Shown: piece by piece, positions 1-64,000 of the stretch
Layout: every line of letters begins with the position of its first letter
Position numbering within the stretch: the first letter of the stretch is position 1
IMG/VR virus record: IMGVR_UViG_3300025030_000041
Coordinates: 1 to 64,000 of that record
Direction: 5' to 3' (one strand)
Length of the DNA stretch: 64,000 bases
The notes under the pieces: generated by a model
What the model saw: the letters and a program-made list of their open reading frames with translations, nothing else
Databases searched by the model: none
What the model was told of the DNA's origin: nothing
Made by a program: the position numbers and the translations under genes

Positions 1-762
1 ACTTCCGCCTAATTTAGATAATGCTTGCAAATTTTTAGAAGTCTCTTTATCTTTTTTACCAAATCCTAATACTGTACTTAATAATATGTTAACAGTCTTT
101 CCAAACATCCAAGCCCCAGCCATTGCTGTAATAGATAATGGAATAAATGCAGTTAAGCCTAGTGCTAATTTAATAATAGATGAACTTAAAAATGATAATG
201 ACTCTGTTACTTGATGAAATTTTTTAGCATTAGCTGGAGTTATTTTATTTATTAATGAATCTTTTCCACTCATTAATTTATTCAAAAAATCAATAAATTT
301 GTCTGGCCCTGTTGTTTTTGAAGTTATTGAAAATAATAGTAGCCCTTTACTTAAAGACCCAATTCCTCCGGATATTGCCGTAAATGCCGAGGCAAATCCG
401 CTAAATAAATCACCAATATATTTAGTAGATTTAATAGTTCCGCCTAAAGTAATAGCATCAGTTATATCTTTAATAAATTTAATTAATTTTCCGGTTGGGG
501 CTAACTTAAATAAAAATAAATCGGCCGTTAATTTAGGTAAATCTTTAAGAGAAGATATTACTGAACTTACTCCTTCTAATGGGGTTGTAGCAGATTCTGT
601 AGTATCTTTGCTTTTACCTTTATTTTTAACTCCAATCTTAGCTCCAGATGATACTGCAGTTAGTATCTCTTGTAATAATGCAGTATTAACATCAGTTTGA
701 ACAACTGATTGAGCAAGGTAATTATTAATAGAACTTAATAAACTTATTTGTGCAGCAGCCAA
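1..762 (-). CDS. Long late-expressed protein running off the left edge; possibly tape-measure-like
   Basis: Not in the ORF track. TTG at 762 opens a frame (MAAAQISLLSSINNYLAQSVV...) that reads open to position 1 in the stretches translated. Ala/Gly/Leu-rich hydrophobic segments; TATAAATA just upstream. Confidence 0.55.
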   Translation of the reverse strand, partial: MAAAQISLLSSINNYLAQSVVQTDVNTALLQEILTAVSSGAKIGVKNKGKSKDTTESATTPLEGVSSVISSLKDLPKLTADLFLFKLAPTGKLIKFIKDITDAITLGGTIKSTKYIGDLFSGFASAFTAISGGIGSLSKGLLLFSITSKTTGPDKFIDFLNKLMSGKDSLINKITPANAKKFHQVTESLSFLSSSIIKLALGLTAFIPLSITAMAGAWMFGKTVNILLSTVLGFGKKDKETSKNLQALSKLGGS

Positions 763-782
763 ATGCTAATGTGTATTTTTAT

Positions 783-790
783 TATTTATA
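783..790 (-). promoter_or_regulatory. T4-type late promoter TATAAATA
   Basis: Exact TATAAATA on the minus strand about 20 nt upstream of the 762 start; gp55-like sigma is in the window. Confidence 0.65.
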
Positions 791-791
791 C

Positions 792-825
792 AAAAAAGAA
801 AGCCCTTATTTCTAAGGGCTTTCTT
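792..825 (-). terminator. Intrinsic terminator after the SPFH gene
   Basis: aagaaagccctta-tttc-taagggctttctt hairpin followed by a T run on the minus strand. Confidence 0.8.
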
Positions 826-853
826 AAATCATACGCTATACTAAATTTAACGA

Positions 854-2296
854 TTATTTTTTATCTTCATTCTTTTTAGTAAATCGGTCAAGTAAAGCTA
901 AAAGTCCGGCACCTTCTGTTGTTTGTTTTAAGCTTTCAAAAAGTCCATTAGTAGCAGCTCCACCTTTTGAACTAAGAATATCTGAAAATTTACCAAGTCC
1001 TGAATGAACATCTCCGCTATTTACAAGAAGTTTAAGGTCAGCTCCATTTAACGCTGTAGCTAATGACTGGTATTGCACTTTGTTTACTTCTCCTGTAATT
1101 TCAACTTCACGGATTTTAATCAAGTAGTTTTGATAGCTTTCATTTTCACCGATTTCTTTTGCTAGAGTCGTTTGTGCAGTTACATTAGCTAACTCCATTT
1201 GTTTCTTTGCTTCTGCTTCTGATAAACCTTTAGCTTTAATTACTTCAGCTTGAGCCTCTCCAACACTTTTTATAGCTTCTGCTTCTTTCTTTTTTGCCTC
1301 AAGTTGGGCTTTAGCATCAGTTTCAATTTTAAACTTATTCGCCTCTGCCTCAATTTCTGTTTGGCGTTTTTTCTGCTCTGTATTGATGATTGCATTTTCT
1401 TTATCTATCTCAGCTTGGCGAATTTGGTTTACTTTTACTACTTCCATTTTTTGCTCTGCTGTTAGTTTTTCAGCTTTTGCAATTTCAGAAAGTGAGGTTT
1501 GCTCGGCTATTCCTCTATTTTTTACAGATTCAGCTTGTGCAATTCCAATTGCTTGTACTGATTTTGCCTGAGCTTCACCTGAGATTCGTTCAGTTTCAGC
1601 AGCAGTTAAAGCAACTTCTTTTCTTGCTTCTAATTCAGCTTGTTCAGCACTTTTAGTATTCTTAGCGACTTCCGTTCTGCTCTCCATATCAATAGCTGAA
1701 ATGCGTTTAGCCATTATTTGATGAATAACTTCTGAACCTTGTGCATCTCTAACATCCATCAATTCAATACTTTTTATTGGTTCTACTCCCCAACTTTTTA
1801 AATCTTCCTTTACTGCATCTGTAAATAATTGTCCAAACATTGAGCGCTCCTCCATTATTTGTTCTAATTTTGATTTTGCCAAAATAGAACGAACTGCTCC
1901 CTGAACAACATTATTTAGTTGAAGTAAAAGGTCTTGAAAAGATGCAACTTTTTCTGCAGCTTTATTTGTATCTGCTATATGAAAGAACGCTTTTACATCT
2001 ACTTCAAACGGTACTCTGTCTTTGTCATACGCTGAATACTTAGGTAAATCAACCCCAAAGTTTGAAACTGGTAATTCCCTAACTTCTACTCCGTATTTGG
2101 GTAGCCATTTAGGAAATTCGTAATAAACGTTTGATCCTTTACCTACACCATATGAAACCGTTTTAGAACTTCTTTGAACAATATGGACTACGTTTGTAGG
2201 AACAATTCTCCTTAATGAGAATATATAAAAAATGATATAAATACCAAATACTGAAGGTATTCCATAAATTAGGGCTGTTAAAAGGTTTATTTGCAT
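854..2296 (-). CDS. SPFH/band-7 flotillin-like membrane protein
   Basis: N-terminal TM helix, SPFH domain (RRIVPTNVVHIVQ, VPFEVDVKAFF) and a long Ala/Glu/Lys coiled coil. Confidence 0.85.
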   Translation of the reverse strand: MQINLLTALIYGIPSVFGIYIIFYIFSLRRIVPTNVVHIVQRSSKTVSYGVGKGSNVYYEFPKWLPKYGVEVRELPVSNFGVDLPKYSAYDKDRVPFEVDVKAFFHIADTNKAAEKVASFQDLLLQLNNVVQGAVRSILAKSKLEQIMEERSMFGQLFTDAVKEDLKSWGVEPIKSIELMDVRDAQGSEVIHQIMAKRISAIDMESRTEVAKNTKSAEQAELEARKEVALTAAETERISGEAQAKSVQAIGIAQAESVKNRGIAEQTSLSEIAKAEKLTAEQKMEVVKVNQIRQAEIDKENAIINTEQKKRQTEIEAEANKFKIETDAKAQLEAKKKEAEAIKSVGEAQAEVIKAKGLSEAEAKKQMELANVTAQTTLAKEIGENESYQNYLIKIREVEITGEVNKVQYQSLATALNGADLKLLVNSGDVHSGLGKFSDILSSKGGAATNGLFESLKQTTEGAGLLALLDRFTKKNEDKK

Positions 2297-2447
2297 TTTA
2301 TTTGTTTTTAATTGTTAAACTTATTTAATTATTGTTTTTTTGTCTATATGTTTTATTTCATATTTAGTAAATATGTTTTTATTGAATGGAGGTGGGGCTT
2401 TGCCTCGTGGAAATAACCAATTAATTTTAAAAGTCATTTAAGTAGGT

Positions 2448-2475
2448 TTAGTATATAGAAAATAATATGTATTAT
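2448..2475 (-). repeat. 28-bp direct repeat, promoter-like (copy 1; copy 2 at 5081-5108)
   Basis: ttagtatatagaaaataatatgtattat is identical at both sites, each upstream of minus-strand genes. Confidence 0.75.
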
Positions 2476-2514
2476 TGGATGTACAATCTAAAAACAAATA
2501 TTTTAATAAGTGCT

Positions 2515-3048
2515 TTATACTATATTAGTTTTAAATTTTTTATATAAATTATATACGTCGTTAGTATTTTCAGTATTAATATTAATTAATAATGTATTTA
2601 ATTTAGATTTAGTTGCATATTCTGAAAATATGTCTAATTCACTTTGTAGTAAATCTTTATTCATATTAAATAAAGATTTACCATCTTCTCTATTAATTAA
2701 ATCATTTATATTTGGTAATAATATAATGGAGTCTATATTTATATTATTATCTATTAATTTATTTTCAAATGACAATATATCATTTAAAATATTATAATTT
2801 CTATATATTTTACCATAAACATAGCAGTCGATGTGATTTCTTATTGAGGCAAATTGTAGATTTGTATTTTTATGATAAATAATAAAATCATATAAAAAGT
2901 TTAAATATTTTTTTTCGTTTATTATATATGGTATATTAGGTTTAACTGATCTTATTATATTTATATCATAACCTAATTCCTGTATATAATTTTTTACAAA
3001 TGTATCTTTACCTGATCTATTTGGCCCAGTGATAAATAATCCGTCCAT
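2515..3048 (-). CDS. P-loop (d)NMP kinase-like protein
   Basis: N-terminal Walker A GPNRSGKDT and RNHIDCYVYGKIYR, resembling thymidylate-kinase-type enzymes. Confidence 0.7.
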   Translation of the reverse strand: MDGLFITGPNRSGKDTFVKNYIQELGYDINIIRSVKPNIPYIINEKKYLNFLYDFIIYHKNTNLQFASIRNHIDCYVYGKIYRNYNILNDILSFENKLIDNNINIDSIILLPNINDLINREDGKSLFNMNKDLLQSELDIFSEYATKSKLNTLLININTENTNDVYNLYKKFKTNIV

Positions 3049-3117
3049 AATATTATGTTTTGTTTTTTATTAAAATTTATTTAATTCCATCGTTTTTTTT
3101 ATAAAAAAAACTATATA

Positions 3118-3891
3118 CTATAGTAGTGCCTCATGAATCCATGATGAATTATTTAAATCATTTATATTACAATTACTATCAAATTTACCCAATAAAATTA
3201 ATTTTTCATTATTAGATAAATATAATTTGCTATTTTTACTCAAAATATAATATTGTGAATTAGATATAGATATTTTATACTTTGCATTTTTAATAAAAAT
3301 AGTTACTTCATTTAACATACTATCAGTTAAACTTAAATTTATTTCATCATTATTCAAATTCAAATATGGTAATAACCTCCATGTATCAGGCGCAACATTT
3401 AATGTATTAAATATAAAATCATATATCTTATCTAAATATAAATAGTTTTTAGAATTTAACATAGTACTTAATCTATATGGTATGCTTGAGTTTTCTCTAA
3501 TATATTTTATACACTCTATTGTTCTATTAAATTGGTCGTTATTACGTATACTAAATTCAGAATCATAATCGAATCCATCTAATGGCAAACCGATATAATC
3601 AATATTATTTTTTAATTTATCGAATTTCTCAATTAATTTATACCCATTAGTTATTAAATAATTATTAAAACCTAAACTCTTTGAAAATTCTAAAATCTCA
3701 TCCAAATCTTTTCTTAATGTTACTTCACCGCCCAAAAAACCAATTGTATCAAACCCTAATTCTTTAGCTATCTCAAGATTTTTTTTAACTATATTAATGT
3801 CATCACCATAATCTTTATATTCGCGATAACAAAACTTACATTTAGTATTGCACATACCAGTAAACCTGTAATATAAAATATTAGTATTCAT
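3118..3891 (-). CDS. Radical SAM enzyme (viperin/MoaA-like)
   Basis: CNTKCKFC (CxxxCxxC), GGE and ITNG motifs. Confidence 0.85.
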   Translation of the reverse strand: MNTNILYYRFTGMCNTKCKFCYREYKDYGDDINIVKKNLEIAKELGFDTIGFLGGEVTLRKDLDEILEFSKSLGFNNYLITNGYKLIEKFDKLKNNIDYIGLPLDGFDYDSEFSIRNNDQFNRTIECIKYIRENSSIPYRLSTMLNSKNYLYLDKIYDFIFNTLNVAPDTWRLLPYLNLNNDEINLSLTDSMLNEVTIFIKNAKYKISISNSQYYILSKNSKLYLSNNEKLILLGKFDSNCNINDLNNSSWIHEALL

Positions 3892-4133
3892 ATTTAAAAA
3901 ATTAACTACCTATTAATAAATAGTATGAAATAGTTGGTAGGAAACTAAATTATACCTTGAAACATCTTAAAAGGTATACTATTGAAATTAGTGCTCTTGG
4001 TTTATCTGACTAATACGCTTACAATTAAGTTCAACTGACCTATTGTTTTCAGTATACAAATTAGGTATTCCATTTTTTATTATAATAAAAAACTATAAAC
4101 TACCCTATTTGGTTAATACCTAGGTTTTAATAT

Positions 4134-4532
4134 TTATAAGTTTGGTATAGTATAAGCGCTACTAAATTTAGTTGTTAATTCGTGTATTAATGCATTGCCA
4201 GACCAAAAATATGGGTCTTCATCAATACTTACACTATACATTGCACCACCCTCTGGACAATAAAATGTTAAAGGCTTCCATTTATTTTTTGTAAATGCGT
4301 ACCATGTGTCATCTCTCTTTTCATATTTTATAATTTTAGTTGGATCAAACTGTAATTCATGAGTAACGATACTACCCTTAGCATGACACATATATTCATG
4401 CTCACATATTGCATCTATTACAATTCGTTTTTTATACAGAAAATTCTTAAATATGTAGTCGAGTATACGATCACTAAACAGCATTAATGTTAGTAGTATT
4501 AATACAATTGATAAAAATGTAAGTATACACAT
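4134..4532 (-). CDS. Hypothetical membrane-anchored protein
   Basis: ORF track; N-terminal hydrophobic helix. Confidence 0.6.
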   Translation of the reverse strand: MCILTFLSIVLILLTLMLFSDRILDYIFKNFLYKKRIVIDAICEHEYMCHAKGSIVTHELQFDPTKIIKYEKRDDTWYAFTKNKWKPLTFYCPEGGAMYSVSIDEDPYFWSGNALIHELTTKFSSAYTIPNL

Positions 4533-5080
4533 ATCTTTTATTTTTAATATTTTAAAATTATTTTTTTTAATATATTACTATTTTATTTCAATAGTATCTA
4601 TATGGTTAATGCATATTTAATCTATATATTCGTCATAACGAAATATAAATTTTCCATGGAGCCCTTTATATTCACGGGGCATTCTATATTTTTCTACTTC
4701 TTTATGGTCTATTTATTTTTTCTGAGTATAATAGCCTTTACCATTAATATAAAAGTCATAATTAGGATTAGGATTAGAAAATTTACTGCCATAAGCCATT
4801 AATAGTATTAGTATTAACATTATTGAAATACTGAATGCTATAATAAATATAATTTTTGCAGGTATACACATATTTTATATTTTTTAAGTTTTTAATAAAA
4901 ATACTAGGAGGTGTAAAATATAGTAATTGTAATAGACGTACTGTAGTTTGTTCCAGCAGTATGGTGAAACCCTCGTGTTATACTTACGTTAGTAGAATCT
5001 AGCCAATTATTTATTGTATGCTCTAAATCACTAATACTAGACTTTGTATAAAATATTTTTACTTTTTCCATAATTATTTA

Positions 5081-5108
5081 TTAGTATATAGAAAATAATA
5101 TGTATTAT
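5081..5108 (-). repeat. 28-bp direct repeat, promoter-like (copy 2)
   Basis: Identical to 2448-2475. Confidence 0.75.
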
Positions 5109-5195
5109 ATTTGGTGTATAAAAAAGTTTAATATTAAGGGTAAGGGTATTTGAAAGTTTCTACAAGCTACATACGCTTTTAACTATTAGCGACAA

Positions 5196-5450
5196 CTATA
5201 CATGACCTAAAAACTTTAATCCTTTTTTAAGTTTTTCTTTTGCATTACACATATCTAAATATTCTATTTCATCTTTGGATGTTGCTGTTTCTATTTGGTA
5301 TTTAAGTAAACTGGTTGAATAGCTTATCATACTTTCCTTTTCCTCTTCACTACATATATCATTGCAATTTGTGTCTAACGCAAAACATACAAGTCTTAAA
5401 GCAAAGGTTTTATCTTTTACAATTCGACTGTCTTTGATTGGATTTTCCAT
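5196..5450 (-). CDS. Hypothetical protein
   Basis: ORF track; followed by a degenerate cassette-site remnant near 5165-5196. Confidence 0.65.
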   Translation of the reverse strand: MENPIKDSRIVKDKTFALRLVCFALDTNCNDICSEEEKESMISYSTSLLKYQIETATSKDEIEYLDMCNAKEKLKKGLKFLGHV

Positions 5451-5518
5451 AATTATTTAAGTTTAGTTAATTAAAGGGTCTCCGTTATTAAAAAGATTTT
5501 ACTACAATCTTGGAATAG

Positions 5519-5869
5519 CTAATTATAAATTAATTCAGTTTTTACTAAATTGTTATGTGCGTTTTTAAATATAAGAGCTTCATCAACCTCTGAATAATTA
5601 GAGTCTAATGATATAATATCACCCTCTTGTTCTTTTATATAGTAGTTCTTATTACCATTAGATTTATCATAAATACCAGGGCCTTTATACTCCTTAAGTA
5701 TAAATTGATATTCACTTTTAAATTCATCAAACTCAATTTCGTCATTAATATATACTGAATTATTGTAATAACAATAATTACAAATATATTGATAAAACTC
5801 TGAATTATTTGAACTAAATAAATATTGGTTTACTATTCCATCTTTATTTTTTATAATTAAAGCTACCAT
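5519..5869 (-). CDS. Hypothetical early protein
   Basis: ORF track; downstream of the early-type promoter at about 5912-5950. Confidence 0.65.
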   Translation of the reverse strand: MVALIIKNKDGIVNQYLFSSNNSEFYQYICNYCYYNNSVYINDEIEFDEFKSEYQFILKEYKGPGIYDKSNGNKNYYIKEQEGDIISLDSNYSEVDEALIFKNAHNNLVKTELIYN

Positions 5870-5911
5870 GATTTCTAGAGTTTAATTGTTAAACAATAAT
5901 AAAGAACTAAT

Positions 5912-5983
5912 TACAATGTAAAATTAAGCAATAGATTTGATATATAAAAATAAATTTATAATAAAATATATAACTAATTGATA
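5912..5983 (-). promoter_or_regulatory. Early-type promoter with upstream TATCAATTAGTTATAT box
   Basis: Minus strand tcaaatctattgcttaattttacattgta resembles the motif at 14277-14305 and the 46591/49677 repeat; 16-bp box at 5968-5983. Confidence 0.55.
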
Positions 5984-5993
5984 CTCAATTTAC

Positions 5994-6557
5994 TTATTTT
6001 CCAGTGGTACCTTCTCCAGATGCTACTTTAAACTTACCAATTTGTGCAAAATCTCCTTTTTCTTTATTATAATCAAAGTATTTTATACCGGGGTTATTCA
6101 TTACAAAAGTAATCATTTTTTCAGCAATTGCCGGATCTTTTTTTAACCATTCATTGTAATTTTTATGTTGAGTAGAATGACGCATAATAGAATCTAGAGC
6201 GTCTTTACGTTTTTTAGCAGCCCTTGCTTCTTTTTCTTCTTTAGAAAAACCTAAAATTTCATTTACATCTTCTGAATTTTCCACTTCATTTTTACTAGGT
6301 TCTTCATTAGCCCATAACGTTTCAATAAATTTATTTACTTTTTCAAGTTCTTCTTTAGTTAAACCTTCCATAGAAATTTCTTTAGCTTCTTCTTCTGGAT
6401 CGAGTTCTTCTTTTAATTCGTGTTTAACTAATTTAGTAATTAGAGATTTAAATTCATCTTCTGATATTAAATCTTCTGTTTTTACTTCTTCAGTTTCTAC
6501 TGATACTTCAGAAAGAAACTCTTCATATAATTTAACATATCCCATTTTTATATACAA
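5994..6557 (-). CDS. Acidic late protein with N-terminal YVKLYEEF motif (possible internal head protein)
   Basis: ORF track; AATAAATA upstream; N-terminal motif shared with 25687 and 63676. Confidence 0.6.
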   Translation of the reverse strand: MYIKMGYVKLYEEFLSEVSVETEEVKTEDLISEDEFKSLITKLVKHELKEELDPEEEAKEISMEGLTKEELEKVNKFIETLWANEEPSKNEVENSEDVNEILGFSKEEKEARAAKKRKDALDSIMRHSTQHKNYNEWLKKDPAIAEKMITFVMNNPGIKYFDYNKEKGDFAQIGKFKVASGEGTTGK

Positions 6558-6795
6558 TATTTTCTTATTATTTATTCATGATATTTTTTGTAATTCTAGT
6601 GTTATTTTTTCAAATTCTTTAAATAATTTTAAAATTTTATTTTTCTGGATAGGTGTAATGGATTCCCAAGTTAAATTAATGAATATTTTTCCATCAATTG
6701 TATGGTGATTGCGTAGGTAATTGTTATTAAATGGATCTATAAATTTAAGAGCTATGCCATCATTATCAATAATTGTTTCAATTGATTTATAAAAC

Positions 6796-7938
6796 TCATT
6801 TTGAAATATTGAATCCAATTCGGGTTTTTTCTTCTTTAAAGTCTTTTTCATTTAAATTATAAATATCAGTTAATACAAGCGGGTCAGATGAAGTGTATTT
6901 TTTATTAAGTTTATTTAATAATGCATTAGTTTTATTTAATTCTAATTCTTTAAATTCGTATTTAGCAATTAATCTACCCTTACGTAATAGAGCTTTATCT
7001 ATTCTAGATATATCAGCATTAAATGTACAAACAATTTGCATTTTTAGACAATCACTTAATAATCCATCGCTAATATTAAGTAAATTACTTACGGCTTGAT
7101 TATTTGCTCCACTTCGCTCTTCAATTATATTTTCACCATCTTCTATTATTAGAATAGAATTTTGATATTTAATTAAGAACGGTATAAACGACGGACTAGA
7201 TATTTGATGAGCTAAATCAGGAGGTATGAATATTTTTCGTTTTGTCGTTATTGAGCATAAATGTTTTAATAATGTACTTTTTCCTGTACCGGGTTTACCA
7301 TGAAATAATATAATACCTTTATCATTTTGGGTTTCTAGTCTATTAATTGCAATATTATAGATTTCAGCAAAATCGTTATTATAATTATCGTCTATATTAA
7401 AGGATTTATCTAAATTTAAATTAAATTTTTTTAATGATAACCCGTGGGTATTTTGTATTAATAAATTAATATTATTAGTTTGAGTAATTATTTTTTTAAA
7501 TTTAATACATAAATTTAATAATTCTTTTTCTAATTCAATAGCTTTTACAAAAAAACTATTGTTATAATAAATAAGTATTCTATCTATTGATACTAATATA
7601 ATAATATTATATTTTTTTAATTTAATAACTATAGTATATGTAGTTTCTTCAGCTAAAGCGTCGTCTTCATTATCATCAAATTCACTAAACTCACTTAATA
7701 TATTACTAGATTGATAAATATTTTTTTCTATATAATAATCGTCTAGCTGCACTTTATGTTTTTTAATAAAGCATAAAGCTAAATTATAATAGTTTGTATT
7801 TTGAGTAATATTATTTTCTGTAATGAGTTTTGACGGTATTACTCCATATTCTAGAGTAAATAACCTATCTATTACGGATTCAGTTGAAATCTCCGATCCA
7901 ACTAAATTAGATACTGCTATATTATTTGTAATTTTCAT
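6796..7938 (-). CDS. AAA+ ATPase
   Basis: Walker A GKPGTGKS, Walker B LIIEDGE, second region of homology DKALLRKGRL. Confidence 0.9.
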   Translation of the reverse strand: MKITNNIAVSNLVGSEISTESVIDRLFTLEYGVIPSKLITENNITQNTNYYNLALCFIKKHKVQLDDYYIEKNIYQSSNILSEFSEFDDNEDDALAEETTYTIVIKLKKYNIIILVSIDRILIYYNNSFFVKAIELEKELLNLCIKFKKIITQTNNINLLIQNTHGLSLKKFNLNLDKSFNIDDNYNNDFAEIYNIAINRLETQNDKGIILFHGKPGTGKSTLLKHLCSITTKRKIFIPPDLAHQISSPSFIPFLIKYQNSILIIEDGENIIEERSGANNQAVSNLLNISDGLLSDCLKMQIVCTFNADISRIDKALLRKGRLIAKYEFKELELNKTNALLNKLNKKYTSSDPLVLTDIYNLNEKDFKEEKTRIGFNISK

Positions 7939-8282
7939 ATTTTTTTAATAATTTGACCGTCAATTGTCACTACAACTAATGCTTTTTTTATTAAGTCATC
8001 AGGCTTGGCATTTTCATTTTCAAATCGACAATCCATTTCATATAAGATATGTAAATCTTCATTTAATATTTTTGCAACACTTATTAATTTATCAGCATCA
8101 ACGTCTATATCTAGATCACCATACCAGCATTTACCAAGTTTCTTAGTAACAACATTTGCATTAAATATTGCTAAATTATTTGGATGTCGCTCTCTATATA
8201 AGCTCTTAGATCCACATATAAGTCTAGATTGTACTAGCTCATTTTCTAAAAAGATTTTATAAATTTTTTTCATTTGTTTCAT
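7935..8282 (-). CDS. Hypothetical protein
   Basis: ORF track; coupled to its neighbours. Confidence 0.65.
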   Translation of the reverse strand: MKQMKKIYKIFLENELVQSRLICGSKSLYRERHPNNLAIFNANVVTKKLGKCWYGDLDIDVDADKLISVAKILNEDLHILYEMDCRFENENAKPDDLIKKALVVVTIDGQIIKKI

Positions 8283-8793
8283 TATTTTCTATTAAAATAT
8301 TTAATTTGTCTTTTACACTTTTAAAAAATGGAATTGGTAATGATGTGAAACTATTAATAAAACAGTTGTCACTCATGATATTAACTAAACTAGGAATATT
8401 CCTATTATCAATATAATTACCTGAATTTCTAAATAGGGTTGCAAAGCATCCTTGTAATTCATTAACCACATTAATAACAGTATTTAAAGAGTTTAAATTT
8501 ATAGTTAAACCCTCTATATTTTGTTTTAACTGTAAAATCTCATAATTTAGTATTTTAATTTTCAATTCTGGATTAATAATTTGAGATATATCAGTATATA
8601 TATCCCAATTATGTAAGTTTAAATCATCTCTTATCAGTATTTTATATTCGGAGTTGTCATACGCTCCTTTATCAAATGGAGTAGATAATATAATTTCTTT
8701 TCCTGAAATTATATTACTGATTTTACCAATTACCTCTAATTTATTACTAAATATAATTTGTCCGTTAACTAAATTTGTTATAAAAACTGGCAT
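8257..8793 (-). CDS. Hypothetical protein
   Basis: ORF track; operon context. Confidence 0.65.
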   Translation of the reverse strand: MPVFITNLVNGQIIFSNKLEVIGKISNIISGKEIILSTPFDKGAYDNSEYKILIRDDLNLHNWDIYTDISQIINPELKIKILNYEILQLKQNIEGLTINLNSLNTVINVVNELQGCFATLFRNSGNYIDNRNIPSLVNIMSDNCFINSFTSLPIPFFKSVKDKLNILIENNETNEKNL

Positions 8794-9216
8794 TTATTTT
8801 TTTATTTTTTCTTGTTCTTCTTGTTGTTTAAGCAATGCATCCACTGATTCTTTAACTCTGAGATATTCTTTCACGGAATATTTTGAAATAATACCACTAA
8901 ATGTAATAACATCAGGCTTAACTAAATTTATTTTATCATTATCTCCGTCATATACAATATGTGCGATTGCTTCATCAAAAAGCAACTTCTGCTGGTCTCT
9001 ATCTAATTGATCAAATATTAATTCATTAATAATAATAACAAAATCATATCCAGTTAAATGATTTAATACATTATTTGCTTTATTAATTTTATAAATGTAT
9101 TTTTGTTTTTCAGCCGCTAATAATTTAAATTTTATAAATTTAGGTAAAGATGTTGTATCAAGTACCTCATTAAATGATTTTTCATTTTCTTCAGAAATGT
9201 CAAAGAATTTTGTCAT
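8794..9216 (-). CDS. Phage metallopeptidase-like protein (degenerate HExxH)
   Basis: DFVIIINELIFDQL...LLFDEAIAHI...KPDV pattern. Confidence 0.45.
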   Translation of the reverse strand: MTKFFDISEENEKSFNEVLDTTSLPKFIKFKLLAAEKQKYIYKINKANNVLNHLTGYDFVIIINELIFDQLDRDQQKLLFDEAIAHIVYDGDNDKINLVKPDVITFSGIISKYSVKEYLRVKESVDALLKQQEEQEKIKK

Positions 9217-9268
9217 AGCTTTTCAGTTTTAGTTTTAATTAATATTTAAAATTATAGGATTTGTTTTA

Positions 9269-10141
9269 CTAAATTTTATTTTTTATTTTAAAATGATTTA
9301 GCATTAAACAAATATCTTTATAGTGTAATTCACATATTTCATTAATATTATCCCTATATCCACCAAATAGAGATACTGATAAAGGAATAGATTTATTTAA
9401 TTCTTTTTCTAAATTATAAAGCCAATCACAAAATATTTCAGTACATTTAAACCAATTATACTCTGTTAGTTTGCCAGCATGCATATTATCAGTGATTATA
9501 GAGTCTGCGCCATGACAATATACAATATAATGTATTTTATCAGTCTTTATTAACTTTGATAATATATCTAATTTATCTTTAAAATTTTGTATATATTTAG
9601 AGTTTTTACCTGTTGGATTTATATTAGCTAGTTTTGGTATATATGTATTTAAAATTGGAAACATTTTTCTGCTATCTTCAATGGAATTGCCATAGTGAGC
9701 ATCTAAATCTATATATGACCCTGATAATTTATAGTTTTTATATATTAAAGTTGACGCAATAACTTGCCCACTAAATACGCAGAAACCCATTCCTTGGTCA
9801 GGCATAGCATGGTGAAATCCGGCACTCGGAGATACCCCTATTATTTCTGGAGTAGTAATACTTGATTCTATTGAACTATATAAACTGCTACACTGGTATT
9901 CAACTGATTCACTAAACGTATTAGACTGATTAAGTATATTATTTGCATAATCTTTTGTATGAGCTAATAGATATGAGTCTTTTTGTAGTTTATTAAATGC
10001 ATTTAGTTTAAATCTTGAGTCTTTGCTTAAATAGTTATCATATAGAGGCTTACATTTAAACATGCTTTTACTTTCAGAATCAAAATTTAAGTAAGCCATT
10101 TTAGGATGATAAAATAAATTAATCACAGAGGATTTACTCAT
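9269..10141 (-). CDS. Zn-dependent histone deacetylase/acetylpolyamine amidohydrolase family protein
   Basis: AGFHHA...GFC, IDLDAHYGN, GAD and GGY motifs. Confidence 0.9.
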   Translation of the reverse strand: MSKSSVINLFYHPKMAYLNFDSESKSMFKCKPLYDNYLSKDSRFKLNAFNKLQKDSYLLAHTKDYANNILNQSNTFSESVEYQCSSLYSSIESSITTPEIIGVSPSAGFHHAMPDQGMGFCVFSGQVIASTLIYKNYKLSGSYIDLDAHYGNSIEDSRKMFPILNTYIPKLANINPTGKNSKYIQNFKDKLDILSKLIKTDKIHYIVYCHGADSIITDNMHAGKLTEYNWFKCTEIFCDWLYNLEKELNKSIPLSVSLFGGYRDNINEICELHYKDICLMLNHFKIKNKI

Positions 10142-10602
10142 ACGATTTCTAAGTTGTAGTCAAATGAATATTCAGTAATTATATTTTCCGCATGTTTTTT
10201 CTCAAAATAAATTTTTCCATTATATTTTGAGAAAACTGGGTATTTTGTGTTTTGATTAGATTTATCAATATAGTTATACCCAGATAAATATAAATCGTTA
10301 TTAATTAATTTTATTTTAAATATTTTTTTATGAATGGCTTCTCCAATAGTATCTATAATAACTCTATTGTCTATACTCATATTATTTTCTAATTTAAATC
10401 TTTTAATTTCAATACCATTTTCAGGCTTATTCATAAATATTAAATTAAAATTATTAATACGACATGATAAACACCATTTTTCATTATAAATTATTGATGG
10501 GGTTGAAGTATCTCCTATTAGCCGTACTGATAAATTTGCTAAAGAAAAAAATTCTTTTATTAAAAAATTTCTTTTATCTATTAAACTGTCATTATTATTC
10601 AT
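10138..10602 (-). CDS. Hypothetical protein
   Basis: ORF track; operon context. Confidence 0.65.
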   Translation of the reverse strand: MNNNDSLIDKRNFLIKEFFSLANLSVRLIGDTSTPSIIYNEKWCLSCRINNFNLIFMNKPENGIEIKRFKLENNMSIDNRVIIDTIGEAIHKKIFKIKLINNDLYLSGYNYIDKSNQNTKYPVFSKYNGKIYFEKKHAENIITEYSFDYNLEIV

Positions 10603-10613
10603 ATATACTTAAC

Positions 10614-11942
10614 TTATTTTATTTCTTTTAATGTATTTGCTGTGTTTTTATCTACTCTAATTTCTTTTAATCTTGGTAAAAATAAACTCCAATTATTGTC
10701 TTTATCTTGTATTTTAACATTATATGTAATTGATACAATTTTATTTAAATAAGTAATTTTATCATTACTTATTTCCTTTAATAATTCATTCGAAAATCCG
10801 CTTCCAACATTTACTTTTAATAATTTATCTTCTGATTCGCATGATACTCCTCCTATTAATCCTTCTCTAATACCATTTCCATCATAAAAACCAACTATTC
10901 TTAAATCACAGTCATTTACTTCTTTCATTTTTATCCATCCTAAATCTCGGCCTGAAATATATACTTGGTGTGGGTTTTTACATATTAATCCTTCACCTCC
11001 ATTTATAACAACGTCTTTAAATAAGGAATTAACTTCTTCAATTGTTTTTAATTGCCAAGACTCACTTAATTTTAAAAAAATAGAGTCTATATTACTTAAA
11101 TATTTTATTAAATATTCTCTACGCTGTAAATATGGAATATTTCCAGTGCTTGAATTTTCTATAATTGAAAAATCTTCAAAATCAAATATATTAAATACAA
11201 AATCTTTATCTATATCTTGTTCTGCCGTATCACTTAAAATTTTATTTATTTTGCCACTTACACTTTTTCGGTCTTTATCAGTTAATTCACCATCAAAAAA
11301 ATAATTATGTGGTATATCATTAGTTTCCGCAATTTCTAATAATACTTTAGAAATATTTTGTAAGCACATATTATTTAATTCATTAAAATTTCTTGTAATA
11401 AACTTAAAATAATTTTTATTCTTATCATAAATAGCTAGGCATCTAACCCCATCATATTTTATTTCAGCATGGATTTCATCCCATTTAAATAATTCAGATA
11501 CTTTATCTGTAGCAAGCATAACTGATAAGTCTGGCAAAAAGTCATAACCAAATGCTTTATTAATAGTTTTTATTCCAATTCCAATGTTTAAAGATTTAGT
11601 AACAATTTTTTTTAAAATTTCTTTATTTTCGATAGTCGTATTAAGTCCATATACTAAACTACTTAAGTTACTTCTTAAATCATTTGTTGCAGCTTTAGAA
11701 TCAAAAAGAATATTTATCAATTTTTTAAATTCTTCAAAATGATAATCACCGTCATCATACTCTGAACTATGTGAATTATCTAGTTTATTAACTTTAGTAG
11801 ATTTTGTTGGATAATATGCAATTTCTAATAAAAATTTCATAATATCTGTTGCAGAATTATTTAGTAATTCTTGTTTAATTTTATTACTTCCGGAGCCTTT
11901 ACACTCTGAAATTTGTCTTAATGCTTCTAATTCTCTTATCAT
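10614..11942 (-). CDS. lig: ATP-dependent DNA ligase (gp30-like)
   Basis: EIKYDGVR (motif I), FDGEL, EGLICK, WIKMK, VGSGF, FLPR. Confidence 0.95.
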   Translation of the reverse strand: MIRELEALRQISECKGSGSNKIKQELLNNSATDIMKFLLEIAYYPTKSTKVNKLDNSHSSEYDDGDYHFEEFKKLINILFDSKAATNDLRSNLSSLVYGLNTTIENKEILKKIVTKSLNIGIGIKTINKAFGYDFLPDLSVMLATDKVSELFKWDEIHAEIKYDGVRCLAIYDKNKNYFKFITRNFNELNNMCLQNISKVLLEIAETNDIPHNYFFDGELTDKDRKSVSGKINKILSDTAEQDIDKDFVFNIFDFEDFSIIENSSTGNIPYLQRREYLIKYLSNIDSIFLKLSESWQLKTIEEVNSLFKDVVINGGEGLICKNPHQVYISGRDLGWIKMKEVNDCDLRIVGFYDGNGIREGLIGGVSCESEDKLLKVNVGSGFSNELLKEISNDKITYLNKIVSITYNVKIQDKDNNWSLFLPRLKEIRVDKNTANTLKEIK

Positions 11943-12050
11943 TTGGATTAGTCTTAAAATAAAATAATATTAAATTAATAGGTATACGTTTAGGTTGCAC
12001 TTTAAAAATCTGTGAAATTGATGTAAATATTAGTATTGTGTGTTGTATCA

Positions 12051-12100
12051 GCCCCTAACAAAGTATAACTGAAAGAGATGTGCACTTACCGTTATAAGTA
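12051..12100 (-). mobile_element. Degenerate attC-like site
   Basis: gcccctaac...ccgttataagt core pair with the hairpin arms largely deleted. Confidence 0.4.
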
Positions 12101-12122
12101 ACATCAACATTTATGCACAACG

Positions 12123-12335
12123 CTACTTGACTGCTCCGAAATCAAAGTATGGAAGAATACGAAATTCACATTGATTTAGCTTGTAAATAGTATTTAGTTC
12201 TGCATCTTTTCTTTGATCTGCAAATTGCTCAATCACAGCAAGGGGGTCTTGTGTAATAATTAGAGTCTGCTTAGGCGTCTTTGAGTTAGTTGCTAAGTCA
12301 AATGTTTCGCCAATTTGAATTTCGAATTTACTCAT
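12123..12335 (-). CDS. Small cassette-borne hypothetical protein (likely start MSKFEIQ at 12335)
   Basis: ORF track 12123-12377; the upstream extension comes from the gttatgtac core box. Confidence 0.6.
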   Translation of the reverse strand: MSKFEIQIGETFDLATNSKTPKQTLIITQDPLAVIEQFADQRKDAELNTIYKLNQCEFRILPYFDFGAVK

Positions 12336-12371
12336 TGTTTTTAAATTAAATTTAGTGTTGATAAACCCCCA

Positions 12372-12440
12372 GTACATAACACTCTGTATAATAAATAAAA
12401 ATGTCTATTTTTACGAGTATTTTTTACTTCTCATACCCGC
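12372..12440 (-). mobile_element. Degenerate attC-like hairpin
   Basis: gtacataac core; arms gtataataaataaaaa / tttttacttctcatac; distal core lost. Confidence 0.4.
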
Positions 12441-12624
12441 AAAAAAAATATTGCGTCGCACGGGTGTTCGATTCTAAATCGAGATTCAATTTCCAATTTA
12501 GTTCAGTATATAACTTTCTCTATATTTAGTTCATACGCATCTCACTAAACTACACGATATTTATCGTTAACTGCTGTTTTAATTATGAGTAGCTTGTATT
12601 TCGTCTATACTTTTTTTCATATTC

Positions 12625-13026
12625 TTAAATGACGGGTATAGAAAAACCAAATGGAATAGTTTTAACATTGCCTTTTATTTTTAATTTAGCTGAGTCTGAC
12701 GATACTATCTTTTTTATCATGAGTGGATAAATAACCCCTTGTTTTAGACATGTACCTATTAAAGTCGTGGTATAATATGATAAAGGCGACCCACTAACAT
12801 TTCCTAAAAATGTTATAGTTATAGTATCAGAGTCTGTTAAAGTGTTTTTATCTATTAAAATTCCTGAAATAATTTCAGTTCCAGATAATCCACTTGACGG
12901 GTCATGACTATATTCTTTTATAGAATATCCATTTCCAAAATTTGATTGAGTAACTGGAGTTGGCCCATAATCAACATTTTCAACTATATCAATTATTTTA
13001 TAAAATGAATTTACAATATGATCCAT
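12625..13026 (-). CDS. Hypothetical (likely late/virion) protein
   Basis: ORF track; TAATAAATA upstream. Confidence 0.6.
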   Translation of the reverse strand: MDHIVNSFYKIIDIVENVDYGPTPVTQSNFGNGYSIKEYSHDPSSGLSGTEIISGILIDKNTLTDSDTITITFLGNVSGSPLSYYTTTLIGTCLKQGVIYPLMIKKIVSSDSAKLKIKGNVKTIPFGFSIPVI

Positions 13027-13209
13027 TATTTTTTAATTATTATTTTTTTGTTCTTATATTATTTATTAGAATTATCTGTTTAATTAAATTATTTTTTTTA
13101 ATCACTAAACGTATTTTCCGTTTTTCAAAATTTTAAAATGAATCTTTAAATATTTTTAACTAAATATATTAATAATCAATATTTTAAAGTTAATTGAATA
13201 TATATAATA

Positions 13210-13597
13210 GTTAGCAACAATAATTAGAACTGCGGTTCTGGAACAGTATAAGGTAATGTTTTAGAATAGCTTAGTTCCCATTCATCAGTTCCTTTTCCTA
13301 TTAATGTTGGGATGTGTCCAATCATATTAAATATCAACTGTTTTGGTTCAACAAAAACTACATCACTTCCAATGCAAGTGTGTTTTACTTCAACAATAGC
13401 GTCTTCACCCAACATGAGGTTTGTCTGGTTTTTGATTGACCAAAACTTAGTTCCTTTGGGAATTAATCTATTTTCTCCTATTTTAATTTCGTTCATAAAA
13501 TATTATTGTTGCTAACGAGGTATATATGCAATACCCTATTAAAGTTTATACTAAATTTTTATTTTTTGTGCAAGGGTACTGCATATATACCCAACCA
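13210..13597 (-). mobile_element. Integron-like gene cassette carrying ORF 13224-13496
   Basis: Perfect 15-bp inverted ends gttagcaacaataat (13210-13224) / attattgttgctaac (13502-13516), then hairpin ggtatatatgcaataccct...agggtactgcatatatacc. Confidence 0.75.
13224..13496 (-). CDS. Cassette-borne hypothetical protein
   Basis: ORF track; exactly fills the space between the inverted ends. Confidence 0.75.
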   Translation of the reverse strand: MNEIKIGENRLIPKGTKFWSIKNQTNLMLGEDAIVEVKHTCIGSDVVFVEPKQLIFNMIGHIPTLIGKGTDEWELSYSKTLPYTVPEPQF

Positions 13598-13616
13598 TTA
13601 GGTGCAATAAAAATTA

Positions 13617-13844
13617 CTACTTTTGTGCTATTGGATAGTCTGGTTCTCTGAATTTAAATCCTTTTGGTTTAATCAGAAAATCAGATTCGTCAGTTAGCAA
13701 GTGCCACTCACCATCATCAATTTTCATTTCAAATCCCATATCTCTCATACAGATATGTAATTGTTTCCCTTCTATTGTTTCAAGTGTAATTGAGGTATAC
13801 ACCTCTTTCAGAATAATCTGATTTTCTTTAGTTTCTACTTTCAT
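13617..13844 (-). CDS. Cassette-borne hypothetical protein
   Basis: ORF track; flanked by attaggtgcaataaaaattac / gtaatttttacagcttataac (15/21 complementary). Confidence 0.75.
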   Translation of the reverse strand: MKVETKENQIILKEVYTSITLETIEGKQLHICMRDMGFEMKIDDGEWHLLTDESDFLIKPKGFKFREPDYPIAQK

Positions 13845-13861
13845 ATTCCGTAATTTTTACA

Positions 13862-13963
13862 GCTTATAACAGCACCTAACAAAAATGGCTGCTACAAGCA
13901 TTGGTTTATAAATTGAAGTTTTATTTAAGCAGTCACTTCAGTTAGCTGCAAAAACATTATATG
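13862..13963 (-). mobile_element. attC-like hairpin
   Basis: gcttataac, arm gcacctaacaaaaatggctgct ... arm agcagtcacttcagttagctgc, aaaac-attatatg (GTT mutated to ATT). Confidence 0.75.
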
Positions 13964-14037
13964 TAATTTAAAAACTCACCATGTGCCAAATTTTACATTC
14001 TCTATCTAATTTAATTTGTTGCTCTTTAATTTTGCTT

Positions 14038-14232
14038 TTATAATATTTCATTGTTAAACTTAAAACTAAAAAGTCCTTCAAATGCATTTCTACCCGTTCC
14101 ATCGTTTGAAAATACAGTATAGTTAGTAAATTTTATATTACTCATATCTACATCAGAAAATTCTTTTTCTAATACAATTTTTAATTGCATAGGAGTAATT
14201 CTATTATCAAAATGTAATTTAGTTGATACCAT
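14038..14232 (-). CDS. Hypothetical early protein
   Basis: ORF track; first gene after the promoter at about 14277-14305. Confidence 0.55.
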   Translation of the reverse strand: MVSTKLHFDNRITPMQLKIVLEKEFSDVDMSNIKFTNYTVFSNDGTGRNAFEGLFSFKFNNEIL

Positions 14233-14276
14233 AGCATTATATTATATTATTAAATAGTTAAACAATAAAATTAAAT

Positions 14277-14305
14277 ACAATGTAAAATTAAGAAATAGTT
14301 TTGAC
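14277..14305 (-). promoter_or_regulatory. Early-type promoter driving the leftward cassette cluster
   Basis: Minus strand tcaaaactatttcttaattttacattgt shares aaaactatttctta with the 46591/49677 repeat. Confidence 0.55.
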
Positions 14306-14438
14306 ATTTAAAAATAAAATATTTAAATATTTTGTAACATATTGTCTTATAATACATTATTTTTATTAATTATATAAGAGTTTGGAGTTTTTCATATAAT
14401 TAAATTATGGAAATACTTATTAAAATGAGAATAAAAAT

Positions 14439-14465
14439 AAAACAATTTATCTTATTTTTTATAAG
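14439..14465 (+). promoter_or_regulatory. Putative middle promoter AAAACA-N15-TATAAG
   Basis: Same motif recurs upstream of several replication genes. Confidence 0.5.
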
Positions 14466-14494
14466 AGATTAGAAACTTAAAAACATTATTCATT

Positions 14495-15391
14495 ATGGCA
14501 AAAATAACAAATTTATCTGATTTAATTATAAAAAAGTTTGAGAATAGTACTGATGTTAAATTAGTAAACACGTTTGCTGATATTAGTGATTATATATCAA
14601 CGGGTAATTACTTATTAAATGCTCAACTTAGTGGAAGTTTATTAGGTGGAATACCTAATAATAGAATTACGACTTTAGCCGGTGATAGCGGGACAGGTAA
14701 AACATATTTAGCTCTTAATATTTGTAGGGAAGCCCAGAGAAATGGATATTTTATAGTATATGTAGATACTGAAGCTGCAGTATCAAAAGATATTATGATG
14801 GATTTTGGTATAGATACTGACACATCTAAATTATTATATGCTGGAATATCAAATATTGAAGACTTCGGATTACTTGGTAATAATATTATACAAATATCGA
14901 AAGACCAAAGAGCTAAGGGAGAGACTCCTAAGATATTAATTATATTAGATTCCCAAGGTATGCTAAATTCAAAAAAAGAAATAGATGATTTAAATAAAGG
15001 AAAGAATGCATCTGATATGGGAACTAGAGCTAAAGAATTAAGAAAATTATACAGAAATATAACTTATGAATTTAGTAATAACGGAATTACCTTTATTCCA
15101 TTAAACCACACTTACTGTTTAACGAGTGGGCATAATATTCAAATGGGAGATAATTCTTTAAAAGATATTAAAGATATACAAATTGGTGAATATGTAAAAA
15201 CGTTAGAAGGTAATAAAGAAGTAATAAATACATTTAATTTTGAAAATTTAGAGTTAATAGAATTAACTTTGTCAGATAATACAGTTGTTAAATGTACAAA
15301 AGACCATAAATTTTTAGTATCTAGTAATAATGAATTAATTTGGAAAAATGCAGATGAATTAAATGAAAATGATGAAATTTTAAGTATATAG
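14495..15391 (+). CDS. uvsX: UvsX/RecA recombinase N-fragment fused to a split-intein N part
   Basis: Walker A GDSGTGKT, YVDTE, ILDS, NHTY, then CLTSG... intein with block B CTKDH. Confidence 0.92.
   Translation: MAKITNLSDLIIKKFENSTDVKLVNTFADISDYISTGNYLLNAQLSGSLLGGIPNNRITTLAGDSGTGKTYLALNICREAQRNGYFIVYVDTEAAVSKDIMMDFGIDTDTSKLLYAGISNIEDFGLLGNNIIQISKDQRAKGETPKILIILDSQGMLNSKKEIDDLNKGKNASDMGTRAKELRKLYRNITYEFSNNGITFIPLNHTYCLTSGHNIQMGDNSLKDIKDIQIGEYVKTLEGNKEVINTFNFENLELIELTLSDNTVVKCTKDHKFLVSSNNELIWKNADELNENDEILSI
15116..15391 (+). mobile_element. Split intein N-fragment (91 aa)
   Basis: Starts at Cys208 (CLTSGHNI); TxxH block B; ends at the stop codon. Confidence 0.9.
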
Positions 15392-15417
15392 TAAATTATC
15401 TTAACTAATTAAAAAAA

Positions 15418-15543
15418 ATGAAAGACATGAATACAAAAAAAATTATTAAAAAACGTATAATTGAAAAACAAGAAAAAGTTTTTGATATTGAAGTAAAAGA
15501 TAGTCACCATTATTTTTTAGAAAACGGAGTGATTAGCCATAAT
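15418..15543 (+). mobile_element. Split intein C-fragment (42 aa)
   Basis: Basic N-terminus, block F VFDIEV, HN followed by Ser. Confidence 0.9.
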
Positions 15544-16524
15544 TCAGGTGGAATGTATGAAGCAACTAAGCAAGGCGGCGGGTGTTTAATACCAGGGACT
15601 AAGATATATACATTCAATAATGTATTAAAATCAATAGAAGGTGTTGAGTCTGGTGATTATGTTAAAACCTTATGTGGATATAAAGAAGTTTTAGAAACAT
15701 ATACATTTGAAAAATCTACTATAAAAATAGAATTTGAAGACACCACAAATATAATATGTTCAGAAGACCATCGTTTTTTAATTTCAGGAGACTATACAAT
15801 TGAAAGTAATTGGAAAAAAGCTAAAGACTTAGCTAATAATGAAAATATTTTAAAAATTGAAAATAATAATATTTTCAATTTAAAAATTAAAAATATTAAT
15901 CATTTATATACACAAAAAGTTCATGATATTAGTGTTAAAGATGTACATCATTATATATCTGAAACTGGTATAATAAATCATAATTCAGGAAATACCTATT
16001 CTGCATCAACTATTTTATTTTTATCTAAGTCATCTCTTAAAGAGGACGGCCAAACTAAAACGGGAATTGTAGTAAGATCTAAAACACAAAAAAATCGATT
16101 AGCTAAACCAATTGATATAGAATTCCATATTAGTCATATTAGCGGAATGAATCCGTATGTTGGATTACAAGATTATATTAGTTGGGAAAATTGTGGAGTA
16201 GTTAGAGGTACTCTACTTACTAAAAAAGAATTTGAAAAAGATAAGTCAAATAACCAAAAAACATATCATGAATTCGAACACAATAATGAAAAGTATTATG
16301 TAATTCCGTCTGATAAAGCTAGAAATATAGTTATAAGAGACGGATGTAAAGAAGTTCCATTTAAAAAACTATTTACATCAGAAGTATTTACAGAAAATGT
16401 TATTAAAGAATTAGATGAAAAAGTAATACGACCTAAATTTAAATATGATAAAATTAAAGACTTATTATCTAATGAATTAACTGAAGTTTTTGGTGATACT
16501 ACAGACGATGAATCAGACGAATAA
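15418..16524 (+). CDS. uvsX: UvsX C-fragment: intein C part, 13-aa extein, second mini-intein, C-extein
   Basis: VFDIEV...ISHN/S, then SGGMYEATKQGGG, CLIPG...INHN/S, then SGNTYSASTILFL...KNRLAKP. Confidence 0.92.
   Translation: MKDMNTKKIIKKRIIEKQEKVFDIEVKDSHHYFLENGVISHNSGGMYEATKQGGGCLIPGTKIYTFNNVLKSIEGVESGDYVKTLCGYKEVLETYTFEKSTIKIEFEDTTNIICSEDHRFLISGDYTIESNWKKAKDLANNENILKIENNNIFNLKIKNINHLYTQKVHDISVKDVHHYISETGIINHNSGNTYSASTILFLSKSSLKEDGQTKTGIVVRSKTQKNRLAKPIDIEFHISHISGMNPYVGLQDYISWENCGVVRGTLLTKKEFEKDKSNNQKTYHEFEHNNEKYYVIPSDKARNIVIRDGCKEVPFKKLFTSEVFTENVIKELDEKVIRPKFKYDKIKDLLSNELTEVFGDTTDDESDE
15583..15984 (+). mobile_element. Contiguous mini-intein (134 aa)
   Basis: C1 CLIPGTKI, block B CSEDH, block F VHDISV, terminal HN followed by Ser; no endonuclease domain. 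Confidence 0.9.
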
Positions 16525-16576
16525 GCAATTAATTTTATAAAAAACCTTAATGAATACTAAAAAATATTAAAATTAA

Positions 16577-17032
16577 ATGAAAAGAAAAATATTATTAATT
16601 TGTTTATCACTATTTTTAGTTGGAAAAACTTTTTCACGTAATACATTTAAAGATACTACAAACGTATTAAATAATTTAGAAACAATACTTTTTCATGTAA
16701 CTTTTTCTAAATTAAATTCAGAATTTAAAAATGAATTAAAATTTAGAGAAGATTTAGTTGTTGGTAATCTAAGTATAGCCGAATTATATTTTTCTAATAA
16801 AAAATCAAAATACTCTAAAATATCATTTTTATTTAAAAACGATATTTTCATAGGATATACTATATATTTTAGAAAAACAAAAAGCCTAAAATATTATAGA
16901 AAGATATATGGCCCTTGTATAGAAATTAGGAAAAATGATAATCAAATAATATGGGCAAGCTCTAGTGGTAAAATACGAGCTATAGTTTCATTAGAAAAAC
17001 GTAAAGAATTAACAATTTTATTTAAAAAATAG
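16577..17032 (+). CDS. Hypothetical exported protein
   Basis: Signal-peptide-like MKRKILLICLSLFLVG. Confidence 0.6.
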   Translation: MKRKILLICLSLFLVGKTFSRNTFKDTTNVLNNLETILFHVTFSKLNSEFKNELKFREDLVVGNLSIAELYFSNKKSKYSKISFLFKNDIFIGYTIYFRKTKSLKYYRKIYGPCIEIRKNDNQIIWASSSGKIRAIVSLEKRKELTILFKK

Positions 17033-17034
17033 AT

Positions 17035-17331
17035 ATGAGTTTAAGAAAAAGTGTTCCAATAAAATATCATTTAAATTTACATAAATACCTTCCAAATTAT
17101 CCTACTAAAAATGATTTAATATTTGATTTAATAGACAAATTATCTAAAAACGATAAGCTTAAGTTTTCAATATCAACTATAAACCAAATTTATAAAGAAA
17201 AATTAGAAGATGAGTCGTTTAAAACAAAAATAAAAAAATACATAAATGAATTAATTGAAGACAAAAAAATAATTCAAGACGGGAATTTTTTTATTTTAAC
17301 TGAGCCCCTTATAAATTCATTCATAGAGTAA
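17035..17331 (+). CDS. Hypothetical protein (possible winged helix)
   Basis: ORF track; operon context. Confidence 0.6.
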   Translation: MSLRKSVPIKYHLNLHKYLPNYPTKNDLIFDLIDKLSKNDKLKFSISTINQIYKEKLEDESFKTKIKKYINELIEDKKIIQDGNFFILTEPLINSFIE

Positions 17332-17332
17332 A

Positions 17333-17518
17333 ATGAAAAAACTAATAATATTTTTATTTTCGCTTATCCTACTAATGGTAGTAGGAGAAATTCGTTGTAT
17401 TTATAAAGCTATAAATTGCAATTGGGAACCTATTGGCAAAGCTGAAATAATATATACAATGTCGTCATTTACTGGATTAGGAAGTATTGTTGGATGGACG
17501 AATATTAAAGATAATTAA
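17333..17518 (+). CDS. Small membrane protein
   Basis: Two hydrophobic segments. Confidence 0.6.
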   Translation: MKKLIIFLFSLILLMVVGEIRCIYKAINCNWEPIGKAEIIYTMSSFTGLGSIVGWTNIKDN

Positions 17519-17527
17519 AAAATATTT

Positions 17528-18235
17528 ATGTTAGAGTTTAGTCAAAATATAAATTACCTCGAAAAAGTATTCTTCTTTTATATATGTCAAAGTAAAGACT
17601 TAATTAGTATATGTAATCCTACTTTTTTTGATAATGAGAAAATAGGAATTACTTTTAAAATAGTTAAATCATTTACTGAAAAATATGAGAAGCCCCCATC
17701 TTCAAATCAAGTTAAACAAATTATAAAATTAAAGGGGTTTGAAATAACTGACCAAGATATTGATTTATTATATAGTGTAAATTTAGATGAATATGACCCG
17801 TCATGGTTAGAAGAATATACTAATACATTTTTATTACTTCGTAATTTAAATGTAAATATGATAGATCTTCTTACATATTTAAAAACTACTACAATAACTC
17901 CAAGTAATATTCAAGAAGTAGTTGATTATGTAAGGAATTTCGTAAGCAAAAAAATTAATTCTAATGTAGTTATTGGTAAAGAAGATGGACTAGACTTTTC
18001 TAAAGTAGAAGACCATTACCAACTTACAAAAACTAATAAATTTTCTACTGGATATACTTACTTCGACAAAGTCCTCGGAGGAGGTTGGGAGAAGAAAACT
18101 TTTAACGTTACAATGGCGCGTCCAAAATTAGGTAAGTGTTTTTTAGGAAATACTATGATTAAAATAAGAAATAAAAAAACTAATATAATTCAAGAAATAT
18201 CAATAGAAGATTTTTATAAATTAATAAAAAAATAA
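17528..18235 (+). CDS. 41: Replicative helicase (gp41/DnaB) N-fragment plus a 32-aa intein N part
   Basis: STGYTYFDKVLGGG, Walker A ARPKLGK broken by CFLGNTMIKIRN. Confidence 0.9.
   Translation: MLEFSQNINYLEKVFFFYICQSKDLISICNPTFFDNEKIGITFKIVKSFTEKYEKPPSSNQVKQIIKLKGFEITDQDIDLLYSVNLDEYDPSWLEEYTNTFLLLRNLNVNMIDLLTYLKTTTITPSNIQEVVDYVRNFVSKKINSNVVIGKEDGLDFSKVEDHYQLTKTNKFSTGYTYFDKVLGGGWEKKTFNVTMARPKLGKCFLGNTMIKIRNKKTNIIQEISIEDFYKLIKK
18137..18235 (+). mobile_element. Atypically short split-intein N-fragment (32 aa)
   Basis: Block A CFLGNTMIKI directly after the P-loop GK, then a stop codon. Confidence 0.85.
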
Positions 18236-18273
18236 ATTAAATCGTTTTCCAAGTTTTCCTCTTCCAATTTTTA

Positions 18274-18281
18274 TATAAATA
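18274..18281 (+). promoter_or_regulatory. Late promoter TATAAATA of the endonuclease gene
   Basis: Exact T4 late consensus about 20 nt upstream of ATG 18301. Confidence 0.65.
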
Positions 18282-18300
18282 ATAAAAAATAAAAAAAGTT

Positions 18301-19470
18301 ATGAAACTTATAAAGATTGTAGACGATGTGCCAAGAATTAGTAAATTTGGTGTATATGACGAATATGAGTGTCAGTTGTGTGGAAAAAAATGTAAAAAGA
18401 AAAATAGTTTATCTAAGCATTTGTCTACTATTCATGGTTTAAACAATAATGATAAACGTAAAGACTATTATGATAAATACTTAAAAGTTGATGGAGAGGG
18501 AATATGTGTAATATCAGGCAAACCTACTAAATTTATTAATTTTAGTGGTTATAACAAATATATAAATACTCCAGAGGTTAATAAAATAAAATTAAATACT
18601 AAAGGGATAACTTATTTAATGAAAGTTAAAAAACTTTCATACGACGACGCATTAATAGAAAGACAAAATATTGTAAAAAGAAATTCCGAAGGGGTTAAAA
18701 AAGCATTTAGTGAAAAAATAAAGAAAGATCCACTTTGCTGGAATAAGTCTAGCATATATTGTAAAGAATACTGGATTAATAAAGGATATTCTAAAGAAGA
18801 CTCTATTCAATTAGCCAATGATAAGATAACTAAAAATAGAGAAAAACTACAAAAAATTTTAAAAGACGATCCGTCTTATATGAAAAATAAATTAAATACA
18901 TCTTTAGACTATTGGTTAAAAAAGACAAATGGAAATGAAGAAGAAGCTAAAAAATTATTATCTGAACGCCAAACTACTTTTAATTTAGAAAAATGTATAG
19001 AAAAATATGGCGAAGACGACGGAAGAAAAAGATGGGTAGAAAGACAAGAAAAATGGTGTAAAAACTATAAAAAAAGTAATTATTCTAAAATTAGTCAAGA
19101 ATTATTTTGGAGTATTTATGATAAATTAGAGGTTTCTTATAAAAATAATAAATCTATATATTTCGCGGAATTATTAAATAATCGTAAAGACGAAAGCGAA
19201 AAAAATAATGAATACCGATTAAAATTAAAAAATAGGGTTATTATTCCAGATTTTTTCATTTTAGAAAATAAAAAAATAATAGAATTTGATGGAGTGTATT
19301 GGCATAATGAACATAAAATAAAGTATCCAAATCAAAACCGAGATAATGAAAAGTCTAACGACTTAATTAATGAGGGTTATTCTATTTTAAGGATTGTTGA
19401 GGACTTGTATTATAAAAATAAAGAAGAAATAGTTAAACAATGTTTAGAATTTATATATAAGGATTTATGA
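18301..19470 (+). CDS. Free-standing homing endonuclease (C2H2 Zn finger plus Vsr/DUF559-like nuclease)
   Basis: CQLC...HLSTIH; C-terminal PDFFILENKKIIEFDGVYWH; lies between the intein halves. Confidence 0.82.
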   Translation: MKLIKIVDDVPRISKFGVYDEYECQLCGKKCKKKNSLSKHLSTIHGLNNNDKRKDYYDKYLKVDGEGICVISGKPTKFINFSGYNKYINTPEVNKIKLNTKGITYLMKVKKLSYDDALIERQNIVKRNSEGVKKAFSEKIKKDPLCWNKSSIYCKEYWINKGYSKEDSIQLANDKITKNREKLQKILKDDPSYMKNKLNTSLDYWLKKTNGNEEEAKKLLSERQTTFNLEKCIEKYGEDDGRKRWVERQEKWCKNYKKSNYSKISQELFWSIYDKLEVSYKNNKSIYFAELLNNRKDESEKNNEYRLKLKNRVIIPDFFILENKKIIEFDGVYWHNEHKIKYPNQNRDNEKSNDLINEGYSILRIVEDLYYKNKEEIVKQCLEFIYKDL

Positions 19471-19829
19471 GTAAAAATAATAGTGCTATACGTAAATTTA
19501 TAGATTCAATTAATATTGATGAGTACGATGTATTAACTGATACTGGGTGGGAAGATATTAAATCTATTAATAAGACTATAAAATATAGAGCATTTAGAGT
19601 AGAAACTAAATCTTTTTATTTAGAAGGGGCCGACGATCATATTATTTTTGATAAAGATTATAATGAAATATATTTAAAAGAATTAAGTATTGGCGATAGT
19701 GTATTAACTGAAAATGGAATTGAAATAGTTTTAAATATAAAAGATTTAGAATATTCAGATAATATGTATGACTTAGAAATTAATTCTGAAAATCACAGGT
19801 ATTATACGAATGGTATTTTAAGTCATAAT
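19467..19829 (+). mobile_element. Split intein C-fragment (121 aa)
   Basis: Contains blocks B, F and G; ends in HN before Ser, which completes the GK-S P-loop. Confidence 0.88.
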
Positions 19830-20690
19830 AGTACAATTCTTTCAAATTTTGCTGCAAATTCAATACGTAATGGAAAAAATGCAGCCGTTATTACACTAGA
19901 GTTATCTGATAGGAAATATATGAGGCGAGTGGGGGCTAATCTTTTAAATATTACAACTGGCGAATATAAAGATTTTGATGAAACTAGAAAAGATTTAATT
20001 AAACATAAACTTGATAATTTTTATGGAATGTTAGGGTGGCCTGCTGGTAATTTATGGATTAAAGAATTTCCGACTGGAACTGCGTCATTTATTGATATTG
20101 AAAATTCTTTGCTTAGGCGTGAAGATAAAACTGGAATTAAATATGACTTAGTAATAGTTGACTATCTTAATTTGATGAAAAGCGATGGCAATTCTAATCA
20201 AAATATGTATGAAAGAATAAAACGAATATCAGAAGGATTAAGAGCAATAAGCCAAAGAAATGAATGGTGTGTAGTATCAGCAACACAAGTTAGAAAAGAG
20301 TATTTTGATAAAGACGTTTTAGGGATGGATGCTGCAGCAGAAAGTAGTGGATTAATTGCAACAGTCGACTCTTTATTTGCTGCCTCTAGGGATTCTCTTA
20401 GTGATATTGCAAGAATAGAATTAATAGCAAACAGAGATGAAGGATATACCGGTAGTTCTTGTAATTTTAAGATGCAATTTAAAAATGCAAAGATGATTGA
20501 GACAAATGAGTTTCAGTATTATGGCGATGAAGACGGCACTAACTTAGAAAAAGAGATGCTAGAATCTTATAAGAAAAATGAAATTATAAGTGCTATTGCA
20601 GGACAATCAATAGGAACTAATATTGAAATACCTGAAGTTAATAAAAATAATAAAGAAACAGATTACGAATCAATTTTAAATTCTATTTAG
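19467..20690 (+). CDS. 41: Helicase C-fragment preceded by a 121-aa intein C part
   Basis: ADDH block B, MYDL block F, LSHN/S; then ITLELS, VIVDYLNL, SATQ, AAESSG. Confidence 0.9.
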   Translation: MSKNNSAIRKFIDSINIDEYDVLTDTGWEDIKSINKTIKYRAFRVETKSFYLEGADDHIIFDKDYNEIYLKELSIGDSVLTENGIEIVLNIKDLEYSDNMYDLEINSENHRYYTNGILSHNSTILSNFAANSIRNGKNAAVITLELSDRKYMRRVGANLLNITTGEYKDFDETRKDLIKHKLDNFYGMLGWPAGNLWIKEFPTGTASFIDIENSLLRREDKTGIKYDLVIVDYLNLMKSDGNSNQNMYERIKRISEGLRAISQRNEWCVVSATQVRKEYFDKDVLGMDAAAESSGLIATVDSLFAASRDSLSDIARIELIANRDEGYTGSSCNFKMQFKNAKMIETNEFQYYGDEDGTNLEKEMLESYKKNEIISAIAGQSIGTNIEIPEVNKNNKETDYESILNSI

Positions 20691-20691
20691 T

Positions 20692-21186
20692 ATGTGTTTT
20701 TGTTTAGAATATGAACGGCTTATAAATGATAAATATGACTATTGTATAGATCATGCGTTTGATGATTGTGTATGTGGAAACCTAAAACAACGAAACAAAA
20801 ATGTGTGCAGTGAATGCGACTATAATATTACTAAAAAAGAAATTGGTTTTTCTATATGCCCTTTATGTAATGATGAATTCATTTTTAGTAAATTTTTAAA
20901 TACTGCAATTAAAAATGAAAAAACTAGATTAATTGCAAATTTAATAACTCATTATAGACATGTACATCAATCTTCTTGGAATACCTCATGTCATTTTATA
21001 TCAAATAGTTGGGGTCAATTAGCATACGCAAAAGCTAAAGATGAGCATAACAATCGAGCAAAAAGACAAATACTCAGAAAATGTTTTAATTGGGTAAATA
21101 ACAATGGTATTAAAAAAGAAAATTTTCTTGAATTACAAAATAATGATGAAAAAACTATTGAATTAATTAATAAAATATATAAATGA
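20692..21186 (+). CDS. Cys/His-rich zinc-binding hypothetical protein
   Basis: Several CxxC pairs and THYRHVH. Confidence 0.65.
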   Translation: MCFCLEYERLINDKYDYCIDHAFDDCVCGNLKQRNKNVCSECDYNITKKEIGFSICPLCNDEFIFSKFLNTAIKNEKTRLIANLITHYRHVHQSSWNTSCHFISNSWGQLAYAKAKDEHNNRAKRQILRKCFNWVNNNGIKKENFLELQNNDEKTIELINKIYK

Positions 21187-21443
21187 TGAAATACTATAAT
21201 CAAAAATTAGAGCGAGGCCTTATAAAAATAGGGTGCAAAAGAGTCTGGTTTAGTGATAAATCTGGGTATTGGTTAGAGAAAAATTTTAAATTTAAAGATT
21301 TAAATTTAAGGTTATATATTGAACCTGACCAGAAAAAGTTCTATTTTAGTATAAAGCTAGAAACTCCAGAGCAATACGAAACTATTAAAACTTATAAATT
21401 GACTTTATCTAATGTTAAAAAACTTTTGAAAAAGTATTCATAG
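21183..21443 (+). CDS. Hypothetical protein
   Basis: ORF track. Confidence 0.6.
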   Translation: MMKYYNQKLERGLIKIGCKRVWFSDKSGYWLEKNFKFKDLNLRLYIEPDQKKFYFSIKLETPEQYETIKTYKLTLSNVKKLLKKYS

Positions 21444-21498
21444 AGCTAAATCTTTTTAAAGATAAAATAAATAAATAAAGGATTACGTATTTTATCTT

Positions 21499-24400
21499 AT
21501 GGATATATCAAAACTTTTTTTCTTTAATAAAAACGGTGAAAATATAAATTTCACGTTTAATTCGTCTTTAAATAAGTATGAGAGTACTATTTATTTTGAT
21601 AAATTATCAAGTTCTCTATTTGATAATGAAAATCTTTATATTCTAGAAAAGTCCGGTGACTCATATATTTATCCTACTTTTACTGCTACCCAATCCTTAA
21701 AATTTAAATGGAAAACTCTATCTGATAAAGAGAATATCTTTTTATATGATATTGAAACAAGTAATGAAGATAATAACGACTATATTATAACAAAAGACGA
21801 AGTTTTAATATCATATGACCCATCGTTATATGGTGATAAAATTCCATTAAATATTAATATAGCATTTAACCCCTTGGATGAAACTAATTATGAAAGAGTA
21901 TTAGAAATATACTTGCTTGATATAGCTTCACCTGGAACATCCGATTTAATTGGAGAAATAAGTTTTTATGGTGAAGGAATAGACGAAGACGAAAGATATA
22001 GAATATGGTTAGCTAATTTTGGTATTAAATTTAATAGAGAGGATGCTTTAATATTAAAGGATTATGATATAAAAGAGGCTTTACCAAATTGGGAAATTAT
22101 TAATAACAAGCGGAAAGAAGCATTATTAACTAGGCCAGAGGTATACCCATATGTTGGAACATATAAAGGATTGACTAATATTATTAATTTTTTAGGGTTC
22201 AGAGATTTTTTATCAGTAAAAGAGTATTGGCAAAATAAAAACACAGATTCGCCATACTTTAATAAATTTACATTAATTGATATAAGTGATTTATTAGATG
22301 ATGGAAAAATAAATTCTATTGATTTAACTACATATAATAATAACGTTAAATTTACTCCTGAATTTAAAAAAACCGGATTATTAGGATTATATTATAAAAT
22401 AACAGATACAACGGGTGTAGAAGATGCTGACGGAATACCAGAGGTAGTACGAACTACTGAATTCAGCAATGACGAGATTTTATATAAACTTAATAGATTA
22501 AAAGATAAATTAAAAGATGAAATACTTCCAATTAATGTTAAAATTATAGATATAGTTGGTGAGTTTTTATTTTTTCAAAAATTTTCAATTAGAACTTGGA
22601 ATAATAGAGTTGAAATAAAAGATTTTCAAATTAACGAAAATTATGATATATCAGTTTATCCTTTAAATGATACTGAAGCATATTTATATGATCTTAAACC
22701 TCTATTAATAAAAATAAATCAATCTTCTACTAATGTAAATTTCGGAAATTATATATTTAATAATAGCCAGTCAAATCCATATGACTGGTCTCAAAAATAC
22801 CCGCCAACTGATATTCCTTTATTAATTGAATCAATAAAGACTTTTTATAATGAAATACAACAGTCTAAAAAAGATGGATTAAATGAACCATTACCGTGGA
22901 ACTTCGGAGATGAACCTGAAAATATAATTGGATGTCCAGTTATATTTAAAGTTAAGTTTGACGAAATTACATGGGATATATTATCAAATTCAACATGGGA
23001 TAGTCTAGACGATTTTTATACATGGGATACTATAAACTTTAAATCAATTTATGAAATAGAATGGAATATAAGTAAAAAAATCGGAACACCTTACTCTTTT
23101 ACTTATCGAGGATATATAAAAGATTTACATACATTACCTCATTTTTTACCATATGAAGGAGAATATGACGTCTTTGCTAAACTATATGATCTTAACTCTG
23201 GTCATAGCATAAATTATGAAAATAAAATTATAAATGTTAAAAAAATAGAACCTGAAATAATCGCATTATCTAGAATTGAAGATAAATTTGGCGATACTTG
23301 GGATGACTTATCTAATGTAACATGGGATGAAATAGAATCATCATACTGGTATAATCCTATTGTAAACATAGTTAATCAAAATAATAACGAGATAGATTTA
23401 CAAAGAAATTTATACGAGTGGGATTTTTATAAAGATAAAATAAAAGATGCTAAAATATTTAATGACGACACTTTTATATATGAATCCTTAAATACTAGCC
23501 TGCATTCTCTTAAAAATTTATATGGTATACCTAAAAAAGGAGGAAGTGATGTATACGAATGGACATGGGATGATTTTGAAAATGCAACATGGGATGACTT
23601 ATTTCATATGAAATGGTATCATATGGTATATCACTCTGATTTTTTAGCAGGTTTTCTTATTAAGAAACTTCCAAGAAAAGGAGATATTATACAAATGAAT
23701 AAATATTCAGATTTTGTATTTCAAACTACTATGCTAACTTTACAAGATGCAATCGATGAATTGAATTTATCTAGCCATAATGGAATATCGTTATTTAAAT
23801 ATGAGGTTCAAAGTTATCATAAAAAATATAAAGTAACATTAACAAAAAGTACAACTGATTTTACATATGACTTAACGATTAATGAATCTAATATTATATA
23901 TATTGCAACTCCTTTACAAGATATAAATGAAATTAGAGACGCATTGATTAATCTAATTAATAATGAAATTACCCAACATGTTACGGCAATTAGTGCTTCA
24001 AATGATAGTTTTTTAATAATCGGTGATGTGGAAGAAGATGACTATATATTATCAGTAACTAGCCCAAGTTTAATAGATTTTGAATTAATACAAGATCCTG
24101 GTCCATTTATTAGTGCGACTGCAAAAGACTTTGGAAAAGAAAGTTATGTAATTATAAATTATATTTCATCTGGCGATGACGACGACTCTAGTCCATTCTC
24201 ACCAAGAACCTCTAATTTCTTAGAAGGCAACAAATACTCGTATAACGAACCTATTTGGATTTATAATAAATCTCAAATTGAATCTTTAAATAATAAATAT
24301 ATAAGTCTAGATATTGAAAATTTATTTGTTGATGCACCATTTAGCGATATTGCTAATGGAAATACTAATAATATTCAGTATTGGATAGATAATAAATATA

Positions 24401-24804
24401 TTAAGCATAATACTGAAACTGATGAACAGACTGGATTTATACCGTCTATAGTAGATACAAATGTATTTAATTTAATACAGCTTAAAGTATATGAAGATTC
24501 GTTCATTATACCTAAATGGTGTCCGGTATTTTTTGTTATTAATAATGTTCCAGGTAAAACTGAATTTGTATGGACATTATATGATGAGGATAATAATAAA
24601 AAATTAATTCAGATTAAGGATGTTCCATTTTTTATATGGAGATTTAATGAATTAGGGCAGTATAGAATAGACGTACAAATTACAGATAATAAAGGAAATA
24701 TTTATAATAAAAGTTTTTCTAAATTTGTAAATGTTAAATCTAAAAATGATTATATTTCTTTTATAGAACGAGAAATTAATAAGCTTTCCAAATTAATTCT
24801 TTAA
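21499..24804 (+). CDS. Large virion structural protein (baseplate wedge-like) with TWD repeats
   Basis: AATAAATA upstream; GTYKGLTNIINFLG resembles baseplate wedge/tail-I motifs; PKD/Ig-like C-terminus. Confidence 0.6.
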   Translation: MDISKLFFFNKNGENINFTFNSSLNKYESTIYFDKLSSSLFDNENLYILEKSGDSYIYPTFTATQSLKFKWKTLSDKENIFLYDIETSNEDNNDYIITKDEVLISYDPSLYGDKIPLNINIAFNPLDETNYERVLEIYLLDIASPGTSDLIGEISFYGEGIDEDERYRIWLANFGIKFNREDALILKDYDIKEALPNWEIINNKRKEALLTRPEVYPYVGTYKGLTNIINFLGFRDFLSVKEYWQNKNTDSPYFNKFTLIDISDLLDDGKINSIDLTTYNNNVKFTPEFKKTGLLGLYYKITDTTGVEDADGIPEVVRTTEFSNDEILYKLNRLKDKLKDEILPINVKIIDIVGEFLFFQKFSIRTWNNRVEIKDFQINENYDISVYPLNDTEAYLYDLKPLLIKINQSSTNVNFGNYIFNNSQSNPYDWSQKYPPTDIPLLIESIKTFYNEIQQSKKDGLNEPLPWNFGDEPENIIGCPVIFKVKFDEITWDILSNSTWDSLDDFYTWDTINFKSIYEIEWNISKKIGTPYSFTYRGYIKDLHTLPHFLPYEGEYDVFAKLYDLNSGHSINYENKIINVKKIEPEIIALSRIEDKFGDTWDDLSNVTWDEIESSYWYNPIVNIVNQNNNEIDLQRNLYEWDFYKDKIKDAKIFNDDTFIYESLNTSLHSLKNLYGIPKKGGSDVYEWTWDDFENATWDDLFHMKWYHMVYHSDFLAGFLIKKLPRKGDIIQMNKYSDFVFQTTMLTLQDAIDELNLSSHNGISLFKYEVQSYHKKYKVTLTKSTTDFTYDLTINESNIIYIATPLQDINEIRDALINLINNEITQHVTAISASNDSFLIIGDVEEDDYILSVTSPSLIDFELIQDPGPFISATAKDFGKESYVIINYISSGDDDDSSPFSPRTSNFLEGNKYSYNEPIWIYNKSQIESLNNKYISLDIENLFVDAPFSDIANGNTNNIQYWIDNKYIKHNTETDEQTGFIPSIVDTNVFNLIQLKVYEDSFIIPKWCPVFFVINNVPGKTEFVWTLYDEDNNKKLIQIKDVPFFIWRFNELGQYRIDVQITDNKGNIYNKSFSKFVNVKSKNDYISFIEREINKLSKLIL

Positions 24805-24824
24805 GTAGAATTTTTTTAATTTAT

Positions 24825-24832
24825 TATAAATA
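24825..24832 (+). promoter_or_regulatory. Late promoter TATAAATA
   Basis: Exact consensus about 20 nt upstream of 24854. Confidence 0.65.
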
Positions 24833-24853
24833 ATAAAAAAGATTTAATAAAAC

Positions 24854-25687
24854 ATGGCATTTTCTATAAATTTAACAGATATTTTAGGAGCATCTGGCTT
24901 TGGCCAATCTAGAACCAATATTAATAGTAATTTTTTAACTTTAAAAGATACAATTGAAGATTTATTTAATGGATTTTCTGTTGATATTACTGGAAATAAA
25001 TTTGGAACAAGTTCATTAGATATTACAGGAAAAAGCATTAATATTATTAACGGTAAATATAAAGTAACATATACACAAGGTACTACTGATATTACTAGAG
25101 ATATTATTAGTATTACTGGAGTAAATTCTAATGAAATAAAAATAGATAACATTGACCATCTTACTGTTAATATAGACTCGTTTATTAATGTATTAGAAGT
25201 AAATGAATTAGTAATATCTAATAGTGGCGACGGATTAACGAATGATGGAGTTTCTATACTAAATGGTGCAACATCATTTGGTAGTTCATTAACTGAATCA
25301 TTAGTAGATGTTAATATAGAATTGGATAGTGCAGGAGAAGGAACACTTAATATTAATGCTAATACCCAAAACAATTTATTTTTAGTATTAGATGCAACTA
25401 ATGCAACTTTAGCTTCTAATTTTAATATTAATCCTGTAATTGATTCTAATACTCCAGACGGATTAGTATTTACTGTATATTTAAAAGACATTAATGGCTC
25501 AACGACTTTTGAAACTTCTCCAGCAAATTTAGTTAATATCTATTATGATAGAGATAAGACTATTATAACAAGTGCCGGACAATATAAAATACAAGAAACC
25601 CCGTATAATACTGCAATTTCTTGTATGGTTATTAATAACGGAGTTGGAAAAAGACTAATTATAAAATCTGTGCATAACTTAGAATAA
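24854..25687 (+). CDS. Virion structural protein (tail/fibre-associated)
   Basis: Late promoter; SRTNINSNF N-terminal motif; beta-rich composition. Confidence 0.55.
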   Translation: MAFSINLTDILGASGFGQSRTNINSNFLTLKDTIEDLFNGFSVDITGNKFGTSSLDITGKSINIINGKYKVTYTQGTTDITRDIISITGVNSNEIKIDNIDHLTVNIDSFINVLEVNELVISNSGDGLTNDGVSILNGATSFGSSLTESLVDVNIELDSAGEGTLNINANTQNNLFLVLDATNATLASNFNINPVIDSNTPDGLVFTVYLKDINGSTTFETSPANLVNIYYDRDKTIITSAGQYKIQETPYNTAISCMVINNGVGKRLIIKSVHNLE

Positions 25688-26259
25688 TGAAACATATAAA
25701 ACTATTTGAACAATTTATATCTGAGGAAGAATCTCCTAAGCCAAGCGCTAAAGATATATTTATACCTAGAAGGCTTAAAGAAAGATGGGATGATTTGCTC
25801 ATTCCTTACCTAAATAAAGGTTATACTAAAGAACAAATATTTGTAGTGAAACCAATTGATGAAACTTTTATTATAAATATGGGTAATATTGAGAAATTTA
25901 AGAATATTAAAGTTATAATTGGTAATATTGAAATAAAAAGAATAAGTGATTTAAGTATATTGAATATAGAAGAAATATCAGGAGATTTTGATTGTGTTGC
26001 TACTGATCTAATTAATTTAAAAGGGGTACCTAAAATAATAAATGGAAATTTTTATTGCTATCGTAGTCATTTAACTAGTTTAGTTGATGGTCCTAATATA
26101 GTTACTGGAGATTTTGATTGTTCTTATAATAAGTTAACTAGTCTTGAAGGAGGTCCTAGTACAGTAGGAGGAAGTTTTAGTTGTTCTAATAATACTAAAA
26201 AATTTACAGAAGAAGAAGTACGAAAAGTAGTTGATGTAAAAGGAAAAGTTTATGTTTAA
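25687..26259 (+). CDS. LRR-like repeat protein with MKHIKLFEQF leader
   Basis: Repeats of G(D/N/S)FxCxxxxLTSLxGxP. Confidence 0.75.
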   Translation: MKHIKLFEQFISEEESPKPSAKDIFIPRRLKERWDDLLIPYLNKGYTKEQIFVVKPIDETFIINMGNIEKFKNIKVIIGNIEIKRISDLSILNIEEISGDFDCVATDLINLKGVPKIINGNFYCYRSHLTSLVDGPNIVTGDFDCSYNKLTSLEGGPSTVGGSFSCSNNTKKFTEEEVRKVVDVKGKVYV

Positions 26260-26665
26260 AATGAAAAGATATTTAATATTAGAATATAATGAATTTGTTA
26301 CTCAAAAAGTAAATAGACTTTTTCCATATACTTGGACAGGTAATCCAACTGACGCAATTAAGTCTAAATTTCTACAATTAAAAGATTTAGCAAGACCTCA
26401 AGAGTATGAAAGAACAGAGTTTGAGCAAACTATAAATAATTTTAACTTAAATTTTAGAGTTGGAGAAAAAGTAAAAGCTATTAGAATGAATGCTCCATTT
26501 AAAAAAGGGTATAATGAAACTGATTATGTTTATGGAAATATTAAAGAAATAAAAGTGGATTTAGATAATAAAACACTTAGAGTATTTTTAGTTAAACCTT
26601 CTACTTTAGAAAAATTTGAAGTATACCCAGAAACTTTAGAAAAATACAATAAATACTTCGAATAG
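26252..26665 (+). CDS. Hypothetical protein (SH3-like C-terminus)
   Basis: ORF track. Confidence 0.6.
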   Translation: MFKMKRYLILEYNEFVTQKVNRLFPYTWTGNPTDAIKSKFLQLKDLARPQEYERTEFEQTINNFNLNFRVGEKVKAIRMNAPFKKGYNETDYVYGNIKEIKVDLDNKTLRVFLVKPSTLEKFEVYPETLEKYNKYFE

Positions 26666-26726
26666 TTTTCTTTATTGAAAACAATTTTATATTTTTTTTA
26701 TATAAAACAAAAAACCCAATTTATTA

Positions 26727-27752
26727 ATGGATAATACAAAAATTTCTGATGAAGACGCTGCTAAATTTTTGTCTGAAAAAGATAAAGAGTTATCACAAAC
26801 TATTAAATTAAATGATATTGAATCTAAATTTGTAGATAAAACTTCCAATGGTTTAGGAAAAATCAAAGAGTTACAACCACAAACTGGGTCTAATATATCA
26901 AGTGTTGCCGATGCTGGATGGAAAAATATTCCATTAGAAAACTTAGAAACAAAAGGATTATTTTATGAAGATGATATTGAAATTACGATTAAATCAGCGT
27001 CAGTTGGAGAAATACGGCAATGGTCTACTATAGATGAAAACGATTTCGTAGATATTGATGATAAGCTTAATATTATAATGGAAAAGTGTGTTCGTATTCG
27101 TAAAAAAGGAGATACTCCTAAATTCTTATCATGGAAAGATATTAAAGAAATAGATAGGATTGCCTTAGCTTTTTTAATACATGAAATTACATTTCCAAAT
27201 GGCGAGAATAAATTAATGATTACTTTTAAATGTAATCAAAGTTGTGCCGGAGATGGCCAATATTCTGAAAAAGTTAAAATGGAATCGAATATGCTTAGCC
27301 TATTTGATTTTGATAATGCTTTAATGCAATATTATAGTCAAGAGGATAAATGTTTTATATTAAATGATCCTAGAATAGGAAAACCTCAAAAAATATTTAT
27401 TCCATCACTTGGAATATCTCAGAAAATTAAAGCATATGTGAAAAATAAACAAGATAATAATCTTTTTATAGATAAGGCGTTTATTAGGTTATCTCCATTT
27501 ATAATTGATAAATATCAAACACTTAATAATAATGAATTAGATAGGATGCAACAAGAGTCATTACTATGGGGCAAGGATAAATTTCTATTAATCTCTTCAT
27601 TTATTGATAAAATAGAAAAGAGTGCAAGAGGAGTAGTGTCAAAGGAATGTCCTAAGTGCTCAGTTCAATTGGAGACTCCTTTGTTTTTTCGCGGAGGATT
27701 TAAAATCAAAGATCTTTTCTCTCTTTCAATTGGATTTAATGGAGATAATTAA
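26727..27752 (+). CDS. Baseplate hub/assembly protein (T4 gp26-like)
   Basis: LETKGLFY, DRIAL..., Cys pairs and terminal CPKC...FF, typical of the gp26-like family. Confidence 0.55.
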   Translation: MDNTKISDEDAAKFLSEKDKELSQTIKLNDIESKFVDKTSNGLGKIKELQPQTGSNISSVADAGWKNIPLENLETKGLFYEDDIEITIKSASVGEIRQWSTIDENDFVDIDDKLNIIMEKCVRIRKKGDTPKFLSWKDIKEIDRIALAFLIHEITFPNGENKLMITFKCNQSCAGDGQYSEKVKMESNMLSLFDFDNALMQYYSQEDKCFILNDPRIGKPQKIFIPSLGISQKIKAYVKNKQDNNLFIDKAFIRLSPFIIDKYQTLNNNELDRMQQESLLWGKDKFLLISSFIDKIEKSARGVVSKECPKCSVQLETPLFFRGGFKIKDLFSLSIGFNGDN

Positions 27753-28002
27753 ACTTAATAAGATTATAGCCGAACAGCTTAATCAGAACTTTGATTCAAT
27801 ATATTCTTTGCCTTTTTATGAATATGTCTTCCTATTGGAAGTGATAAAAGAGGACGCTGAAAAACAAAAACGAAAAGACGGTGAATATACAAACCAAATG
27901 CCTAATATTAATCAAATGCAAAATCAAGCAATGAAAAATATGCCTAGTATTAGTAATATTAAACCGCCAAGCATGCCATCTCTTCCTAGTAACTTTAAAT
28001 AA
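27730..28002 (+). CDS. Baseplate hub assembly chaperone (gp51-like)
   Basis: Overlaps the gp26-like gene; SIYSLPFYEY motif; Pro/Met-rich tail. Confidence 0.5.
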   Translation: MDLMEIIKLNKIIAEQLNQNFDSIYSLPFYEYVFLLEVIKEDAEKQKRKDGEYTNQMPNINQMQNQAMKNMPSISNIKPPSMPSLPSNFK

Positions 28003-28034
28003 TTTAAAAGCTGGTAAAATTACCAGCTTTTAAA
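28003..28034 (+). terminator. Intrinsic (possibly bidirectional) terminator
   Basis: tttaaaagctggtaa-aa-ttaccagcttttaaa. Confidence 0.75.
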
Positions 28035-28054
28035 GTTTAAATAAATAAAACTAT

Positions 28055-29416
28055 ATGTTTAAAGACATTACTAATCATAAAGTATATGAAAATACTATAG
28101 TTGGACTAGAATTTGAATTCTTTTCGCCGCTATCCCGTAAAGTATTAGCAAGTAAATTAAGTAAATTGCTTAATAAAAAAGTCATTGCGAGTGATGTGTA
28201 TCACTCTAATATTAAAGTTAGTGATTTTATATTTAAGATAGAACCCGACTACTCTGGGGGCAAGAGAATGAACGAGTTAATAACAGGTCCATTAAGTTAT
28301 TTTGAAGCTATTAATATTTTAATTAAGGTTTATAAATTTATAGATGAATACGGATTTACTAATGAAAAAAGCGGGTGTCATATTAATATTTCATTAAATG
28401 ATTTTGGATTAAATTTAAAATATAAAACGGAAAATCTTAATGTATTTAAATTTATACTTAATTATAATGAAGATGAGATACTAAAACTATTTCCTAATAA
28501 GGAATCTATTCAAAAGATTTATAAAAATAGTATTTACTATATTTTTCCAAGGAATAAATTTTTAAGTACTTATGATATTAGTGCTATAAAAAATATGAAT
28601 CATTTAGACTTTATTTTTCCAAGTAGTAAGTATTTTGGAGTTAATTTTAATAAATTAAATAGCGAATCTGGCGGGTATTTAGAGGTACGATATGTAGGTG
28701 GTAAAAACTATCATTTAAAATTAAATGAAACTATTAAAATAATTAATTATACTGCAATTAAATTATATGAAGTTTTAAATAATAATGTAGTATACTCACA
28801 AAAAGAATTAAATGAAATTCAAATTATACTTAAAAAGCAAAAGGACTTTTTGTATAATATTAAAACCTATGAATTATTAAAATTTAATTATAAAGATATA
28901 AAGCTTTATATAGATTTAAAGCAGGATCCTAATACAATTAATTTTTTTTATGATAAAATTAAAAATATAATACTTGAACTTTTAATATATGGTAATATTA
29001 AAAAAGGAGTAATAAATTTTAATTCAGATACTGGTATTTTACAAGTTAAAGACACTACTATTAAAAAAGGTTTTATGTTAAATAATATCGAGTTCTTTGA
29101 TTCACAATTAGATGGAGATTTTGAAAATTGTAAATTTCATAATTGCAAAATAAATTCAAGCCGGATTATTAATTCTAATTTAATTTCGAATAACGAAATT
29201 AAAAACTCATATATAAAAGACTGCATATTTAATACTTATACTAATGATATTATTAATTCATTTATTTCAAATAAAAAGGATTTAGAAATTAGGGCAAATA
29301 TTAAAAAAAGTATTATACGAGCCGGAAATATGGGGTTATATACCATAATTGATGATGATACTGAATTAGTACTTTTTTCAGTAGAAACTATAGATAAAGC
29401 AAAGCCTTCCAAATAA
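28055..29416 (+). CDS. Amidoligase (COOH-NH2 ligase) family protein with beta-helix-like C-terminus
   Basis: VGLEFEF, ELITGPL, SGCHINIS, KYFGVN, YLEVR motifs. Confidence 0.75.
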   Translation: MFKDITNHKVYENTIVGLEFEFFSPLSRKVLASKLSKLLNKKVIASDVYHSNIKVSDFIFKIEPDYSGGKRMNELITGPLSYFEAINILIKVYKFIDEYGFTNEKSGCHINISLNDFGLNLKYKTENLNVFKFILNYNEDEILKLFPNKESIQKIYKNSIYYIFPRNKFLSTYDISAIKNMNHLDFIFPSSKYFGVNFNKLNSESGGYLEVRYVGGKNYHLKLNETIKIINYTAIKLYEVLNNNVVYSQKELNEIQIILKKQKDFLYNIKTYELLKFNYKDIKLYIDLKQDPNTINFFYDKIKNIILELLIYGNIKKGVINFNSDTGILQVKDTTIKKGFMLNNIEFFDSQLDGDFENCKFHNCKINSSRIINSNLISNNEIKNSYIKDCIFNTYTNDIINSFISNKKDLEIRANIKKSIIRAGNMGLYTIIDDDTELVLFSVETIDKAKPSK

Positions 29417-29461
29417 GTTTTACACACTAAAACAATTTTATTTTTTTTAATATAAAAAGGT

Positions 29462-29893
29462 ATGCTAAGCGACTTTATTAATAAATTTTTCAATAAAGAT
29501 TATAATAAATGGAATTCTATATCTTCTAAAGATAAAGATGGTTTTTATATAATATTAAATAGAATGATGAGTATTAAGCATCCTATTTTAGCGAATGACT
29601 TAAACCTAATGTATATAAATAAAAATAGAGCAATAGATTGGTGGCATGATGTAATGAGTAAACAATATTTTAAAGTGCCAGGATGGGTATGGACCAAAAC
29701 TAAATTTAGTAAGACTGATAAAGAAGACATAACTGTAAAAATAGAAAATTATCAAGACGATATTATAAAAAAATATTTAGAATATAATAAAATAAGTAAA
29801 AAAGAATTAAACGATGCATTTAAATTATTTAATACTGACATAATATTAGAGCTAAATAAGTTTGAAGAATTTATGAAAGGAATTAAAAAATGA
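29462..29893 (+). CDS. Probable clamp-loader small subunit (gp62-like)
   Basis: FYIILNRMMS...ANDLN, a basic W-K region and IKKYLEY..SKKE resemble gp62. Confidence 0.45.
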   Translation: MLSDFINKFFNKDYNKWNSISSKDKDGFYIILNRMMSIKHPILANDLNLMYINKNRAIDWWHDVMSKQYFKVPGWVWTKTKFSKTDKEDITVKIENYQDDIIKKYLEYNKISKKELNDAFKLFNTDIILELNKFEEFMKGIKK

Positions 29894-29905
29894 TCTAATA
29901 TTAAT

Positions 29906-30718
29906 ATGAAAACCGCAAAAATAGATAAATCTACATATTCATTAGTATTAGATCCGTTATATTTAATTAATTCAAAATGCTCAACTGATAAAGAATGGTT
30001 AGAATATACTATACTAGGAGCATTACAAAAATATAAAGAAAAACTAGATAATAATAATATACAAGTATTCAGTGAAATATTTTTACATTATTTTAATCTG
30101 TCGTCTTTAATTAACCTTAGTATAATTTTTGATAAAAAACACAAGTCACATGATATTTATACTAATAAAGATTTATCAAAAATAATAGATATTTTAAAAT
30201 ATGATACATCAGAACGAGAATACCTTATTAATATATACAATTGGATAAAGGAAAAGTTAAGAGATGTTTTCATTGAGGCAATAGAAAAACATATTAAAGT
30301 ATATGGTGGGTTAAATCTTCTTGTTAAGAATAAACAAATACATTTAACAGACGACATTTATATATTCTGCAAAAGTAATCCAAATTTATATTCAGAAATA
30401 TGGAGAATAAAAATAGATGAACGGTGTAATTTTATGTCATCTATTAAATTTATAGATGTTATAAAAGAAGATTCTAATTCTAATTATACTAAATTATCGC
30501 AATATGTTAATAAATTAAAGAATATTGAAAATAAAATTAATAATAATAATATAATAATAGTAAATAATGAATCTGCTATTAATTATAATGATATAATCTA
30601 TATAATTAGAGATATTTTATTTTTAAATAGAAATTTAGATGAAATTTTTGAAACAAAAGGTTTCGATAATGACATCCTTTATATATTATTAGAATTTATA
30701 AATAATGGTGGATTTTAA
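29906..30718 (+). CDS. Hypothetical protein
   Basis: ORF track. Confidence 0.65.
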   Translation: MKTAKIDKSTYSLVLDPLYLINSKCSTDKEWLEYTILGALQKYKEKLDNNNIQVFSEIFLHYFNLSSLINLSIIFDKKHKSHDIYTNKDLSKIIDILKYDTSEREYLINIYNWIKEKLRDVFIEAIEKHIKVYGGLNLLVKNKQIHLTDDIYIFCKSNPNLYSEIWRIKIDERCNFMSSIKFIDVIKEDSNSNYTKLSQYVNKLKNIENKINNNNIIIVNNESAINYNDIIYIIRDILFLNRNLDEIFETKGFDNDILYILLEFINNGGF

Positions 30719-30768
30719 AACATTTTATAGTATTTTGAATAAATAAAATAGTAAAAAAAACAAAAACA

Positions 30769-30939
30769 ATGAAAAAACTATTATTTTTAATTACAGTATC
30801 ACTTACTGCATGTAATTCAAATCAAACAACAAATACTGCTGTTAATGGCTCTACTACTACGCCTTGTGTAGATACTTCTATTAAATTAGAAATTCCTTTA
30901 ACTGATAGTATTAAGCTTGATACTTCTGCTATAAAATGA
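30769..30939 (+). CDS. Small lipoprotein (56 aa)
   Basis: Below the ORF-track cutoff: MKKLLFLITVSLTAC-NSNQTT..., lipobox LTAC, AATAAATA upstream. Confidence 0.7.
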   Translation: MKKLLFLITVSLTACNSNQTTNTAVNGSTTTPCVDTSIKLEIPLTDSIKLDTSAIK

Positions 30940-31109
30940 CAAAGAACTAGTATTTTTACTCGTTCTTTTGCCAGCATAATTTGCTATACATTTTAATAAA
31001 ATTCAAAAAATGATAAAAATATTAATAAATGATTTTTTGTGTGATTTCTATTATGGAATAGTTTTTACATGGGTAAAAACGTCTAAAATCATTAGTAAAT
31101 TAAAGAAAC

Positions 31110-32177
31110 TTATTTATTAAATCGATTAAAGTATTGATATGATATTAAATTGTATTTTGCTTTACCAACAAAATCTTTTAAGGTTTTAGCATTACAATAG
31201 CTCATTGCTGATTTTAAATAATCAACAAAGTTATTAGTCCATCCTTCTACTGTATATTCTACTTTATTATATTTTACTATGCCTTCACTTGTAGTTAATT
31301 TAAGTTTACCCCAAGATTGTTGAACCTCTTTAGTAGACATTCCTCTATATTTTTTATATAGAGGAATTTTATTTTTAAATAAAAAATGTTTAATATCTGG
31401 AAATTTATCAATTTTTATTTTTTTAAATAATAAAGTATCTCCGCATGATTCTATTGATTTATTAAAAATAGAACCTACCATAACGTAGTCGGCTCCTAGA
31501 CATATTACTTTTATAATATCACTGAAATTTTTCATGCCGCCATCTGCCACAATTTTAGCAGGTGAGCTTAACGTACAACTTATATCATAGCATTCTTTTA
31601 TTAAAGATCCCATTGGATAACCAATTGAAACGTTAGAGGACGTCGTGCATGCCCCACCGGACCCGATTCCGCACCGTATATAATCAGCACCAGCTTCGCT
31701 TAATATTCTATAAGTTTCAGGATTAGCGATATTTCCAACCATTAGCATAATAGAATTTCCATACATGTCTTTTGCTAATTTAACAATTTCTAATAACTTG
31801 GACATATGCCCATTTGCCATATCTATTAAAATATATTTATGGTCTATCGTTATTTTATTACGAATATATAAAGTAGTAAACTCATCTAATGAATATGACT
31901 TAAAAATTGGCATAGTAGTCATTAGCTTTGATATATCTATATTGCATCCTCTTGGAATACAAACTGGAATTTTATTCTTAATAAATATATCAATATTATT
32001 TTTATCTATTACAGTATCCATTGGAGCAGCTATAATAGGTAAATAATTTTGACATATTAAATTTAAGTGATTATAATATGGATTAACTTGCTTTCTTGAA
32101 TTTATTTTAGAAATGGCATCTGGCATTATTAAAATGTCATTTAAATCAAATTTTATTTTGTCTATATTAAAATCCAT
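31110..32177 (-). CDS. guaC: GMP reductase / IMPDH family
   Basis: AAPMDTV, IDMANGH, GIGSGGACTT, IVADGG, YRGMST, SAMSY. Confidence 0.85.
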   Translation of the reverse strand: MDFNIDKIKFDLNDILIMPDAISKINSRKQVNPYYNHLNLICQNYLPIIAAPMDTVIDKNNIDIFIKNKIPVCIPRGCNIDISKLMTTMPIFKSYSLDEFTTLYIRNKITIDHKYILIDMANGHMSKLLEIVKLAKDMYGNSIMLMVGNIANPETYRILSEAGADYIRCGIGSGGACTTSSNVSIGYPMGSLIKECYDISCTLSSPAKIVADGGMKNFSDIIKVICLGADYVMVGSIFNKSIESCGDTLLFKKIKIDKFPDIKHFLFKNKIPLYKKYRGMSTKEVQQSWGKLKLTTSEGIVKYNKVEYTVEGWTNNFVDYLKSAMSYCNAKTLKDFVGKAKYNLISYQYFNRFNK

Positions 32178-32183
32178 AGTATC

Positions 32184-32681
32184 TTAATTATTTTTTAAAA
32201 TAAATTCTTTAATTTTATTAAAAATAAAAGTAGGGTCTAGATGTTTTAAATTTTTTATAGTATCAACATACTTATTTGAGATACTTACCCAATCTAAATA
32301 CATATCTTCTTCTTTTATAAAAAAATTAGAATTACTAAACAAATTCATATTTTCTGGATACCCATATATTGTTGGATTACTTAATGTCCAAATTACTACT
32401 CCCGGTATATTGTAATATTTAGCAAAATGCTGAAAATATGAATCAACAGAAATCCAACAATTGACTTGTAATAGAATATTGTATTGTTTATCTTCGTCAT
32501 AGTTACATAACATCTCAACATTATTAAAGGTGGGTTCATCTTGTCCAAATACTAATTGATATACTTTAAAATTATCATTTATAAGTAAATTAATTAAATC
32601 TTGCCATTTACTATAATTTTTAGGATTTTCTATTTTATTTGGTAAAGTTCTACTATAAGGAATAATTAAAATAGATTTCAT
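32184..32681 (-). CDS. GT9/heptosyltransferase-like single-domain protein
   Basis: WISVDSYFQHFA...PGVVIW...YGYPEN. Confidence 0.65.
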   Translation of the reverse strand: MKSILIIPYSRTLPNKIENPKNYSKWQDLINLLINDNFKVYQLVFGQDEPTFNNVEMLCNYDEDKQYNILLQVNCWISVDSYFQHFAKYYNIPGVVIWTLSNPTIYGYPENMNLFSNSNFFIKEEDMYLDWVSISNKYVDTIKNLKHLDPTFIFNKIKEFILKNN

Positions 32682-32923
32682 TTAGTTTTAGACTTTTTAA
32701 AAGAATCTGCATAATTATTTATATCATTCGGAGATAAATGTGTAATAATTGATATGGGGTTTAATGCAATCTTTATTATAAATATTACTAATAAAAAATA
32801 AAACGCTTCCAGAATTGATACATCTATTGCCATACTTAATATAAAACTTAGAGGTATTGAACACATAAATAGAATACTTATCCATATTAAAATAATTAGC
32901 AAAAATCCAAATACAGTTTTCAT
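32678..32923 (-). CDS. Small membrane protein
   Basis: Two TM helices. Confidence 0.6.
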   Translation of the reverse strand: MKTVFGFLLIILIWISILFMCSIPLSFILSMAIDVSILEAFYFLLVIFIIKIALNPISIITHLSPNDINNYADSFKKSKTK

Positions 32924-32930
32924 ATTTTTA

Positions 32931-33440
32931 TTAAATTTTTATGTAAATTAATGATATACCTATTTTATTTAAAGTATCTAACCCTTCTAAATCTCTATAA
33001 AAATCTGAAAATATTACAGCAGTTATTCCAGACTGTATAATTAATTTACTGCATTCTTTACATGGTGATGATGTAATATATAAAATAGAGTCATCTGTCC
33101 TATTTCCATTTTTTGCAGCCTTTAAAATACAGTTAGCTTCAGCATGCAAAGTATACCAGTAGGTATTTCCAGTTTCATCTTCTGTAATATTAGGCATCCC
33201 GCTTGGTGTTCCATTATATCCATCTGAGATAATATTGCCATTCTTTACTAATAATGATCCAACTTTTAGCCGTGTAGCGTATGAGTTGTCTGACCATATT
33301 TTACACATTTGCAAATATCTAATATGTTTATTTAATTGCTTTTCCTCAATACAATTTTCGCAAATTATATTATTTTCAGCAATTAACGATTTTATAGTAT
33401 CGTTACTAGACCTACTGTAAAAATTTTTTATAATGTCCAT
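32931..33440 (-). CDS. cd: dCMP deaminase
   Basis: GYNGTPSG, HAEAN, PCKEC. Confidence 0.92.
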   Translation of the reverse strand: MDIIKNFYSRSSNDTIKSLIAENNIICENCIEEKQLNKHIRYLQMCKIWSDNSYATRLKVGSLLVKNGNIISDGYNGTPSGMPNITEDETGNTYWYTLHAEANCILKAAKNGNRTDDSILYITSSPCKECSKLIIQSGITAVIFSDFYRDLEGLDTLNKIGISLIYIKI

Positions 33441-33739
33441 TATTCTGGTAATAATGTTTCTAATTTATCTAATGAATACTTATTAAAAACTTTAGCAAGA
33501 TGCTCGTATTTCATTAAATCATTTAAATTTTCTATTTTTATCTGATACTTAGTACTAGCAACATTCCTAAATAATTCATTTAAACTATTGTTTGCATCTC
33601 GTAATTCTTCTATTAAGGATTTAGAAATATTATTTTTTCTAAAGCGGTCGGCTATTTCTGATACTAAGTCAGTAGTATCAATATCAGCTAGACAGACCTC
33701 TACTTCAGTGTCTACTTCAACTGTAACATATCTTCTCAT
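33440..33739 (-). CDS. Hypothetical protein
   Basis: ORF track. Confidence 0.65.
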   Translation of the reverse strand: MRRYVTVEVDTEVEVCLADIDTTDLVSEIADRFRKNNISKSLIEELRDANNSLNELFRNVASTKYQIKIENLNDLMKYEHLAKVFNKYSLDKLETLLPE

Positions 33740-33756
33740 TGTTTTTAGTTTTTAGT

Positions 33757-35430
33757 TTATAAATTTGTTTCTATTTCAATATCGCTAAAATTTCTTTCGT
33801 ATATTATATTATATTGTTTATTAAAAAGTTCTTTTGGTAAAATATTATGGCTTACTACAAATAAGTTCATATCAGTAGTGTTTATAAAATCTTTTAATAT
33901 TAAACTAACTTTTTCTATACTTCTATGATCTAAACTAGAAAATATTTCATCTAAAAATAATAAATTAATTGATGGTAATTTCATTTTAATAAGTTTCAAA
34001 ATAGATATAATAATAATAATATCCATCTTTTTTCTTTGTCCAGTTGATAATGAGTCTGATGAAATTTCAAATCCAATTTGTCTTATTACTGGATTGAATT
34101 CTTCATCAAAGAAAAAATCAAATTCATATTCTAGATTGTCTATTAGCTCTTTAATATAGGTATTAAACGTTGGAAGTATTTGTGATAACAATATTTTTTT
34201 AATTCCATTTTCACCAAGTATTTCTCCAGTAATAGAGTATATATTATTCTTTTGTTCTATTATTGTTTTTGATTTTTTTAATTCTTTTTGTTTATTTTCT
34301 AAATTAGAAATAATATTATTTAGACTTTTAACTTGTTCATTCGTATTAATCTTAGAATCTATTTCAGCAACTCTATTAATAATTTGTTTTATAGAACTTT
34401 CAGTTTTCCAGTGTTCTTCTTGTTTTATATTTTTATTTTTATTTTCAGTTTCTAATTTTTTTTCATAATCTGTTAAAGATAGTTTTAATTTGGAAATATT
34501 CTTTTTTCTTTCTTCTATAAATTCTTTAATTGACTTGCGTATTTCTTCATGGAAATCGCCATGCAAATCACTTTGGCAATGTGGACACTGTCTTTGCTCT
34601 AGAAATTTTAATTTATTATTATCTGATGTATTTTTATATTCTAATTCATTAATTTCCTTTGTAATTATATTAATATCGCTTTTTATTTTATTAACTTTAT
34701 TATTTAATTCAGTATATTCACTGGCAATTATATTTTTAGTATTAGTTAATTCATTTTTTTTATTTAATAATTCTTCTTTTTCTTTTGCTAATCCATCTTC
34801 AACTTGTTTTATAAGATTTTCTTTTTCTTGTATTGTACTACTAATTTGAGTTGTATTTGAGTCTAATTGAATATCTATTTTATTAATAGACGATTTAACG
34901 TCTTTTACTTTTTCTTTTAAAATATCATTCATTAAATTAATAAGGTCATACCCAAAAATCTTATCAATTATTTTTTTTTTGTCAGTATTATTAAGTTTAA
35001 TAAAACTTTTAAAATCATTAACTGAAAGAGAAATTGTATTTGTAAATATATTAAACGGTAATTTTAATAATTCATTCTCTATATAACTATTAATATTTCT
35101 TTTATCTGGTATATCATAAACTTCTCCATTTATTTTAAGTAATAAAAATCCAGGGTCTAACCCTCTTTCTATTTCTATTACTTGTGAAGATTTAGAAATA
35201 AATTTAGTATAACACCATAAATTTTTATTAATTCGATTTGGTAAATCTTTGTTTTTACGACTAGCACATTTGCCATATAAAACATATGAAATAACATCTA
35301 AAATTGAGCTTTTCCCGCTTCCAGATTGGCCTAATATAACATTAAATTCTTTATCAGTATTGAAATATATTGTCTGTTTTTTATTTCCATATGATGCAAA
35401 ATTTTTCCAAGATACTTCTAATAGTTTCAT
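33757..35430 (-). CDS. 46: Recombination ATPase gp46 (Rad50/SbcC)
   Basis: GQSGSGKS, coiled coil with CPHC hook, LSTGQ, LFLDE. Confidence 0.93.
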   Translation of the reverse strand: MKLLEVSWKNFASYGNKKQTIYFNTDKEFNVILGQSGSGKSSILDVISYVLYGKCASRKNKDLPNRINKNLWCYTKFISKSSQVIEIERGLDPGFLLLKINGEVYDIPDKRNINSYIENELLKLPFNIFTNTISLSVNDFKSFIKLNNTDKKKIIDKIFGYDLINLMNDILKEKVKDVKSSINKIDIQLDSNTTQISSTIQEKENLIKQVEDGLAKEKEELLNKKNELTNTKNIIASEYTELNNKVNKIKSDINIITKEINELEYKNTSDNNKLKFLEQRQCPHCQSDLHGDFHEEIRKSIKEFIEERKKNISKLKLSLTDYEKKLETENKNKNIKQEEHWKTESSIKQIINRVAEIDSKINTNEQVKSLNNIISNLENKQKELKKSKTIIEQKNNIYSITGEILGENGIKKILLSQILPTFNTYIKELIDNLEYEFDFFFDEEFNPVIRQIGFEISSDSLSTGQRKKMDIIIIISILKLIKMKLPSINLLFLDEIFSSLDHRSIEKVSLILKDFINTTDMNLFVVSHNILPKELFNKQYNIIYERNFSDIEIETNL

Positions 35431-36560
35431 TCCTCAGACATTATTAGGTTTTTATTCATTTCGCTAGCCTCTTTATATAACTTTTCAAAATAATTAGATA
35501 CAATTGTTTTAGTATCAGTATCTACTTTAATTGAATCTAAAAATAAATTAACAGCATCAAATGTATTTAAATTTTTTATATCAACGTTTTTTAATGCGTC
35601 ATTAATTTCAATATTTTTTTCACTATCATAAGGAAAAAAATCTATTTTTCTAATTTTAAAATCTTTAATTAATTCTAAAAACTGACTTATTATAAATTTT
35701 CCACTATACTTATTATCTACATAAATATCAACTAAATTATTTTTTAGTAAGGACTCGGATTCTTCTAAAGATAATTCTATTAAATCATGTAAATTCGTTT
35801 TAATAAAAACTGGTGAATACTTATTTTCTATAAATTCTTCTTTAAAATTATTACCAGTAAATTTAAGGGTATACCATCCTTTTTGATTATTACAATCGCT
35901 TCTTTCCATTGCGTATGGAATACCTGTATAAACTACCCAATCTTTTTCTTGTCTATAATGAATATGACCAGAAAATATCTTTTTAAATTTACGTATATTT
36001 TTTAGGTTTAATCCTTGGTCTATTATTCTACTTTTATCAAATTTCATATTTTGAATATCAGCATGACATAATAAATACTCACAATCTTTACTATATTCAT
36101 TAATTATATTTTCAAATTTTTCATAGTCATGTTCGTATGGCATCATGAAAAATTTATTATTGTTAATTTCAAGAATATCATAACTTTCAATAACATGAAT
36201 ATTAGTAGATAATAATTCAAATTGCTTAACTGAATTAATTTCAGTCGTGGACTTATTAAACAAATCATGATTACCTAAAATAATAATTACTTTATTAAAA
36301 TATCCAGATAACTCTTTAAATAATTTTTGAGCTTCGTATAACACCTTAATATTTAAAAATTCTCTTGAATGAAAAATATCGCCCATTAAAAATAAAGTGT
36401 CCTCATCTTTATTATAATCAGATGTTTTTATAATAGTAGGAATAAAATAATTTCTCCAAAAATCCAATTGAATATTTAACCATTCAGATGAGTTACTTCT
36501 AATTCCAAAGTGTAAATCTCCAACTAAATGTAAATTTTTAATTTTATCTAATTTAATCAT
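35427..36560 (-). CDS. 47: Recombination nuclease gp47 (Mre11/SbcD)
   Basis: GDLHFG, GDIFH, GNHD, SGHIH; adjacent to gp46. Confidence 0.93.
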   Translation of the reverse strand: MIKLDKIKNLHLVGDLHFGIRSNSSEWLNIQLDFWRNYFIPTIIKTSDYNKDEDTLFLMGDIFHSREFLNIKVLYEAQKLFKELSGYFNKVIIILGNHDLFNKSTTEINSVKQFELLSTNIHVIESYDILEINNNKFFMMPYEHDYEKFENIINEYSKDCEYLLCHADIQNMKFDKSRIIDQGLNLKNIRKFKKIFSGHIHYRQEKDWVVYTGIPYAMERSDCNNQKGWYTLKFTGNNFKEEFIENKYSPVFIKTNLHDLIELSLEESESLLKNNLVDIYVDNKYSGKFIISQFLELIKDFKIRKIDFFPYDSEKNIEINDALKNVDIKNLNTFDAVNLFLDSIKVDTDTKTIVSNYFEKLYKEASEMNKNLIMSEE

Positions 36561-36735
36561 TATTTTTTATTTAATACATTTAATGTTACACAATGTGTAG
36601 TCTCATCATAAACAAATTTTACTCCATACTCAATTAAAATAATATTAACATCTTTTATAAACTCACGTATGCAGTATGGACATTTCCCATCTATATTTTC
36701 TATGGCTGGAGTTAATCTCCTAAGAATTTCAGTTA

Positions 36736-37320
36736 TCATTGTGTTATTAAATTTTTAATAGAATCTTTTAATGAGTCTTCATTAATTGATTTAATTAATT
36801 TGTTTGTTATTATATTTAAAAATTCGTCTTTGTTTTCACTTGAATTATACATCATTTTTAAAACATCAATTGGAGGTAATTTTGATTTTATTTTAATAGG
36901 AAAGTCAAATTCATTAATTTGAAACATATCAAATATATCAACCTTATTTTCTGTTTTAATTTCAGGTTTAGTCGTGGTATTTTGAATTGTTTTTTTAATA
37001 GCATCATTTAAATTCTTACTCATAACTGGAGTTTCAATAGGCGGATTGTTAATATCATAAACTTCAGTTAAATGGTCGCTTAGTATTTCTAAATTTATTT
37101 TAGAGCCATCCTCAAATATTAATCTAGTCATTCCTTGAGAATTTTTAACATCATTACATTTAACAATAATACCTAATTTTAATGGATCTATTGGTTTAGT
37201 CCATTGAAATGATTTTCCAATATAGTGTTCTCTTAACTCTGTGGTTTTAGTATTAGTTTCTAAATTCATTTTAAATATTTTTTTTAGGAAGTTTATTAAA
37301 AAATCATTATTTTTAATCAT
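36736..37320 (-). CDS. Hypothetical protein
   Basis: ORF track. Confidence 0.65.
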   Translation of the reverse strand: MIKNNDFLINFLKKIFKMNLETNTKTTELREHYIGKSFQWTKPIDPLKLGIIVKCNDVKNSQGMTRLIFEDGSKINLEILSDHLTEVYDINNPPIETPVMSKNLNDAIKKTIQNTTTKPEIKTENKVDIFDMFQINEFDFPIKIKSKLPPIDVLKMMYNSSENKDEFLNIITNKLIKSINEDSLKDSIKNLITQ

Positions 37321-38130
37321 TTAAAGTATTGCACAAATGTTAGTATATCTGTCATTTTCACCTATTACAACTGGATGTAATTCTCCTATTCCAGAATATC
37401 CACACCCACTGTCGGCTAATACTACTGTTTTAGGTACGCCACTGTGTATATAGTTATGAAATCTTGGAAAATTTATTCCTTCGTCTAATCTATTATAATG
37501 TCCGTGTACTGACACCAAATATGGTTCAGGTACTTTAAATATAGTATCTTTCTTTTGATTTCCAAAATCCGAGGATTTTCCCCATAATAAGTCAGAATCA
37601 CCTATATTTTTTATATCACTAAGAGGAGCATGACTAAAAAATATAGTATTAGTAGAATACCTAGTTTTTCCATATTTCTTTAAAAAAGAATAATATTCAC
37701 TATTTAATATTTTTTCTCTCCAATCACTCACTTTACTTGAAATATTATAATGATTATCAAATACTACGCCAAATAAATCTTTGCATGTTATAATTCCATC
37801 ATTATACTCCCATAAATCACTCCATTTTATGAGTTTATTATCTAACAATATTGAAGTATCTTCAGCCGTTCCTATAATAAACATATCATGATTTCCAAGT
37901 AAACATATTGCGTTCCTATTAATAACATAGTCTTCAATCTTTTTTAATACTGCACCTGAATGATTACCTCTATCAATATAGTCACCTAAAAATACATACT
38001 GAATAGTATCATATTTAGATATTATACCAAACTTTCTTTGAAATTTTACCCAGGCATTACATGTTTCTAATGCAAAATTTAATTTGAAAATATCTCCATG
38101 TATATCAGGAATAGCTATATAATAATTCAT
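37321..38130 (-). CDS. Ser/Thr protein phosphatase (PPP-type metallophosphoesterase)
   Basis: DIHG, LGDYIDRG, LGNHD. Confidence 0.85.
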   Translation of the reverse strand: MNYYIAIPDIHGDIFKLNFALETCNAWVKFQRKFGIISKYDTIQYVFLGDYIDRGNHSGAVLKKIEDYVINRNAICLLGNHDMFIIGTAEDTSILLDNKLIKWSDLWEYNDGIITCKDLFGVVFDNHYNISSKVSDWREKILNSEYYSFLKKYGKTRYSTNTIFFSHAPLSDIKNIGDSDLLWGKSSDFGNQKKDTIFKVPEPYLVSVHGHYNRLDEGINFPRFHNYIHSGVPKTVVLADSGCGYSGIGELHPVVIGENDRYTNICAIL

Positions 38131-38191
38131 TTTATCAATTAAAATTTATACAATATCTTATACTAGATTTATAGTAAAATGTTTTATAAAT

Positions 38192-39628
38192 TTATTTATC
38201 TAATTCATTTAGCCTATCAGACAATGCCTTACGCAAAGCTTTATTTTCGAGTCTTTCATTATAAAAATAATTTAATATTTTTCGTGAGACTGAATCAATA
38301 TCCATCCTAAAATATGTATCAAATGCCGTTTTACATATTTTTCTATCTATTAGCTCCTCAATAGATAAATTAAGGCCTTTCCCTAAATATGTATCAGGTG
38401 ATATATTATTGCTACAAATTATGTTCGGATATAGACTAGAAAAGTCCTGACATACTACAGTTTTATAATATCCAGGAATCGGTTCCTTAACGAATGCGCC
38501 TTCATATTTTGGGCCACCTTCATTTTTTTGATACTTTGAGTTATATATTAGTTGTTTTTCTTCTTCTGTTTTTTCAGGTACTTTTAAATTTTGTTCTATG
38601 TATTTTCTAAATATTAGAATTTCACTTATAAATACTGGGCTATTATATTTATTAATATCACATATACTTAAGTTTACCATTTCAAATACAACATCAAGAA
38701 GAAATTTAGAGTCTTCTATTTCTTTTACTAAAATAGAGTCGATAGCATTGTATATTGCAAATTTGCGATAATTTGTTTTATACATTTCTAGTATATTTTC
38801 ATTATCATTTTTAAATTTTTTAACTCCAAGTACTTCTTTTGAAATATAGTCTAATGTATAATTCTCTACAATTTTTAATGGCGACCTGCTTCTAAATAGT
38901 TCAAGGTAGTCTATAACAGCAGTATGAGCTGGAACTAAATATTTTGTTACTCTTTTATTTGTTGCTATATTTTTTGTTGGATTTATTTTTAAATTTTCAC
39001 AGCGTTTCATTAGATATTGCCAGTCAAAATTTAAGAAATTCCATCCAGTTAATAGCGGTATTTTTGGTAGAAATTTATGAAAGAAATACTCTAACATTTC
39101 TATTTCAGTTTTGAACCAAAGATATTTTAAAGTATAGGTTTTTAAATTTGGATTACTTTTTTTAAGATATGTATTCATTTCATTTTCCATATCTTGTTCT
39201 TGACTTCTCAAGTCTTCTCGACACGACAATATATATGCAATATTAGATTCGTTTACTACTGATATTAGAAGAACTTGGTATTTTGCTTCTGATGGTTCTG
39301 GGAATTCATTATTTTCTCCAGTTTCAGTCTCAATATCACAATAATATTTTTTAGGAGTATTAAATTCTGACATTTTATTTTTTTCATCTAGTGTGAGATT
39401 ATTATATAAGAATTCTTCTTGTCTAAAACGTCCTAAATACTCTGTAGGTTTTTTTCTTACATTTTTATTATCCCAACTTTTTAATCCAGTATTTTCTTCA
39501 CAATATTCGTAGTTATATAAATCAGAACTTGGTATATTTTTAATAATAAAGTCTATTTCTTTATTTTTATTAATGTATGATATATACATTTTACTTTTAT
39601 ACTTATTAAATTCAACTCCTACTACCAT
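38192..39628 (-). CDS. 43: Family B DNA polymerase, N-terminal half (exonuclease plus motif A; gp43A-like)
   Basis: DIET (ExoI), GWNFLNFD (ExoII), YNAID (ExoIII), DFSSLYP (motif A); ends before motif B. Confidence 0.9.
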   Translation of the reverse strand: MVVGVEFNKYKSKMYISYINKNKEIDFIIKNIPSSDLYNYEYCEENTGLKSWDNKNVRKKPTEYLGRFRQEEFLYNNLTLDEKNKMSEFNTPKKYYCDIETETGENNEFPEPSEAKYQVLLISVVNESNIAYILSCREDLRSQEQDMENEMNTYLKKSNPNLKTYTLKYLWFKTEIEMLEYFFHKFLPKIPLLTGWNFLNFDWQYLMKRCENLKINPTKNIATNKRVTKYLVPAHTAVIDYLELFRSRSPLKIVENYTLDYISKEVLGVKKFKNDNENILEMYKTNYRKFAIYNAIDSILVKEIEDSKFLLDVVFEMVNLSICDINKYNSPVFISEILIFRKYIEQNLKVPEKTEEEKQLIYNSKYQKNEGGPKYEGAFVKEPIPGYYKTVVCQDFSSLYPNIICSNNISPDTYLGKGLNLSIEELIDRKICKTAFDTYFRMDIDSVSRKILNYFYNERLENKALRKALSDRLNELDK

Positions 39629-39821
39629 TATTTTCTAAATTAATTAAGGTTTTTAATTTTTCTTTTAATATTATTTTATTTTTTATTTCTTCTATACGAT
39701 TATTAAAATCTGTAGTAACGTCATCTCCATCAAATACTTTATAGTTTTTAGTACTTTTATCAAAAAAAATTTTGCCAATTATATAATTAGGTTCGTCAGT
39801 ATCACCAAAAATAACTTCCAT
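39612..39821 (-). CDS. Small hypothetical protein
   Basis: ORF track; C-terminal KEKLKTLI. Confidence 0.6.
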   Translation of the reverse strand: MEVIFGDTDEPNYIIGKIFFDKSTKNYKVFDGDDVTTDFNNRIEEIKNKIILKEKLKTLINLENNGSRS

Positions 39822-40002
39822 GGATTATTTTAGTATTTTTTAATTTAAGCTTTAATTTTTTATTTGGGCATATTGGTTCAGCCAATATTTTACCGTTAGA
39901 ATTTATTGTAATTTTCCAAGTACTACCCGTTTCATCTCTCATTATAATGCCAGATTTTTCACTTAGTATATGGACATTTCTGTCATTATCTACTGAAAAC
40001 AC
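39802..40002 (-). CDS. Small hypothetical protein, paralog of 40059
   Basis: DETGSTWKITINSNGKILAEP versus DEDGDAWSLKISRDGTLKVKP. Confidence 0.6.
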   Translation of the reverse strand: MFSVDNDRNVHILSEKSGIIMRDETGSTWKITINSNGKILAEPICPNKKLKLKLKNTKIIHGSYFW

Positions 40003-40058
40003 AGGGGGTCTGATAAATTCATTATTTTAAAGAAATGATTATCCATTTTTAATTATTT

Positions 40059-40406
40059 TTAAAAATCCAATAATATCTTTACTTTAAGTTTAGTCTTTTT
40101 AGATTCATTTAATGGTTTAACTTTAAGAGTTCCATCTCTTGAAATTTTTAAACTCCAGGCATCTCCGTCTTCGTCAGCTAAAAGCATTTCACTAGCCGGG
40201 TTATAATGATAGGTTCCTATAGAACTAGGTGTATGACTGGATGTGCTGATTACACTACCTATTGAAGTATTATAAGTAGGAATAACTCTATTGTTATCAC
40301 TTATATAAGTATGGGTACGAGTATCTCCTGAAATTAAAGCACTATCATTTCTAATATGCATATTTGAATTATTATTAGATGAGTCTTTTTTTATTTTTTT
40401 AGCCAT
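40059..40406 (-). CDS. Small hypothetical protein
   Basis: ORF track; paralogous C-terminal domain. Confidence 0.6.
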   Translation of the reverse strand: MAKKIKKDSSNNNSNMHIRNDSALISGDTRTHTYISDNNRVIPTYNTSIGSVISTSSHTPSSIGTYHYNPASEMLLADEDGDAWSLKISRDGTLKVKPLNESKKTKLKVKILLDF

Positions 40407-40420
40407 TTTTTATCTTATTT

Positions 40421-40873
40421 TTAAATATGATTTGTACTTCCAAAACCGCCAGTTCTTGTTGTTTTTTGAAATGCAAAACATTCATCATCATTTTTACATT
40501 TAATTAAACTAGGTTTAATATATGGTAAATACATAAACTGAATTATCTTTTCTCCCGGATTAATATCAATACTATATTTACTCGTATTATATAAATGCAA
40601 GTGTACTTCTAAATGATAATCTGGATCAATTAAACACGCTCCGACTTGCAGTCGTTTTTTAGTAGCAACTCCACTTTTATTTACTGCTAATAGACATGTT
40701 CCAATTGGTATATTAAATTTAATTCCAGACGGTATTAGTACGTCTTCTCCTGGTAATAAACTTTTTTGTTGAAAATCGTTTGGAACATACATATCAATTC
40801 CAACAGAGTCTGATGTTCCTATTGATGGGTCTTTCACATCTCTGGTTTTTACATATTTTAATTTCTGATTCAT
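40421..40873 (-). CDS. dut: Trimeric dUTPase
   Basis: GIDM, KSG, IDPDY, RTGGFGST. Confidence 0.93.
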   Translation of the reverse strand: MNQKLKYVKTRDVKDPSIGTSDSVGIDMYVPNDFQQKSLLPGEDVLIPSGIKFNIPIGTCLLAVNKSGVATKKRLQVGACLIDPDYHLEVHLHLYNTSKYSIDINPGEKIIQFMYLPYIKPSLIKCKNDDECFAFQKTTRTGGFGSTNHI

Positions 40874-40884
40874 AAGTAGTGCTA

Positions 40885-41322
40885 TTATTTTTTATTTTTA
40901 CATTTTTTACATAAAATAGATACCCAGCGACTGTTTACTACTTCTACGTCAGTCATACTTCCACATTCCATACAAGTAGTATCACAAAGATTTTCGGCCA
41001 TTTCTATAATTGCATTTATTTTTTCATTACCGTATGTATATATCCTTAGTGTTGCATATTTTTCTTTAATATCAGAAATCATGCAACTATCAGTTAACTT
41101 AGATCTTAATTTATAAGCCCATTGATACTTTATTTGAACCACTGAATTTCCAGTAGCTAAATAATGTATAGCTTTTTTTATAAAAAACGGAATCCATCTT
41201 GGCCACATTTCTTTTTCTATTTCTACTATTGCATTTTTTACAATAGGCTTCCATCCCTTGGGAACACTTGGATATGAATACCCTACATGCCTATATTTTT
41301 TATAAAAATTAGAGTCGTTCAT
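40885..41322 (-). CDS. Conserved phage hypothetical protein with Zn ribbon
   Basis: GW...IKEKYATLRIY...CMECG...LCKKC. Confidence 0.7.
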   Translation of the reverse strand: MNDSNFYKKYRHVGYSYPSVPKGWKPIVKNAIVEIEKEMWPRWIPFFIKKAIHYLATGNSVVQIKYQWAYKLRSKLTDSCMISDIKEKYATLRIYTYGNEKINAIIEMAENLCDTTCMECGSMTDVEVVNSRWVSILCKKCKNKK

Positions 41323-41962
41323 TTAAATTAAAATGTTTTTTATAAATATGTAAATTTACTATAAAATGGTAATACCATCCAACTTCTATACTTAATTTAT
41401 TAGAGACTAATTCTTGTAATTTAGAGAAACAATACTGGTCATTACAAAAGCCATAGACTAAATCACACGACCTCATTAATACTGACATACATAATTTATT
41501 ATCGATTATAGTAAAATTAATAGAATATGTGCATGGAGTATCTTTACTATATAATTCTATTTCTTTAGCATCATAAATTGATATGGATGCTTTGCGAGTA
41601 TCCTTTTTGTTTTTTAATATATCTACTATTTTATCTAACTGGCTATTCCTGGACCATTGATACCCATAATTTGAGTTTACGTTTCCAGCATCATCCATCA
41701 TATTATACCAAATTTTCGCTTTTTTAGCAATTTCTATGGCCGACGGATCTCCTGATAAATACCATTGCCATTCATATTCAGCGTAATCTTTTTTCCATTT
41801 TCTCCATGGAACTTCTATTAGATTATCTAATGGATTTAATAAATAAAAGCCAGTATTAAATAGGGCCTTTGTATTATCAAAAGATATTCCTTGTGCCATT
41901 ATAGTATTATATAATGTTAAGAACGCGTCAGATGAATTTTTAAATGTATTAGTTTTTATCAT
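41309..41962 (-). CDS. Thymidylate synthase-fold enzyme, probably acting on dCMP (gp42-like)
   Basis: NSNYG, DTRKA, catalytic PC, RSCDLVYGFCND with Asp at the specificity position, NLHIY. Confidence 0.75.
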   Translation of the reverse strand: MIKTNTFKNSSDAFLTLYNTIMAQGISFDNTKALFNTGFYLLNPLDNLIEVPWRKWKKDYAEYEWQWYLSGDPSAIEIAKKAKIWYNMMDDAGNVNSNYGYQWSRNSQLDKIVDILKNKKDTRKASISIYDAKEIELYSKDTPCTYSINFTIIDNKLCMSVLMRSCDLVYGFCNDQYCFSKLQELVSNKLSIEVGWYYHFIVNLHIYKKHFNLNERL

Positions 41963-42527
41963 TATTTAATAAAATAAGTATTTCATCAATATTAAATGGC
42001 CGATATTCTCCTAAAATATTTTTAGCATTATCTATACCTACGTCCATTGATTTTCCTATTCCTTGCAATGCTCCATGGCTATGCCCAAATAAATGAATGC
42101 TTCCTTTATGTGAAGTAGGCCATACTCTATGTGAATAATGACTTAAAAATATATTAATATTATTATGAGTAATTGATAAAGTGTTTTGTACTGAAGAAAA
42201 TAAGTCTTTAGCATAAATAATTCCAGTTTCTATTATGAATTTTTTATTAGTTCGTATGTATGAATCATGATTGCCTAAAATAAAATGTATAGTTTTACAG
42301 TTAATTTGGTCTCTAAATCTTTTAATATTATATGGATGGCCAAATGACCAATCACCTAAAAAATATAAAATATCATTATCTTTTACATTTTCATTTATTT
42401 TTTCTATAAAGAAATTAGTCATTTGAATCTCATCAACGAAATCTCTATATCCAGTTTTCCATTCAGATATAGTCGGGCCAGAAATATTCTTATGATAAGC
42501 GTGTAAGTCGGAAGTAAACCAAATCAT
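41949..42527 (-). CDS. Calcineurin-like phosphoesterase
   Basis: SDLH, LGD, GNHD, SHY, GHSH, DVGID. Confidence 0.85.
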   Translation of the reverse strand: MIWFTSDLHAYHKNISGPTISEWKTGYRDFVDEIQMTNFFIEKINENVKDNDILYFLGDWSFGHPYNIKRFRDQINCKTIHFILGNHDSYIRTNKKFIIETGIIYAKDLFSSVQNTLSITHNNINIFLSHYSHRVWPTSHKGSIHLFGHSHGALQGIGKSMDVGIDNAKNILGEYRPFNIDEILILLNNDKN

Positions 42528-43033
42528 AGATTGTTTATTATAAAAGTAAGTTGTTCATTTAAATTTTCGGATTCAGTATTTACCTTTAAATATTTACAAT
42601 TAGTTTTTGTTAAATATTCTTCATAAAATGAATTTATGTCTTTTATTTTATTTAAAGGTATTATCTCATCATTATACTCTTTATAATTATCTTTATAACA
42701 AAAAACAATTATTGTTTTATATTCTGCGTATAATTTGTCTAATTCAAAAATAAGGGGTTCATTTATATTTCGGTTAAAACATTTTCCATATACATATTCA
42801 CATATATTATGCCTATCAAATATAATATTTTTAGTTTGAGTTTGTTTAATAAAATCAAACAAAAAAGGAGCATGATTTTCAAAATGGGTTTTATGATTTT
42901 CTATTTTAAATAAAGAGTGTTCTAATGTATTTTTATAATATTTCCAACCTAAAATATTGGATAATTTCTTTGATATTGTGGTTTTTCCAGTATTATCAGC
43001 TCCACAAAAAATTATTAAGTTATAATTTAGCAT
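42524..43033 (-). CDS. dNMP (thymidylate-type) kinase
   Basis: GADNTGKTT, IFDRH..EYVYG. Confidence 0.8.
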   Translation of the reverse strand: MLNYNLIIFCGADNTGKTTISKKLSNILGWKYYKNTLEHSLFKIENHKTHFENHAPFLFDFIKQTQTKNIIFDRHNICEYVYGKCFNRNINEPLIFELDKLYAEYKTIIVFCYKDNYKEYNDEIIPLNKIKDINSFYEEYLTKTNCKYLKVNTESENLNEQLTFIINNL

Positions 43034-43344
43034 TCTATATTGTATACTCCTGAGTTTAAATCAATAGTTGTTTTAATTGATGACGACGCTATTCCAGTTG
43101 AAGTAGAAGATGTTCCACACGTAATATTAGGAGTATTCCACCATGGATAAACTGGAGTTGGATTATAAGGGTAATCTCTAATTACAATAGGATTAGCCCA
43201 GTTAATAGTATTATTAGTTTCTATTTTAAAGTTTTTCCATTCATTATCAGGAAGAAGTTTTTTTATAGTATTATAAAATTCTCCTAGATTTATAGATTCT
43301 TCAATTCTTATAATTTTTTCTATTGTATCTAATTGTATTTTCAT
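43027..43344 (-). CDS. Hypothetical protein
   Basis: ORF track. Confidence 0.65.
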   Translation of the reverse strand: MKIQLDTIEKIIRIEESINLGEFYNTIKKLLPDNEWKNFKIETNNTINWANPIVIRDYPYNPTPVYPWWNTPNITCGTSSTSTGIASSSIKTTIDLNSGVYNIEC

Positions 43345-43931
43345 GAATTTATTATTTTTTTTAATTCTATTGATTGCTTAATATTTTTATCCTTATCATT
43401 AAATCTTTTTACGTATGATGGATGATAAAGCTTATAAAATTCATAATCTATATTATTTATAGATTTTATAGTTTTTTCAAAAAACTTTATATTTTTATTT
43501 AAAATGTGATTAGTTGTTTCATTTCCTAATAAAAATATTTTTTTAGGATTTACTAACTGTATTTGTTCATATAAAAAGTTACAGCAATTATAAATTTCAG
43601 TTGAATTTAAATTTGAATTATTTGGAGAAGAACATTTACATAAATTTGTAAAAAATACTTTTGTCATTATAGTTTCTATTCCTAATTCACTTATTAGGTA
43701 TTTTCCTAATTTGCAATTAAGCCAATCTAATTTATACTTTTCATAAAATTCATTACTATTTGTAATGGCGGTATAATCGTGTTCTATTCCTGGGTTTTGA
43801 ACAATTATAAAAATTTCTATTTCATTTAAATTGTCATTAAAATAAACATGCGGAAATGAAAAAATACTATTTTGGTTTAGCCTAGGACATTTCTTACATT
43901 TTAATATTTTATTTTGTAAAGTCTTAAGCAT
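43341..43931 (-). CDS. Uracil-DNA glycosylase superfamily (family 4/5-like, Fe-S)
   Basis: CKKCPRL, QNPG, TNLCKC, LLG, HPSY. Confidence 0.8.
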   Translation of the reverse strand: MLKTLQNKILKCKKCPRLNQNSIFSFPHVYFNDNLNEIEIFIIVQNPGIEHDYTAITNSNEFYEKYKLDWLNCKLGKYLISELGIETIMTKVFFTNLCKCSSPNNSNLNSTEIYNCCNFLYEQIQLVNPKKIFLLGNETTNHILNKNIKFFEKTIKSINNIDYEFYKLYHPSYVKRFNDKDKNIKQSIELKKIINS

Positions 43932-45015
43932 TAATCATAGTTCTATTGTGTTGGGCTTCTAAAATTTGTTTTATAGTTTCATGTAATGAAATAGTAATTT
44001 TCCAATTTGGATAATCTTTTTGAAATTTAGAATAGTCAGTTACATAAAAAATATGGTCGCCTATTCTAGGGTCATCTAAAAAAGTGTAGTTATTCCATTC
44101 TTTTACATATTTAAATGAATTCATTATATTTATAGCTTCTATAATTGAGCATTCATTTCCGCGCCCGCCACCTGCATTATATACTTCGCCTTGTTTAGGA
44201 TTTTGATAAAAATTCCAAAACATATTTATTAAATCATAACTATGTATATTATCTCTAACTCTTTTTCCTCTATCTCCGAAAATATTATAATGATTTCCTG
44301 TTATTACACATTTAGCCAAATATGATAAAAATCCATGTAATTCAGTTCCAGAATGGGCCGGGCCAGTCAAACACCCGCCTCTAAATATACCAATATTCAT
44401 TCCAAAATATTTACCATATTCTTGACACATTATATCGGCTGAAACTTTAGATGCACCAAATACAGAGTGCTTACTGTTATCAATAGACATAGATTCGTCT
44501 ATTCCATTTTTATAAAATTTATGTGATTGGTCTATTTCAAATCTATTTTCTTTCTCGATTAATGGAAGATAATTTGGAGTATCCCCGTATACTTTATTTG
44601 TACTTGTAAATATAAACACTGCATCTTTACTATAAGTTCTAGTTGCCTCTAATAAATATAAAGTTCCTAGTGCATTAACACTAAAATCTTTAATAGGGTC
44701 CGTCGCTGCCCAATCATGTGACGGTTGTGCTGCCGTGTGAACCACTAAATGTATATCTGAATTATATAATTCAAATATCTTATTTAATTGTTCAACATTT
44801 CTAATATCAATATTATAGTGAATAAATTTTTCTGGATATTTCGTTTTTAATTTATTCGTATTCCATAAGGTAGAAGCCGTTTTACCAAAAAATTCTTCAC
44901 GCATATTATTGTCTATTCCAATAATAATATCAAATTTATTAATAAAAAAATCAACAGCCTCTGACCCAATTAATCCGCCTGATCCAGTTACTATACATAC
45001 TTTATTCTTTTTCAT
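43924..45015 (-). CDS. NAD-dependent NDP-sugar epimerase (CDP-paratose 2-epimerase/RfbE-like)
   Basis: TGSGGLIG, HTAAQPSHD, TSTNKVYG, FGASK, FRGGCLTG. Confidence 0.88.
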   Translation of the reverse strand: MKKNKVCIVTGSGGLIGSEAVDFFINKFDIIIGIDNNMREEFFGKTASTLWNTNKLKTKYPEKFIHYNIDIRNVEQLNKIFELYNSDIHLVVHTAAQPSHDWAATDPIKDFSVNALGTLYLLEATRTYSKDAVFIFTSTNKVYGDTPNYLPLIEKENRFEIDQSHKFYKNGIDESMSIDNSKHSVFGASKVSADIMCQEYGKYFGMNIGIFRGGCLTGPAHSGTELHGFLSYLAKCVITGNHYNIFGDRGKRVRDNIHSYDLINMFWNFYQNPKQGEVYNAGGGRGNECSIIEAINIMNSFKYVKEWNNYTFLDDPRIGDHIFYVTDYSKFQKDYPNWKITISLHETIKQILEAQHNRTMINA

Positions 45016-45183
45016 ATTTTTTATTTTTGTTTTTCAGATGAATACGCTATGAGTGTTGTCGAAATGATAACTAACATTTCGTAATTAGTTGGCTGAACTC
45101 CATACATTAAAAGATTTAGAGTTACATAAATGTCTAGTAGTACTACTAAACTTAAAATAATAGTATTTAATAAATTTTTCATG

Positions 45184-46446
45184 TTATTTGTTTTTAATTA
45201 ATTCTTTTAAATCATTAATAATTATATGAGCTGACTTTTCATATGACTCGTAATCATATCCTATTTTTTTACAAAGACTACTATAGTTAGTATACTCGGT
45301 ATTATTTGTATTTATTATTTCAACTGCTTTTATAATACATTCTGATAATGAGTTAACCTCAATTTCATTAGATTCATTTACTTCACAAAAGAATGGGTAA
45401 TTTGTATTATTTGAATGTTTAAATTTATACCAATAATTATTAACTTTTGGCATAATTGTAATATTTCCTGCTATTAGGGCTTCACAATGAGTTACTCCGC
45501 CATGAACCTCATTTGTAAATAAATTACAACTCACACGTGCTCTATTTATAAAAGTTAAATAATCTTCTCTTGACCAATTTAAATTATTAGGTAGTACCTC
45601 TACTGTATTATTAGATAAAGTATTAATTAAACTTAATTGTTCTTCTGTTACCTTTCTAGTTGGATTAAGCATTATTGCTTTAAATGGTATATTAGTTTTA
45701 GATTTTGCAAGTCCTACTGCTTCAGCGAACTTATGATAATTATTATATCTATTCGCTGAATCTGATATTCTATTACCAAAATAGATAGTTGTTTCATCAA
45801 ATTTCGAAACACTAGAATATTTTAATACTTCTTTAGCCCATACCCCAATATTCCAGCTTGTTGTTTTTTTAATTAAATTTCTATTTTTATAAAATGTATC
45901 ATACGCGTCTAACGATTCTCTTTCATTTTCTTTAGATTGAAATGCTGTTAAATTTGAATTATTAAAGCTTTCCATTTGTCTTTCAAAATATGTAATCTGT
46001 TCTGACACTTTTTTAGATACAGGAGTATCCATAAAATAATTAGTACTAACAATTGGAATATTTAATTTTAATTCATAAAATAAAGTATTCCAGTTTTTAG
46101 TTAATGTATTTTGGTCATTAATCATTACGTCACATTCTTTTAATAAATTATATTGTTTTTTCCAAAATATATAATCAAAATGGTATCTAGTATTAGACGG
46201 CCCAACTGGAGAATCAAATTCTATAAAAGTTATTCTAGAGTGATATTTTTGTTCAAACATACTATAGTATGTCCAATACTCTTTGGATAATCTAATGTCT
46301 GGAATAGCAATTAAAAAAGATATATTACTATCATTTTCTAAAATTTCTGATATTATTCCAATACATATATTCATACATGCGTCTGTACTTAGTATAAAGT
46401 TCTTTCCATCATTATTACTTATTTGAGTAGCATAAAATACTTTCAT
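45184..46446 (-). CDS. GT-B glycosyltransferase-like protein (probable start MKVFY)
   Basis: YFGNR, SREDYL...EVHGGVTHCEAL; the promoter at 46464-46492 favours the 46446 start. Confidence 0.6.
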   Translation of the reverse strand: MKVFYATQISNNDGKNFILSTDACMNICIGIISEILENDSNISFLIAIPDIRLSKEYWTYYSMFEQKYHSRITFIEFDSPVGPSNTRYHFDYIFWKKQYNLLKECDVMINDQNTLTKNWNTLFYELKLNIPIVSTNYFMDTPVSKKVSEQITYFERQMESFNNSNLTAFQSKENERESLDAYDTFYKNRNLIKKTTSWNIGVWAKEVLKYSSVSKFDETTIYFGNRISDSANRYNNYHKFAEAVGLAKSKTNIPFKAIMLNPTRKVTEEQLSLINTLSNNTVEVLPNNLNWSREDYLTFINRARVSCNLFTNEVHGGVTHCEALIAGNITIMPKVNNYWYKFKHSNNTNYPFFCEVNESNEIEVNSLSECIIKAVEIINTNNTEYTNYSSLCKKIGYDYESYEKSAHIIINDLKELIKNK

Positions 46447-46590
46447 AACACTTTTTTTGAAACAATATATTTGAAAACTCATACAATGTTTTATAAAATT
46501 TTAGCGTTTTTAGAAATAATGTGTATAATTAAATAATATAATGTATTAAATGCCAATCATTTATAGTATACTATTATATTTAATTTGGGA

Positions 46591-46641
46591 AAATATTTTA
46601 ATATATTAAAACTATTTCTTATTTTTGTATTAAATATAACG
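46591..46641 (+). promoter_or_regulatory. 51-bp promoter platform (copy 1) ending in the cassette core TAAC
   Basis: 49/51 identical to 49677-49727; contains TAttTTTG (Bacteroidota -7 element). Confidence 0.8.
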
Positions 46642-46730
46642 GCCGGTACTTTATGCCCAGTTTGCCATACGGACACTTAACATTTAGCAGTAGAGTTGAT
46701 GACAAACTTGTATAAAGTAATTGTTATAAA
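46633..46730 (+). mobile_element. attC-like hairpin
   Basis: aatataac-ggccgg-tactttatgcccagtttgccat ... atgacaaacttgtataaagta-att-gttataaa. Confidence 0.75.
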
Positions 46731-46798
46731 ATCGGTGTGGTTAGTTTAGTAGAATGTTAATTAAAAATTTAAACAAAACTATTTAAAACAAAAAAAAG

Positions 46799-47212
46799 AT
46801 GACGACAAATAATTTAAGAGAAAAAACAGTTTTACAAATTACAGAAATTGTAAAAGAATATTGTAAAACTGCAGAACCAACAAATGTGTATTTGGCTTTC
46901 AAAAAAGAGGTGGACAAACCATTGATGATTGAAACAAAATACCCAATACCTAATGAAAATATTACAGTAATGATTTCGGATATTAGAAAAGATTGGCAAT
47001 TACCATTAGCAGGAACAAAGGATATTGGAAACCCAAAATTAAAAGAGATGAGCCGAGAAGATTTTGAAAAAACATTTGATATATTATCATATACTGTACA
47101 GGAAGAAAGCCAAATAATTATGAAAGTAATTGATAAATTGGGATTACATAAATGGGAACATGAAGGAAAATTAAAACAGTTTCATTACTATCAAGGAAGT
47201 TATAACAAATAG
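46799..47212 (+). CDS. Cassette-borne hypothetical protein
   Basis: ORF track; follows the hairpin. Confidence 0.7.
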   Translation: MTTNNLREKTVLQITEIVKEYCKTAEPTNVYLAFKKEVDKPLMIETKYPIPNENITVMISDIRKDWQLPLAGTKDIGNPKLKEMSREDFEKTFDILSYTVQEESQIIMKVIDKLGLHKWEHEGKLKQFHYYQGSYNK

Positions 47213-47276
47213 GGTGTAGGCTTTTTATTTATTAAATTTTTTAAAAGAAATGATAATACGACGTGATAAAGTAAGC

Positions 47277-47340
47277 CTTTTTGCCGAGCCTGTGTTATAA
47301 GGCGAAGCGAACAGTTGGTTTTTCGCCAATGGCTTATAAT
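47277..47340 (+). mobile_element. Half attC-like site plus 47-bp empty mini-cassette
   Basis: tttttgccgagcctgt-gttataag...cttataat; no ORF between the inverted cores. Confidence 0.55.
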
Positions 47341-47460
47341 GGTGTCAGGCTTGGCGAAGTGATTAAACCTGAAGCTAAATAGAATAACTAAACTTTAAAA
47401 TTAAGAACAAATGACAAATAGAATTACTGAACATTCATTTTGCCAAACACATGTTAGTGG
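47333..47460 (+). mobile_element. attC-like hairpin containing the start codon of ORF 47411
   Basis: cttataat-ggtgtca-ggcttggcgaagtg ... cattttgccaaacac-at-gttagtgg. Confidence 0.7.
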
Positions 47461-47746
47461 CAGTTTATCTTTGGAAACGATTGCTGATTATGTTACAAAA
47501 AAAGATTTATCTGTGCATAAAAAAATATGTAATTTGTGGTTAAAATCAGGAAACAAAGCAGAAGATTTTCCTAAACTACCGCCTTGTTGGATGGATGTTG
47601 AAATAACATTAAAAAATGGTAAAAAATATAAATCTTTTTTAGTGAGTATAAATAATTGTGGTGATACTCAATTCGTGATTAATAGAATGTTTAAAGAAAG
47701 GATTTATTTAGATATGGATGAAGTTGTTAGTTGGGAGTTCGTTTAA
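47411..47746 (+). CDS. Cassette-borne hypothetical protein
   Basis: Ends gttagtggcagttta / taaattgcaactagc are near-complementary. Confidence 0.7.
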   Translation: MTNRITEHSFCQTHVSGSLSLETIADYVTKKDLSVHKKICNLWLKSGNKAEDFPKLPPCWMDVEITLKNGKKYKSFLVSINNCGDTQFVINRMFKERIYLDMDEVVSWEFV

Positions 47747-47808
47747 ATTGCAACTAGCAGTTTTGCGTATAAAAAATCGTTTTAATGTTTTTTATACGAT
47801 GTTAGCAG
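47744..47808 (+). mobile_element. Short attC-like hairpin
   Basis: caactagc-agttttg-cgtataaaaaa ... ttttttatacg-at-gttagcag; perfect 11-bp stem. Confidence 0.7.
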
Positions 47809-47873
47809 TATGTATTATTTTTGTTTTTACCTTATTAAAAAAATAACTATGGAAGTATTTATCAAAAAAACAT

Positions 47874-48215
47874 ATGACTATAAGTGATATACCTGAAAAA
47901 TGGGTAATTATAAAAATAGATGGCCCTATTGGAACATTTTATAAAGTATTTAGTACTTGGGCAGGTGGGTATTTAGGTACAGATAAGTGGAAGCTCAATT
48001 CTGGAATTGATAAAGTTAATACGGATGATGAGTATTATTATTTTATTGGGTTTAGTGGAAGCTGCTATAAGTGTCACAAAAAAACATATGGATTAGCTAC
48101 TCAATTTGGGTTTAGAGTTTTAAATAATATTGTAGAAAAAAGCGATAGGAAGATTAGCGTATTAGAAGATAAGCCAGATTGGGAGTCTTTTTTTAATTTA
48201 ATAAATAATTTTTAA
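47874..48215 (+). CDS. Conserved phage hypothetical protein
   Basis: PEKWVIIK...W.GGYL..D.WKLNSGI...G.SGSCYKC, a family common in large phages. Confidence 0.7.
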   Translation: MTISDIPEKWVIIKIDGPIGTFYKVFSTWAGGYLGTDKWKLNSGIDKVNTDDEYYYFIGFSGSCYKCHKKTYGLATQFGFRVLNNIVEKSDRKISVLEDKPDWESFFNLINNF

Positions 48216-48217
48216 AT

Positions 48218-48787
48218 ATGAAATTTAACGACTGGTTTACTACTAGATTAATTGTTAATAAGTTTCCATTACCTTCTGAAATTTTAAAAGCACACTATGA
48301 CTACATTATTAATGTTAGTGATGAATACTCAGGTGAGTGCCATGACACTGCAATGGAAAGAGGTATTAAATATTTTTGGTTTCCAATGAATGAGCGAGTA
48401 GGTGATATGGGTTTAAACAGTTTATATGCAGCATTAAAAATAATATGGCAAGTCGAACAAGAGGGAGCTTCTGTATTACTTCATTGTCATGCTGGAGTTA
48501 ATAGAAGTCCAACAGTGAGAGATGCGTACTATTTTTTACGTACAAAAAAACATAGAGAAGAAATTGTGTTTGATGAAGAAATTGAAGAACGATTAACTGA
48601 ATGGTTAAATTTGGGTAAATCAATTAATGGAAAAAATAACATGCTACTTGAAAACATTAGAAAAGGACACTTACCCTCTATTAATAAAATGGAATCTTTT
48701 TTGAGACATTGTGAAGTTCAATTTAAAAAAGAAGAAACTGATAACAGCGGCGGACTTGACAAGTGTAAAGGTAATGCTGGGATTTAG
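48218..48787 (+). CDS. Dual-specificity/tyrosine phosphatase
   Basis: HCHAGVNRS (CX5R). Confidence 0.88.
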   Translation: MKFNDWFTTRLIVNKFPLPSEILKAHYDYIINVSDEYSGECHDTAMERGIKYFWFPMNERVGDMGLNSLYAALKIIWQVEQEGASVLLHCHAGVNRSPTVRDAYYFLRTKKHREEIVFDEEIEERLTEWLNLGKSINGKNNMLLENIRKGHLPSINKMESFLRHCEVQFKKEETDNSGGLDKCKGNAGI

Positions 48788-48847
48788 CAATTAAAAGAAT
48801 CAGTAAGTATTTTGAAATAAATAAATTTATAAAAAATATTTTTTTGT

Positions 48848-49597
48848 GTGAAACCTAAAAAAAAGAAATTAACCCGAGAAGATGAACAAGAATTATTAGA
48901 AATAACTAATAAAACATTTAATCCAGACATTTTATCAAGTATACATATTGAAATAAAATGTAAATCAGAAAATCAAAAGAAATTATTAAATTCAATAAAA
49001 GAAAATGATGTTACTATATGTATAGGACCAGCTGGATGTGGTAAAACTATATTATCATGTGCGGAAGCTTTAATTTTATTAAAAACACATAGAGACATAT
49101 ACTCAAAAATTGTTTTAACTAAATCTATAACTCAACTTCGTAATGAAGATATAGGAATATTACCAGGGGATGAGAAAGATAAATTAAAATTATATATGGC
49201 ATCATATATGGATTCATTTAATAAATTAATTGGTGAGTACTTAACTAATAAATTAATTGAGTTAGGCCTAATTAAATTTGAAGCTCTAGGTACATTAAGA
49301 GGACGGTCTTTTGATAATGTTATTCTAATAAGTGATGAATTTCAAAATGTTAATCATGATAACGCTAAAACTCTATTAACTAGAATGTCACAAAATAGTA
49401 AATTTATTATTTTAGGGGATACTGACCAAATAGATATTAAAAATAAAAAAGATAGTTCTTTAGAGTTTATTCATAAAAAAATAAATGAAAATCCAATGGA
49501 TGGGGTTGGAGCAGTCGAATTAACAAATAGTGATATTGTAAGACATAAATTAACTTCATATTTTATAAATTTATTTAACGAACTTAAAACTTTATAG
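48848..49597 (+). CDS. phoH: PhoH-like ATPase
   Basis: GPAGCGKT, GILPG, LRGRSF, DEFQN, LTR, GDTDQID. Confidence 0.93.
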   Translation: MKPKKKKLTREDEQELLEITNKTFNPDILSSIHIEIKCKSENQKKLLNSIKENDVTICIGPAGCGKTILSCAEALILLKTHRDIYSKIVLTKSITQLRNEDIGILPGDEKDKLKLYMASYMDSFNKLIGEYLTNKLIELGLIKFEALGTLRGRSFDNVILISDEFQNVNHDNAKTLLTRMSQNSKFIILGDTDQIDIKNKKDSSLEFIHKKINENPMDGVGAVELTNSDIVRHKLTSYFINLFNELKTL

Positions 49598-49676
49598 CGT
49601 AATCATTTATTATTTAGTAGATTGATTATCAATTAATTATATTTACTTGTTATATTTAGTTCAAAAATAAAGTACT

Positions 49677-49727
49677 AAATATTTTAATATATCAAAACTA
49701 TTTCTTATTTTTGTATTGAATATAACG
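49677..49727 (+). promoter_or_regulatory. 51-bp promoter platform (copy 2) with upstream TATCAATTAATTATAT box
   Basis: 49/51 identical to 46591-46641; box at 49627-49642. Confidence 0.8.
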
Positions 49728-49818
49728 TTTTGCAGGTAGGCGATAGTGAGGCTTACCACAAAGTTTAAATCAAAGCACTCAGGCTCATAACGGCAATATC
49801 GCCTACCTGATGTTAGGT
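49720..49818 (+). mobile_element. attC-like hairpin
   Basis: atataac-gttttg-caggtaggcgata ... tatcgcctacctg-at-gttaggt; perfect 13-bp stem. Confidence 0.8.
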
Positions 49819-49864
49819 GTCTGTAAAAAAATAAATTTAGTGTGGCAATTAAACAATTTACAAA

Positions 49865-50092
49865 ATGAAAATTAAGAAACTTATCAGCCAACACCGCAGG
49901 GATTTCACCGCCTTAATGGAATGTGAATTTTGCCAACATCAAGAAATGGATAATTCAGGTTATGATGACCGATATTATCACGACAATGTAATACCAAATA
50001 TGAAGTGTAAAAAATGCGGTGAATCAACGATAAGTAAAGGCGGTGAAATTGAAAGGACCCCAACTAAATATCCAGAGGGATTCCAAATTTGA
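49865..50092 (+). CDS. Cassette-borne Zn-ribbon protein
   Basis: CEFC...CKKC. Confidence 0.75.
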   Translation: MKIKKLISQHRRDFTALMECEFCQHQEMDNSGYDDRYYHDNVIPNMKCKKCGESTISKGGEIERTPTKYPEGFQI

Positions 50093-50125
50093 GTGTTGGG
50101 TGCAGTTGGAAAATAAAATAAAAAT

Positions 50126-50677
50126 ATGATTGATTACAAAATAATATCAGATTCAATTAATTACTATGAAAGTAAAGGGTTTATTAGGATTGAAACCCCT
50201 TGGACTGTTTCAGAGTATATTGATAATTTAACTAAGCCAAAAGACATGTTATCTTTTCAATTAAAACATAACAGTAAGTGCTTAGTAGCTTCTGGCGAAC
50301 AGAGTTTTTTATACCTATATTTAAAAGACTTCTTACCAAAGGGACAATTTCAAACAACAACACCATGTTTTAGATTTGAAAGTTTTGACTATTCACACAC
50401 TAAGTATTTTATTAAAAATGAACTAATAAAAACCGATGTTGTAAATAATGCTGAACTTGATAAAGTAGTAGAATATTGTTTTAATTTTTTGAAAGGATGT
50501 ATACCTGAAATAGAAATAATTCAAACTAGCATAGGGTTTGATATTGAGTATAAAGGTAATGAATTAGGTTCATACGGAATAAGAGAAAATGAGTTTTTGA
50601 AATGGATATATGCAACTGGTTGTGCTGAACCAAGATTGAGTAAAATAATTAATTTGTATAAAAATGGGTTATCATAA
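50126..50677 (+). CDS. Stand-alone class II aminoacyl-tRNA-synthetase-like catalytic domain
   Basis: ASGEQSF, motif 2 PCFRFE, ELGSYG, motif 3 ATGCAEPRL; only 183 aa. Confidence 0.7.
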   Translation: MIDYKIISDSINYYESKGFIRIETPWTVSEYIDNLTKPKDMLSFQLKHNSKCLVASGEQSFLYLYLKDFLPKGQFQTTTPCFRFESFDYSHTKYFIKNELIKTDVVNNAELDKVVEYCFNFLKGCIPEIEIIQTSIGFDIEYKGNELGSYGIRENEFLKWIYATGCAEPRLSKIINLYKNGLS

Positions 50678-50909
50678 AAGAAAAATAACAAAAGGAGTTT
50701 TAGGTGAGTATTCTAAAATACAAGAAGAAATGGAAGAACTAAAAGATGCGGTTGAATAAGAAGATAAAGTTCTTCAAATATGCGAATTGACCGATTTAAT
50801 TGGGGCTATTGAAAGTTTTTCTGAACTAAAATTTGGATTAAATTTAGAGGATTTGAAGAAATTTTCTGATAAAACAAAATCCGCATTTAAAGAAAAAAAG
50901 AGAGGGTAG
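50664..50909 (+). pseudogene. MazG-like NTP pyrophosphatase interrupted by an in-frame TAA
   Basis: MGYHKRKITKGVLGEYSKIQEEMEELKDAVE*EDKVLQICELTDLIGAIE...; TAA at 50757-50759. Confidence 0.65.
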
Positions 50910-51163
50910 AAAAAAAAAAGAAAAAGATTCACAGGCAGGAACTCTATTTGGGAACGAAATGTAGCACTTGTTTATAATGGCTGACGATATGTTTAAACTA
51001 TAATAAAATCAGTATTATGAACGAAAAAATTATAAAGATTTGTAAACAAAACTTATATACACTATGATTTACACCTTTTTTATGAAGCGCTAATTAAATT
51101 TAAAATAATGAAACAAATATTATTTTTTTTAATATAATAATTTTTAAAATTATTCAAATGTAG

Positions 51164-51850
51164 TTGTCATCTATTTTCATAGGCATTGATTATTCAATAA
51201 AAAACTCTTCTTTTTGCTGCACTGACTTTACTACTTTTAAGTGGGGTTCAATAGTATCTGATTATAAATTCACAAAAAATAAAACTAGATTATTAGAAGA
51301 GTTAGATTCATTATCTGATACTTCTATAAAAATATGTGAGGAAACTAAGCCTCACTTTGTTACATATTCAGCTGAACAAAGGTTTAAATTAGATAGATAT
51401 TCAAAGAATATTACACATTTTATAAATTTAATTAAATCTAATTTAAATGGTAAACTTCCTATTGTAGCAATTGAAGGAATTTCATTTGCGTCTAAAGGTA
51501 ATATTTTAATTGATTTATCTATTTCTACTGGTATTTTGCGGTATAAAGTCTTGACTGAATTATTAAATAATGATTCATCAAGACTTTTTATTTTTTCACC
51601 AGGTGAAATGAAAAATGCTATGACATGCAAAGGTAATGCTGATAAATTTGCAATTTTTAATAAATTTAAAGTTGACCCAGAATTAGATACTGTAAAAAAG
51701 TCAGAGCTTTATAAATTTATTATAGAAAATGAAGACCGAATTAATAATGGTAAATTAATAGAAAGCCCAATAAATGACTTAATTGACTCATATTTAGGAG
51801 TATTGACTCTTTTTAAGAGCATTAAAAATAATATAAAAAATAATGGTTAA
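51164..51850 (+). CDS. RuvC-like Holliday junction resolvase
   Basis: IGIDYS, VAIEG, KGNADK, DLIDSY. Confidence 0.8.
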   Translation: MSSIFIGIDYSIKNSSFCCTDFTTFKWGSIVSDYKFTKNKTRLLEELDSLSDTSIKICEETKPHFVTYSAEQRFKLDRYSKNITHFINLIKSNLNGKLPIVAIEGISFASKGNILIDLSISTGILRYKVLTELLNNDSSRLFIFSPGEMKNAMTCKGNADKFAIFNKFKVDPELDTVKKSELYKFIIENEDRINNGKLIESPINDLIDSYLGVLTLFKSIKNNIKNNG

Positions 51851-52253
51851 AAGAAAACGGCTAGTTAAAACTGATAAATATTATATTTCAAATAAAGAAT
51901 TTAGCGATGAGATTATTTTATGTAAAGAGAAAAATGAATTGACACCTGCTGCTGTTAATTTTTTTATAAAATTAGCAAATCGTACAATACGAACAAAAAG
52001 GCTTCATCATAAAAATCAAGAAGATATGGAAGATTGTATACAAACTGCTCTTGAAAATTGTTTAAAGTATTGGAGAAATTTTGATCCAACTGTTTCTCAA
52101 TATGGGCCTAATGCTTTTTCATATTTTACAACTGTTGTAAATAATGCATTTGCTTTATCATATAATAAAATGTATAAACTAAAGGGATCAGACGGTCCAG
52201 TTAAGCATATCTCACTAAATTTATCAGGTGATGATGAAATATACTCAATTTAA
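51843..52253 (+). CDS. 55: Late-transcription sigma factor (gp55-like)
   Basis: YISNKEF, EDCIQ..LENCLKYWRNFDP, NAFSYFT. Confidence 0.85.
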   Translation: MVKRKRLVKTDKYYISNKEFSDEIILCKEKNELTPAAVNFFIKLANRTIRTKRLHHKNQEDMEDCIQTALENCLKYWRNFDPTVSQYGPNAFSYFTTVVNNAFALSYNKMYKLKGSDGPVKHISLNLSGDDEIYSI

Positions 52254-52264
52254 AAATTTGAATA

Positions 52265-52804
52265 ATGAGAAATATTAAAGACTTAAAGCCAAATAAAAAT
52301 GGTAGATTTAATCAAGGATTTTTTAATCCAGTAAATAAAGAAAAATATAGTGGGGACTTGTCTAGCCTCCCGATATATAGGTCATCCTGGGAATATAAGT
52401 TTATGCATTTTTGTGATATGAATCCTAATATTGTAAAATGGAGTAGTGAAAAAATTGCAATACCTTATATTTCGCCTATAGATATAATAAAAGAAAATTT
52501 AACTCCAACATACAAAGATATTAAATACCGAAATTATTATGTAGACTTTATAATAAAAGTAAAAACTCCAAATGATACCAATGTTACATGGTTAGTTGAA
52601 ATAAAACCTCTTAAACAAACTAAAAAACCTGAAAATATAAAAGGAAATACTACTACCAAAAAAATCAATAATTATAATAAAGATATGATTACATATTTAG
52701 TAAACAAAGCTAAATTTGAAGCTGCTCTTAAATACGCTAAATCAAAAAATATGAAATTTGGAGTTTTAACAGAAGATAAAACGGGTAATTTCACAATAGG
52801 ATAA
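52265..52804 (+). CDS. 4: Head completion nuclease (gp4-like)
   Basis: YRSSWE, WSSE, YYVDF, VEIKP, NKAKFEAA. Confidence 0.88.
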   Translation: MRNIKDLKPNKNGRFNQGFFNPVNKEKYSGDLSSLPIYRSSWEYKFMHFCDMNPNIVKWSSEKIAIPYISPIDIIKENLTPTYKDIKYRNYYVDFIIKVKTPNDTNVTWLVEIKPLKQTKKPENIKGNTTTKKINNYNKDMITYLVNKAKFEAALKYAKSKNMKFGVLTEDKTGNFTIG

Positions 52805-53418
52805 TGGAAAGATTTGATGATTTTTTTAAAGAGTTTATAGATGCGTCAGGATCCATTGGAGCGGCAAAAAACGAATCTGAAAAAATATATAACGAAAAAT
52901 ACGTAAATAACGGAAAAAACTATATAAAAACTTTACCTTCTAAACTTATAAGTAACATGTTTTATACTTTTTATTATAATGAAAAAATTGATTCAATAGC
53001 CCTTGCTCAAACTGAAAACAAGTATATAGACAAAAGACCAATTATATTAAGTTTAGGAAAAGACCAATCAGGTAAAGAGATAGGATTAAACTTTAATGTT
53101 ATTCCATATCCTCTTAAACTAAAATTATTAACAATATACTGGAAAACTATGTATAAAGGATATATTTCATATAATATAGACGAAGAATTATCTAACTGGA
53201 AAATTGTACCTATAAATAAAAAAACAATTTTAGATTTATTTAATATTAATTTAGGACCTGCTATAAACTCATATGATAAAAAGAAAATGGTTAAACTTAA
53301 AATATTAGAATGGGAAGATTTAACTATATTACCGCTATTATATACTAAAAGTATAGTCACACATAAAAACATTGGAATTAACCAAATTTATGACATGATT
53401 TTAAAGAATGCCAGTTAA
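52804..53418 (+). CDS. 2: DNA end protector (gp2-like)
   Basis: FYTFYY, DKRPII, GLNFNVIP; follows gp4. Confidence 0.6.
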   Translation: MERFDDFFKEFIDASGSIGAAKNESEKIYNEKYVNNGKNYIKTLPSKLISNMFYTFYYNEKIDSIALAQTENKYIDKRPIILSLGKDQSGKEIGLNFNVIPYPLKLKLLTIYWKTMYKGYISYNIDEELSNWKIVPINKKTILDLFNINLGPAINSYDKKKMVKLKILEWEDLTILPLLYTKSIVTHKNIGINQIYDMILKNAS

Positions 53419-54473
53419 TGAAAAATCCAAAAAAACTAGTAGAACTAGGAATATCCCACTACCATACTGGAAATTATAAAGAAGCTTTAAATTTTTATAA
53501 AAAAGCAATACCCTATCTATACTATAATGATTTAGGAATACTATATTATAACATGGGACTTTGCTATTTATCATTATATTCTTATGATAATGCAGAACGC
53601 TTATTTAAAAAATCTTTTTATGAATATGACTATAAATCGTCTGGATATGAACTTGCCTTGTCTTATTTGTTTAATAATAAATTAAATGAAGGTTTATCAT
53701 TATACCAGTATAGATATTACGGAGATAGATTTAAATTTCCAAGATTACCGATTACCCAATTTACAAATATTGAACAACTAAAAAATAAAAACGTTTTAGT
53801 ATTAAATGAACAAGGATTTGGTGATGAAATATTATTTTCTAGAGTATTACCAACATTAGATACAATAGTAAATAACTGTCATTATCAGATTTATCCAGAA
53901 ATGTTTACATTATTTCAAAATAATTTTAAATTAAATAATATAACTCTTTTTCAAGAACGACAATTTGATTTAAAATTTATTCAACAGTTTGATGGATGGA
54001 TAGCATCAGGAGATCTTTTTAGCTCATATACATTAAACTATGGTACACGACATTATACTTTTAATAATACAACAAACAAGTCTAATATTAAAAAGATAGG
54101 TATTGTTTGGAAAACTAATGCAATATCTCCTAATTCAAATTTAAGGTCAATCTCTTTAGAAAAAATAAAAAAACAATTATCATTTAATACTATAGAATAT
54201 CATAATCTACAAAAAGATGAAAATATAGATTGGATGATTAAACATACGATTAATAATTTTCAAGATACAACATCTATAATAAATGAAATGGATTTAATAA
54301 TATCAGTTGATACCTCTACTGTACATTTAAGTGCAAGTATGAATAAACCTACACTTTTAATATACGATACATATTTAGATTGGAGATGGAAATATAATTT
54401 TTATTCTACAATTACTCCAGTTCAAATTGATAATTTAATAAATGAAATAAATAAAATAATAAAAAATAATTAA
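53418..54473 (+). CDS. TPR-repeat glycosyltransferase (GT9-like)
   Basis: N-terminal TPRs; EQGFGDEILF, GIVW, DLIISVDTSTVHLSA, DWRW. Confidence 0.85.
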   Translation: MKNPKKLVELGISHYHTGNYKEALNFYKKAIPYLYYNDLGILYYNMGLCYLSLYSYDNAERLFKKSFYEYDYKSSGYELALSYLFNNKLNEGLSLYQYRYYGDRFKFPRLPITQFTNIEQLKNKNVLVLNEQGFGDEILFSRVLPTLDTIVNNCHYQIYPEMFTLFQNNFKLNNITLFQERQFDLKFIQQFDGWIASGDLFSSYTLNYGTRHYTFNNTTNKSNIKKIGIVWKTNAISPNSNLRSISLEKIKKQLSFNTIEYHNLQKDENIDWMIKHTINNFQDTTSIINEMDLIISVDTSTVHLSASMNKPTLLIYDTYLDWRWKYNFYSTITPVQIDNLINEINKIIKNN

Positions 54474-54474
54474 C

Positions 54475-56304
54475 ATGGCAGGATTCTTTGATTCGTTTAG
54501 CAGTACATCCTTTGGCAATGCATTAGATAAATTATCTAGATTTGGAATGAAATATGACGACCTTCTACTAACTAATTCAAAATCAATTGGTTACATACAG
54601 GGAGAATTAAAGGCCAAGATGTCAGGTCAGTATGTTGGTAATGATTTATTGAAGTATACTTTGGCATTAAGTGATACGACTAGTGCTTTAAAGAATAAGG
54701 CTATTGCATTTTTTCAATTAGATTATAAGAGTAGAATAGAAAGATTAAGAGAGGTTGCATCAAATTCTGAGATTGAGTTTGCGATAGAGACTATTGCTAA
54801 TGATTTAGTTGTATATGATGATAATAATAGGTTTTGTTATCCAATCGATTTAACAGGTGGATTTGATGAAAAATTGGATAAAGGAGAAAAACCTAAAACT
54901 CATAAGGTTGGTAAAGAGAAAGAAATAGATAAAAAGAAAATTAAATTTTCTGATAAAGTATTAGAAGGATATGAGAGGGCATTTGATAAAATATATAATG
55001 CATGGGGATTTAATATTGGCGACAGCGCATGGATGTATGCGTATCAATATTTAATAGATGGTTTTTTAACATTTGAGATAATTTATGATAATCCGTCTAA
55101 TCCAAAGGAGATAATTGGATTTAAAGAAATTGATCCTAGTACAGTATCACCGAGAGTAGAGAAGGGGTCTAATGGAAAACTACATTTAGAGTGGATACAG
55201 TTAGACAAATCAACAGGAAAACAGATAATATTAAAAGATAGTCAAATTATATATATATCATTTTCTAATGCATTTAAAACTAGAAGAATTAGTTATGTTG
55301 AACGGCTAATTAGATCTTTCAATTTAGTTAGGGTAGTAGAAAATAGTAAAATTATTTGGCATACGATGAATGCCCCAATACGATTAAAAACTACTGTTCC
55401 TATTGGAAGTAAGTCAATTCAAAAAGCGTGGCAAGATGTTGTTGAATACAAAAATTTATATAAAGAAGATATTTTCTTTAATCAAGATAGCGGAGAAGTT
55501 ACAGTAGACGGAGAGGCTAAACTTTTATATTATAAAAACTATGTAATACCTCAAAATGATCAAGGGCAGAATATTAATATAGAAGCTTTAGAATATCCTG
55601 GACCAAATTTAAGTGATTCTCAGTTATTAAATTATTTTAGTAATAAATTAAAAATGGATACTAAAATACCGTTTAGCCGATTTGATTCTAAAAGCGGTAT
55701 GGGAGAATGGAAAATTGGAGCTGATGGCATTAGTCGAGATGAAATACGGTATGGCAAATTTATAAGAAGGCTTAGGACAGTATTTCAAGAGATAATACTA
55801 AAGCCTGTATATTTACAGATGTGCATTGATATACCCGCTTTACAAAATGATGCTGAATTTAAAAATAGTATAGGCGTTAGATTTAATAATGATAACTTAT
55901 TTGAAGAAATGAAAGACGCTGAAGTAAATAAATTAAGAGTTGCTACAGTTAATGATTTATCGGCTGTTAAAAATGATATTGGCCAGCCATATTTTTCAAC
56001 AGAATATTTATTAAGAAAATTTGGTAAGCTAACTGATGATGATATAAAACAAAATGATGCATATAAACGACGTTTTTTAAGGCCTGATGAAGAACTAAAA
56101 GGTTCTGAAGAATTAGGCGGAGAATTTGGCGGCGGATTTCCAGAAACTACAGCTGGAGGAGAAGGCCTAGCTGGGCCTGATTTAGGAGGAGAGCCTACTC
56201 CAACTGGAACAGCTGAGGTATCAGCTCCTGGAACAGAAACTGCTGGAGCGGGTGGTGGATCTGAAACAGCTGAAGCTGGATCTGAAACAACCGGAGCTTT
56301 TTAA
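54475..56304 (+). CDS. 20: Portal protein (gp20-like)
   Basis: EIEFAIETI, YLIDG, ISYVERL, KIPFSRF, RDEIRYGKFIRRLR..F; acidic Gly-rich tail. Confidence 0.9.
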   Translation: MAGFFDSFSSTSFGNALDKLSRFGMKYDDLLLTNSKSIGYIQGELKAKMSGQYVGNDLLKYTLALSDTTSALKNKAIAFFQLDYKSRIERLREVASNSEIEFAIETIANDLVVYDDNNRFCYPIDLTGGFDEKLDKGEKPKTHKVGKEKEIDKKKIKFSDKVLEGYERAFDKIYNAWGFNIGDSAWMYAYQYLIDGFLTFEIIYDNPSNPKEIIGFKEIDPSTVSPRVEKGSNGKLHLEWIQLDKSTGKQIILKDSQIIYISFSNAFKTRRISYVERLIRSFNLVRVVENSKIIWHTMNAPIRLKTTVPIGSKSIQKAWQDVVEYKNLYKEDIFFNQDSGEVTVDGEAKLLYYKNYVIPQNDQGQNINIEALEYPGPNLSDSQLLNYFSNKLKMDTKIPFSRFDSKSGMGEWKIGADGISRDEIRYGKFIRRLRTVFQEIILKPVYLQMCIDIPALQNDAEFKNSIGVRFNNDNLFEEMKDAEVNKLRVATVNDLSAVKNDIGQPYFSTEYLLRKFGKLTDDDIKQNDAYKRRFLRPDEELKGSEELGGEFGGGFPETTAGGEGLAGPDLGGEPTPTGTAEVSAPGTETAGAGGGSETAEAGSETTGAF

Positions 56305-56350
56305 TTAATTATTTTTAAAACATTAATCTTATTATCTACTATAAGAGTAA

Positions 56351-57523
56351 ATGGATATTAATTTTGTTAAAGTAATAACTAAGGAAATTTTAAAGAGAAA
56401 ATTTCCTAATGACTCTAAAAAACAGCAATTAGACGAAGCAACCTCACATAAAAGAATTGACATAGCGTGTCCAATTTGTGGAGATTCTAAAAATAATTCA
56501 ACTAAAAAACGAGGAAATATTTATATTAAAAGTAAAACATATAAATGTTGGAATTGTGGGCATTTTAGTTCTCTTAATAAATTTTTATTAAATACTTCCA
56601 AAAAATTAAGCATAAATTTATCTTCATATTTTTCATTAGATCAAATTAATACATTTATATCTGAGGCCGATGAAGAAATTAAGTCTGAGTCTGATAACTT
56701 TTTTAAAGAAACTGATTTTTATTCTAGTGATAATCCAGTAATTCGGCAACTACAAAATAAAAAAATATTTGAAAGACTTTTTACTATAGATGATTTTAAA
56801 GCAAAATTAAATTTAATTTCACTTATTGAATTAAATAAAGAAAGTAAAGCTTATAAATTTTTGGAATCTAGGTGCCTTACTGAAATACCCATTGAATTTA
56901 CCTCTAATTTTATATACGCCGATTCCAGTGATTCAAAAATATACTCATTTAATATTGATATTAACACTAAAAAAGTTATTGGAGTAACAATTAGGCCAAT
57001 TACATATAAGAAATATATAATATGTAATTATGATAAAATAATAGAAGATTGGTTTAAGGAATCAAAGGATTTATTTAATGAAGATGAGTTAGTATTAATT
57101 GGTAATATAAATCAATATTGGAATATTTTAAATGTTAATTTTAAAGAAAGGGTATATGTAGCAGAAGGGACATTTGATTATCCGTTCGTATATAACTCAT
57201 TATGTATAACTGGAGTAAATAAGGGGCATGAATTATTAAATAAAATAAGTAATTATTATTTATTATTAGATAATGATAAAGAAGGTATTTTAGCTAGTAT
57301 AGAATATCTTAAAAATGGGAAACATGTTTTTTTATGGAAAAAACTACTGTCTAAATATAAAAATGTTTCTAGCCCTACTGCTAAATTAGAATTAAATAAA
57401 ATAAAAGATATTAATGATGCATTTAAATGGTTATTTAAATGGAATAAAACAAATTACGTAGAATTTAATAAAATTATACAGGAGTTTTTCAGTAATAATA
57501 AATTTGACTTATTATTTTTATAA
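56351..57523 (+). CDS. 61: DNA primase (gp61-like)
   Basis: CPICGDS...KKRG...YKCWNC; TOPRIM EGTFD, DND, KDIND. Confidence 0.9.
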   Translation: MDINFVKVITKEILKRKFPNDSKKQQLDEATSHKRIDIACPICGDSKNNSTKKRGNIYIKSKTYKCWNCGHFSSLNKFLLNTSKKLSINLSSYFSLDQINTFISEADEEIKSESDNFFKETDFYSSDNPVIRQLQNKKIFERLFTIDDFKAKLNLISLIELNKESKAYKFLESRCLTEIPIEFTSNFIYADSSDSKIYSFNIDINTKKVIGVTIRPITYKKYIICNYDKIIEDWFKESKDLFNEDELVLIGNINQYWNILNVNFKERVYVAEGTFDYPFVYNSLCITGVNKGHELLNKISNYYLLLDNDKEGILASIEYLKNGKHVFLWKKLLSKYKNVSSPTAKLELNKIKDINDAFKWLFKWNKTNYVEFNKIIQEFFSNNKFDLLFL

Positions 57524-57543
57524 AAATAAGATAAACCGTTTAA

Positions 57544-58014
57544 ATGTCAGTACGTATTTATAATTGTAGATATTGTTCTTTAAAAAATTGTGATATTAAA
57601 AATAAATTAAAATCATATAAAATAAAAGAGCAAGTTTCATATAAATGTAAAGATGTTAAATCTAAATATGAAGTCGGAGATGTTGTACAATTTAATTATG
57701 GGTATTATGAAAGTACTTTTAAATTTAATATACAAGAAGACGACGACATTACTCTTACTGGAGAAATAATTGGGGATTTCAAGAAAAAAATGTATTTACT
57801 TAAAATATCATTAGCTGAATATAATAAAATTAAACACATTTATTATATAAAAGGTAAGTGTAACGCATACCACGAAACTATTTTTAATAAAGATGGCAGT
57901 GTTGAAATTATTGAAACTTCATTTTTTCAAATACCAGTTAAAGAATCAAATTTTATAAGCGTTAGTACAGCTAAGCGCAAATTAAATACTCTAATAAATA
58001 AAATTGATGAATGA
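57544..58014 (+). CDS. Hypothetical protein
   Basis: ORF track. Confidence 0.6.
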   Translation: MSVRIYNCRYCSLKNCDIKNKLKSYKIKEQVSYKCKDVKSKYEVGDVVQFNYGYYESTFKFNIQEDDDITLTGEIIGDFKKKMYLLKISLAEYNKIKHIYYIKGKCNAYHETIFNKDGSVEIIETSFFQIPVKESNFISVSTAKRKLNTLINKIDE

Positions 58015-58145
58015 TGTTAAAATAACAGAAATATTAGAGGAACTATCTGAATTAAAATCTAAATTAAAAATATCAGAAGACCTAGGCTTTAAAATAAAAA
58101 TTGATGATAACTTAAATTTATTAAATAATTTTAAAATACAAAAAG

Positions 58146-58601
58146 ATGGAAGACGAAGTAAAAAATAATAAAGACTCACTAGAAAATAAATTAAAGAAGA
58201 AACATAAAGAAATAAATGAAGAAATTAATATTAATATATCATCATTAAAAGATATTAAGAACTTAGTTAATATACAAATTAATCTATTATCACTTAGACA
58301 ACGCTTAATAGAAGAAAACCATGAATTATATGACATATATAATTTATTACAAAAGAAATTTAGAGAAGAGAAACAAAAAGAATTTAAAAAATTAGGAGAG
58401 TCTTTTCAATATAGGTATCAGCAAAATGAAAAAAATGCAATTATAGAAGGAACTCATTCTGAACTTAAACATAAATTAGATTTATTTGAAAATCAAATAA
58501 ATTTTTATGAAGGAACTATAAAAACTCTAGACTCAGCGTTATTTGGACTAAAAATGAGATTAGATATTGAATCAATGTTTGGGGCCGTTCCTGGAAGATA
58601 G
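58146..58601 (+). CDS. UvsY-like recombination mediator
   Basis: All-helical 151 aa upstream of UvsW; IKTLDSALFGLKMRLDI tail. Confidence 0.55.
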   Translation: MEDEVKNNKDSLENKLKKKHKEINEEININISSLKDIKNLVNIQINLLSLRQRLIEENHELYDIYNLLQKKFREEKQKEFKKLGESFQYRYQQNEKNAIIEGTHSELKHKLDLFENQINFYEGTIKTLDSALFGLKMRLDIESMFGAVPGR

Positions 58602-58655
58602 TCATTAAGTATATACCTTATAACAACTACTCAAATAATACCTATATAAAAATAA

Positions 58656-60198
58656 ATGATAAAACTTAGAGTTTCAGATTGTAAGTCATACTTACAATTA
58701 ATACATTACGAGTTTAAACAAGAGCTAAACGCTTTTAAACTTCATTTTAAAAAGAGAGCCCCAGGATATTTTTTCGACTGGCGGTTCAAAAAAAAAAATA
58801 TGGGACGGCTATGACAATTTTTATGAAGATGGAAAAGTGTCTATTGGTTTTTGGGCTGAAGTAATTCGTTTTTCAGAATCTAATAATATAGAAGTACAAA
58901 TAGAAGGTTTAGAAGATATATTCGATAATAACGTTATTGAAGATGATATTAATAAGTTTAGTGATGTATTTTTTAAAAATTCTAAAATAAACCCGTCAGA
59001 TAGGCCATACCAAATTCAAGCAGCATATAAAATGCTTAAATATAAGTATTGTATAGGAGAGCTTGCAACGTCTGCTGGAAAAACTTTAATTGCATTTATA
59101 ATATATGCATACTTACATCATAAAAGAGAAATAACAAAAGATAAAAAACTATTAATAATAGTACCCAATAAAACTTTAATTGGCCAAATTGAAAATGAGT
59201 GGATAGAATATAATAATGAAATTTTGCCATTAAATGTAGTAAAAATTGGAGGCGGCCATAAAAAGCCAAGTCAAGATGAATTAGATAATTCAAATATTAT
59301 AATAGCGACATATCAAACCCTTATTAATTTAGAAGAAGGTTTTTATGAAAAAATTAATAATATTATAATTGATGAATGCCATAGAAGTAAATCAGATAGT
59401 ATTCCTAAAATATTAGAAAAGATTAAATCTCCTAATATACTGTTAGGTTTATCCGGAACAGTCGATTTAAAAACAGATGATTCTACATATTTTAAAATAC
59501 AAAAAACAATTGGACCAATTGTATATATAGTTAAAACTGATTATTTAATACAGCAAAAAATAAGTCCAAATGTTAATATACATCAAATGTTTCTCGAGTA
59601 CGACAAAACTGATCCGGTAATTGCTAATTATTTAAATATAAAAGATAATGGACATACTATGTTCAAAGATAAAAACAAATTTGGTCAATTTTTATATAAA
59701 ACTGAGAAAGACTTAGTAATACAGAATGACAGTAGATTTAAATGGGTAACTGATTTCTTAAAAAAGACAACTAAAAATACATTAGTATTATTTAGTAATA
59801 TTAAGGATGGTTATGGATTACAAATTAAAGATGAATTAATAAAACATAAAACGTGCAGATATATTGACGGCTCAGTTTCAAAAGATGATAGAGATTTATA
59901 TATAAAAGAAATGGAGAACGGAGATAATATAGTTATTGTTGCAAGTTTTCCAACGTTTTCTACTGGTATTAATATTAAAAATTTATTTAATATAATTTTC
60001 GCGGAATCTTATAAAAGTGAAGTACTAATTCGTCAAAGCATAGGTAGAGGACTTAGAAATTACACAGGAAAAACTGAAATTAAAATTATTGATATAATAG
60101 ATGATTTAGACGGATATTCAAATAAGCATTCTAAAGAAAGAGAAAAAATTTATAAAGAACAAAATTTCAAAATTTTTAAACATAAAATAAAACTATAA
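58656..60198 (+). CDS. uvsW: UvsW SF2 helicase with an apparent +1 frameshift at an A11 run
   Basis: RPYQ, ATSAGKT, DECH, GLSGT, QSIGRGLR; the N-terminal 44 codons from ATG 58656 join the WDG frame only if one A is removed. Confidence 0.88.
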
Positions 60199-60200
60199 CT

Positions 60201-60848
60201 ATGAAAATATGGTGTATAAGTGATACTCATAATGAGCATAATGAATTAGAAATTCCAAATAATGTTGATATGGTAATTTGCGCAGGAGATGCTGGAACCT
60301 GCCGAAACCCAGCATTAAATGAAGCTCCATTAAAAGACTTTTTTAATTGGTATAAAAATTTACCTATTAAATATAAAGTATATTCTGCTGGAAATCATGA
60401 TACTAGTATAGACACTGGCTTAATTTTAAGAGGAGATATTCCAGAAGAAATTATTTATTTAGAACATGAGTTAAAAGAAATTAGTGGGTTAAATGTATTT
60501 GGTAGTCCATATACTCCATCATTTGGACATGGCTGGGGGTTTAATGTACCAAGAAATAAGCTTAAACCGTATTGGGATGAAATACCTAGTAATACTGATA
60601 TATTAATAACTCATGGACCGCCTAAAGGTATATTAGATTTTACTATTACGACTAATGAGTCAGTCGGGTGTGAATTTTTATATGAAAAGATAATGGAAAT
60701 ACAACCAAAATACCATATATTTGGTCATATTCACGAAGACGGTGGCAAAACTAAAAAAATAGACAATTGTAATACTGAATTTATTAATGCCTCAGTGTTA
60801 AATTTATATTATAGAAAATCAAATAATGGAGTAATTATCGAAATATGA
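60201..60848 (+). CDS. Metallophosphoesterase
   Basis: SDTH, AGD, GNHD, THGPP, GHIHE. Confidence 0.88.
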   Translation: MKIWCISDTHNEHNELEIPNNVDMVICAGDAGTCRNPALNEAPLKDFFNWYKNLPIKYKVYSAGNHDTSIDTGLILRGDIPEEIIYLEHELKEISGLNVFGSPYTPSFGHGWGFNVPRNKLKPYWDEIPSNTDILITHGPPKGILDFTITTNESVGCEFLYEKIMEIQPKYHIFGHIHEDGGKTKKIDNCNTEFINASVLNLYYRKSNNGVIIEI

Positions 60849-61717
60849 AACAGAAAATAATTCAGTTTGACCAAAAACAATTATCTAATTTAATTTCATG
60901 TATAGAATCGTTTAATAAATTAGGTGAAACTACTAAGTTTACATTAAGCCTGGATAAAGATAATGATTATTTAATATTACTATCTGGTACAGGAAAAAAT
61001 TGTGTTAGAACCATTAAATTTAATCTTAATAATTATTCAAGTAACTATATTAAAGACACTAATACTGGATTATTTTCTTCTACTTTAAATCTTAATAAAG
61101 AATCTATAAAGATACTAAACTTTATTAAGAAAACTATGAAAAAGGAATTATTAAATTTTATACTTAATTATGATTCTGATAGTAATGAGCTTAGATTTAT
61201 TTCATTAATATTAGATAGTTCTACTCATAAATTTAATTATAATATTAGTTTAGGATATTCTGAATATTTTCCAATTGATAATCAAAAAATGTTAAATTTT
61301 TTAAATTGGGAAAACCTAAATATAAAAGATTTATATGCCGAACTATTATTAAATGCCGAACATATAAATGATTTAATAGACTCAATAGATATTATAAAAA
61401 CAACAAGAGCCGGAGATGATGATAACGTGATAATTTTATCTATTGACAATAAATTATTATCAGTAAAAGATGAAAAAATTAAATCTGATATAATATTTAA
61501 AAATTTTGATATAAAAACATTTAAGAATGAATCGTTTTCTATTAAAATAAAAATTGATGACTTTATTAAAATTACGGATTGTATTAATAAGTTTAAACTA
61601 CTTGATAAAAACTATATAAAAATAAATATATACAGAAACACTCTTCTTTTAACTTATCAAGATTTATATGACTATAATAATATAGATAATACAATACTAA
61701 GTTCAGTTATTGCATAA
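60845..61717 (+). CDS. Hypothetical protein, possibly sliding-clamp-like
   Basis: Two-fold alpha/beta pattern over 290 aa; weak. Confidence 0.35.
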   Translation: MKQKIIQFDQKQLSNLISCIESFNKLGETTKFTLSLDKDNDYLILLSGTGKNCVRTIKFNLNNYSSNYIKDTNTGLFSSTLNLNKESIKILNFIKKTMKKELLNFILNYDSDSNELRFISLILDSSTHKFNYNISLGYSEYFPIDNQKMLNFLNWENLNIKDLYAELLLNAEHINDLIDSIDIIKTTRAGDDDNVIILSIDNKLLSVKDEKIKSDIIFKNFDIKTFKNESFSIKIKIDDFIKITDCINKFKLLDKNYIKINIYRNTLLLTYQDLYDYNNIDNTILSSVIA

Positions 61718-61719
61718 CT

Positions 61720-62124
61720 ATGAAATTTATAAAAAGTATAAATGATTTTACAAAAAATAAAATTTATTATACATCAAAAAACTTTGTTACATTAAACGGA
61801 TGTACCAATGCTATGACGCAATACCCACTGGGTCTTGGATTCAGCTCTTTTTTTAAAATAGTTAGTGTTAAAGGTAATTCTATTTTTATAACTACCCCAA
61901 CATATTTTTATAATAATGCTATATTTGGTAAATTACATGATTCACCAATTATATTAGACTTCACTCTACTAGAATCTTTAAATATAAAAATAATTGAAAT
62001 TAATAATATCAAGTCTTTTCCTTTTAAATACACAGACCCTGATGGATTTTATATGGCAATTGAATATAACGAACATGAAATGACTAAATTTAAATTAAAA
62101 ACCTTAATTAAATATAAAAAATAA
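61720..62124 (+). CDS. Hypothetical protein
   Basis: ORF track. Confidence 0.6.
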   Translation: MKFIKSINDFTKNKIYYTSKNFVTLNGCTNAMTQYPLGLGFSSFFKIVSVKGNSIFITTPTYFYNNAIFGKLHDSPIILDFTLLESLNIKIIEINNIKSFPFKYTDPDGFYMAIEYNEHEMTKFKLKTLIKYKK

Positions 62125-62133
62125 TTAATTTAA

Positions 62134-62201
62134 TATCAATTAGTTATATTTTTATTTAAAAATAGGTGAAACAAATTAAAGATAAATTAATATATTTGCA
62201 G
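62134..62201 (+). promoter_or_regulatory. Bacteroidota-type promoter with upstream TATCAATTAGTTATAT box
   Basis: TAtaTTTG at 62191-62198; box at 62134-62149. Confidence 0.6.
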
Positions 62202-62236
62202 TATAACAATCATTATTAACTTAAAACAATTAAAAA

Positions 62237-62458
62237 ATGAAAACAAACAAACTGAAAACTGCTGTTAAAGCCGTTGCAAAAGTAACAAAAGGAAGTAGTG
62301 ACGTAGTTCGTAAGATTAAAGTAGGTGATTATACTAAGATTGCTAGAGCGACTGGGTATGACTACAGCCATGTATGGAGAGTTATTAATGGAGAGTCTAG
62401 TAATCCATCAGGAGAAATTATGAAATACACCGCTACGGTTATTAAAAACAGAAAATAG
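62237..62458 (+). CDS. Small HTH DNA-binding protein
   Basis: YTKIARATGYDYSHVWRVING helix-turn-helix. Confidence 0.7.
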   Translation: MKTNKLKTAVKAVAKVTKGSSDVVRKIKVGDYTKIARATGYDYSHVWRVINGESSNPSGEIMKYTATVIKNRK

Positions 62459-62478
62459 TGAGTATTTTTTAAATTTAT

Positions 62479-62511
62479 AAAAATAGCCTAATTTTTAATT
62501 AGGCTATTTTT
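62479..62511 (+). terminator. Intrinsic terminator
   Basis: aaaaatagcctaat...attaggctattttt. Confidence 0.8.
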
Positions 62512-62873
62512 ATTTTAATGCTTATACGTATACCAATAGTTAAATTCAAATGATTATAGAACTAATAATTTTCTTTTTAAAAGTTTGGTCTATTTTATGG
62601 ACTATACTTTTAGTTTTAATAATATATTCTAGTGCTGTGTTAAACTTAAAAAGACTAGAATTTAACCTTAATTTGAAAACCTGTGCGGAATTATCGCTGT
62701 ATATTACTTCAATATACACATGGTTTTTATAAAAAAGATAAAAATACCAACTATTGATTATAAATAGCAAGTTGCAACGGAAACTTAATGGTGTCAAAAA
62801 TGTCATTTCAGAGTATTATCATAGATATTTTCTTTACTACGTTATATATAGGGGTGATTTAAAACTATAAAAA

Positions 62874-63116
62874 ATGATAACAGAAAAAGAATACTTAAAA
62901 GCAAAAATGATTGTTGAAGCATATGAATGTGAGCAATTGAATAAACCTGCTAGTATAAGCCATATGAAGTGCTGCGACAACCAAGATATAGAAATATTTT
63001 ATAAAAACACCAGTAATAAGGATGGGAGTGGAAGAATGGGTGTTACTCATAAGATATTTAAATGCAAGAATTGTGTTATGCAATCGGCTTTTATTTGTCA
63101 AATGTTTAATAATTAA
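62874..63116 (+). CDS. Hypothetical protein, probably cassette-derived
   Basis: EQLNKPASISH resembles the hairpin-encoded QLNISEVSH of the next gene. Confidence 0.55.
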   Translation: MITEKEYLKAKMIVEAYECEQLNKPASISHMKCCDNQDIEIFYKNTSNKDGSGRMGVTHKIFKCKNCVMQSAFICQMFNN

Positions 63117-63141
63117 ATACTTAAAAAATAAAAACAGAATT

Positions 63142-63429
63142 ATGTTAGAAAACGAAAACTTGAATGAACCACAAAAAACGCAATTGAATATAAGTGAGGT
63201 TAGCCACAATTGTATTTGTTGCGGAAAAGAAATAAAGAAACTTGATGGACTGCCAAAAGATAAGGATTGGGAAGGTATGTGGAATGGTGGAATAGTTGAA
63301 AAGATAAGTGCTGGGTATGGCAGTTTACTTGATGGAGATATGTATGTTTTGGCTATATGCGATGACTGTGTAAAGTTGAAACAGCTAAAATACGTTGGTA
63401 ACTATATGTTCCCAGACAATTGTGACTAA
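63142..63429 (+). CDS. Cassette-borne Zn-finger protein (start MLENENL)
   Basis: CICC...CDDC; bounded by gttagccacaattgt (63199) / acaattgtgactaac (63416), 14/15 complementary. Confidence 0.7.
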   Translation: MLENENLNEPQKTQLNISEVSHNCICCGKEIKKLDGLPKDKDWEGMWNGGIVEKISAGYGSLLDGDMYVLAICDDCVKLKQLKYVGNYMFPDNCD

Positions 63430-63554
63430 CTGATGACACTAACAGTCAGGTGGGGATTAAATGCACCGTACTTTCACTTGACGATAAGCTTCATTAGACA
63501 CAAGATAGCTTCAATGTGACACAAGCCCCCACTTGCTGTTATTGTATGTTATGG
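63424..63554 (+). mobile_element. attC-like hairpin
   Basis: gactaac-tgatg-acactaacagtcaggtgggg ... ccccacttgctgttattgt-at-gttatgg. Confidence 0.78.
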
Positions 63555-63675
63555 AGCGTTTATTGCCATCACAAATAATTATAAAAGATAATATGATTTA
63601 ACATTTAAGAATCCTAAAAAGTTAAGCAAAATAAAAATAGTAATCTAAATAAATAAAAAGAAAGGGATTAATTTA

Positions 63676-63996
63676 ATGAAAAAATATGTTAAAATCTTTG
63701 AAGATTTTATAAAAGACTCCGCCAATAATATTTATAATGAAGATTTAACTGAAATTATAGGCTGGCTATTAAAATACGGAAAATCTAAATCTGGAGAATC
63801 TGTAGAAGATGAATTAATTAAATTTAAAAAAGAGTTAAATACTAAAGGCATTGGCCAAGAGACTACTGATTTTTATGAATTAGAACAATACATTAGCAAA
63901 GATGAAAAAATAGTAATTATAGACAGCCTATTTAATATATTTTTAAATTTAAATGATTATTATAGAATTAATATGATAGGTAAAAACATCAGTTAG
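63676..63996 (+). CDS. Late protein with MKKYVKIFEDF leader
   Basis: AATAAATA upstream; shared N-terminal motif. Confidence 0.6.
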   Translation: MKKYVKIFEDFIKDSANNIYNEDLTEIIGWLLKYGKSKSGESVEDELIKFKKELNTKGIGQETTDFYELEQYISKDEKIVIIDSLFNIFLNLNDYYRINMIGKNIS

Positions 63997-64000
63997 CATT

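Follow-up and report, generated by a model that had tools for sequence, protein, structure and literature searches.

Integrons, consisting of IntI, attI, Pc and attC cassette arrays, carry arrays of mostly promoterless single-ORF cassettes separated by imperfect hairpins of variable sequence and conserved structure, and a promoter placed just before a recombination core expresses whatever follows. They are thought to be bacterial and rare in Bacteroidota, and in phages they are known only from captured integrons in a few temperate phages and from short predicted attC clusters (CALINs), with 2-3 predicted attC sites in the published cases (PMC9892861). A second type of modular element, the PeSL (promoter-early stem-loop) of T4-type phages, combines a stem-loop with an early promoter, lies between small ORFs of unknown function in hyperplastic regions and coincides with indels and gene swaps (PMC2839356, PMC4122927). 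Folded single-stranded recombination sites are also used by mobile elements that exploit Xer/dif systems, e.g. CTX phage, and long imperfect hairpins between the early genes of phage T7 are processed by RNase III. Here we describe a promoter-like module and a hairpin family in a huge phage that share features with each of these systems; we found no published description of this recombinase-linked system in phages.

The window analysed here is the first 64 kb (64,000 nucleotides) of a 246-kb contig, IMGVR_UViG_3300025030_000041, of an uncultured, 25% GC huge phage from groundwater that is distantly related to Lak-type megaphages and most likely infects Bacteroidota. The first-pass annotation had reported a 51-bp repeat that ends exactly at a cassette core, where two unrelated hairpins begin, and had interpreted it as the functional equivalent of an integron Pc/attI, i.e. 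a landing pad just downstream of an early promoter read by the host RNA polymerase. The repeat itself is real: the copy at 46591-46641 matches the query exactly, the copy at 49677-49727 has 2 mismatches (49/51 identical), and no matches occurred in 100 dinucleotide-preserving shuffles. Identity ends after TAACG, with GCCGG following in copy 1 and TTTTG in copy 2, whereas leftwards similarity continues weakly, with a 10-nt indel. The features are as follows.

46591..46641 (+): repeat copy 1, the right half of the promoter-like module, ending in ATATAAC-G; it sits in the divergent intergenic region, 159 nt upstream of ORF 46799-47212.
46620..46627 (+): TATTTTTG, a match to the Bacteroidota -7 box TAnnTTTG; the transcription start is predicted a few bases downstream, at about 46632-46636, inferred from the usual layout of Bacteroides promoters.
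46633..46730 (+): hairpin A, a member of the TAAC...GTTA hairpin family, with 5' foot TAAC at 46637-46640 and 3' foot GTTA at 46723-46726.
47213..47352 (+): conserved spacer element after ORF137, 90% identical to contig 158282-158421, ending at TTATAAT-GG (47333-47342); in the paralogous copy this is TTATAAC followed by a 235-bp cassette.
47751..47808 (+): short hairpin of the same family between ORF111 and ORF113 (27.9 bits, E=0.008), with a degenerate 5' foot (TAGC) and 3' foot GTTAGCAG.
49603..49727 (+): module copy 2 at its full 125 nt, with the palindrome ATTGATTATCAAT (49621-49633), a left arm (49649-49670), a 34-nt spacer and a right arm (49705-49726) that ends in TAAC.
49677..49727 (+): repeat copy 2, with TATTTTTG at 49706-49713.
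49719..49845 (+): hairpin C plus a conserved tail, with feet TAAC at 49723-49726 and GTTA at 49812-49815 and a 13-bp stem; the unit is 89-92% identical in two unrelated phage contigs, starting exactly at TAAC.
13509..13604 (-): best-scoring hairpin of the family in the window (80.9 bits), within the leftward cluster downstream of the related promoter at 14.3 kb.
13863..13963 (-): second hairpin of the family in the leftward cluster (48.1 bits), with 5' foot GCTAAC.
14269..14344 (-): diverged relative of the module, 78% identical to 5905-5980, sharing CAAAACTATTTCTTAATTTT; it sits at the second divergence point of the window and is oriented toward the leftward cluster.
5905..5980 (-): second diverged relative of the module, lying between two leftward genes.
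63437..63544 (+): TAAC...GTTA-flanked hairpin after ORF 63022-63429, with a 9-bp GC-rich stem, not detected by the covariance model.
50989..51060 (+): remnant of the 5' end of a recombinase cassette (ATG at 51017, about 16 codons, then a stop), repeated at contig 68615-68687 and 108901-108974 and matching the start of the recombinase gene in relatives.

The observation of a duplicated 51-bp sequence ending at TAAC is thus confirmed, but it needs two corrections. Firstly, the repeat is not a pair. It is the right half of a module of 125-156 nt, and the 125-nt unit of copy 2 is 90-98% identical to 9 other places in the same contig. We found 13 copies in the 123 kb of the 246-kb contig that were examined, and Logan word depth, which is 334 on the module against about 20 on its flanks, suggests about 16 copies per genome. 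Assemblies break at the repeats, and no trustworthy alternative joints were found there. Secondly, TAnnTTTG alone is weak evidence for a promoter in this 25% GC genome, as it occurs at 0.87 per kb in intergenic DNA against 0.89 per kb in coding DNA. The related sites at 5920-5939(-) and 14284-14303(-) share the 20-nt core CAAAACTATTTCTTAWTTTT, with 5 hits at up to 3 mismatches against 0.55 expected, and the leftward clusters at 14.3 kb and 5.9 kb do carry the same hairpins, as the first-pass annotation had indicated.

Ten of the 13 module copies end in ATATAAC and are then followed by unrelated sequence. That most other copies would lack a hairpin had been named beforehand as an outcome that would speak against the cassette-core idea, but at least 9 of the 13 copies are followed directly by a hairpin closed by TAAC...GTTA. 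The GC-rich hairpins behind the two copies differ in primary sequence but belong to one structural family: a covariance model of the family (R1) scores 46633-46730 at 40.9 bits (E=1.7e-5; not in the seed) and 49719-49819 at 47.6 bits (in the seed). The conserved site consists of a 13-nt lower strand ending in TAAC, a 4-5 nt bulge, a stem of about 20 bp, a large loop, a 1-2 nt bulge and GTTA. TAAC...GTTA-flanked hairpins number 12 in the contig, against a mean of 1.4 for control 4-mers, and 234 in 71 related phage loci, where this 4-mer ranks at the top of all 256 (median of the others is 7). In an alignment of 71 members the TAAC/GTTA feet are invariant in 71 of 71 sequences, and RNAalifold gives 25 pairs, of which 17 show compensatory changes. 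There are two length classes, about 85-90 and 120-129 nt. Compared with the RYYYAAC and GTTRRRY ends of attC sites, the full 7-nt consensus is only partly matched and the bulge geometry is 4-5/1-2 nt. The hairpins have a polarity: 215 of 234 have the longer bulge on the 5' side in the gene direction, and the sense strand is the more stable in 202 of 215. The full window gave no Rfam hit at gathering score, 46500-50200 gave only noise at E up to 5, and no tRNA was found. A hammerhead-like CUGAUGA read by eye in one hairpin subfamily was rejected, since it is simply part of the stem and no GAAA box follows.

The hairpins separate single small ORFs in arrays. Contig 156-161 kb has 12 junctions with one ORF between most of them, and the window has the same layout at 46.6-50.1 kb and 13.4-14.3 kb. 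Several comparisons place the exchange points of these units at the hairpin feet. The 235-bp one-ORF cassette is 99% identical in three contexts, with both ends exactly at TAAC. Hairpin C recurs at 89-92% identity in two other phages (L064 and L084), where it begins at TAAC behind unrelated, non-promoter sequence that also ends in TAAC. HSP starts fall at TAAC in 30% of cases against 2.5% at random. Near-identical genome pairs differ by cassette swaps bounded by TAAC: the pair L101/L102 shows a hairpin swap and a 935-versus-1215-nt replacement, and L073 and L074 differ from L090 by a 2.4-kb indel that starts right after TATAAC. We also asked whether TAACGKTTTGCAGGT is a general extended core, but it has only two distinct instances.

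The arrays encode tyrosine recombinases, with two intact paralogs and the start of a third inside the arrays, each preceded by GCTAAC. The recombinases are 271 and 267 aa long and are accompanied by a 56-aa ORF. They have the Phage_integrase catalytic domain (PF00589, 121.7 bits) and a SAM-like N-terminal domain (PF13495), and the best PDB matches are XerC-like 4a8e and XerA 5hxy. The curated XerA model scores 169-195 bits, below its 220-bit cut-off, so these are family relatives of the Xer type and not equivalogs. The integron-integrase model TIGR02249 scores 135 and 171 bits against a 265-bit cut-off, aligned in two stretches, and against VchIntIA (2a3v) only 24 residues (query residues 180-203) stand opposite IntI residues 180-249, i.e. 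the insertion that defines integron integrases is lacking. The recombinases score below every curated family cut-off. In total 219 relatives occur in viral contigs, most with such hairpins, and the hairpin family co-occurs with multi-copy recombinases in more than 200 uncultured AT-rich phage contigs. In Bacteroidota genomes, R1 finds 42 hairpins, 41 of them on the strand opposite the recombinase and all downstream of it, but none in 8 control viral loci. There the strand antisense to the recombinase is the more stable in 26 of 35, and it is also the strand that matches R1. Flavobacterium saccharophilum shows a recombinase followed by five ORF-hairpin units. GenBank phages have no nucleotide match to 45000-51000 or to hairpin C, and the best recombinase match among them is 36% identity, to integrases of Polaribacter and Cellulophaga phages. 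PhoH relatives gave no close synteny partner (next best 57% amino-acid identity), and a test of whether stop-codon recoding changes the gene map gave no decisive result and was not needed.

The interpretation as a cassette landing pad is partly supported. TAAC is a genuine cassette boundary and different units follow the same TAAC, but the module is not a single attI/Pc-like pad. It has about 16 copies, none of the 13 in the 123 kb examined is adjacent to a recombinase start, and it occupies the place of an ORF between two hairpins. Three copies (156 nt) are themselves bounded by TAAC on both sides, and their AT-rich left part is itself detected as a hairpin of the family. Every cassette 3' end offers the same TAAC, and the module end is one of many equivalent junctions.

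We propose, with moderate confidence, that the 51-bp repeat is the body of an ORF-less promoter unit that carries a promoter-like sequence (TATTTTTG, 13 nt before the end) and ends in the same ATAAC as every cassette. Transcription would start a few bases before TAAC, the next hairpin would become the 5' end of the mRNA and the promoterless ORFs behind it would be expressed. The Xer-type recombinases encoded inside the arrays would act on the folded sense strand, as an integron integrase acts on a folded attC, cutting at the 5' foot (TAA/C), and the unit would be a mobile promoter cassette spread to about 16 places. What the sequence comparisons show is that TAAC, and its inverse GTTA, is the breakpoint of cassette duplication and exchange; that the recombinases are active on these sites and carry out the exchange, and that the module is a promoter, read by the host RNA polymerase and early in infection, are inferred. 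A search for RNA runs found the sequence only in DNA runs of groundwater metagenomes, so promoter and direction are inferred from position and one motif. The module sits upstream of co-directional small ORFs, a member lies at both divergence points of the window (46.5 kb and 14.3 kb), and the -7 box is conserved in 11 of 13 copies. However, the -33 TTTG is absent at 19-21 nt upstream, a position that is the most variable patch of the module, and the two-box promoter is not enriched in the contig, with no match on any module. The module is nearly symmetric, with TAGTTTTG and TATTTTTG on the opposite strand. A sigma-70 and terminator consensus scan was uninformative (41 promoter-like sites against 52 expected). 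The module has no match in any relative, and a search of metagenome contigs for its end returned only the same contig and chance matches; the two samples that hold the phage are 100% identical. In relatives, canonical promoters sit directly before start codons rather than before TAAC. Moreover, breakpoints occur at both feet, after TAAC and before GTTA, which a strict one-strand integron mechanism does not predict.

An alternative that seems unlikely, but cannot be dismissed, is that the hairpins are RNA elements of the polycistronic mRNA, either processing or stability signals like the RNase III sites of T7 or translational controls, with the module as a PeSL-like terminator-promoter composite. 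Shuffling would then arise from ordinary or microhomology-driven recombination at these conserved sequences, with selection keeping only junctions at gene punctuation and without a dedicated recombinase. The greater stability of the sense strand and the G.U pairs conserved at fixed positions fit an RNA function equally well, the phage hairpins are always co-oriented with the genes, and helices of about 20+5 bp are long enough for a double-strand-specific RNase. Several start codons lie inside the loops of the 120-135 nt class, and breakpoints also occur at TAnnTTTG boxes in the genome pairs L044/L049 and L104/L105. On the other hand, the same family lies next to homologous recombinases in bacterial chromosomes on the strand antisense to the ORFs, where the mRNA would carry A.C mismatches, and the multi-copy recombinase sits inside the arrays and is conserved with the hairpins across more than 200 phage contigs. 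Several junctions share nothing but TAAC, for example TAAC followed by TATTATATA before the recombinase genes and TAAC followed by AAGTATAT, and four bases is too short for homologous exchange.

It is also unlikely that the module is no promoter at all but a selfish miniature inverted-repeat element (22-nt arms GTTATAT...ATATAAC around 34 nt), or a protein-binding or terminator element, that has spread through the arrays using the same cores. Its inverted arms are 86% complementary, the fold z-score is -3.0 to -3.5, a perfect palindrome (ATTGATTATCAAT) lies upstream, and copies are 90-100% identical, far more than a promoter needs; the missing -33 box and the absence from relatives point the same way. 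Against this, orientation is strictly tied to the downstream genes in all 13 copies, a copy lies at each divergent junction, where a promoter must exist, and the three copies that lost TAAC include the two that also lost the G of the -7 box, as if they were decaying together. A classical integron carried by a phage is very unlikely: AAC/GTT feet, variable sequence with conserved structure, two length classes and arrays of single ORFs would fit, and CALINs have been reported in a few phages, but the defining integrase feature is lacking, there is no single attI, the hairpins are inverted relative to the ORFs and the promoter is multi-copy.

More tentatively, and somewhat less likely than not, a previously undescribed integron-like gene-cassette system may exist in huge AT-rich phages of Bacteroidota and, in inverted form, in Bacteroidota chromosomes, using Xer-type recombinases without the IntI domain and attC-like hairpins with TAAC/GTTA feet. 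In the phages the sites fold on the sense strand and may double as mRNA leaders, and promoters would themselves be mobile, ORF-less cassettes, of which the 51-bp repeat is one. The finding points to a dense cassette architecture in a large lineage of uncultured huge phages, with a plausible dedicated recombinase and a sister system in the likely hosts. That would offer a mechanism for how huge phages accumulate and shuffle hundreds of small accessory genes and might trade them with their hosts. The promoter cassette would add expression signals that move by the same cores as the genes, and model R1 gives a way to map such arrays in metagenomes.

Compared with integrons and CALINs, this locus shares arrays of mostly promoterless single-ORF cassettes, hairpins with AAC and GTT feet, an inferred crossover at the foot of the hairpin, strand asymmetry through a bulge, a predicted role for a tyrosine recombinase of the Xer/IntI branch and a promoter-like sequence just before a core. 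It differs in that the recombinase lacks the IntI-specific insertion, is multi-copy and itself sits in a cassette, both feet act as breakpoints, and the promoter-like sequence is a repeated ORF-less unit. The recombinogenic strand of integrons is the bottom strand relative to the cassette ORFs, whereas here the well-folding strand is the sense strand, so that the hairpin precedes its ORF. The arrays lie in a virulent-looking huge phage and in more than 200 related contigs. It resembles PeSLs as a highly conserved, multi-copy unit between small ORFs of unknown function in the hyperplastic regions of a large myovirus-like phage, with an AT-rich stem-loop as part of the module and a promoter-like sequence of a different type. 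PeSLs, however, carry sigma-70 -35/-10 promoters and short GC stem-loop terminators, and no dedicated recombinase or conserved 4-nt core has been shown for them, while here the unit ends in a core shared with covarying hairpins of about 90-130 nt that are linked to a recombinase. XerA, XerC-like and XerD are the closest solved relatives of the recombinase, and a folded single strand can mimic a duplex recombination site, but Xer acts at one chromosomal dif site, whereas this phage has tens of sites per genome, several divergent recombinase paralogs (51% identity) and cassette arrays. Like the RNase III hairpins of T7, the hairpins are long, imperfect, carry an asymmetric internal loop and lie on the sense strand between genes, although cleavage would be by analogy only and the same family lies on the antisense strand in the bacterial arrays next to recombinase homologs.

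The 51-bp repeat reported by the first-pass annotation is real, as it occurs as an exact match at 46591-46641 and with 2 mismatches at 49677-49727, whereas none was found in 100 dinucleotide-preserving shuffles. Identity between both copies ends after TAACG. The sequence TATTTTTG is located at 46620-46627 and 49706-49713, and ORFs on the same strand start 159 and 139 nt after the TAAC.

The source contig (IMG/VR 3300025030_000041, 246,115 bp, with the window at bases 1-64000) was also found in a second sample with 100% identity, and the public runs in which the sequence was detected are groundwater DNA metagenomes, with no RNA run among them. Its GC content is about 25%. The portal protein is 30-40% identical to those of uncultured phages of 460-735 kb and of Prevotella Lak phages, and other genes encode PhoH, a gp55-like sigma factor, a family B DNA polymerase and an intein-bearing RecA-like protein. 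It is therefore a huge phage related to lineages assigned to Bacteroidota hosts. The RecA/UvsX-like gene (14495-16524) carries intein splicing domains and a 76-nt direct repeat (15473-15548 and 15914-15989) that encodes HNS-type intein ends, so there may be two inteins or a duplicated one. The family B DNA polymerase ORF (38192-39628, minus strand) covers only the exonuclease domain and the first part of the polymerase domain and the next ORF downstream is a metallophosphoesterase, which means that the gene may be split, interrupted or read through a stop. A 1101-aa ORF contains a repeated 43-nt coding motif (ACATGGGATGA...) at 22969-23629, of which four copies at 70-74% identity suggest a repeat domain in a large structural protein.

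Pattern scans of the viral collection returned further pieces of the same contig. In the 123 kb of the 246 kb that were examined, the repeat proved to be part of a module of about 125 nt that is present in 13 copies. From left to right the module contains:
an AT-rich stem-loop that includes the palindrome ATTGATTATCAAT;
a left arm, GTTATATTTAGTTCAAAAATAA;
a 34-nt spacer;
a right arm, TTATTTTTGTATTAAATATAAC.
The palindrome is a perfect 6-1-6 palindrome (49621-49633 in the window) that lies about 95 nt upstream of the module end and is conserved in most copies, and it resembles a binding site for a dimeric regulator. The second copy of the window (49603-49727) is 90-98% identical to 9 other copies, while the first copy keeps only the right half well. 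Word depth in the source assemblies is 334 on the module and about 20 beside it, which implies roughly 16 copies per genome. All copies point in the same direction as the ORFs behind them. One copy is located at the 46.5-kb divergence point, a diverged relative (14269-14344, minus strand) at the 14.3-kb divergence point, and another lies at 5905-5980.

Ten of the 13 copies end in ATATAAC and then continue with unrelated sequence. At least nine are followed directly by a hairpin whose feet are that TAAC and a downstream GTTA; seven of these hairpins were found with a covariance model and two by inverted-repeat search or by eye. The three copies whose ends have mutated away from TAAC have no hairpin, and two of them have also lost the G of the -7 box. 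The outcome named beforehand as contradicting the cassette reading, that most other copies would not be followed by hairpins, is therefore not what was observed.

Hairpins flanked by TAAC...GTTA number 12 in the 123 kb, against a mean of 1.4 (maximum 4) for the other one-GC 4-mers, and they lie between nearly all ORFs at contig 156-161 kb, 64-78 kb and 228-238 kb. The junction consensus drawn from 212 sites in related phages is ATTGC-n-TATAAC / GGTTGGG on the 5' side and TT / GTTAT-a-n-GCAGTT on the 3' side (the slash marks the junction here and below), with bulges of 4-5 nt on the 5' side and 1-2 nt on the 3' side, and with lengths that cluster at 85-90 and 120-129 nt. In hairpins of 120-137 nt (contig 75294-75430, 76724-76855, 158635-158758 and 234904-235021) the start codon of the following small ORF lies inside the loop and the 3' arm is coding sequence, which hints at translational control or at dual constraints. 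An alignment of 71 members, including 49719-49819, gave 25 consensus pairs, of which 17 show compensatory changes, often with 3-4 pair types, and G.U pairs are conserved at fixed positions on the gene-sense strand. The sense strand is more stable in 202 of 215 hairpins, by a mean of 5.6 kcal/mol. The covariance model built from this alignment (R1) gave the following hits.

Hits of covariance model R1 in the window (coordinates, strand, score)
13509-13604, minus strand, 80.9 bits, the best hit
13863-13963, minus strand, 48.1 bits
49719-49819, plus strand, 47.6 bits, in the seed
46633-46730, plus strand, 40.9 bits, E=1.7e-5, not in the seed
47751-47808, plus strand, 27.9 bits, a short form

R1 also detected the AT-rich left part of the extended module. 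The two hairpins that the first-pass annotation considered unrelated are therefore two members of one structural family, and the module itself consists of a hairpin followed by a roughly 70-nt ORF-less unit, bounded GTTAT...ATAAC, in the position that an ORF normally occupies. A weak R1 hit at 12373-12446 falls in a GC-richer intergenic stretch (12327-12476, minus strand) that contains a TPsiC-arm-like GGGTGTTCGATTC, although ARAGORN calls no tRNA there; positions 12327-12381 are 88-90% identical to three related phage loci.

Several comparisons show that TAAC is a breakpoint. A 235-bp unit with a 56-aa ORF is 99% identical at contig 75302-75531, 158409-158638 and 234575-234804, where its left neighbours are the module, a spacer element and another small ORF. 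All three junctions read TAAC / (A or G)GTTTGCAGG, and all three right ends read CTGCTAAC / followed by different sequence. The ORF (75345-75515, 158452-158622 and 234591-234761; it begins MITEKQYLKAKK) thus has its own TAAC-bounded cassette, and the window holds a diverged paralog at 62873-62960. In several related phages its homolog lies a few hundred bases upstream of the recombinase, so it may be an accessory factor. Three module copies extend leftwards to a further TAAC / GTTCTG boundary, and the recombinase genes are preceded by GCTAAC / TATTATATA. The hairpin behind the second module copy, with a 30-nt tail, is 89-92% identical in L064 and L084, two loci from other metagenomes with unrelated flanks, where it follows ...CCTATAAC and ...GTGCCTAAC rather than a promoter module. 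Among 200 nucleotide matches between our contig and 78 related loci, 30% start at a TAAC and 30% end at a GTTA, against a random expectation of about 2.5%.

Near-identical genome pairs among the related loci provide direct cases. L101 and L102 differ by a hairpin swap bounded by TAACG / and / TTGTTTAG, and by a 935-versus-1215-nt replacement bounded by TAAC on both sides, resolved to within 6 nt. L090 has 2.4 kb more than L073 and L074, starting exactly after GTGTATAAC. Some breakpoints fall elsewhere, however. One cassette shared with locus L100 begins at the 3' foot, GTTATAACC, and in two near-identical phage pairs (L044/L049 and L104/L105) homology breaks at TAnnTTTG boxes just before start codons. 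Promoters may therefore also serve as exchange points in this lineage, as proposed for PeSLs.

Two intact tyrosine recombinase genes lie inside the arrays, one encoding 271 aa at contig 77341-78156 and one encoding 267 aa at 233720-234523, which are 51% identical to each other. The start of a third lies at 161196. The window itself holds only a 5' remnant at 50989-51060. This is one copy of a 73-nt repeat that is 95% identical in three places (also contig 68615-68687 and 108901-108974), is preceded by an (AT)n run in two of them, and holds an ATG plus about 16 codons that match the start of the recombinase gene in many related phages; it looks like what remains of a decayed recombinase cassette. 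The proteins have the Phage_integrase and SAM-like domains, and their best matches are the XerA model (169-195 bits against a 220-bit cut-off) and the XerA/XerC-like structures. They match the integron-integrase model in two pieces only, with 24 residues where VchIntIA has 70.

The recombinase family has 219 relatives at 50-59% identity on IMG/VR contigs, many of which are longer than 100 kb. In many of the 71 non-redundant loci, and in their sum, TAAC is the top-ranking hairpin flank of all 256 4-mers. In bacterial genomes the relatives are 41-48% identical and are mostly from Bacteroidota. There, R1 found 42 hairpins, of which 41 lie on the strand opposite the recombinase and all lie downstream of it, and it found none in eight control viral loci that lack the recombinase. 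In Flavobacterium saccharophilum DSM 1811 (locus L185, 5779-12443) the recombinase passes the curated model named 'tyrosine recombinase/integron integrase' (222 bits against 220) and is followed by five ORF-hairpin units with the typical attC placement. At this locus and at other bacterial loci (among L106-L185), Bacteroidota chromosomes carry a Xer-type recombinase without the IntI insertion, followed by arrays of ORF plus an approximately 130-nt hairpin with TAAC/GTTA feet. These look like integron-type arrays that integrase-based finders would not call complete integrons. In the bacterial arrays the better-folding strand is antisense to the recombinase, and in the Flavobacterium array also to the ORFs, as in integrons, while in the phages it is the sense strand.

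The multi-copy module, the covarying hairpin family, the cassette-like arrays, the breakpoints at the hairpin feet and the co-occurrence with a recombinase family in both phages and bacteria are all demonstrated by the analysis. That the module is a rightward promoter is only inferred, from its position and from the -7 box; the -33 box is missing, the motif is common by chance, and the opposite strand carries two more such boxes. It is likewise an inference that the recombinase acts on the folded sense strand and cuts at the 5' foot, which would explain why the junction is TAAC / in the gene direction. The integron-like DNA reading does not exclude an RNA role for the hairpins (5' leader, processing, translation), and the G.U pairs on the sense strand make a dual role plausible. 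The interpretation of the first-pass annotation is partly supported, in that TAAC is a cassette boundary, but the module is not a single attI/Pc-like landing pad.

In a literature search that covered the large-phage papers it returned only in part, we found no description of this hairpin-recombinase system. The closest known systems are integrons and the PeSL elements of T4-type phages. For PeSL, no close relative of the phage was found that carries the module. The phage system fails the criteria for membership in the integron family on the integrase domain, on attI/Pc and on strand polarity.

What the first reader, a model, noticed from the sequence alone, without database searches (positions are those of the whole stretch)
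47333..47470. Cassette hairpin lies 5' of its gene and encodes the protein N-terminus
Seen: every hairpin has the same spacer asymmetry relative to transcription (5-7 nt on the TAAC side, 2-3 nt on the GTTA side). The ATG of ORF 47411 lies inside the hairpin loop, and the frame reads through the arm and core (MTNRITEHSFCQTH-VSGS). ORF 63142 does the same (..TQLNISE-VSHN), and 62874 has a degenerate version (EQLNKPASISH). Known: classical cassettes carry attC at the 3' end of the gene. Inference: if crossover is at the TAAC, as the platform repeat suggests, these genes are inverted relative to classical cassettes. The recombination site then also serves as translation-initiation region and coding sequence, and could explain recurrent QLN...VS leader peptides on unrelated proteins.
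Basis: partly seen in the sequence, partly recalled or inferred. Interest (0 to 1): 0.72.

Follow-up and report, generated by a model that had tools for sequence, protein, structure and literature searches.

The report
Phage integron-like site encoding protein starts
The flagged 120 bases are a worn copy of a folded-DNA recombination site that marks gene cassettes in a 246-kb phage. Unlike in classical integrons, it sits in front of its gene, so it also carries the start codon and first about 18 codons.

Summary
Window 47337-47456 belongs to a large family of 50-130 nt hairpins: TAAC, 4-6 nt, a 14-bp covarying stem, a variable loop, the stem, 1-2 nt, GTTA. A covariance model finds 27 copies in this 246-kb phage, all on the gene strand. 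It finds 275 in 80 related viral loci, all on the strand of a conserved Xer-like tyrosine recombinase and all but two upstream of it. Arrays end in a conserved site (TAAC + TATTATATATA) 40-60 nt before the recombinase gene. A triplicated cassette is bounded exactly by TAAC on both sides, so the unit is hairpin plus downstream gene.

Bacteroidota chromosomes carry the same recombinase and hairpin families in the classical layout, with the hairpin 8-25 nt after each gene and on the opposite strand.

About 60% of long hairpins hold an ATG in the loop that opens the downstream ORF. Homologues of ORF 47411 carry different hairpin-encoded leaders, or none where no hairpin is present.

Caveats: this copy is eroded (TAAT, weak basal stem). 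ORF 63142 keeps only the 3' half. The recombinase lacks the IntI-specific domain. Recombination and start-codon use are inferred, not shown.

The parts
47337..47456 (+). attC-like hairpin element, eroded copy. TAAT 47337-47340; 5' arm 47346-47359; loop 47360-47437 holding the ATG at 47411; 3' arm 47438-47451; GTTA 47453-47456.
   Evidence: Covariance model R1, 73.8 bits, E 5e-11. 86% identity to Muminvirus and IMG/VR elements. The same hairpin type occurs in bacterial arrays.
47457..47464 (+). Downstream box GTGGCAGT (family consensus KNNGYAGT). It pairs with the ATT box upstream of TAAC and encodes ..SGS.
   Evidence: Position counts over 299 hairpins. Homology to other elements ends at +8.
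47411..47746 (+). Cassette ORF of 111 aa, function unknown. Residues 1-18 are hairpin-encoded leader; the conserved body starts at LSLETIADY.
   Evidence: No Pfam or PHROG match.
47755..47804 (+). Mini-hairpin (about 48-nt class) that closes the cassette. Its TAAC has degenerated to TAGC (47755-47758).
   Evidence: R1 weak hit 47750-47809, 23.8 bits. Gene-body homology to L202/L203 ends at 47756-47764.
47203..47297 (+). Decayed hairpin. Its TAAC 47203-47206 overlaps the end of ORF 46799-47212. Its 3' arm plus GTTA (47279-47297) pairs with the 5' arm of the next element.
   Evidence: R1 14.1 bits. The same unit lies upstream of hairpin 158405 in the genome.
47298..47336 (+). 39-nt gene-less spacer between GTTA and TAAT, with its own small GGCGAA/TTCGCC hairpin.
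46637..46726 (+). Short-class hairpin directly after a promoter-like repeat (46591-46640).
   Evidence: R1 53.5 bits. Repeat D7. 18 genome copies of the repeat.
49723..49815 (+). Short-class hairpin directly after a promoter-like repeat (49677-49726).
   Evidence: R1 69.4 bits. Folds with z -3.56.
13867..13959 (-). Hairpin upstream of ORF 13844-13617 (minus strand).
   Evidence: R1 52.7 bits.
13513..13600 (-). Hairpin upstream of ORF 13496-13224 (minus strand).
   Evidence: R1 56.2 bits. Folds with z -3.74.
13191..13213 (-). attI-like site (TAAC + TATTATATATA) closing the minus-strand mini-array. No recombinase gene follows here.
   Evidence: Motif search. Compare with 36 recombinase loci.
63142..63209 (+). 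Leader remnant MLENENLNEPQKTQLNISEVSHN. The 3' arm and GTTA are kept; the 5' arm is missing.
   Evidence: No R1 hit. Sequence. The same leader type sits on ORF-47411 homologues elsewhere.
62874..62963 (+). Degenerate copy of the MITEKQYLK cassette leader. GTTA has mutated to AGTA.

Best explanation
The element is a decayed member of an attC-like family of structured recombination sites. The family belongs to an integron-like gene-cassette system of Bacteroidota and their phages.

On one defined strand (S), each site folds as follows: an ATT box, TAAC, 4-6 unpaired nt, a 14-bp stem that ends in an invariant G.T, a variable loop, the stem, 1-2 nt, GTTA, and a YAGT box. Arrays of [hairpin + cargo] units end at a conserved attI-like site (TAAC followed by TATTATATATA). 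That site lies beside a roughly 270-aa XerA-like tyrosine recombinase with an intact catalytic set but no IntI-specific insertion.

[quoted passage not shown] A cassette would then be C-hairpin-GTTA-cargo-TAA.

In bacterial chromosomes the cargo gene is antisense to S, so the hairpin is 3' of the gene, as in classical integrons. In phages the cargo and the recombinase gene lie on S, so the hairpin is 5' of its gene. Because cassettes read towards the attI-like site, they cannot use a promoter there. Gene-less promoter-like cassettes supply transcription instead.

In the roughly 125-nt class the A-rich loop holds the start codon. The 3' arm, GTTA and YAGT are then translated, giving leaders such as ..L-x-x-x-x-V-S/I-G/S-S on unrelated proteins.

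Shown: the family, its structure, its strand polarity, its link to the recombinase and the attI-like site, the cassette boundaries, and the co-occurrence of leader and hairpin. Inferred: catalysis on folded ssDNA, the cleaved bond, and use of the loop ATG.
For: Structure:
- 13 of 14 stem pairs show compensatory changes.
- On 98 sequences 97.2% of cells are paired, against 73.4% when shuffled. There are 388 double-change cells against 116, with 0 of 500 shuffles as high.
- The terminal G.T is present in 96 of 98.

Polarity:
- The genome has 27 copies, and inspected copies lie on the strand of their flanking ORFs.
- In 80 viral loci, all 275 hits lie on the recombinase strand and all but 2 lie upstream of it.
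- An independent scanner gives 322 against 2.
- ORF content in the arrays is 119.5 kb on S against 19.1 kb on the other strand.

Platform:
- Two intact recombinases sit about 50 nt after a terminal TAAC.
- The attI-like motif is present in all 36 loci inspected.
- Further copies in this genome are followed by truncated recombinase starts, one cut at GATAA|C.

Boundaries:
- A three-copy cassette is identical exactly from TAAC to TAAC.

Bacterial counterpart:
- The same recombinase family (41-48% identity) has hairpins downstream of it on the opposite strand, 8-25 nt after gene stops.
- The mirrored attI-like motif follows the recombinase stop codon.

DNA-level signal:
- G.T exceeds A.C on S, 281 against 81 in phages and 28 against 10 in bacteria.
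- Bottom strands of classical attC sites show the same bias (Nivina 2016, PMC5027507).

Coding:
- 93 of 154 long hairpins have a loop ATG opening an ORF.
- L014 reads the same arm in another frame.
- The ORF-47411 family has at least 4 leader types, and leaderless members start at the junction.
- Hairpins overlie the starts in L202 and L203, and none is present in leaderless L204.
- GenBank start codons of mumin gp006, gp013 and gp018 lie inside hairpins.
Against: - No experiment shows recombination.
- Only assembled contigs were available, so no cassette circles or junction reads could be seen.
- The recombinase lacks the I2/extra domain thought to enable hairpin recombination, and the sites lack extrahelical bases.
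- Between genomes, homology blocks are hairpins alone or gene bodies alone. The body block runs from GTTA to the next TAAC. Something also exchanges sequence at the GTTA side.
- This particular copy, and its right-hand boundary, are mutated and probably immobile.
- Use of the loop ATG is unproven.
Confidence: 0.7

Rival explanations
1. The hairpins are primarily mRNA elements, such as 5' stabilisers, processing sites or translation-initiation clamps. In this reading cassettes shuffle only by homologous recombination between them, as proposed for promoter/stem-loop PeSL motifs of T4-type phages.
For: In phages the hairpins lie on the coding strand, often right after a promoter-like repeat. The start codon sits in an A-rich loop. 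G.U-compatible pairs are enriched. Isolated phages such as mumin carry hairpins but no such recombinase. PeSL precedent: PMC2839356, PMC4122927.
Against: The same strand-specific structure and G.T bias are conserved in bacterial arrays, where that strand is antisense to the genes. TAAC and GTTA are invariant. The hairpins are tightly linked to a recombinase and a conserved attI-like site. Cassette boundaries fall exactly at TAAC, including next to a non-hairpin partner. An added RNA-level role in phages is not excluded.
Confidence: 0.12
2. Classical orientation: each hairpin belongs to the gene upstream of it and crossover is at G|TTA. The overlap with the next gene's start would then be incidental.
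For: Gene-body homology of ORF 47411 to L202 and L203 starts at GTTA (47452) and ends at the next TAAC-equivalent. The same gene body occurs with different hairpins. Stop codons of upstream genes often lie just before or within TAAC.
Against: The triplicated cassette carries its upstream hairpin, not the downstream one. One cargo gene always lies between the last hairpin and the attI-like site. The attI-like site carries TAAC at its junction on the same strand. Polarity relative to the bacterial arrays agrees with this.
Confidence: 0.08
3. A miniature transposable element, either MITE-like or a hairpin element of the IS200/IS605 type moved by an HUH transposase, that happens to insert at gene starts.
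For: The element is about 125 nt with inverted-repeat-like arms. The same element occurs in unrelated genomes. A short conserved tetranucleotide lies at the boundary.
Against: No Y1 transposase is present in the genome. The element has a single long hairpin rather than two end hairpins. Copies are arranged in ordered, co-oriented arrays ending at a tyrosine recombinase. Stem sequences covary freely rather than being copies of one element.
Confidence: 0.03

Closest known systems
Classical integrons (IntI, attI, attC cassette arrays)
   Same: Arrays of small cassettes are separated by imperfect hairpins whose only invariant letters are AAC...GTT. The hairpins have an unpaired central spacer and a variable terminal structure. 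G:T mispairs are enriched on one strand. A tyrosine recombinase gene lies beside a distinct non-hairpin site at one end of the array. One cargo lies between that site and the first hairpin. The bacterial relatives have the hairpin 3' of each gene.
   Different: The recombinase lacks the IntI-specific I2/extra domain (24 residues where VchIntIA has 70) and scores below the integron-integrase cut-offs. The hairpins have no extrahelical bases. In phages the cargo and the recombinase gene lie on the recombinogenic-like strand, so the site is 5' of the gene and is partly translated. Nivina 2016 states that this orientation has never been seen in integrons. Promoters are supplied by separate promoter-like cassettes.
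attC clusters without integrase (CALINs) in phages, e.g. Polaribacter phage P12002L with DNA methyltransferase cassettes (Qi et al. 2023, PMC9892861)
   Same: Both involve Flavobacteriia phages with attC-like sites next to DNA methyltransferase genes. One P12002L site recombined with IntI1/attI1 in E. coli. My model gives weak hits beside the P12002L methyltransferase genes and strong ones in Flavobacterium phage mumin.
   Different: In the sections I read and searched, that study reports no cognate recombinase, no 5' position of the site, no overlap with coding sequence and no attI-like site. It treats odd orientations as mosaicism.
PeSL promoter/stem-loop motifs of T4-type phages (PMC2839356, PMC4122927)
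   Same: These are repeated regulatory motifs that flank small ORFs in plastic regions of large phages and are proposed to shuffle cassettes. Here a promoter-like repeat often precedes a hairpin.
   Different: From the titles and abstracts, PeSLs are composite promoter/terminator motifs said to mediate modular shuffling. That shuffling is, to my knowledge, by homologous recombination; the papers were not read. Here stems covary, termini are invariant and a dedicated recombinase with an attI-like site is present.
Xer recombination of folded single-stranded DNA (CTX phage integration) and Xer-site (pdif) modules
   Same: The recombinase is of Xer type; its nearest solved relatives are archaeal XerA proteins. 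CTX phage, from my own knowledge, is a precedent for a Xer enzyme acting on a hairpin of single-stranded DNA.
   Different: Those systems use host XerCD at dif-like sites and move whole phages or modules. They do not form ordered arrays of hairpin-bounded cassettes with an element-encoded recombinase.

Membership tests
Integron | Integrase of the IntI clade carrying the additional domain (I2 helix) | tested here: not met
   Aligned to VchIntIA (2a3v) in two blocks, with 24 residues opposite 70. TIGR02249 scores 169.8 and 135.2 against a cut-off of 265. The best model is XerA-type, also below its cut-off.
Integron | attC: imperfect hairpin with conserved AAC/GTT R box, L box, unpaired central spacer and variable terminal structure | tested here: met
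   TAAC/GTTA are invariant. The stem is 14 bp and covaries. The internal loop is 4-5 nt against 1 nt. Loop length gives classes of about 48, 85 and 125 nt.
Integron | attC: extrahelical bases on the arm opposite the AAC | tested here: not met
   Bulge columns are empty in 97 of 98 aligned sites.
Integron | Excess of G:T mispairs on the recombinogenic (bottom) strand | tested here: met
   281 against 81 in phages and 28 against 10 in bacteria. Compare 1.24 against 0.39 per site in Nivina 2016.
Integron | attI site adjacent to the integrase gene at the head of the array | tested here: met
   A conserved TAAC+TATTATATATA lies 40-60 nt upstream of the recombinase ATG in all 36 loci inspected. Its mirror image follows the stop codon in bacteria. 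Only presence was tested, not function.
Integron | Cassette ORF reads away from attI, with attC at its 3' end | tested here: not met
   In phage arrays the ORFs lie on the hairpin-sense strand and read towards the attI-like site. The feature is met in the bacterial relatives.
Integron | Recombination of the folded bottom strand between A and C of AAC | not testable with these tools
   Only indirect evidence: cassette boundaries at TAAC and a recombinase remnant cut at GATAA|C.
PeSL (T4-type phages) | Near-identical early promoter plus stem-loop flanking ORFs | tested here: inconclusive
   A promoter-like repeat has 18 copies in the genome, and many of them are followed by a hairpin. But most hairpins lack it, and stems differ in sequence.
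IS200/IS605-type hairpin elements | Y1 HUH transposase and subterminal hairpins at both ends | tested here: not met
   PF01797 is absent from the genome. Each unit has a single hairpin.
Xer/dif-type systems | Xer-family recombinase acting on a roughly 28-bp two-arm site | tested here: inconclusive
   The recombinase is most similar to XerA. The folded site offers two duplex arms around an unpaired centre, but no dif-like duplex site was sought.

The most novel reading that the evidence does not exclude
A second lineage of integron-like systems is widespread in Bacteroidota and in hundreds of uncultivated phages. It works with an I2-less Xer-type recombinase on folded hairpins that lack extrahelical bases. 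Its phage form has inverted the cargo, so the recombination site has become a portable translation-initiation region and N-terminal leader, with separate mobile promoter cassettes.
Probability: 0.5. Interest if true: 0.9.

Novelty: new variant of a known kind. Interest (0 to 1): 0.82.

Why it matters
- Integron biology holds that the I2 helix was the innovation that allowed hairpin recombination (Escudero 2020, abstract seen). It also holds that cassettes facing the other way are never seen (Nivina 2016). A large natural system that breaks both rules would make those ideas directly testable.
- It would show that large phages run their own cassette-capture platforms. Here the cassettes are ORFans, and DNA methyltransferases in relatives, which are likely counter-defence genes.
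- It explains why unrelated small phage proteins share N-terminal leaders.
- It warns that start-codon calls and protein clustering in Bacteroidota phages are confounded by translated recombination sites.

Tried and rejected
- Rfam gave no match at gathering thresholds.
- No tRNA genes were found.
- The element has a single copy in the genome at the sequence level.
- Sequencing runs were groundwater metagenomes held only as assembled contigs. Contigs break at the repeats, and the few short-sided joints are unreliable, so no circle or deletion junctions could be read.
- A second contig of the same phage is 100% identical, so there is no presence/absence polymorphism to use.
- No Y1 transposase is present.
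- No isolated phage in the GenBank set has a close homologue of the recombinase; the best is 36% identical.
- Cassette proteins have no informative Pfam or PHROG match. One (49865-50092) hits only an unknown-function PHROG.
- Eight literature searches found no description of this recombinase-and-hairpin system (one search retrieved only the PeSL papers). Cury 2016 dismissed recombinases near attC that lack the IntI C-terminal domain, because each had fewer than 3 sites nearby.
- Chance was rejected. Markov-shuffled genomes give 0-5 scanner hits on one strand, against 18 and 7 on the two strands of the real genome.

Full report
**Context.** The window is the first 64 kb of a 246,115-bp IMG/VR virus record (26% G+C, estimated 92% complete). 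It encodes a portal protein, DNA polymerase, DnaB-like helicase, DNA ligase and an SbcC-like protein, so it is a large phage. The source is a groundwater metagenome.

**The observation.** ORF 47411-47746 starts at an ATG lying between two partly complementary arms, 47346-47359 and 47438-47451. It is read through the 3' arm and GTTA (47453-47456) as MTNRITEHSFCQTHVSGS.

The 5' arm prefers an orphan 3' arm just upstream, 47279-47297. The element begins with TAAT rather than TAAC.

Even so, the same 128 nt are 86% identical to a stretch of Flavobacterium siphophages of the genus Muminvirus. There the stretch lies between two DNA methyltransferase genes, with the downstream ATG at the same offset of 75. 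The proteins are unrelated after residue 18.

A pattern scan found the element upstream of other methyltransferase genes in IMG/VR contigs. In one of them (L014) a 1-nt indel puts the conserved arm in a different reading frame. The conservation is therefore at the nucleotide level.

**A family.**
- A script found about 25 hairpins in the genome, against 0-5 per strand in Markov-shuffled controls. Their form is TAAC, 4-7 nt, stem, loop, stem, 1-3 nt, GTTA.
- An alignment of 22 copies gives a 14-bp stem in which 13 pairs show compensatory changes.
- A covariance model finds 27 copies in the genome, and inspected copies lie on the strand of their flanking ORFs. Five strong and two weak copies lie in the window.
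- On 98 sequences from many contigs, 97.2% of cells pair, against 73.4% in shuffles. Double changes number 388 against 116. The terminal G.T is essentially invariant, and bulge columns are empty.
- Flanking boxes are conserved: ATT at positions -8 to -6 before TAAC, and YAGT at the 5th to 8th bases after GTTA.
- Lengths fall into three classes: about 48, 80-95 and 110-135 nt.

**Link to a recombinase.** The genome has two tyrosine recombinases of 267 and 271 aa, 51% identical to each other. Each lies directly downstream of, and co-oriented with, a hairpin array, about 50 nt after a terminal TAAC.

IMG/VR holds 217 relatives. In 80 loci the model finds 275 hairpins. All are on the recombinase strand and all but two are upstream of it. 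My independent scanner gives 322 against 2.

Every one of the 36 loci inspected has TAAC followed by TATTATATATA 40-60 nt before the recombinase ATG. This genome has further copies of that site at other array ends. Three are followed by recombinase remnants of 14-23 codons, one of them cut at GATAA|C. One copy lies in the window, at 13191-13213 on the minus strand.

**Cassette boundaries.** One cassette (MITEKQYLK..) occurs three times. The copies are identical exactly from the TAAC in front of the hairpin to the next TAAC. Beyond those points the flanks are unrelated. One flank is the recombinase-proximal site, which is not a hairpin. One cargo gene always lies between the last hairpin and that site.

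**Bacterial counterpart.**
- The same recombinase family (41-48% identity) is common in Bacteroidota genomes.
- There the model's hits lie downstream of the recombinase and on the opposite strand.
- Genes are on the recombinase strand, and each is followed within 8-25 nt by a hairpin.
- The cargo is diverse.
- The mirrored motif TATATA..A|GTTA follows the recombinase stop codon.
- The very hairpin type found at 47337 occurs in such arrays.

This is the classical integron layout, with the model's strand in the role of the bottom strand. In phages, both the cargo and the recombinase gene are inverted relative to the sites.

The excess of G.T over A.C appositions stays on the same strand in both settings: 281 against 81 in phages and 28 against 10 in bacteria. 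Bottom strands of attC sites show the same signature (PMC5027507). This argues for a DNA-level rather than an mRNA-level constraint.

**Not an IntI.** The nearest solved structures are archaeal XerA proteins. Against VchIntIA, 24 residues stand opposite the 70 that include the IntI-specific domain. The integron-integrase models are not reached. The sites also lack extrahelical bases.

**Coding.**
- 93 of 154 long hairpins have a loop ATG that opens an ORF of at least 35 codons through the 3' arm. Across all length classes, 136 hairpins have such an ORF. GTT is an in-frame codon in 87 of these, and the other two frames account for 33 and 16.
- In this genome, all nine such long-class loop ORFs found by the strict scanner use the GTT frame.
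- Homologues of ORF 47411 share a body starting at LSLETIADY. They carry at least four unrelated leader types ending in VSGS. Some have no leader and start at the junction.
- Two leader-bearing homologues have a hairpin over the start codon. A leaderless homologue has none.
- The leader of ORF 63142 matches a type seen on those homologues, but its 5' arm is gone.

**Unexplained.** Between genomes, homology blocks are hairpins alone, or gene bodies alone running from GTTA to the next TAAC. Occasional recombination of the other strand, or exchange on both arms, could explain this. Neither was tested.

**Prior work.** Qi et al. 2023 reported attC-like sites beside methyltransferase genes in Polaribacter phage P12002L. 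One of those sites was active with IntI1. My model hits that phage weakly and Flavobacterium phage mumin strongly. In the library searched I found no description of the recombinase, the attI-like site, the inverted cargo or the translated site. The library does not cover everything published.

Noticed in passing
window 46591-46640 and 49577-49726; 18 copies genome-wide: A gene-less unit of about 160 nt recurs through the genome. It consists of an 86-nt hairpin, then a promoter-like stretch containing TATTTTTG (which fits the Bacteroidetes -7 box TAnnTTTG), and ends in TAAC. It looks like a mobile promoter cassette feeding the arrays. Contig depth there is about 16 times the flanks.
   Followed up: partly
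genome 68588-68697 (+), 108900-109002 (-), 161156-161264 (+); outside the window: attI-like sites are followed by recombinase gene remnants of only 14-23 codons. One is cut at GATAA|C. This suggests repeated loss of the recombinase from older array ends.
   Followed up: partly
window 63436-63541 (+): A G+C-rich hairpin of a different sequence type (TAACAG, a GGGG arm, a CCCC arm, CTGTTA) lies just after ORF 63142-63429. It gives only a weak model hit of 20 bits. Its outer pairing is symmetric rather than asymmetric.
   Followed up: partly
window 15473-15548 and 15914-15989 (inside ORF 15418-16524): A 76-nt direct repeat, 71% identical, lies within one ORF. It encodes ..HHY..E.G.I..HNSG-like motifs reminiscent of intein or Hint C-terminal blocks.
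   Followed up: no
window 22969-23629 (ORF 21499-24804, 1101 aa): A TWDD/TWDE-type peptide motif is repeated in tandem within the largest protein of the window. That protein matches only an unknown-function PHROG.
   Followed up: no
window 48218-49597: A dual-specificity phosphatase gene and a PhoH-like ATPase gene lie inside the hairpin-bounded region. The 3' end of the PhoH-like gene overlaps a decayed TAAC-hairpin.
   Followed up: partly
genome 143855-143953, 151977-152072, 187038-187133 (-): Another repeat family lies on the minus strand: TAACTAGTCTAG, an AGGAGCTCCT palindrome, and then GTTA. My simple scanner picked it up but the covariance model did not.
   Followed up: no
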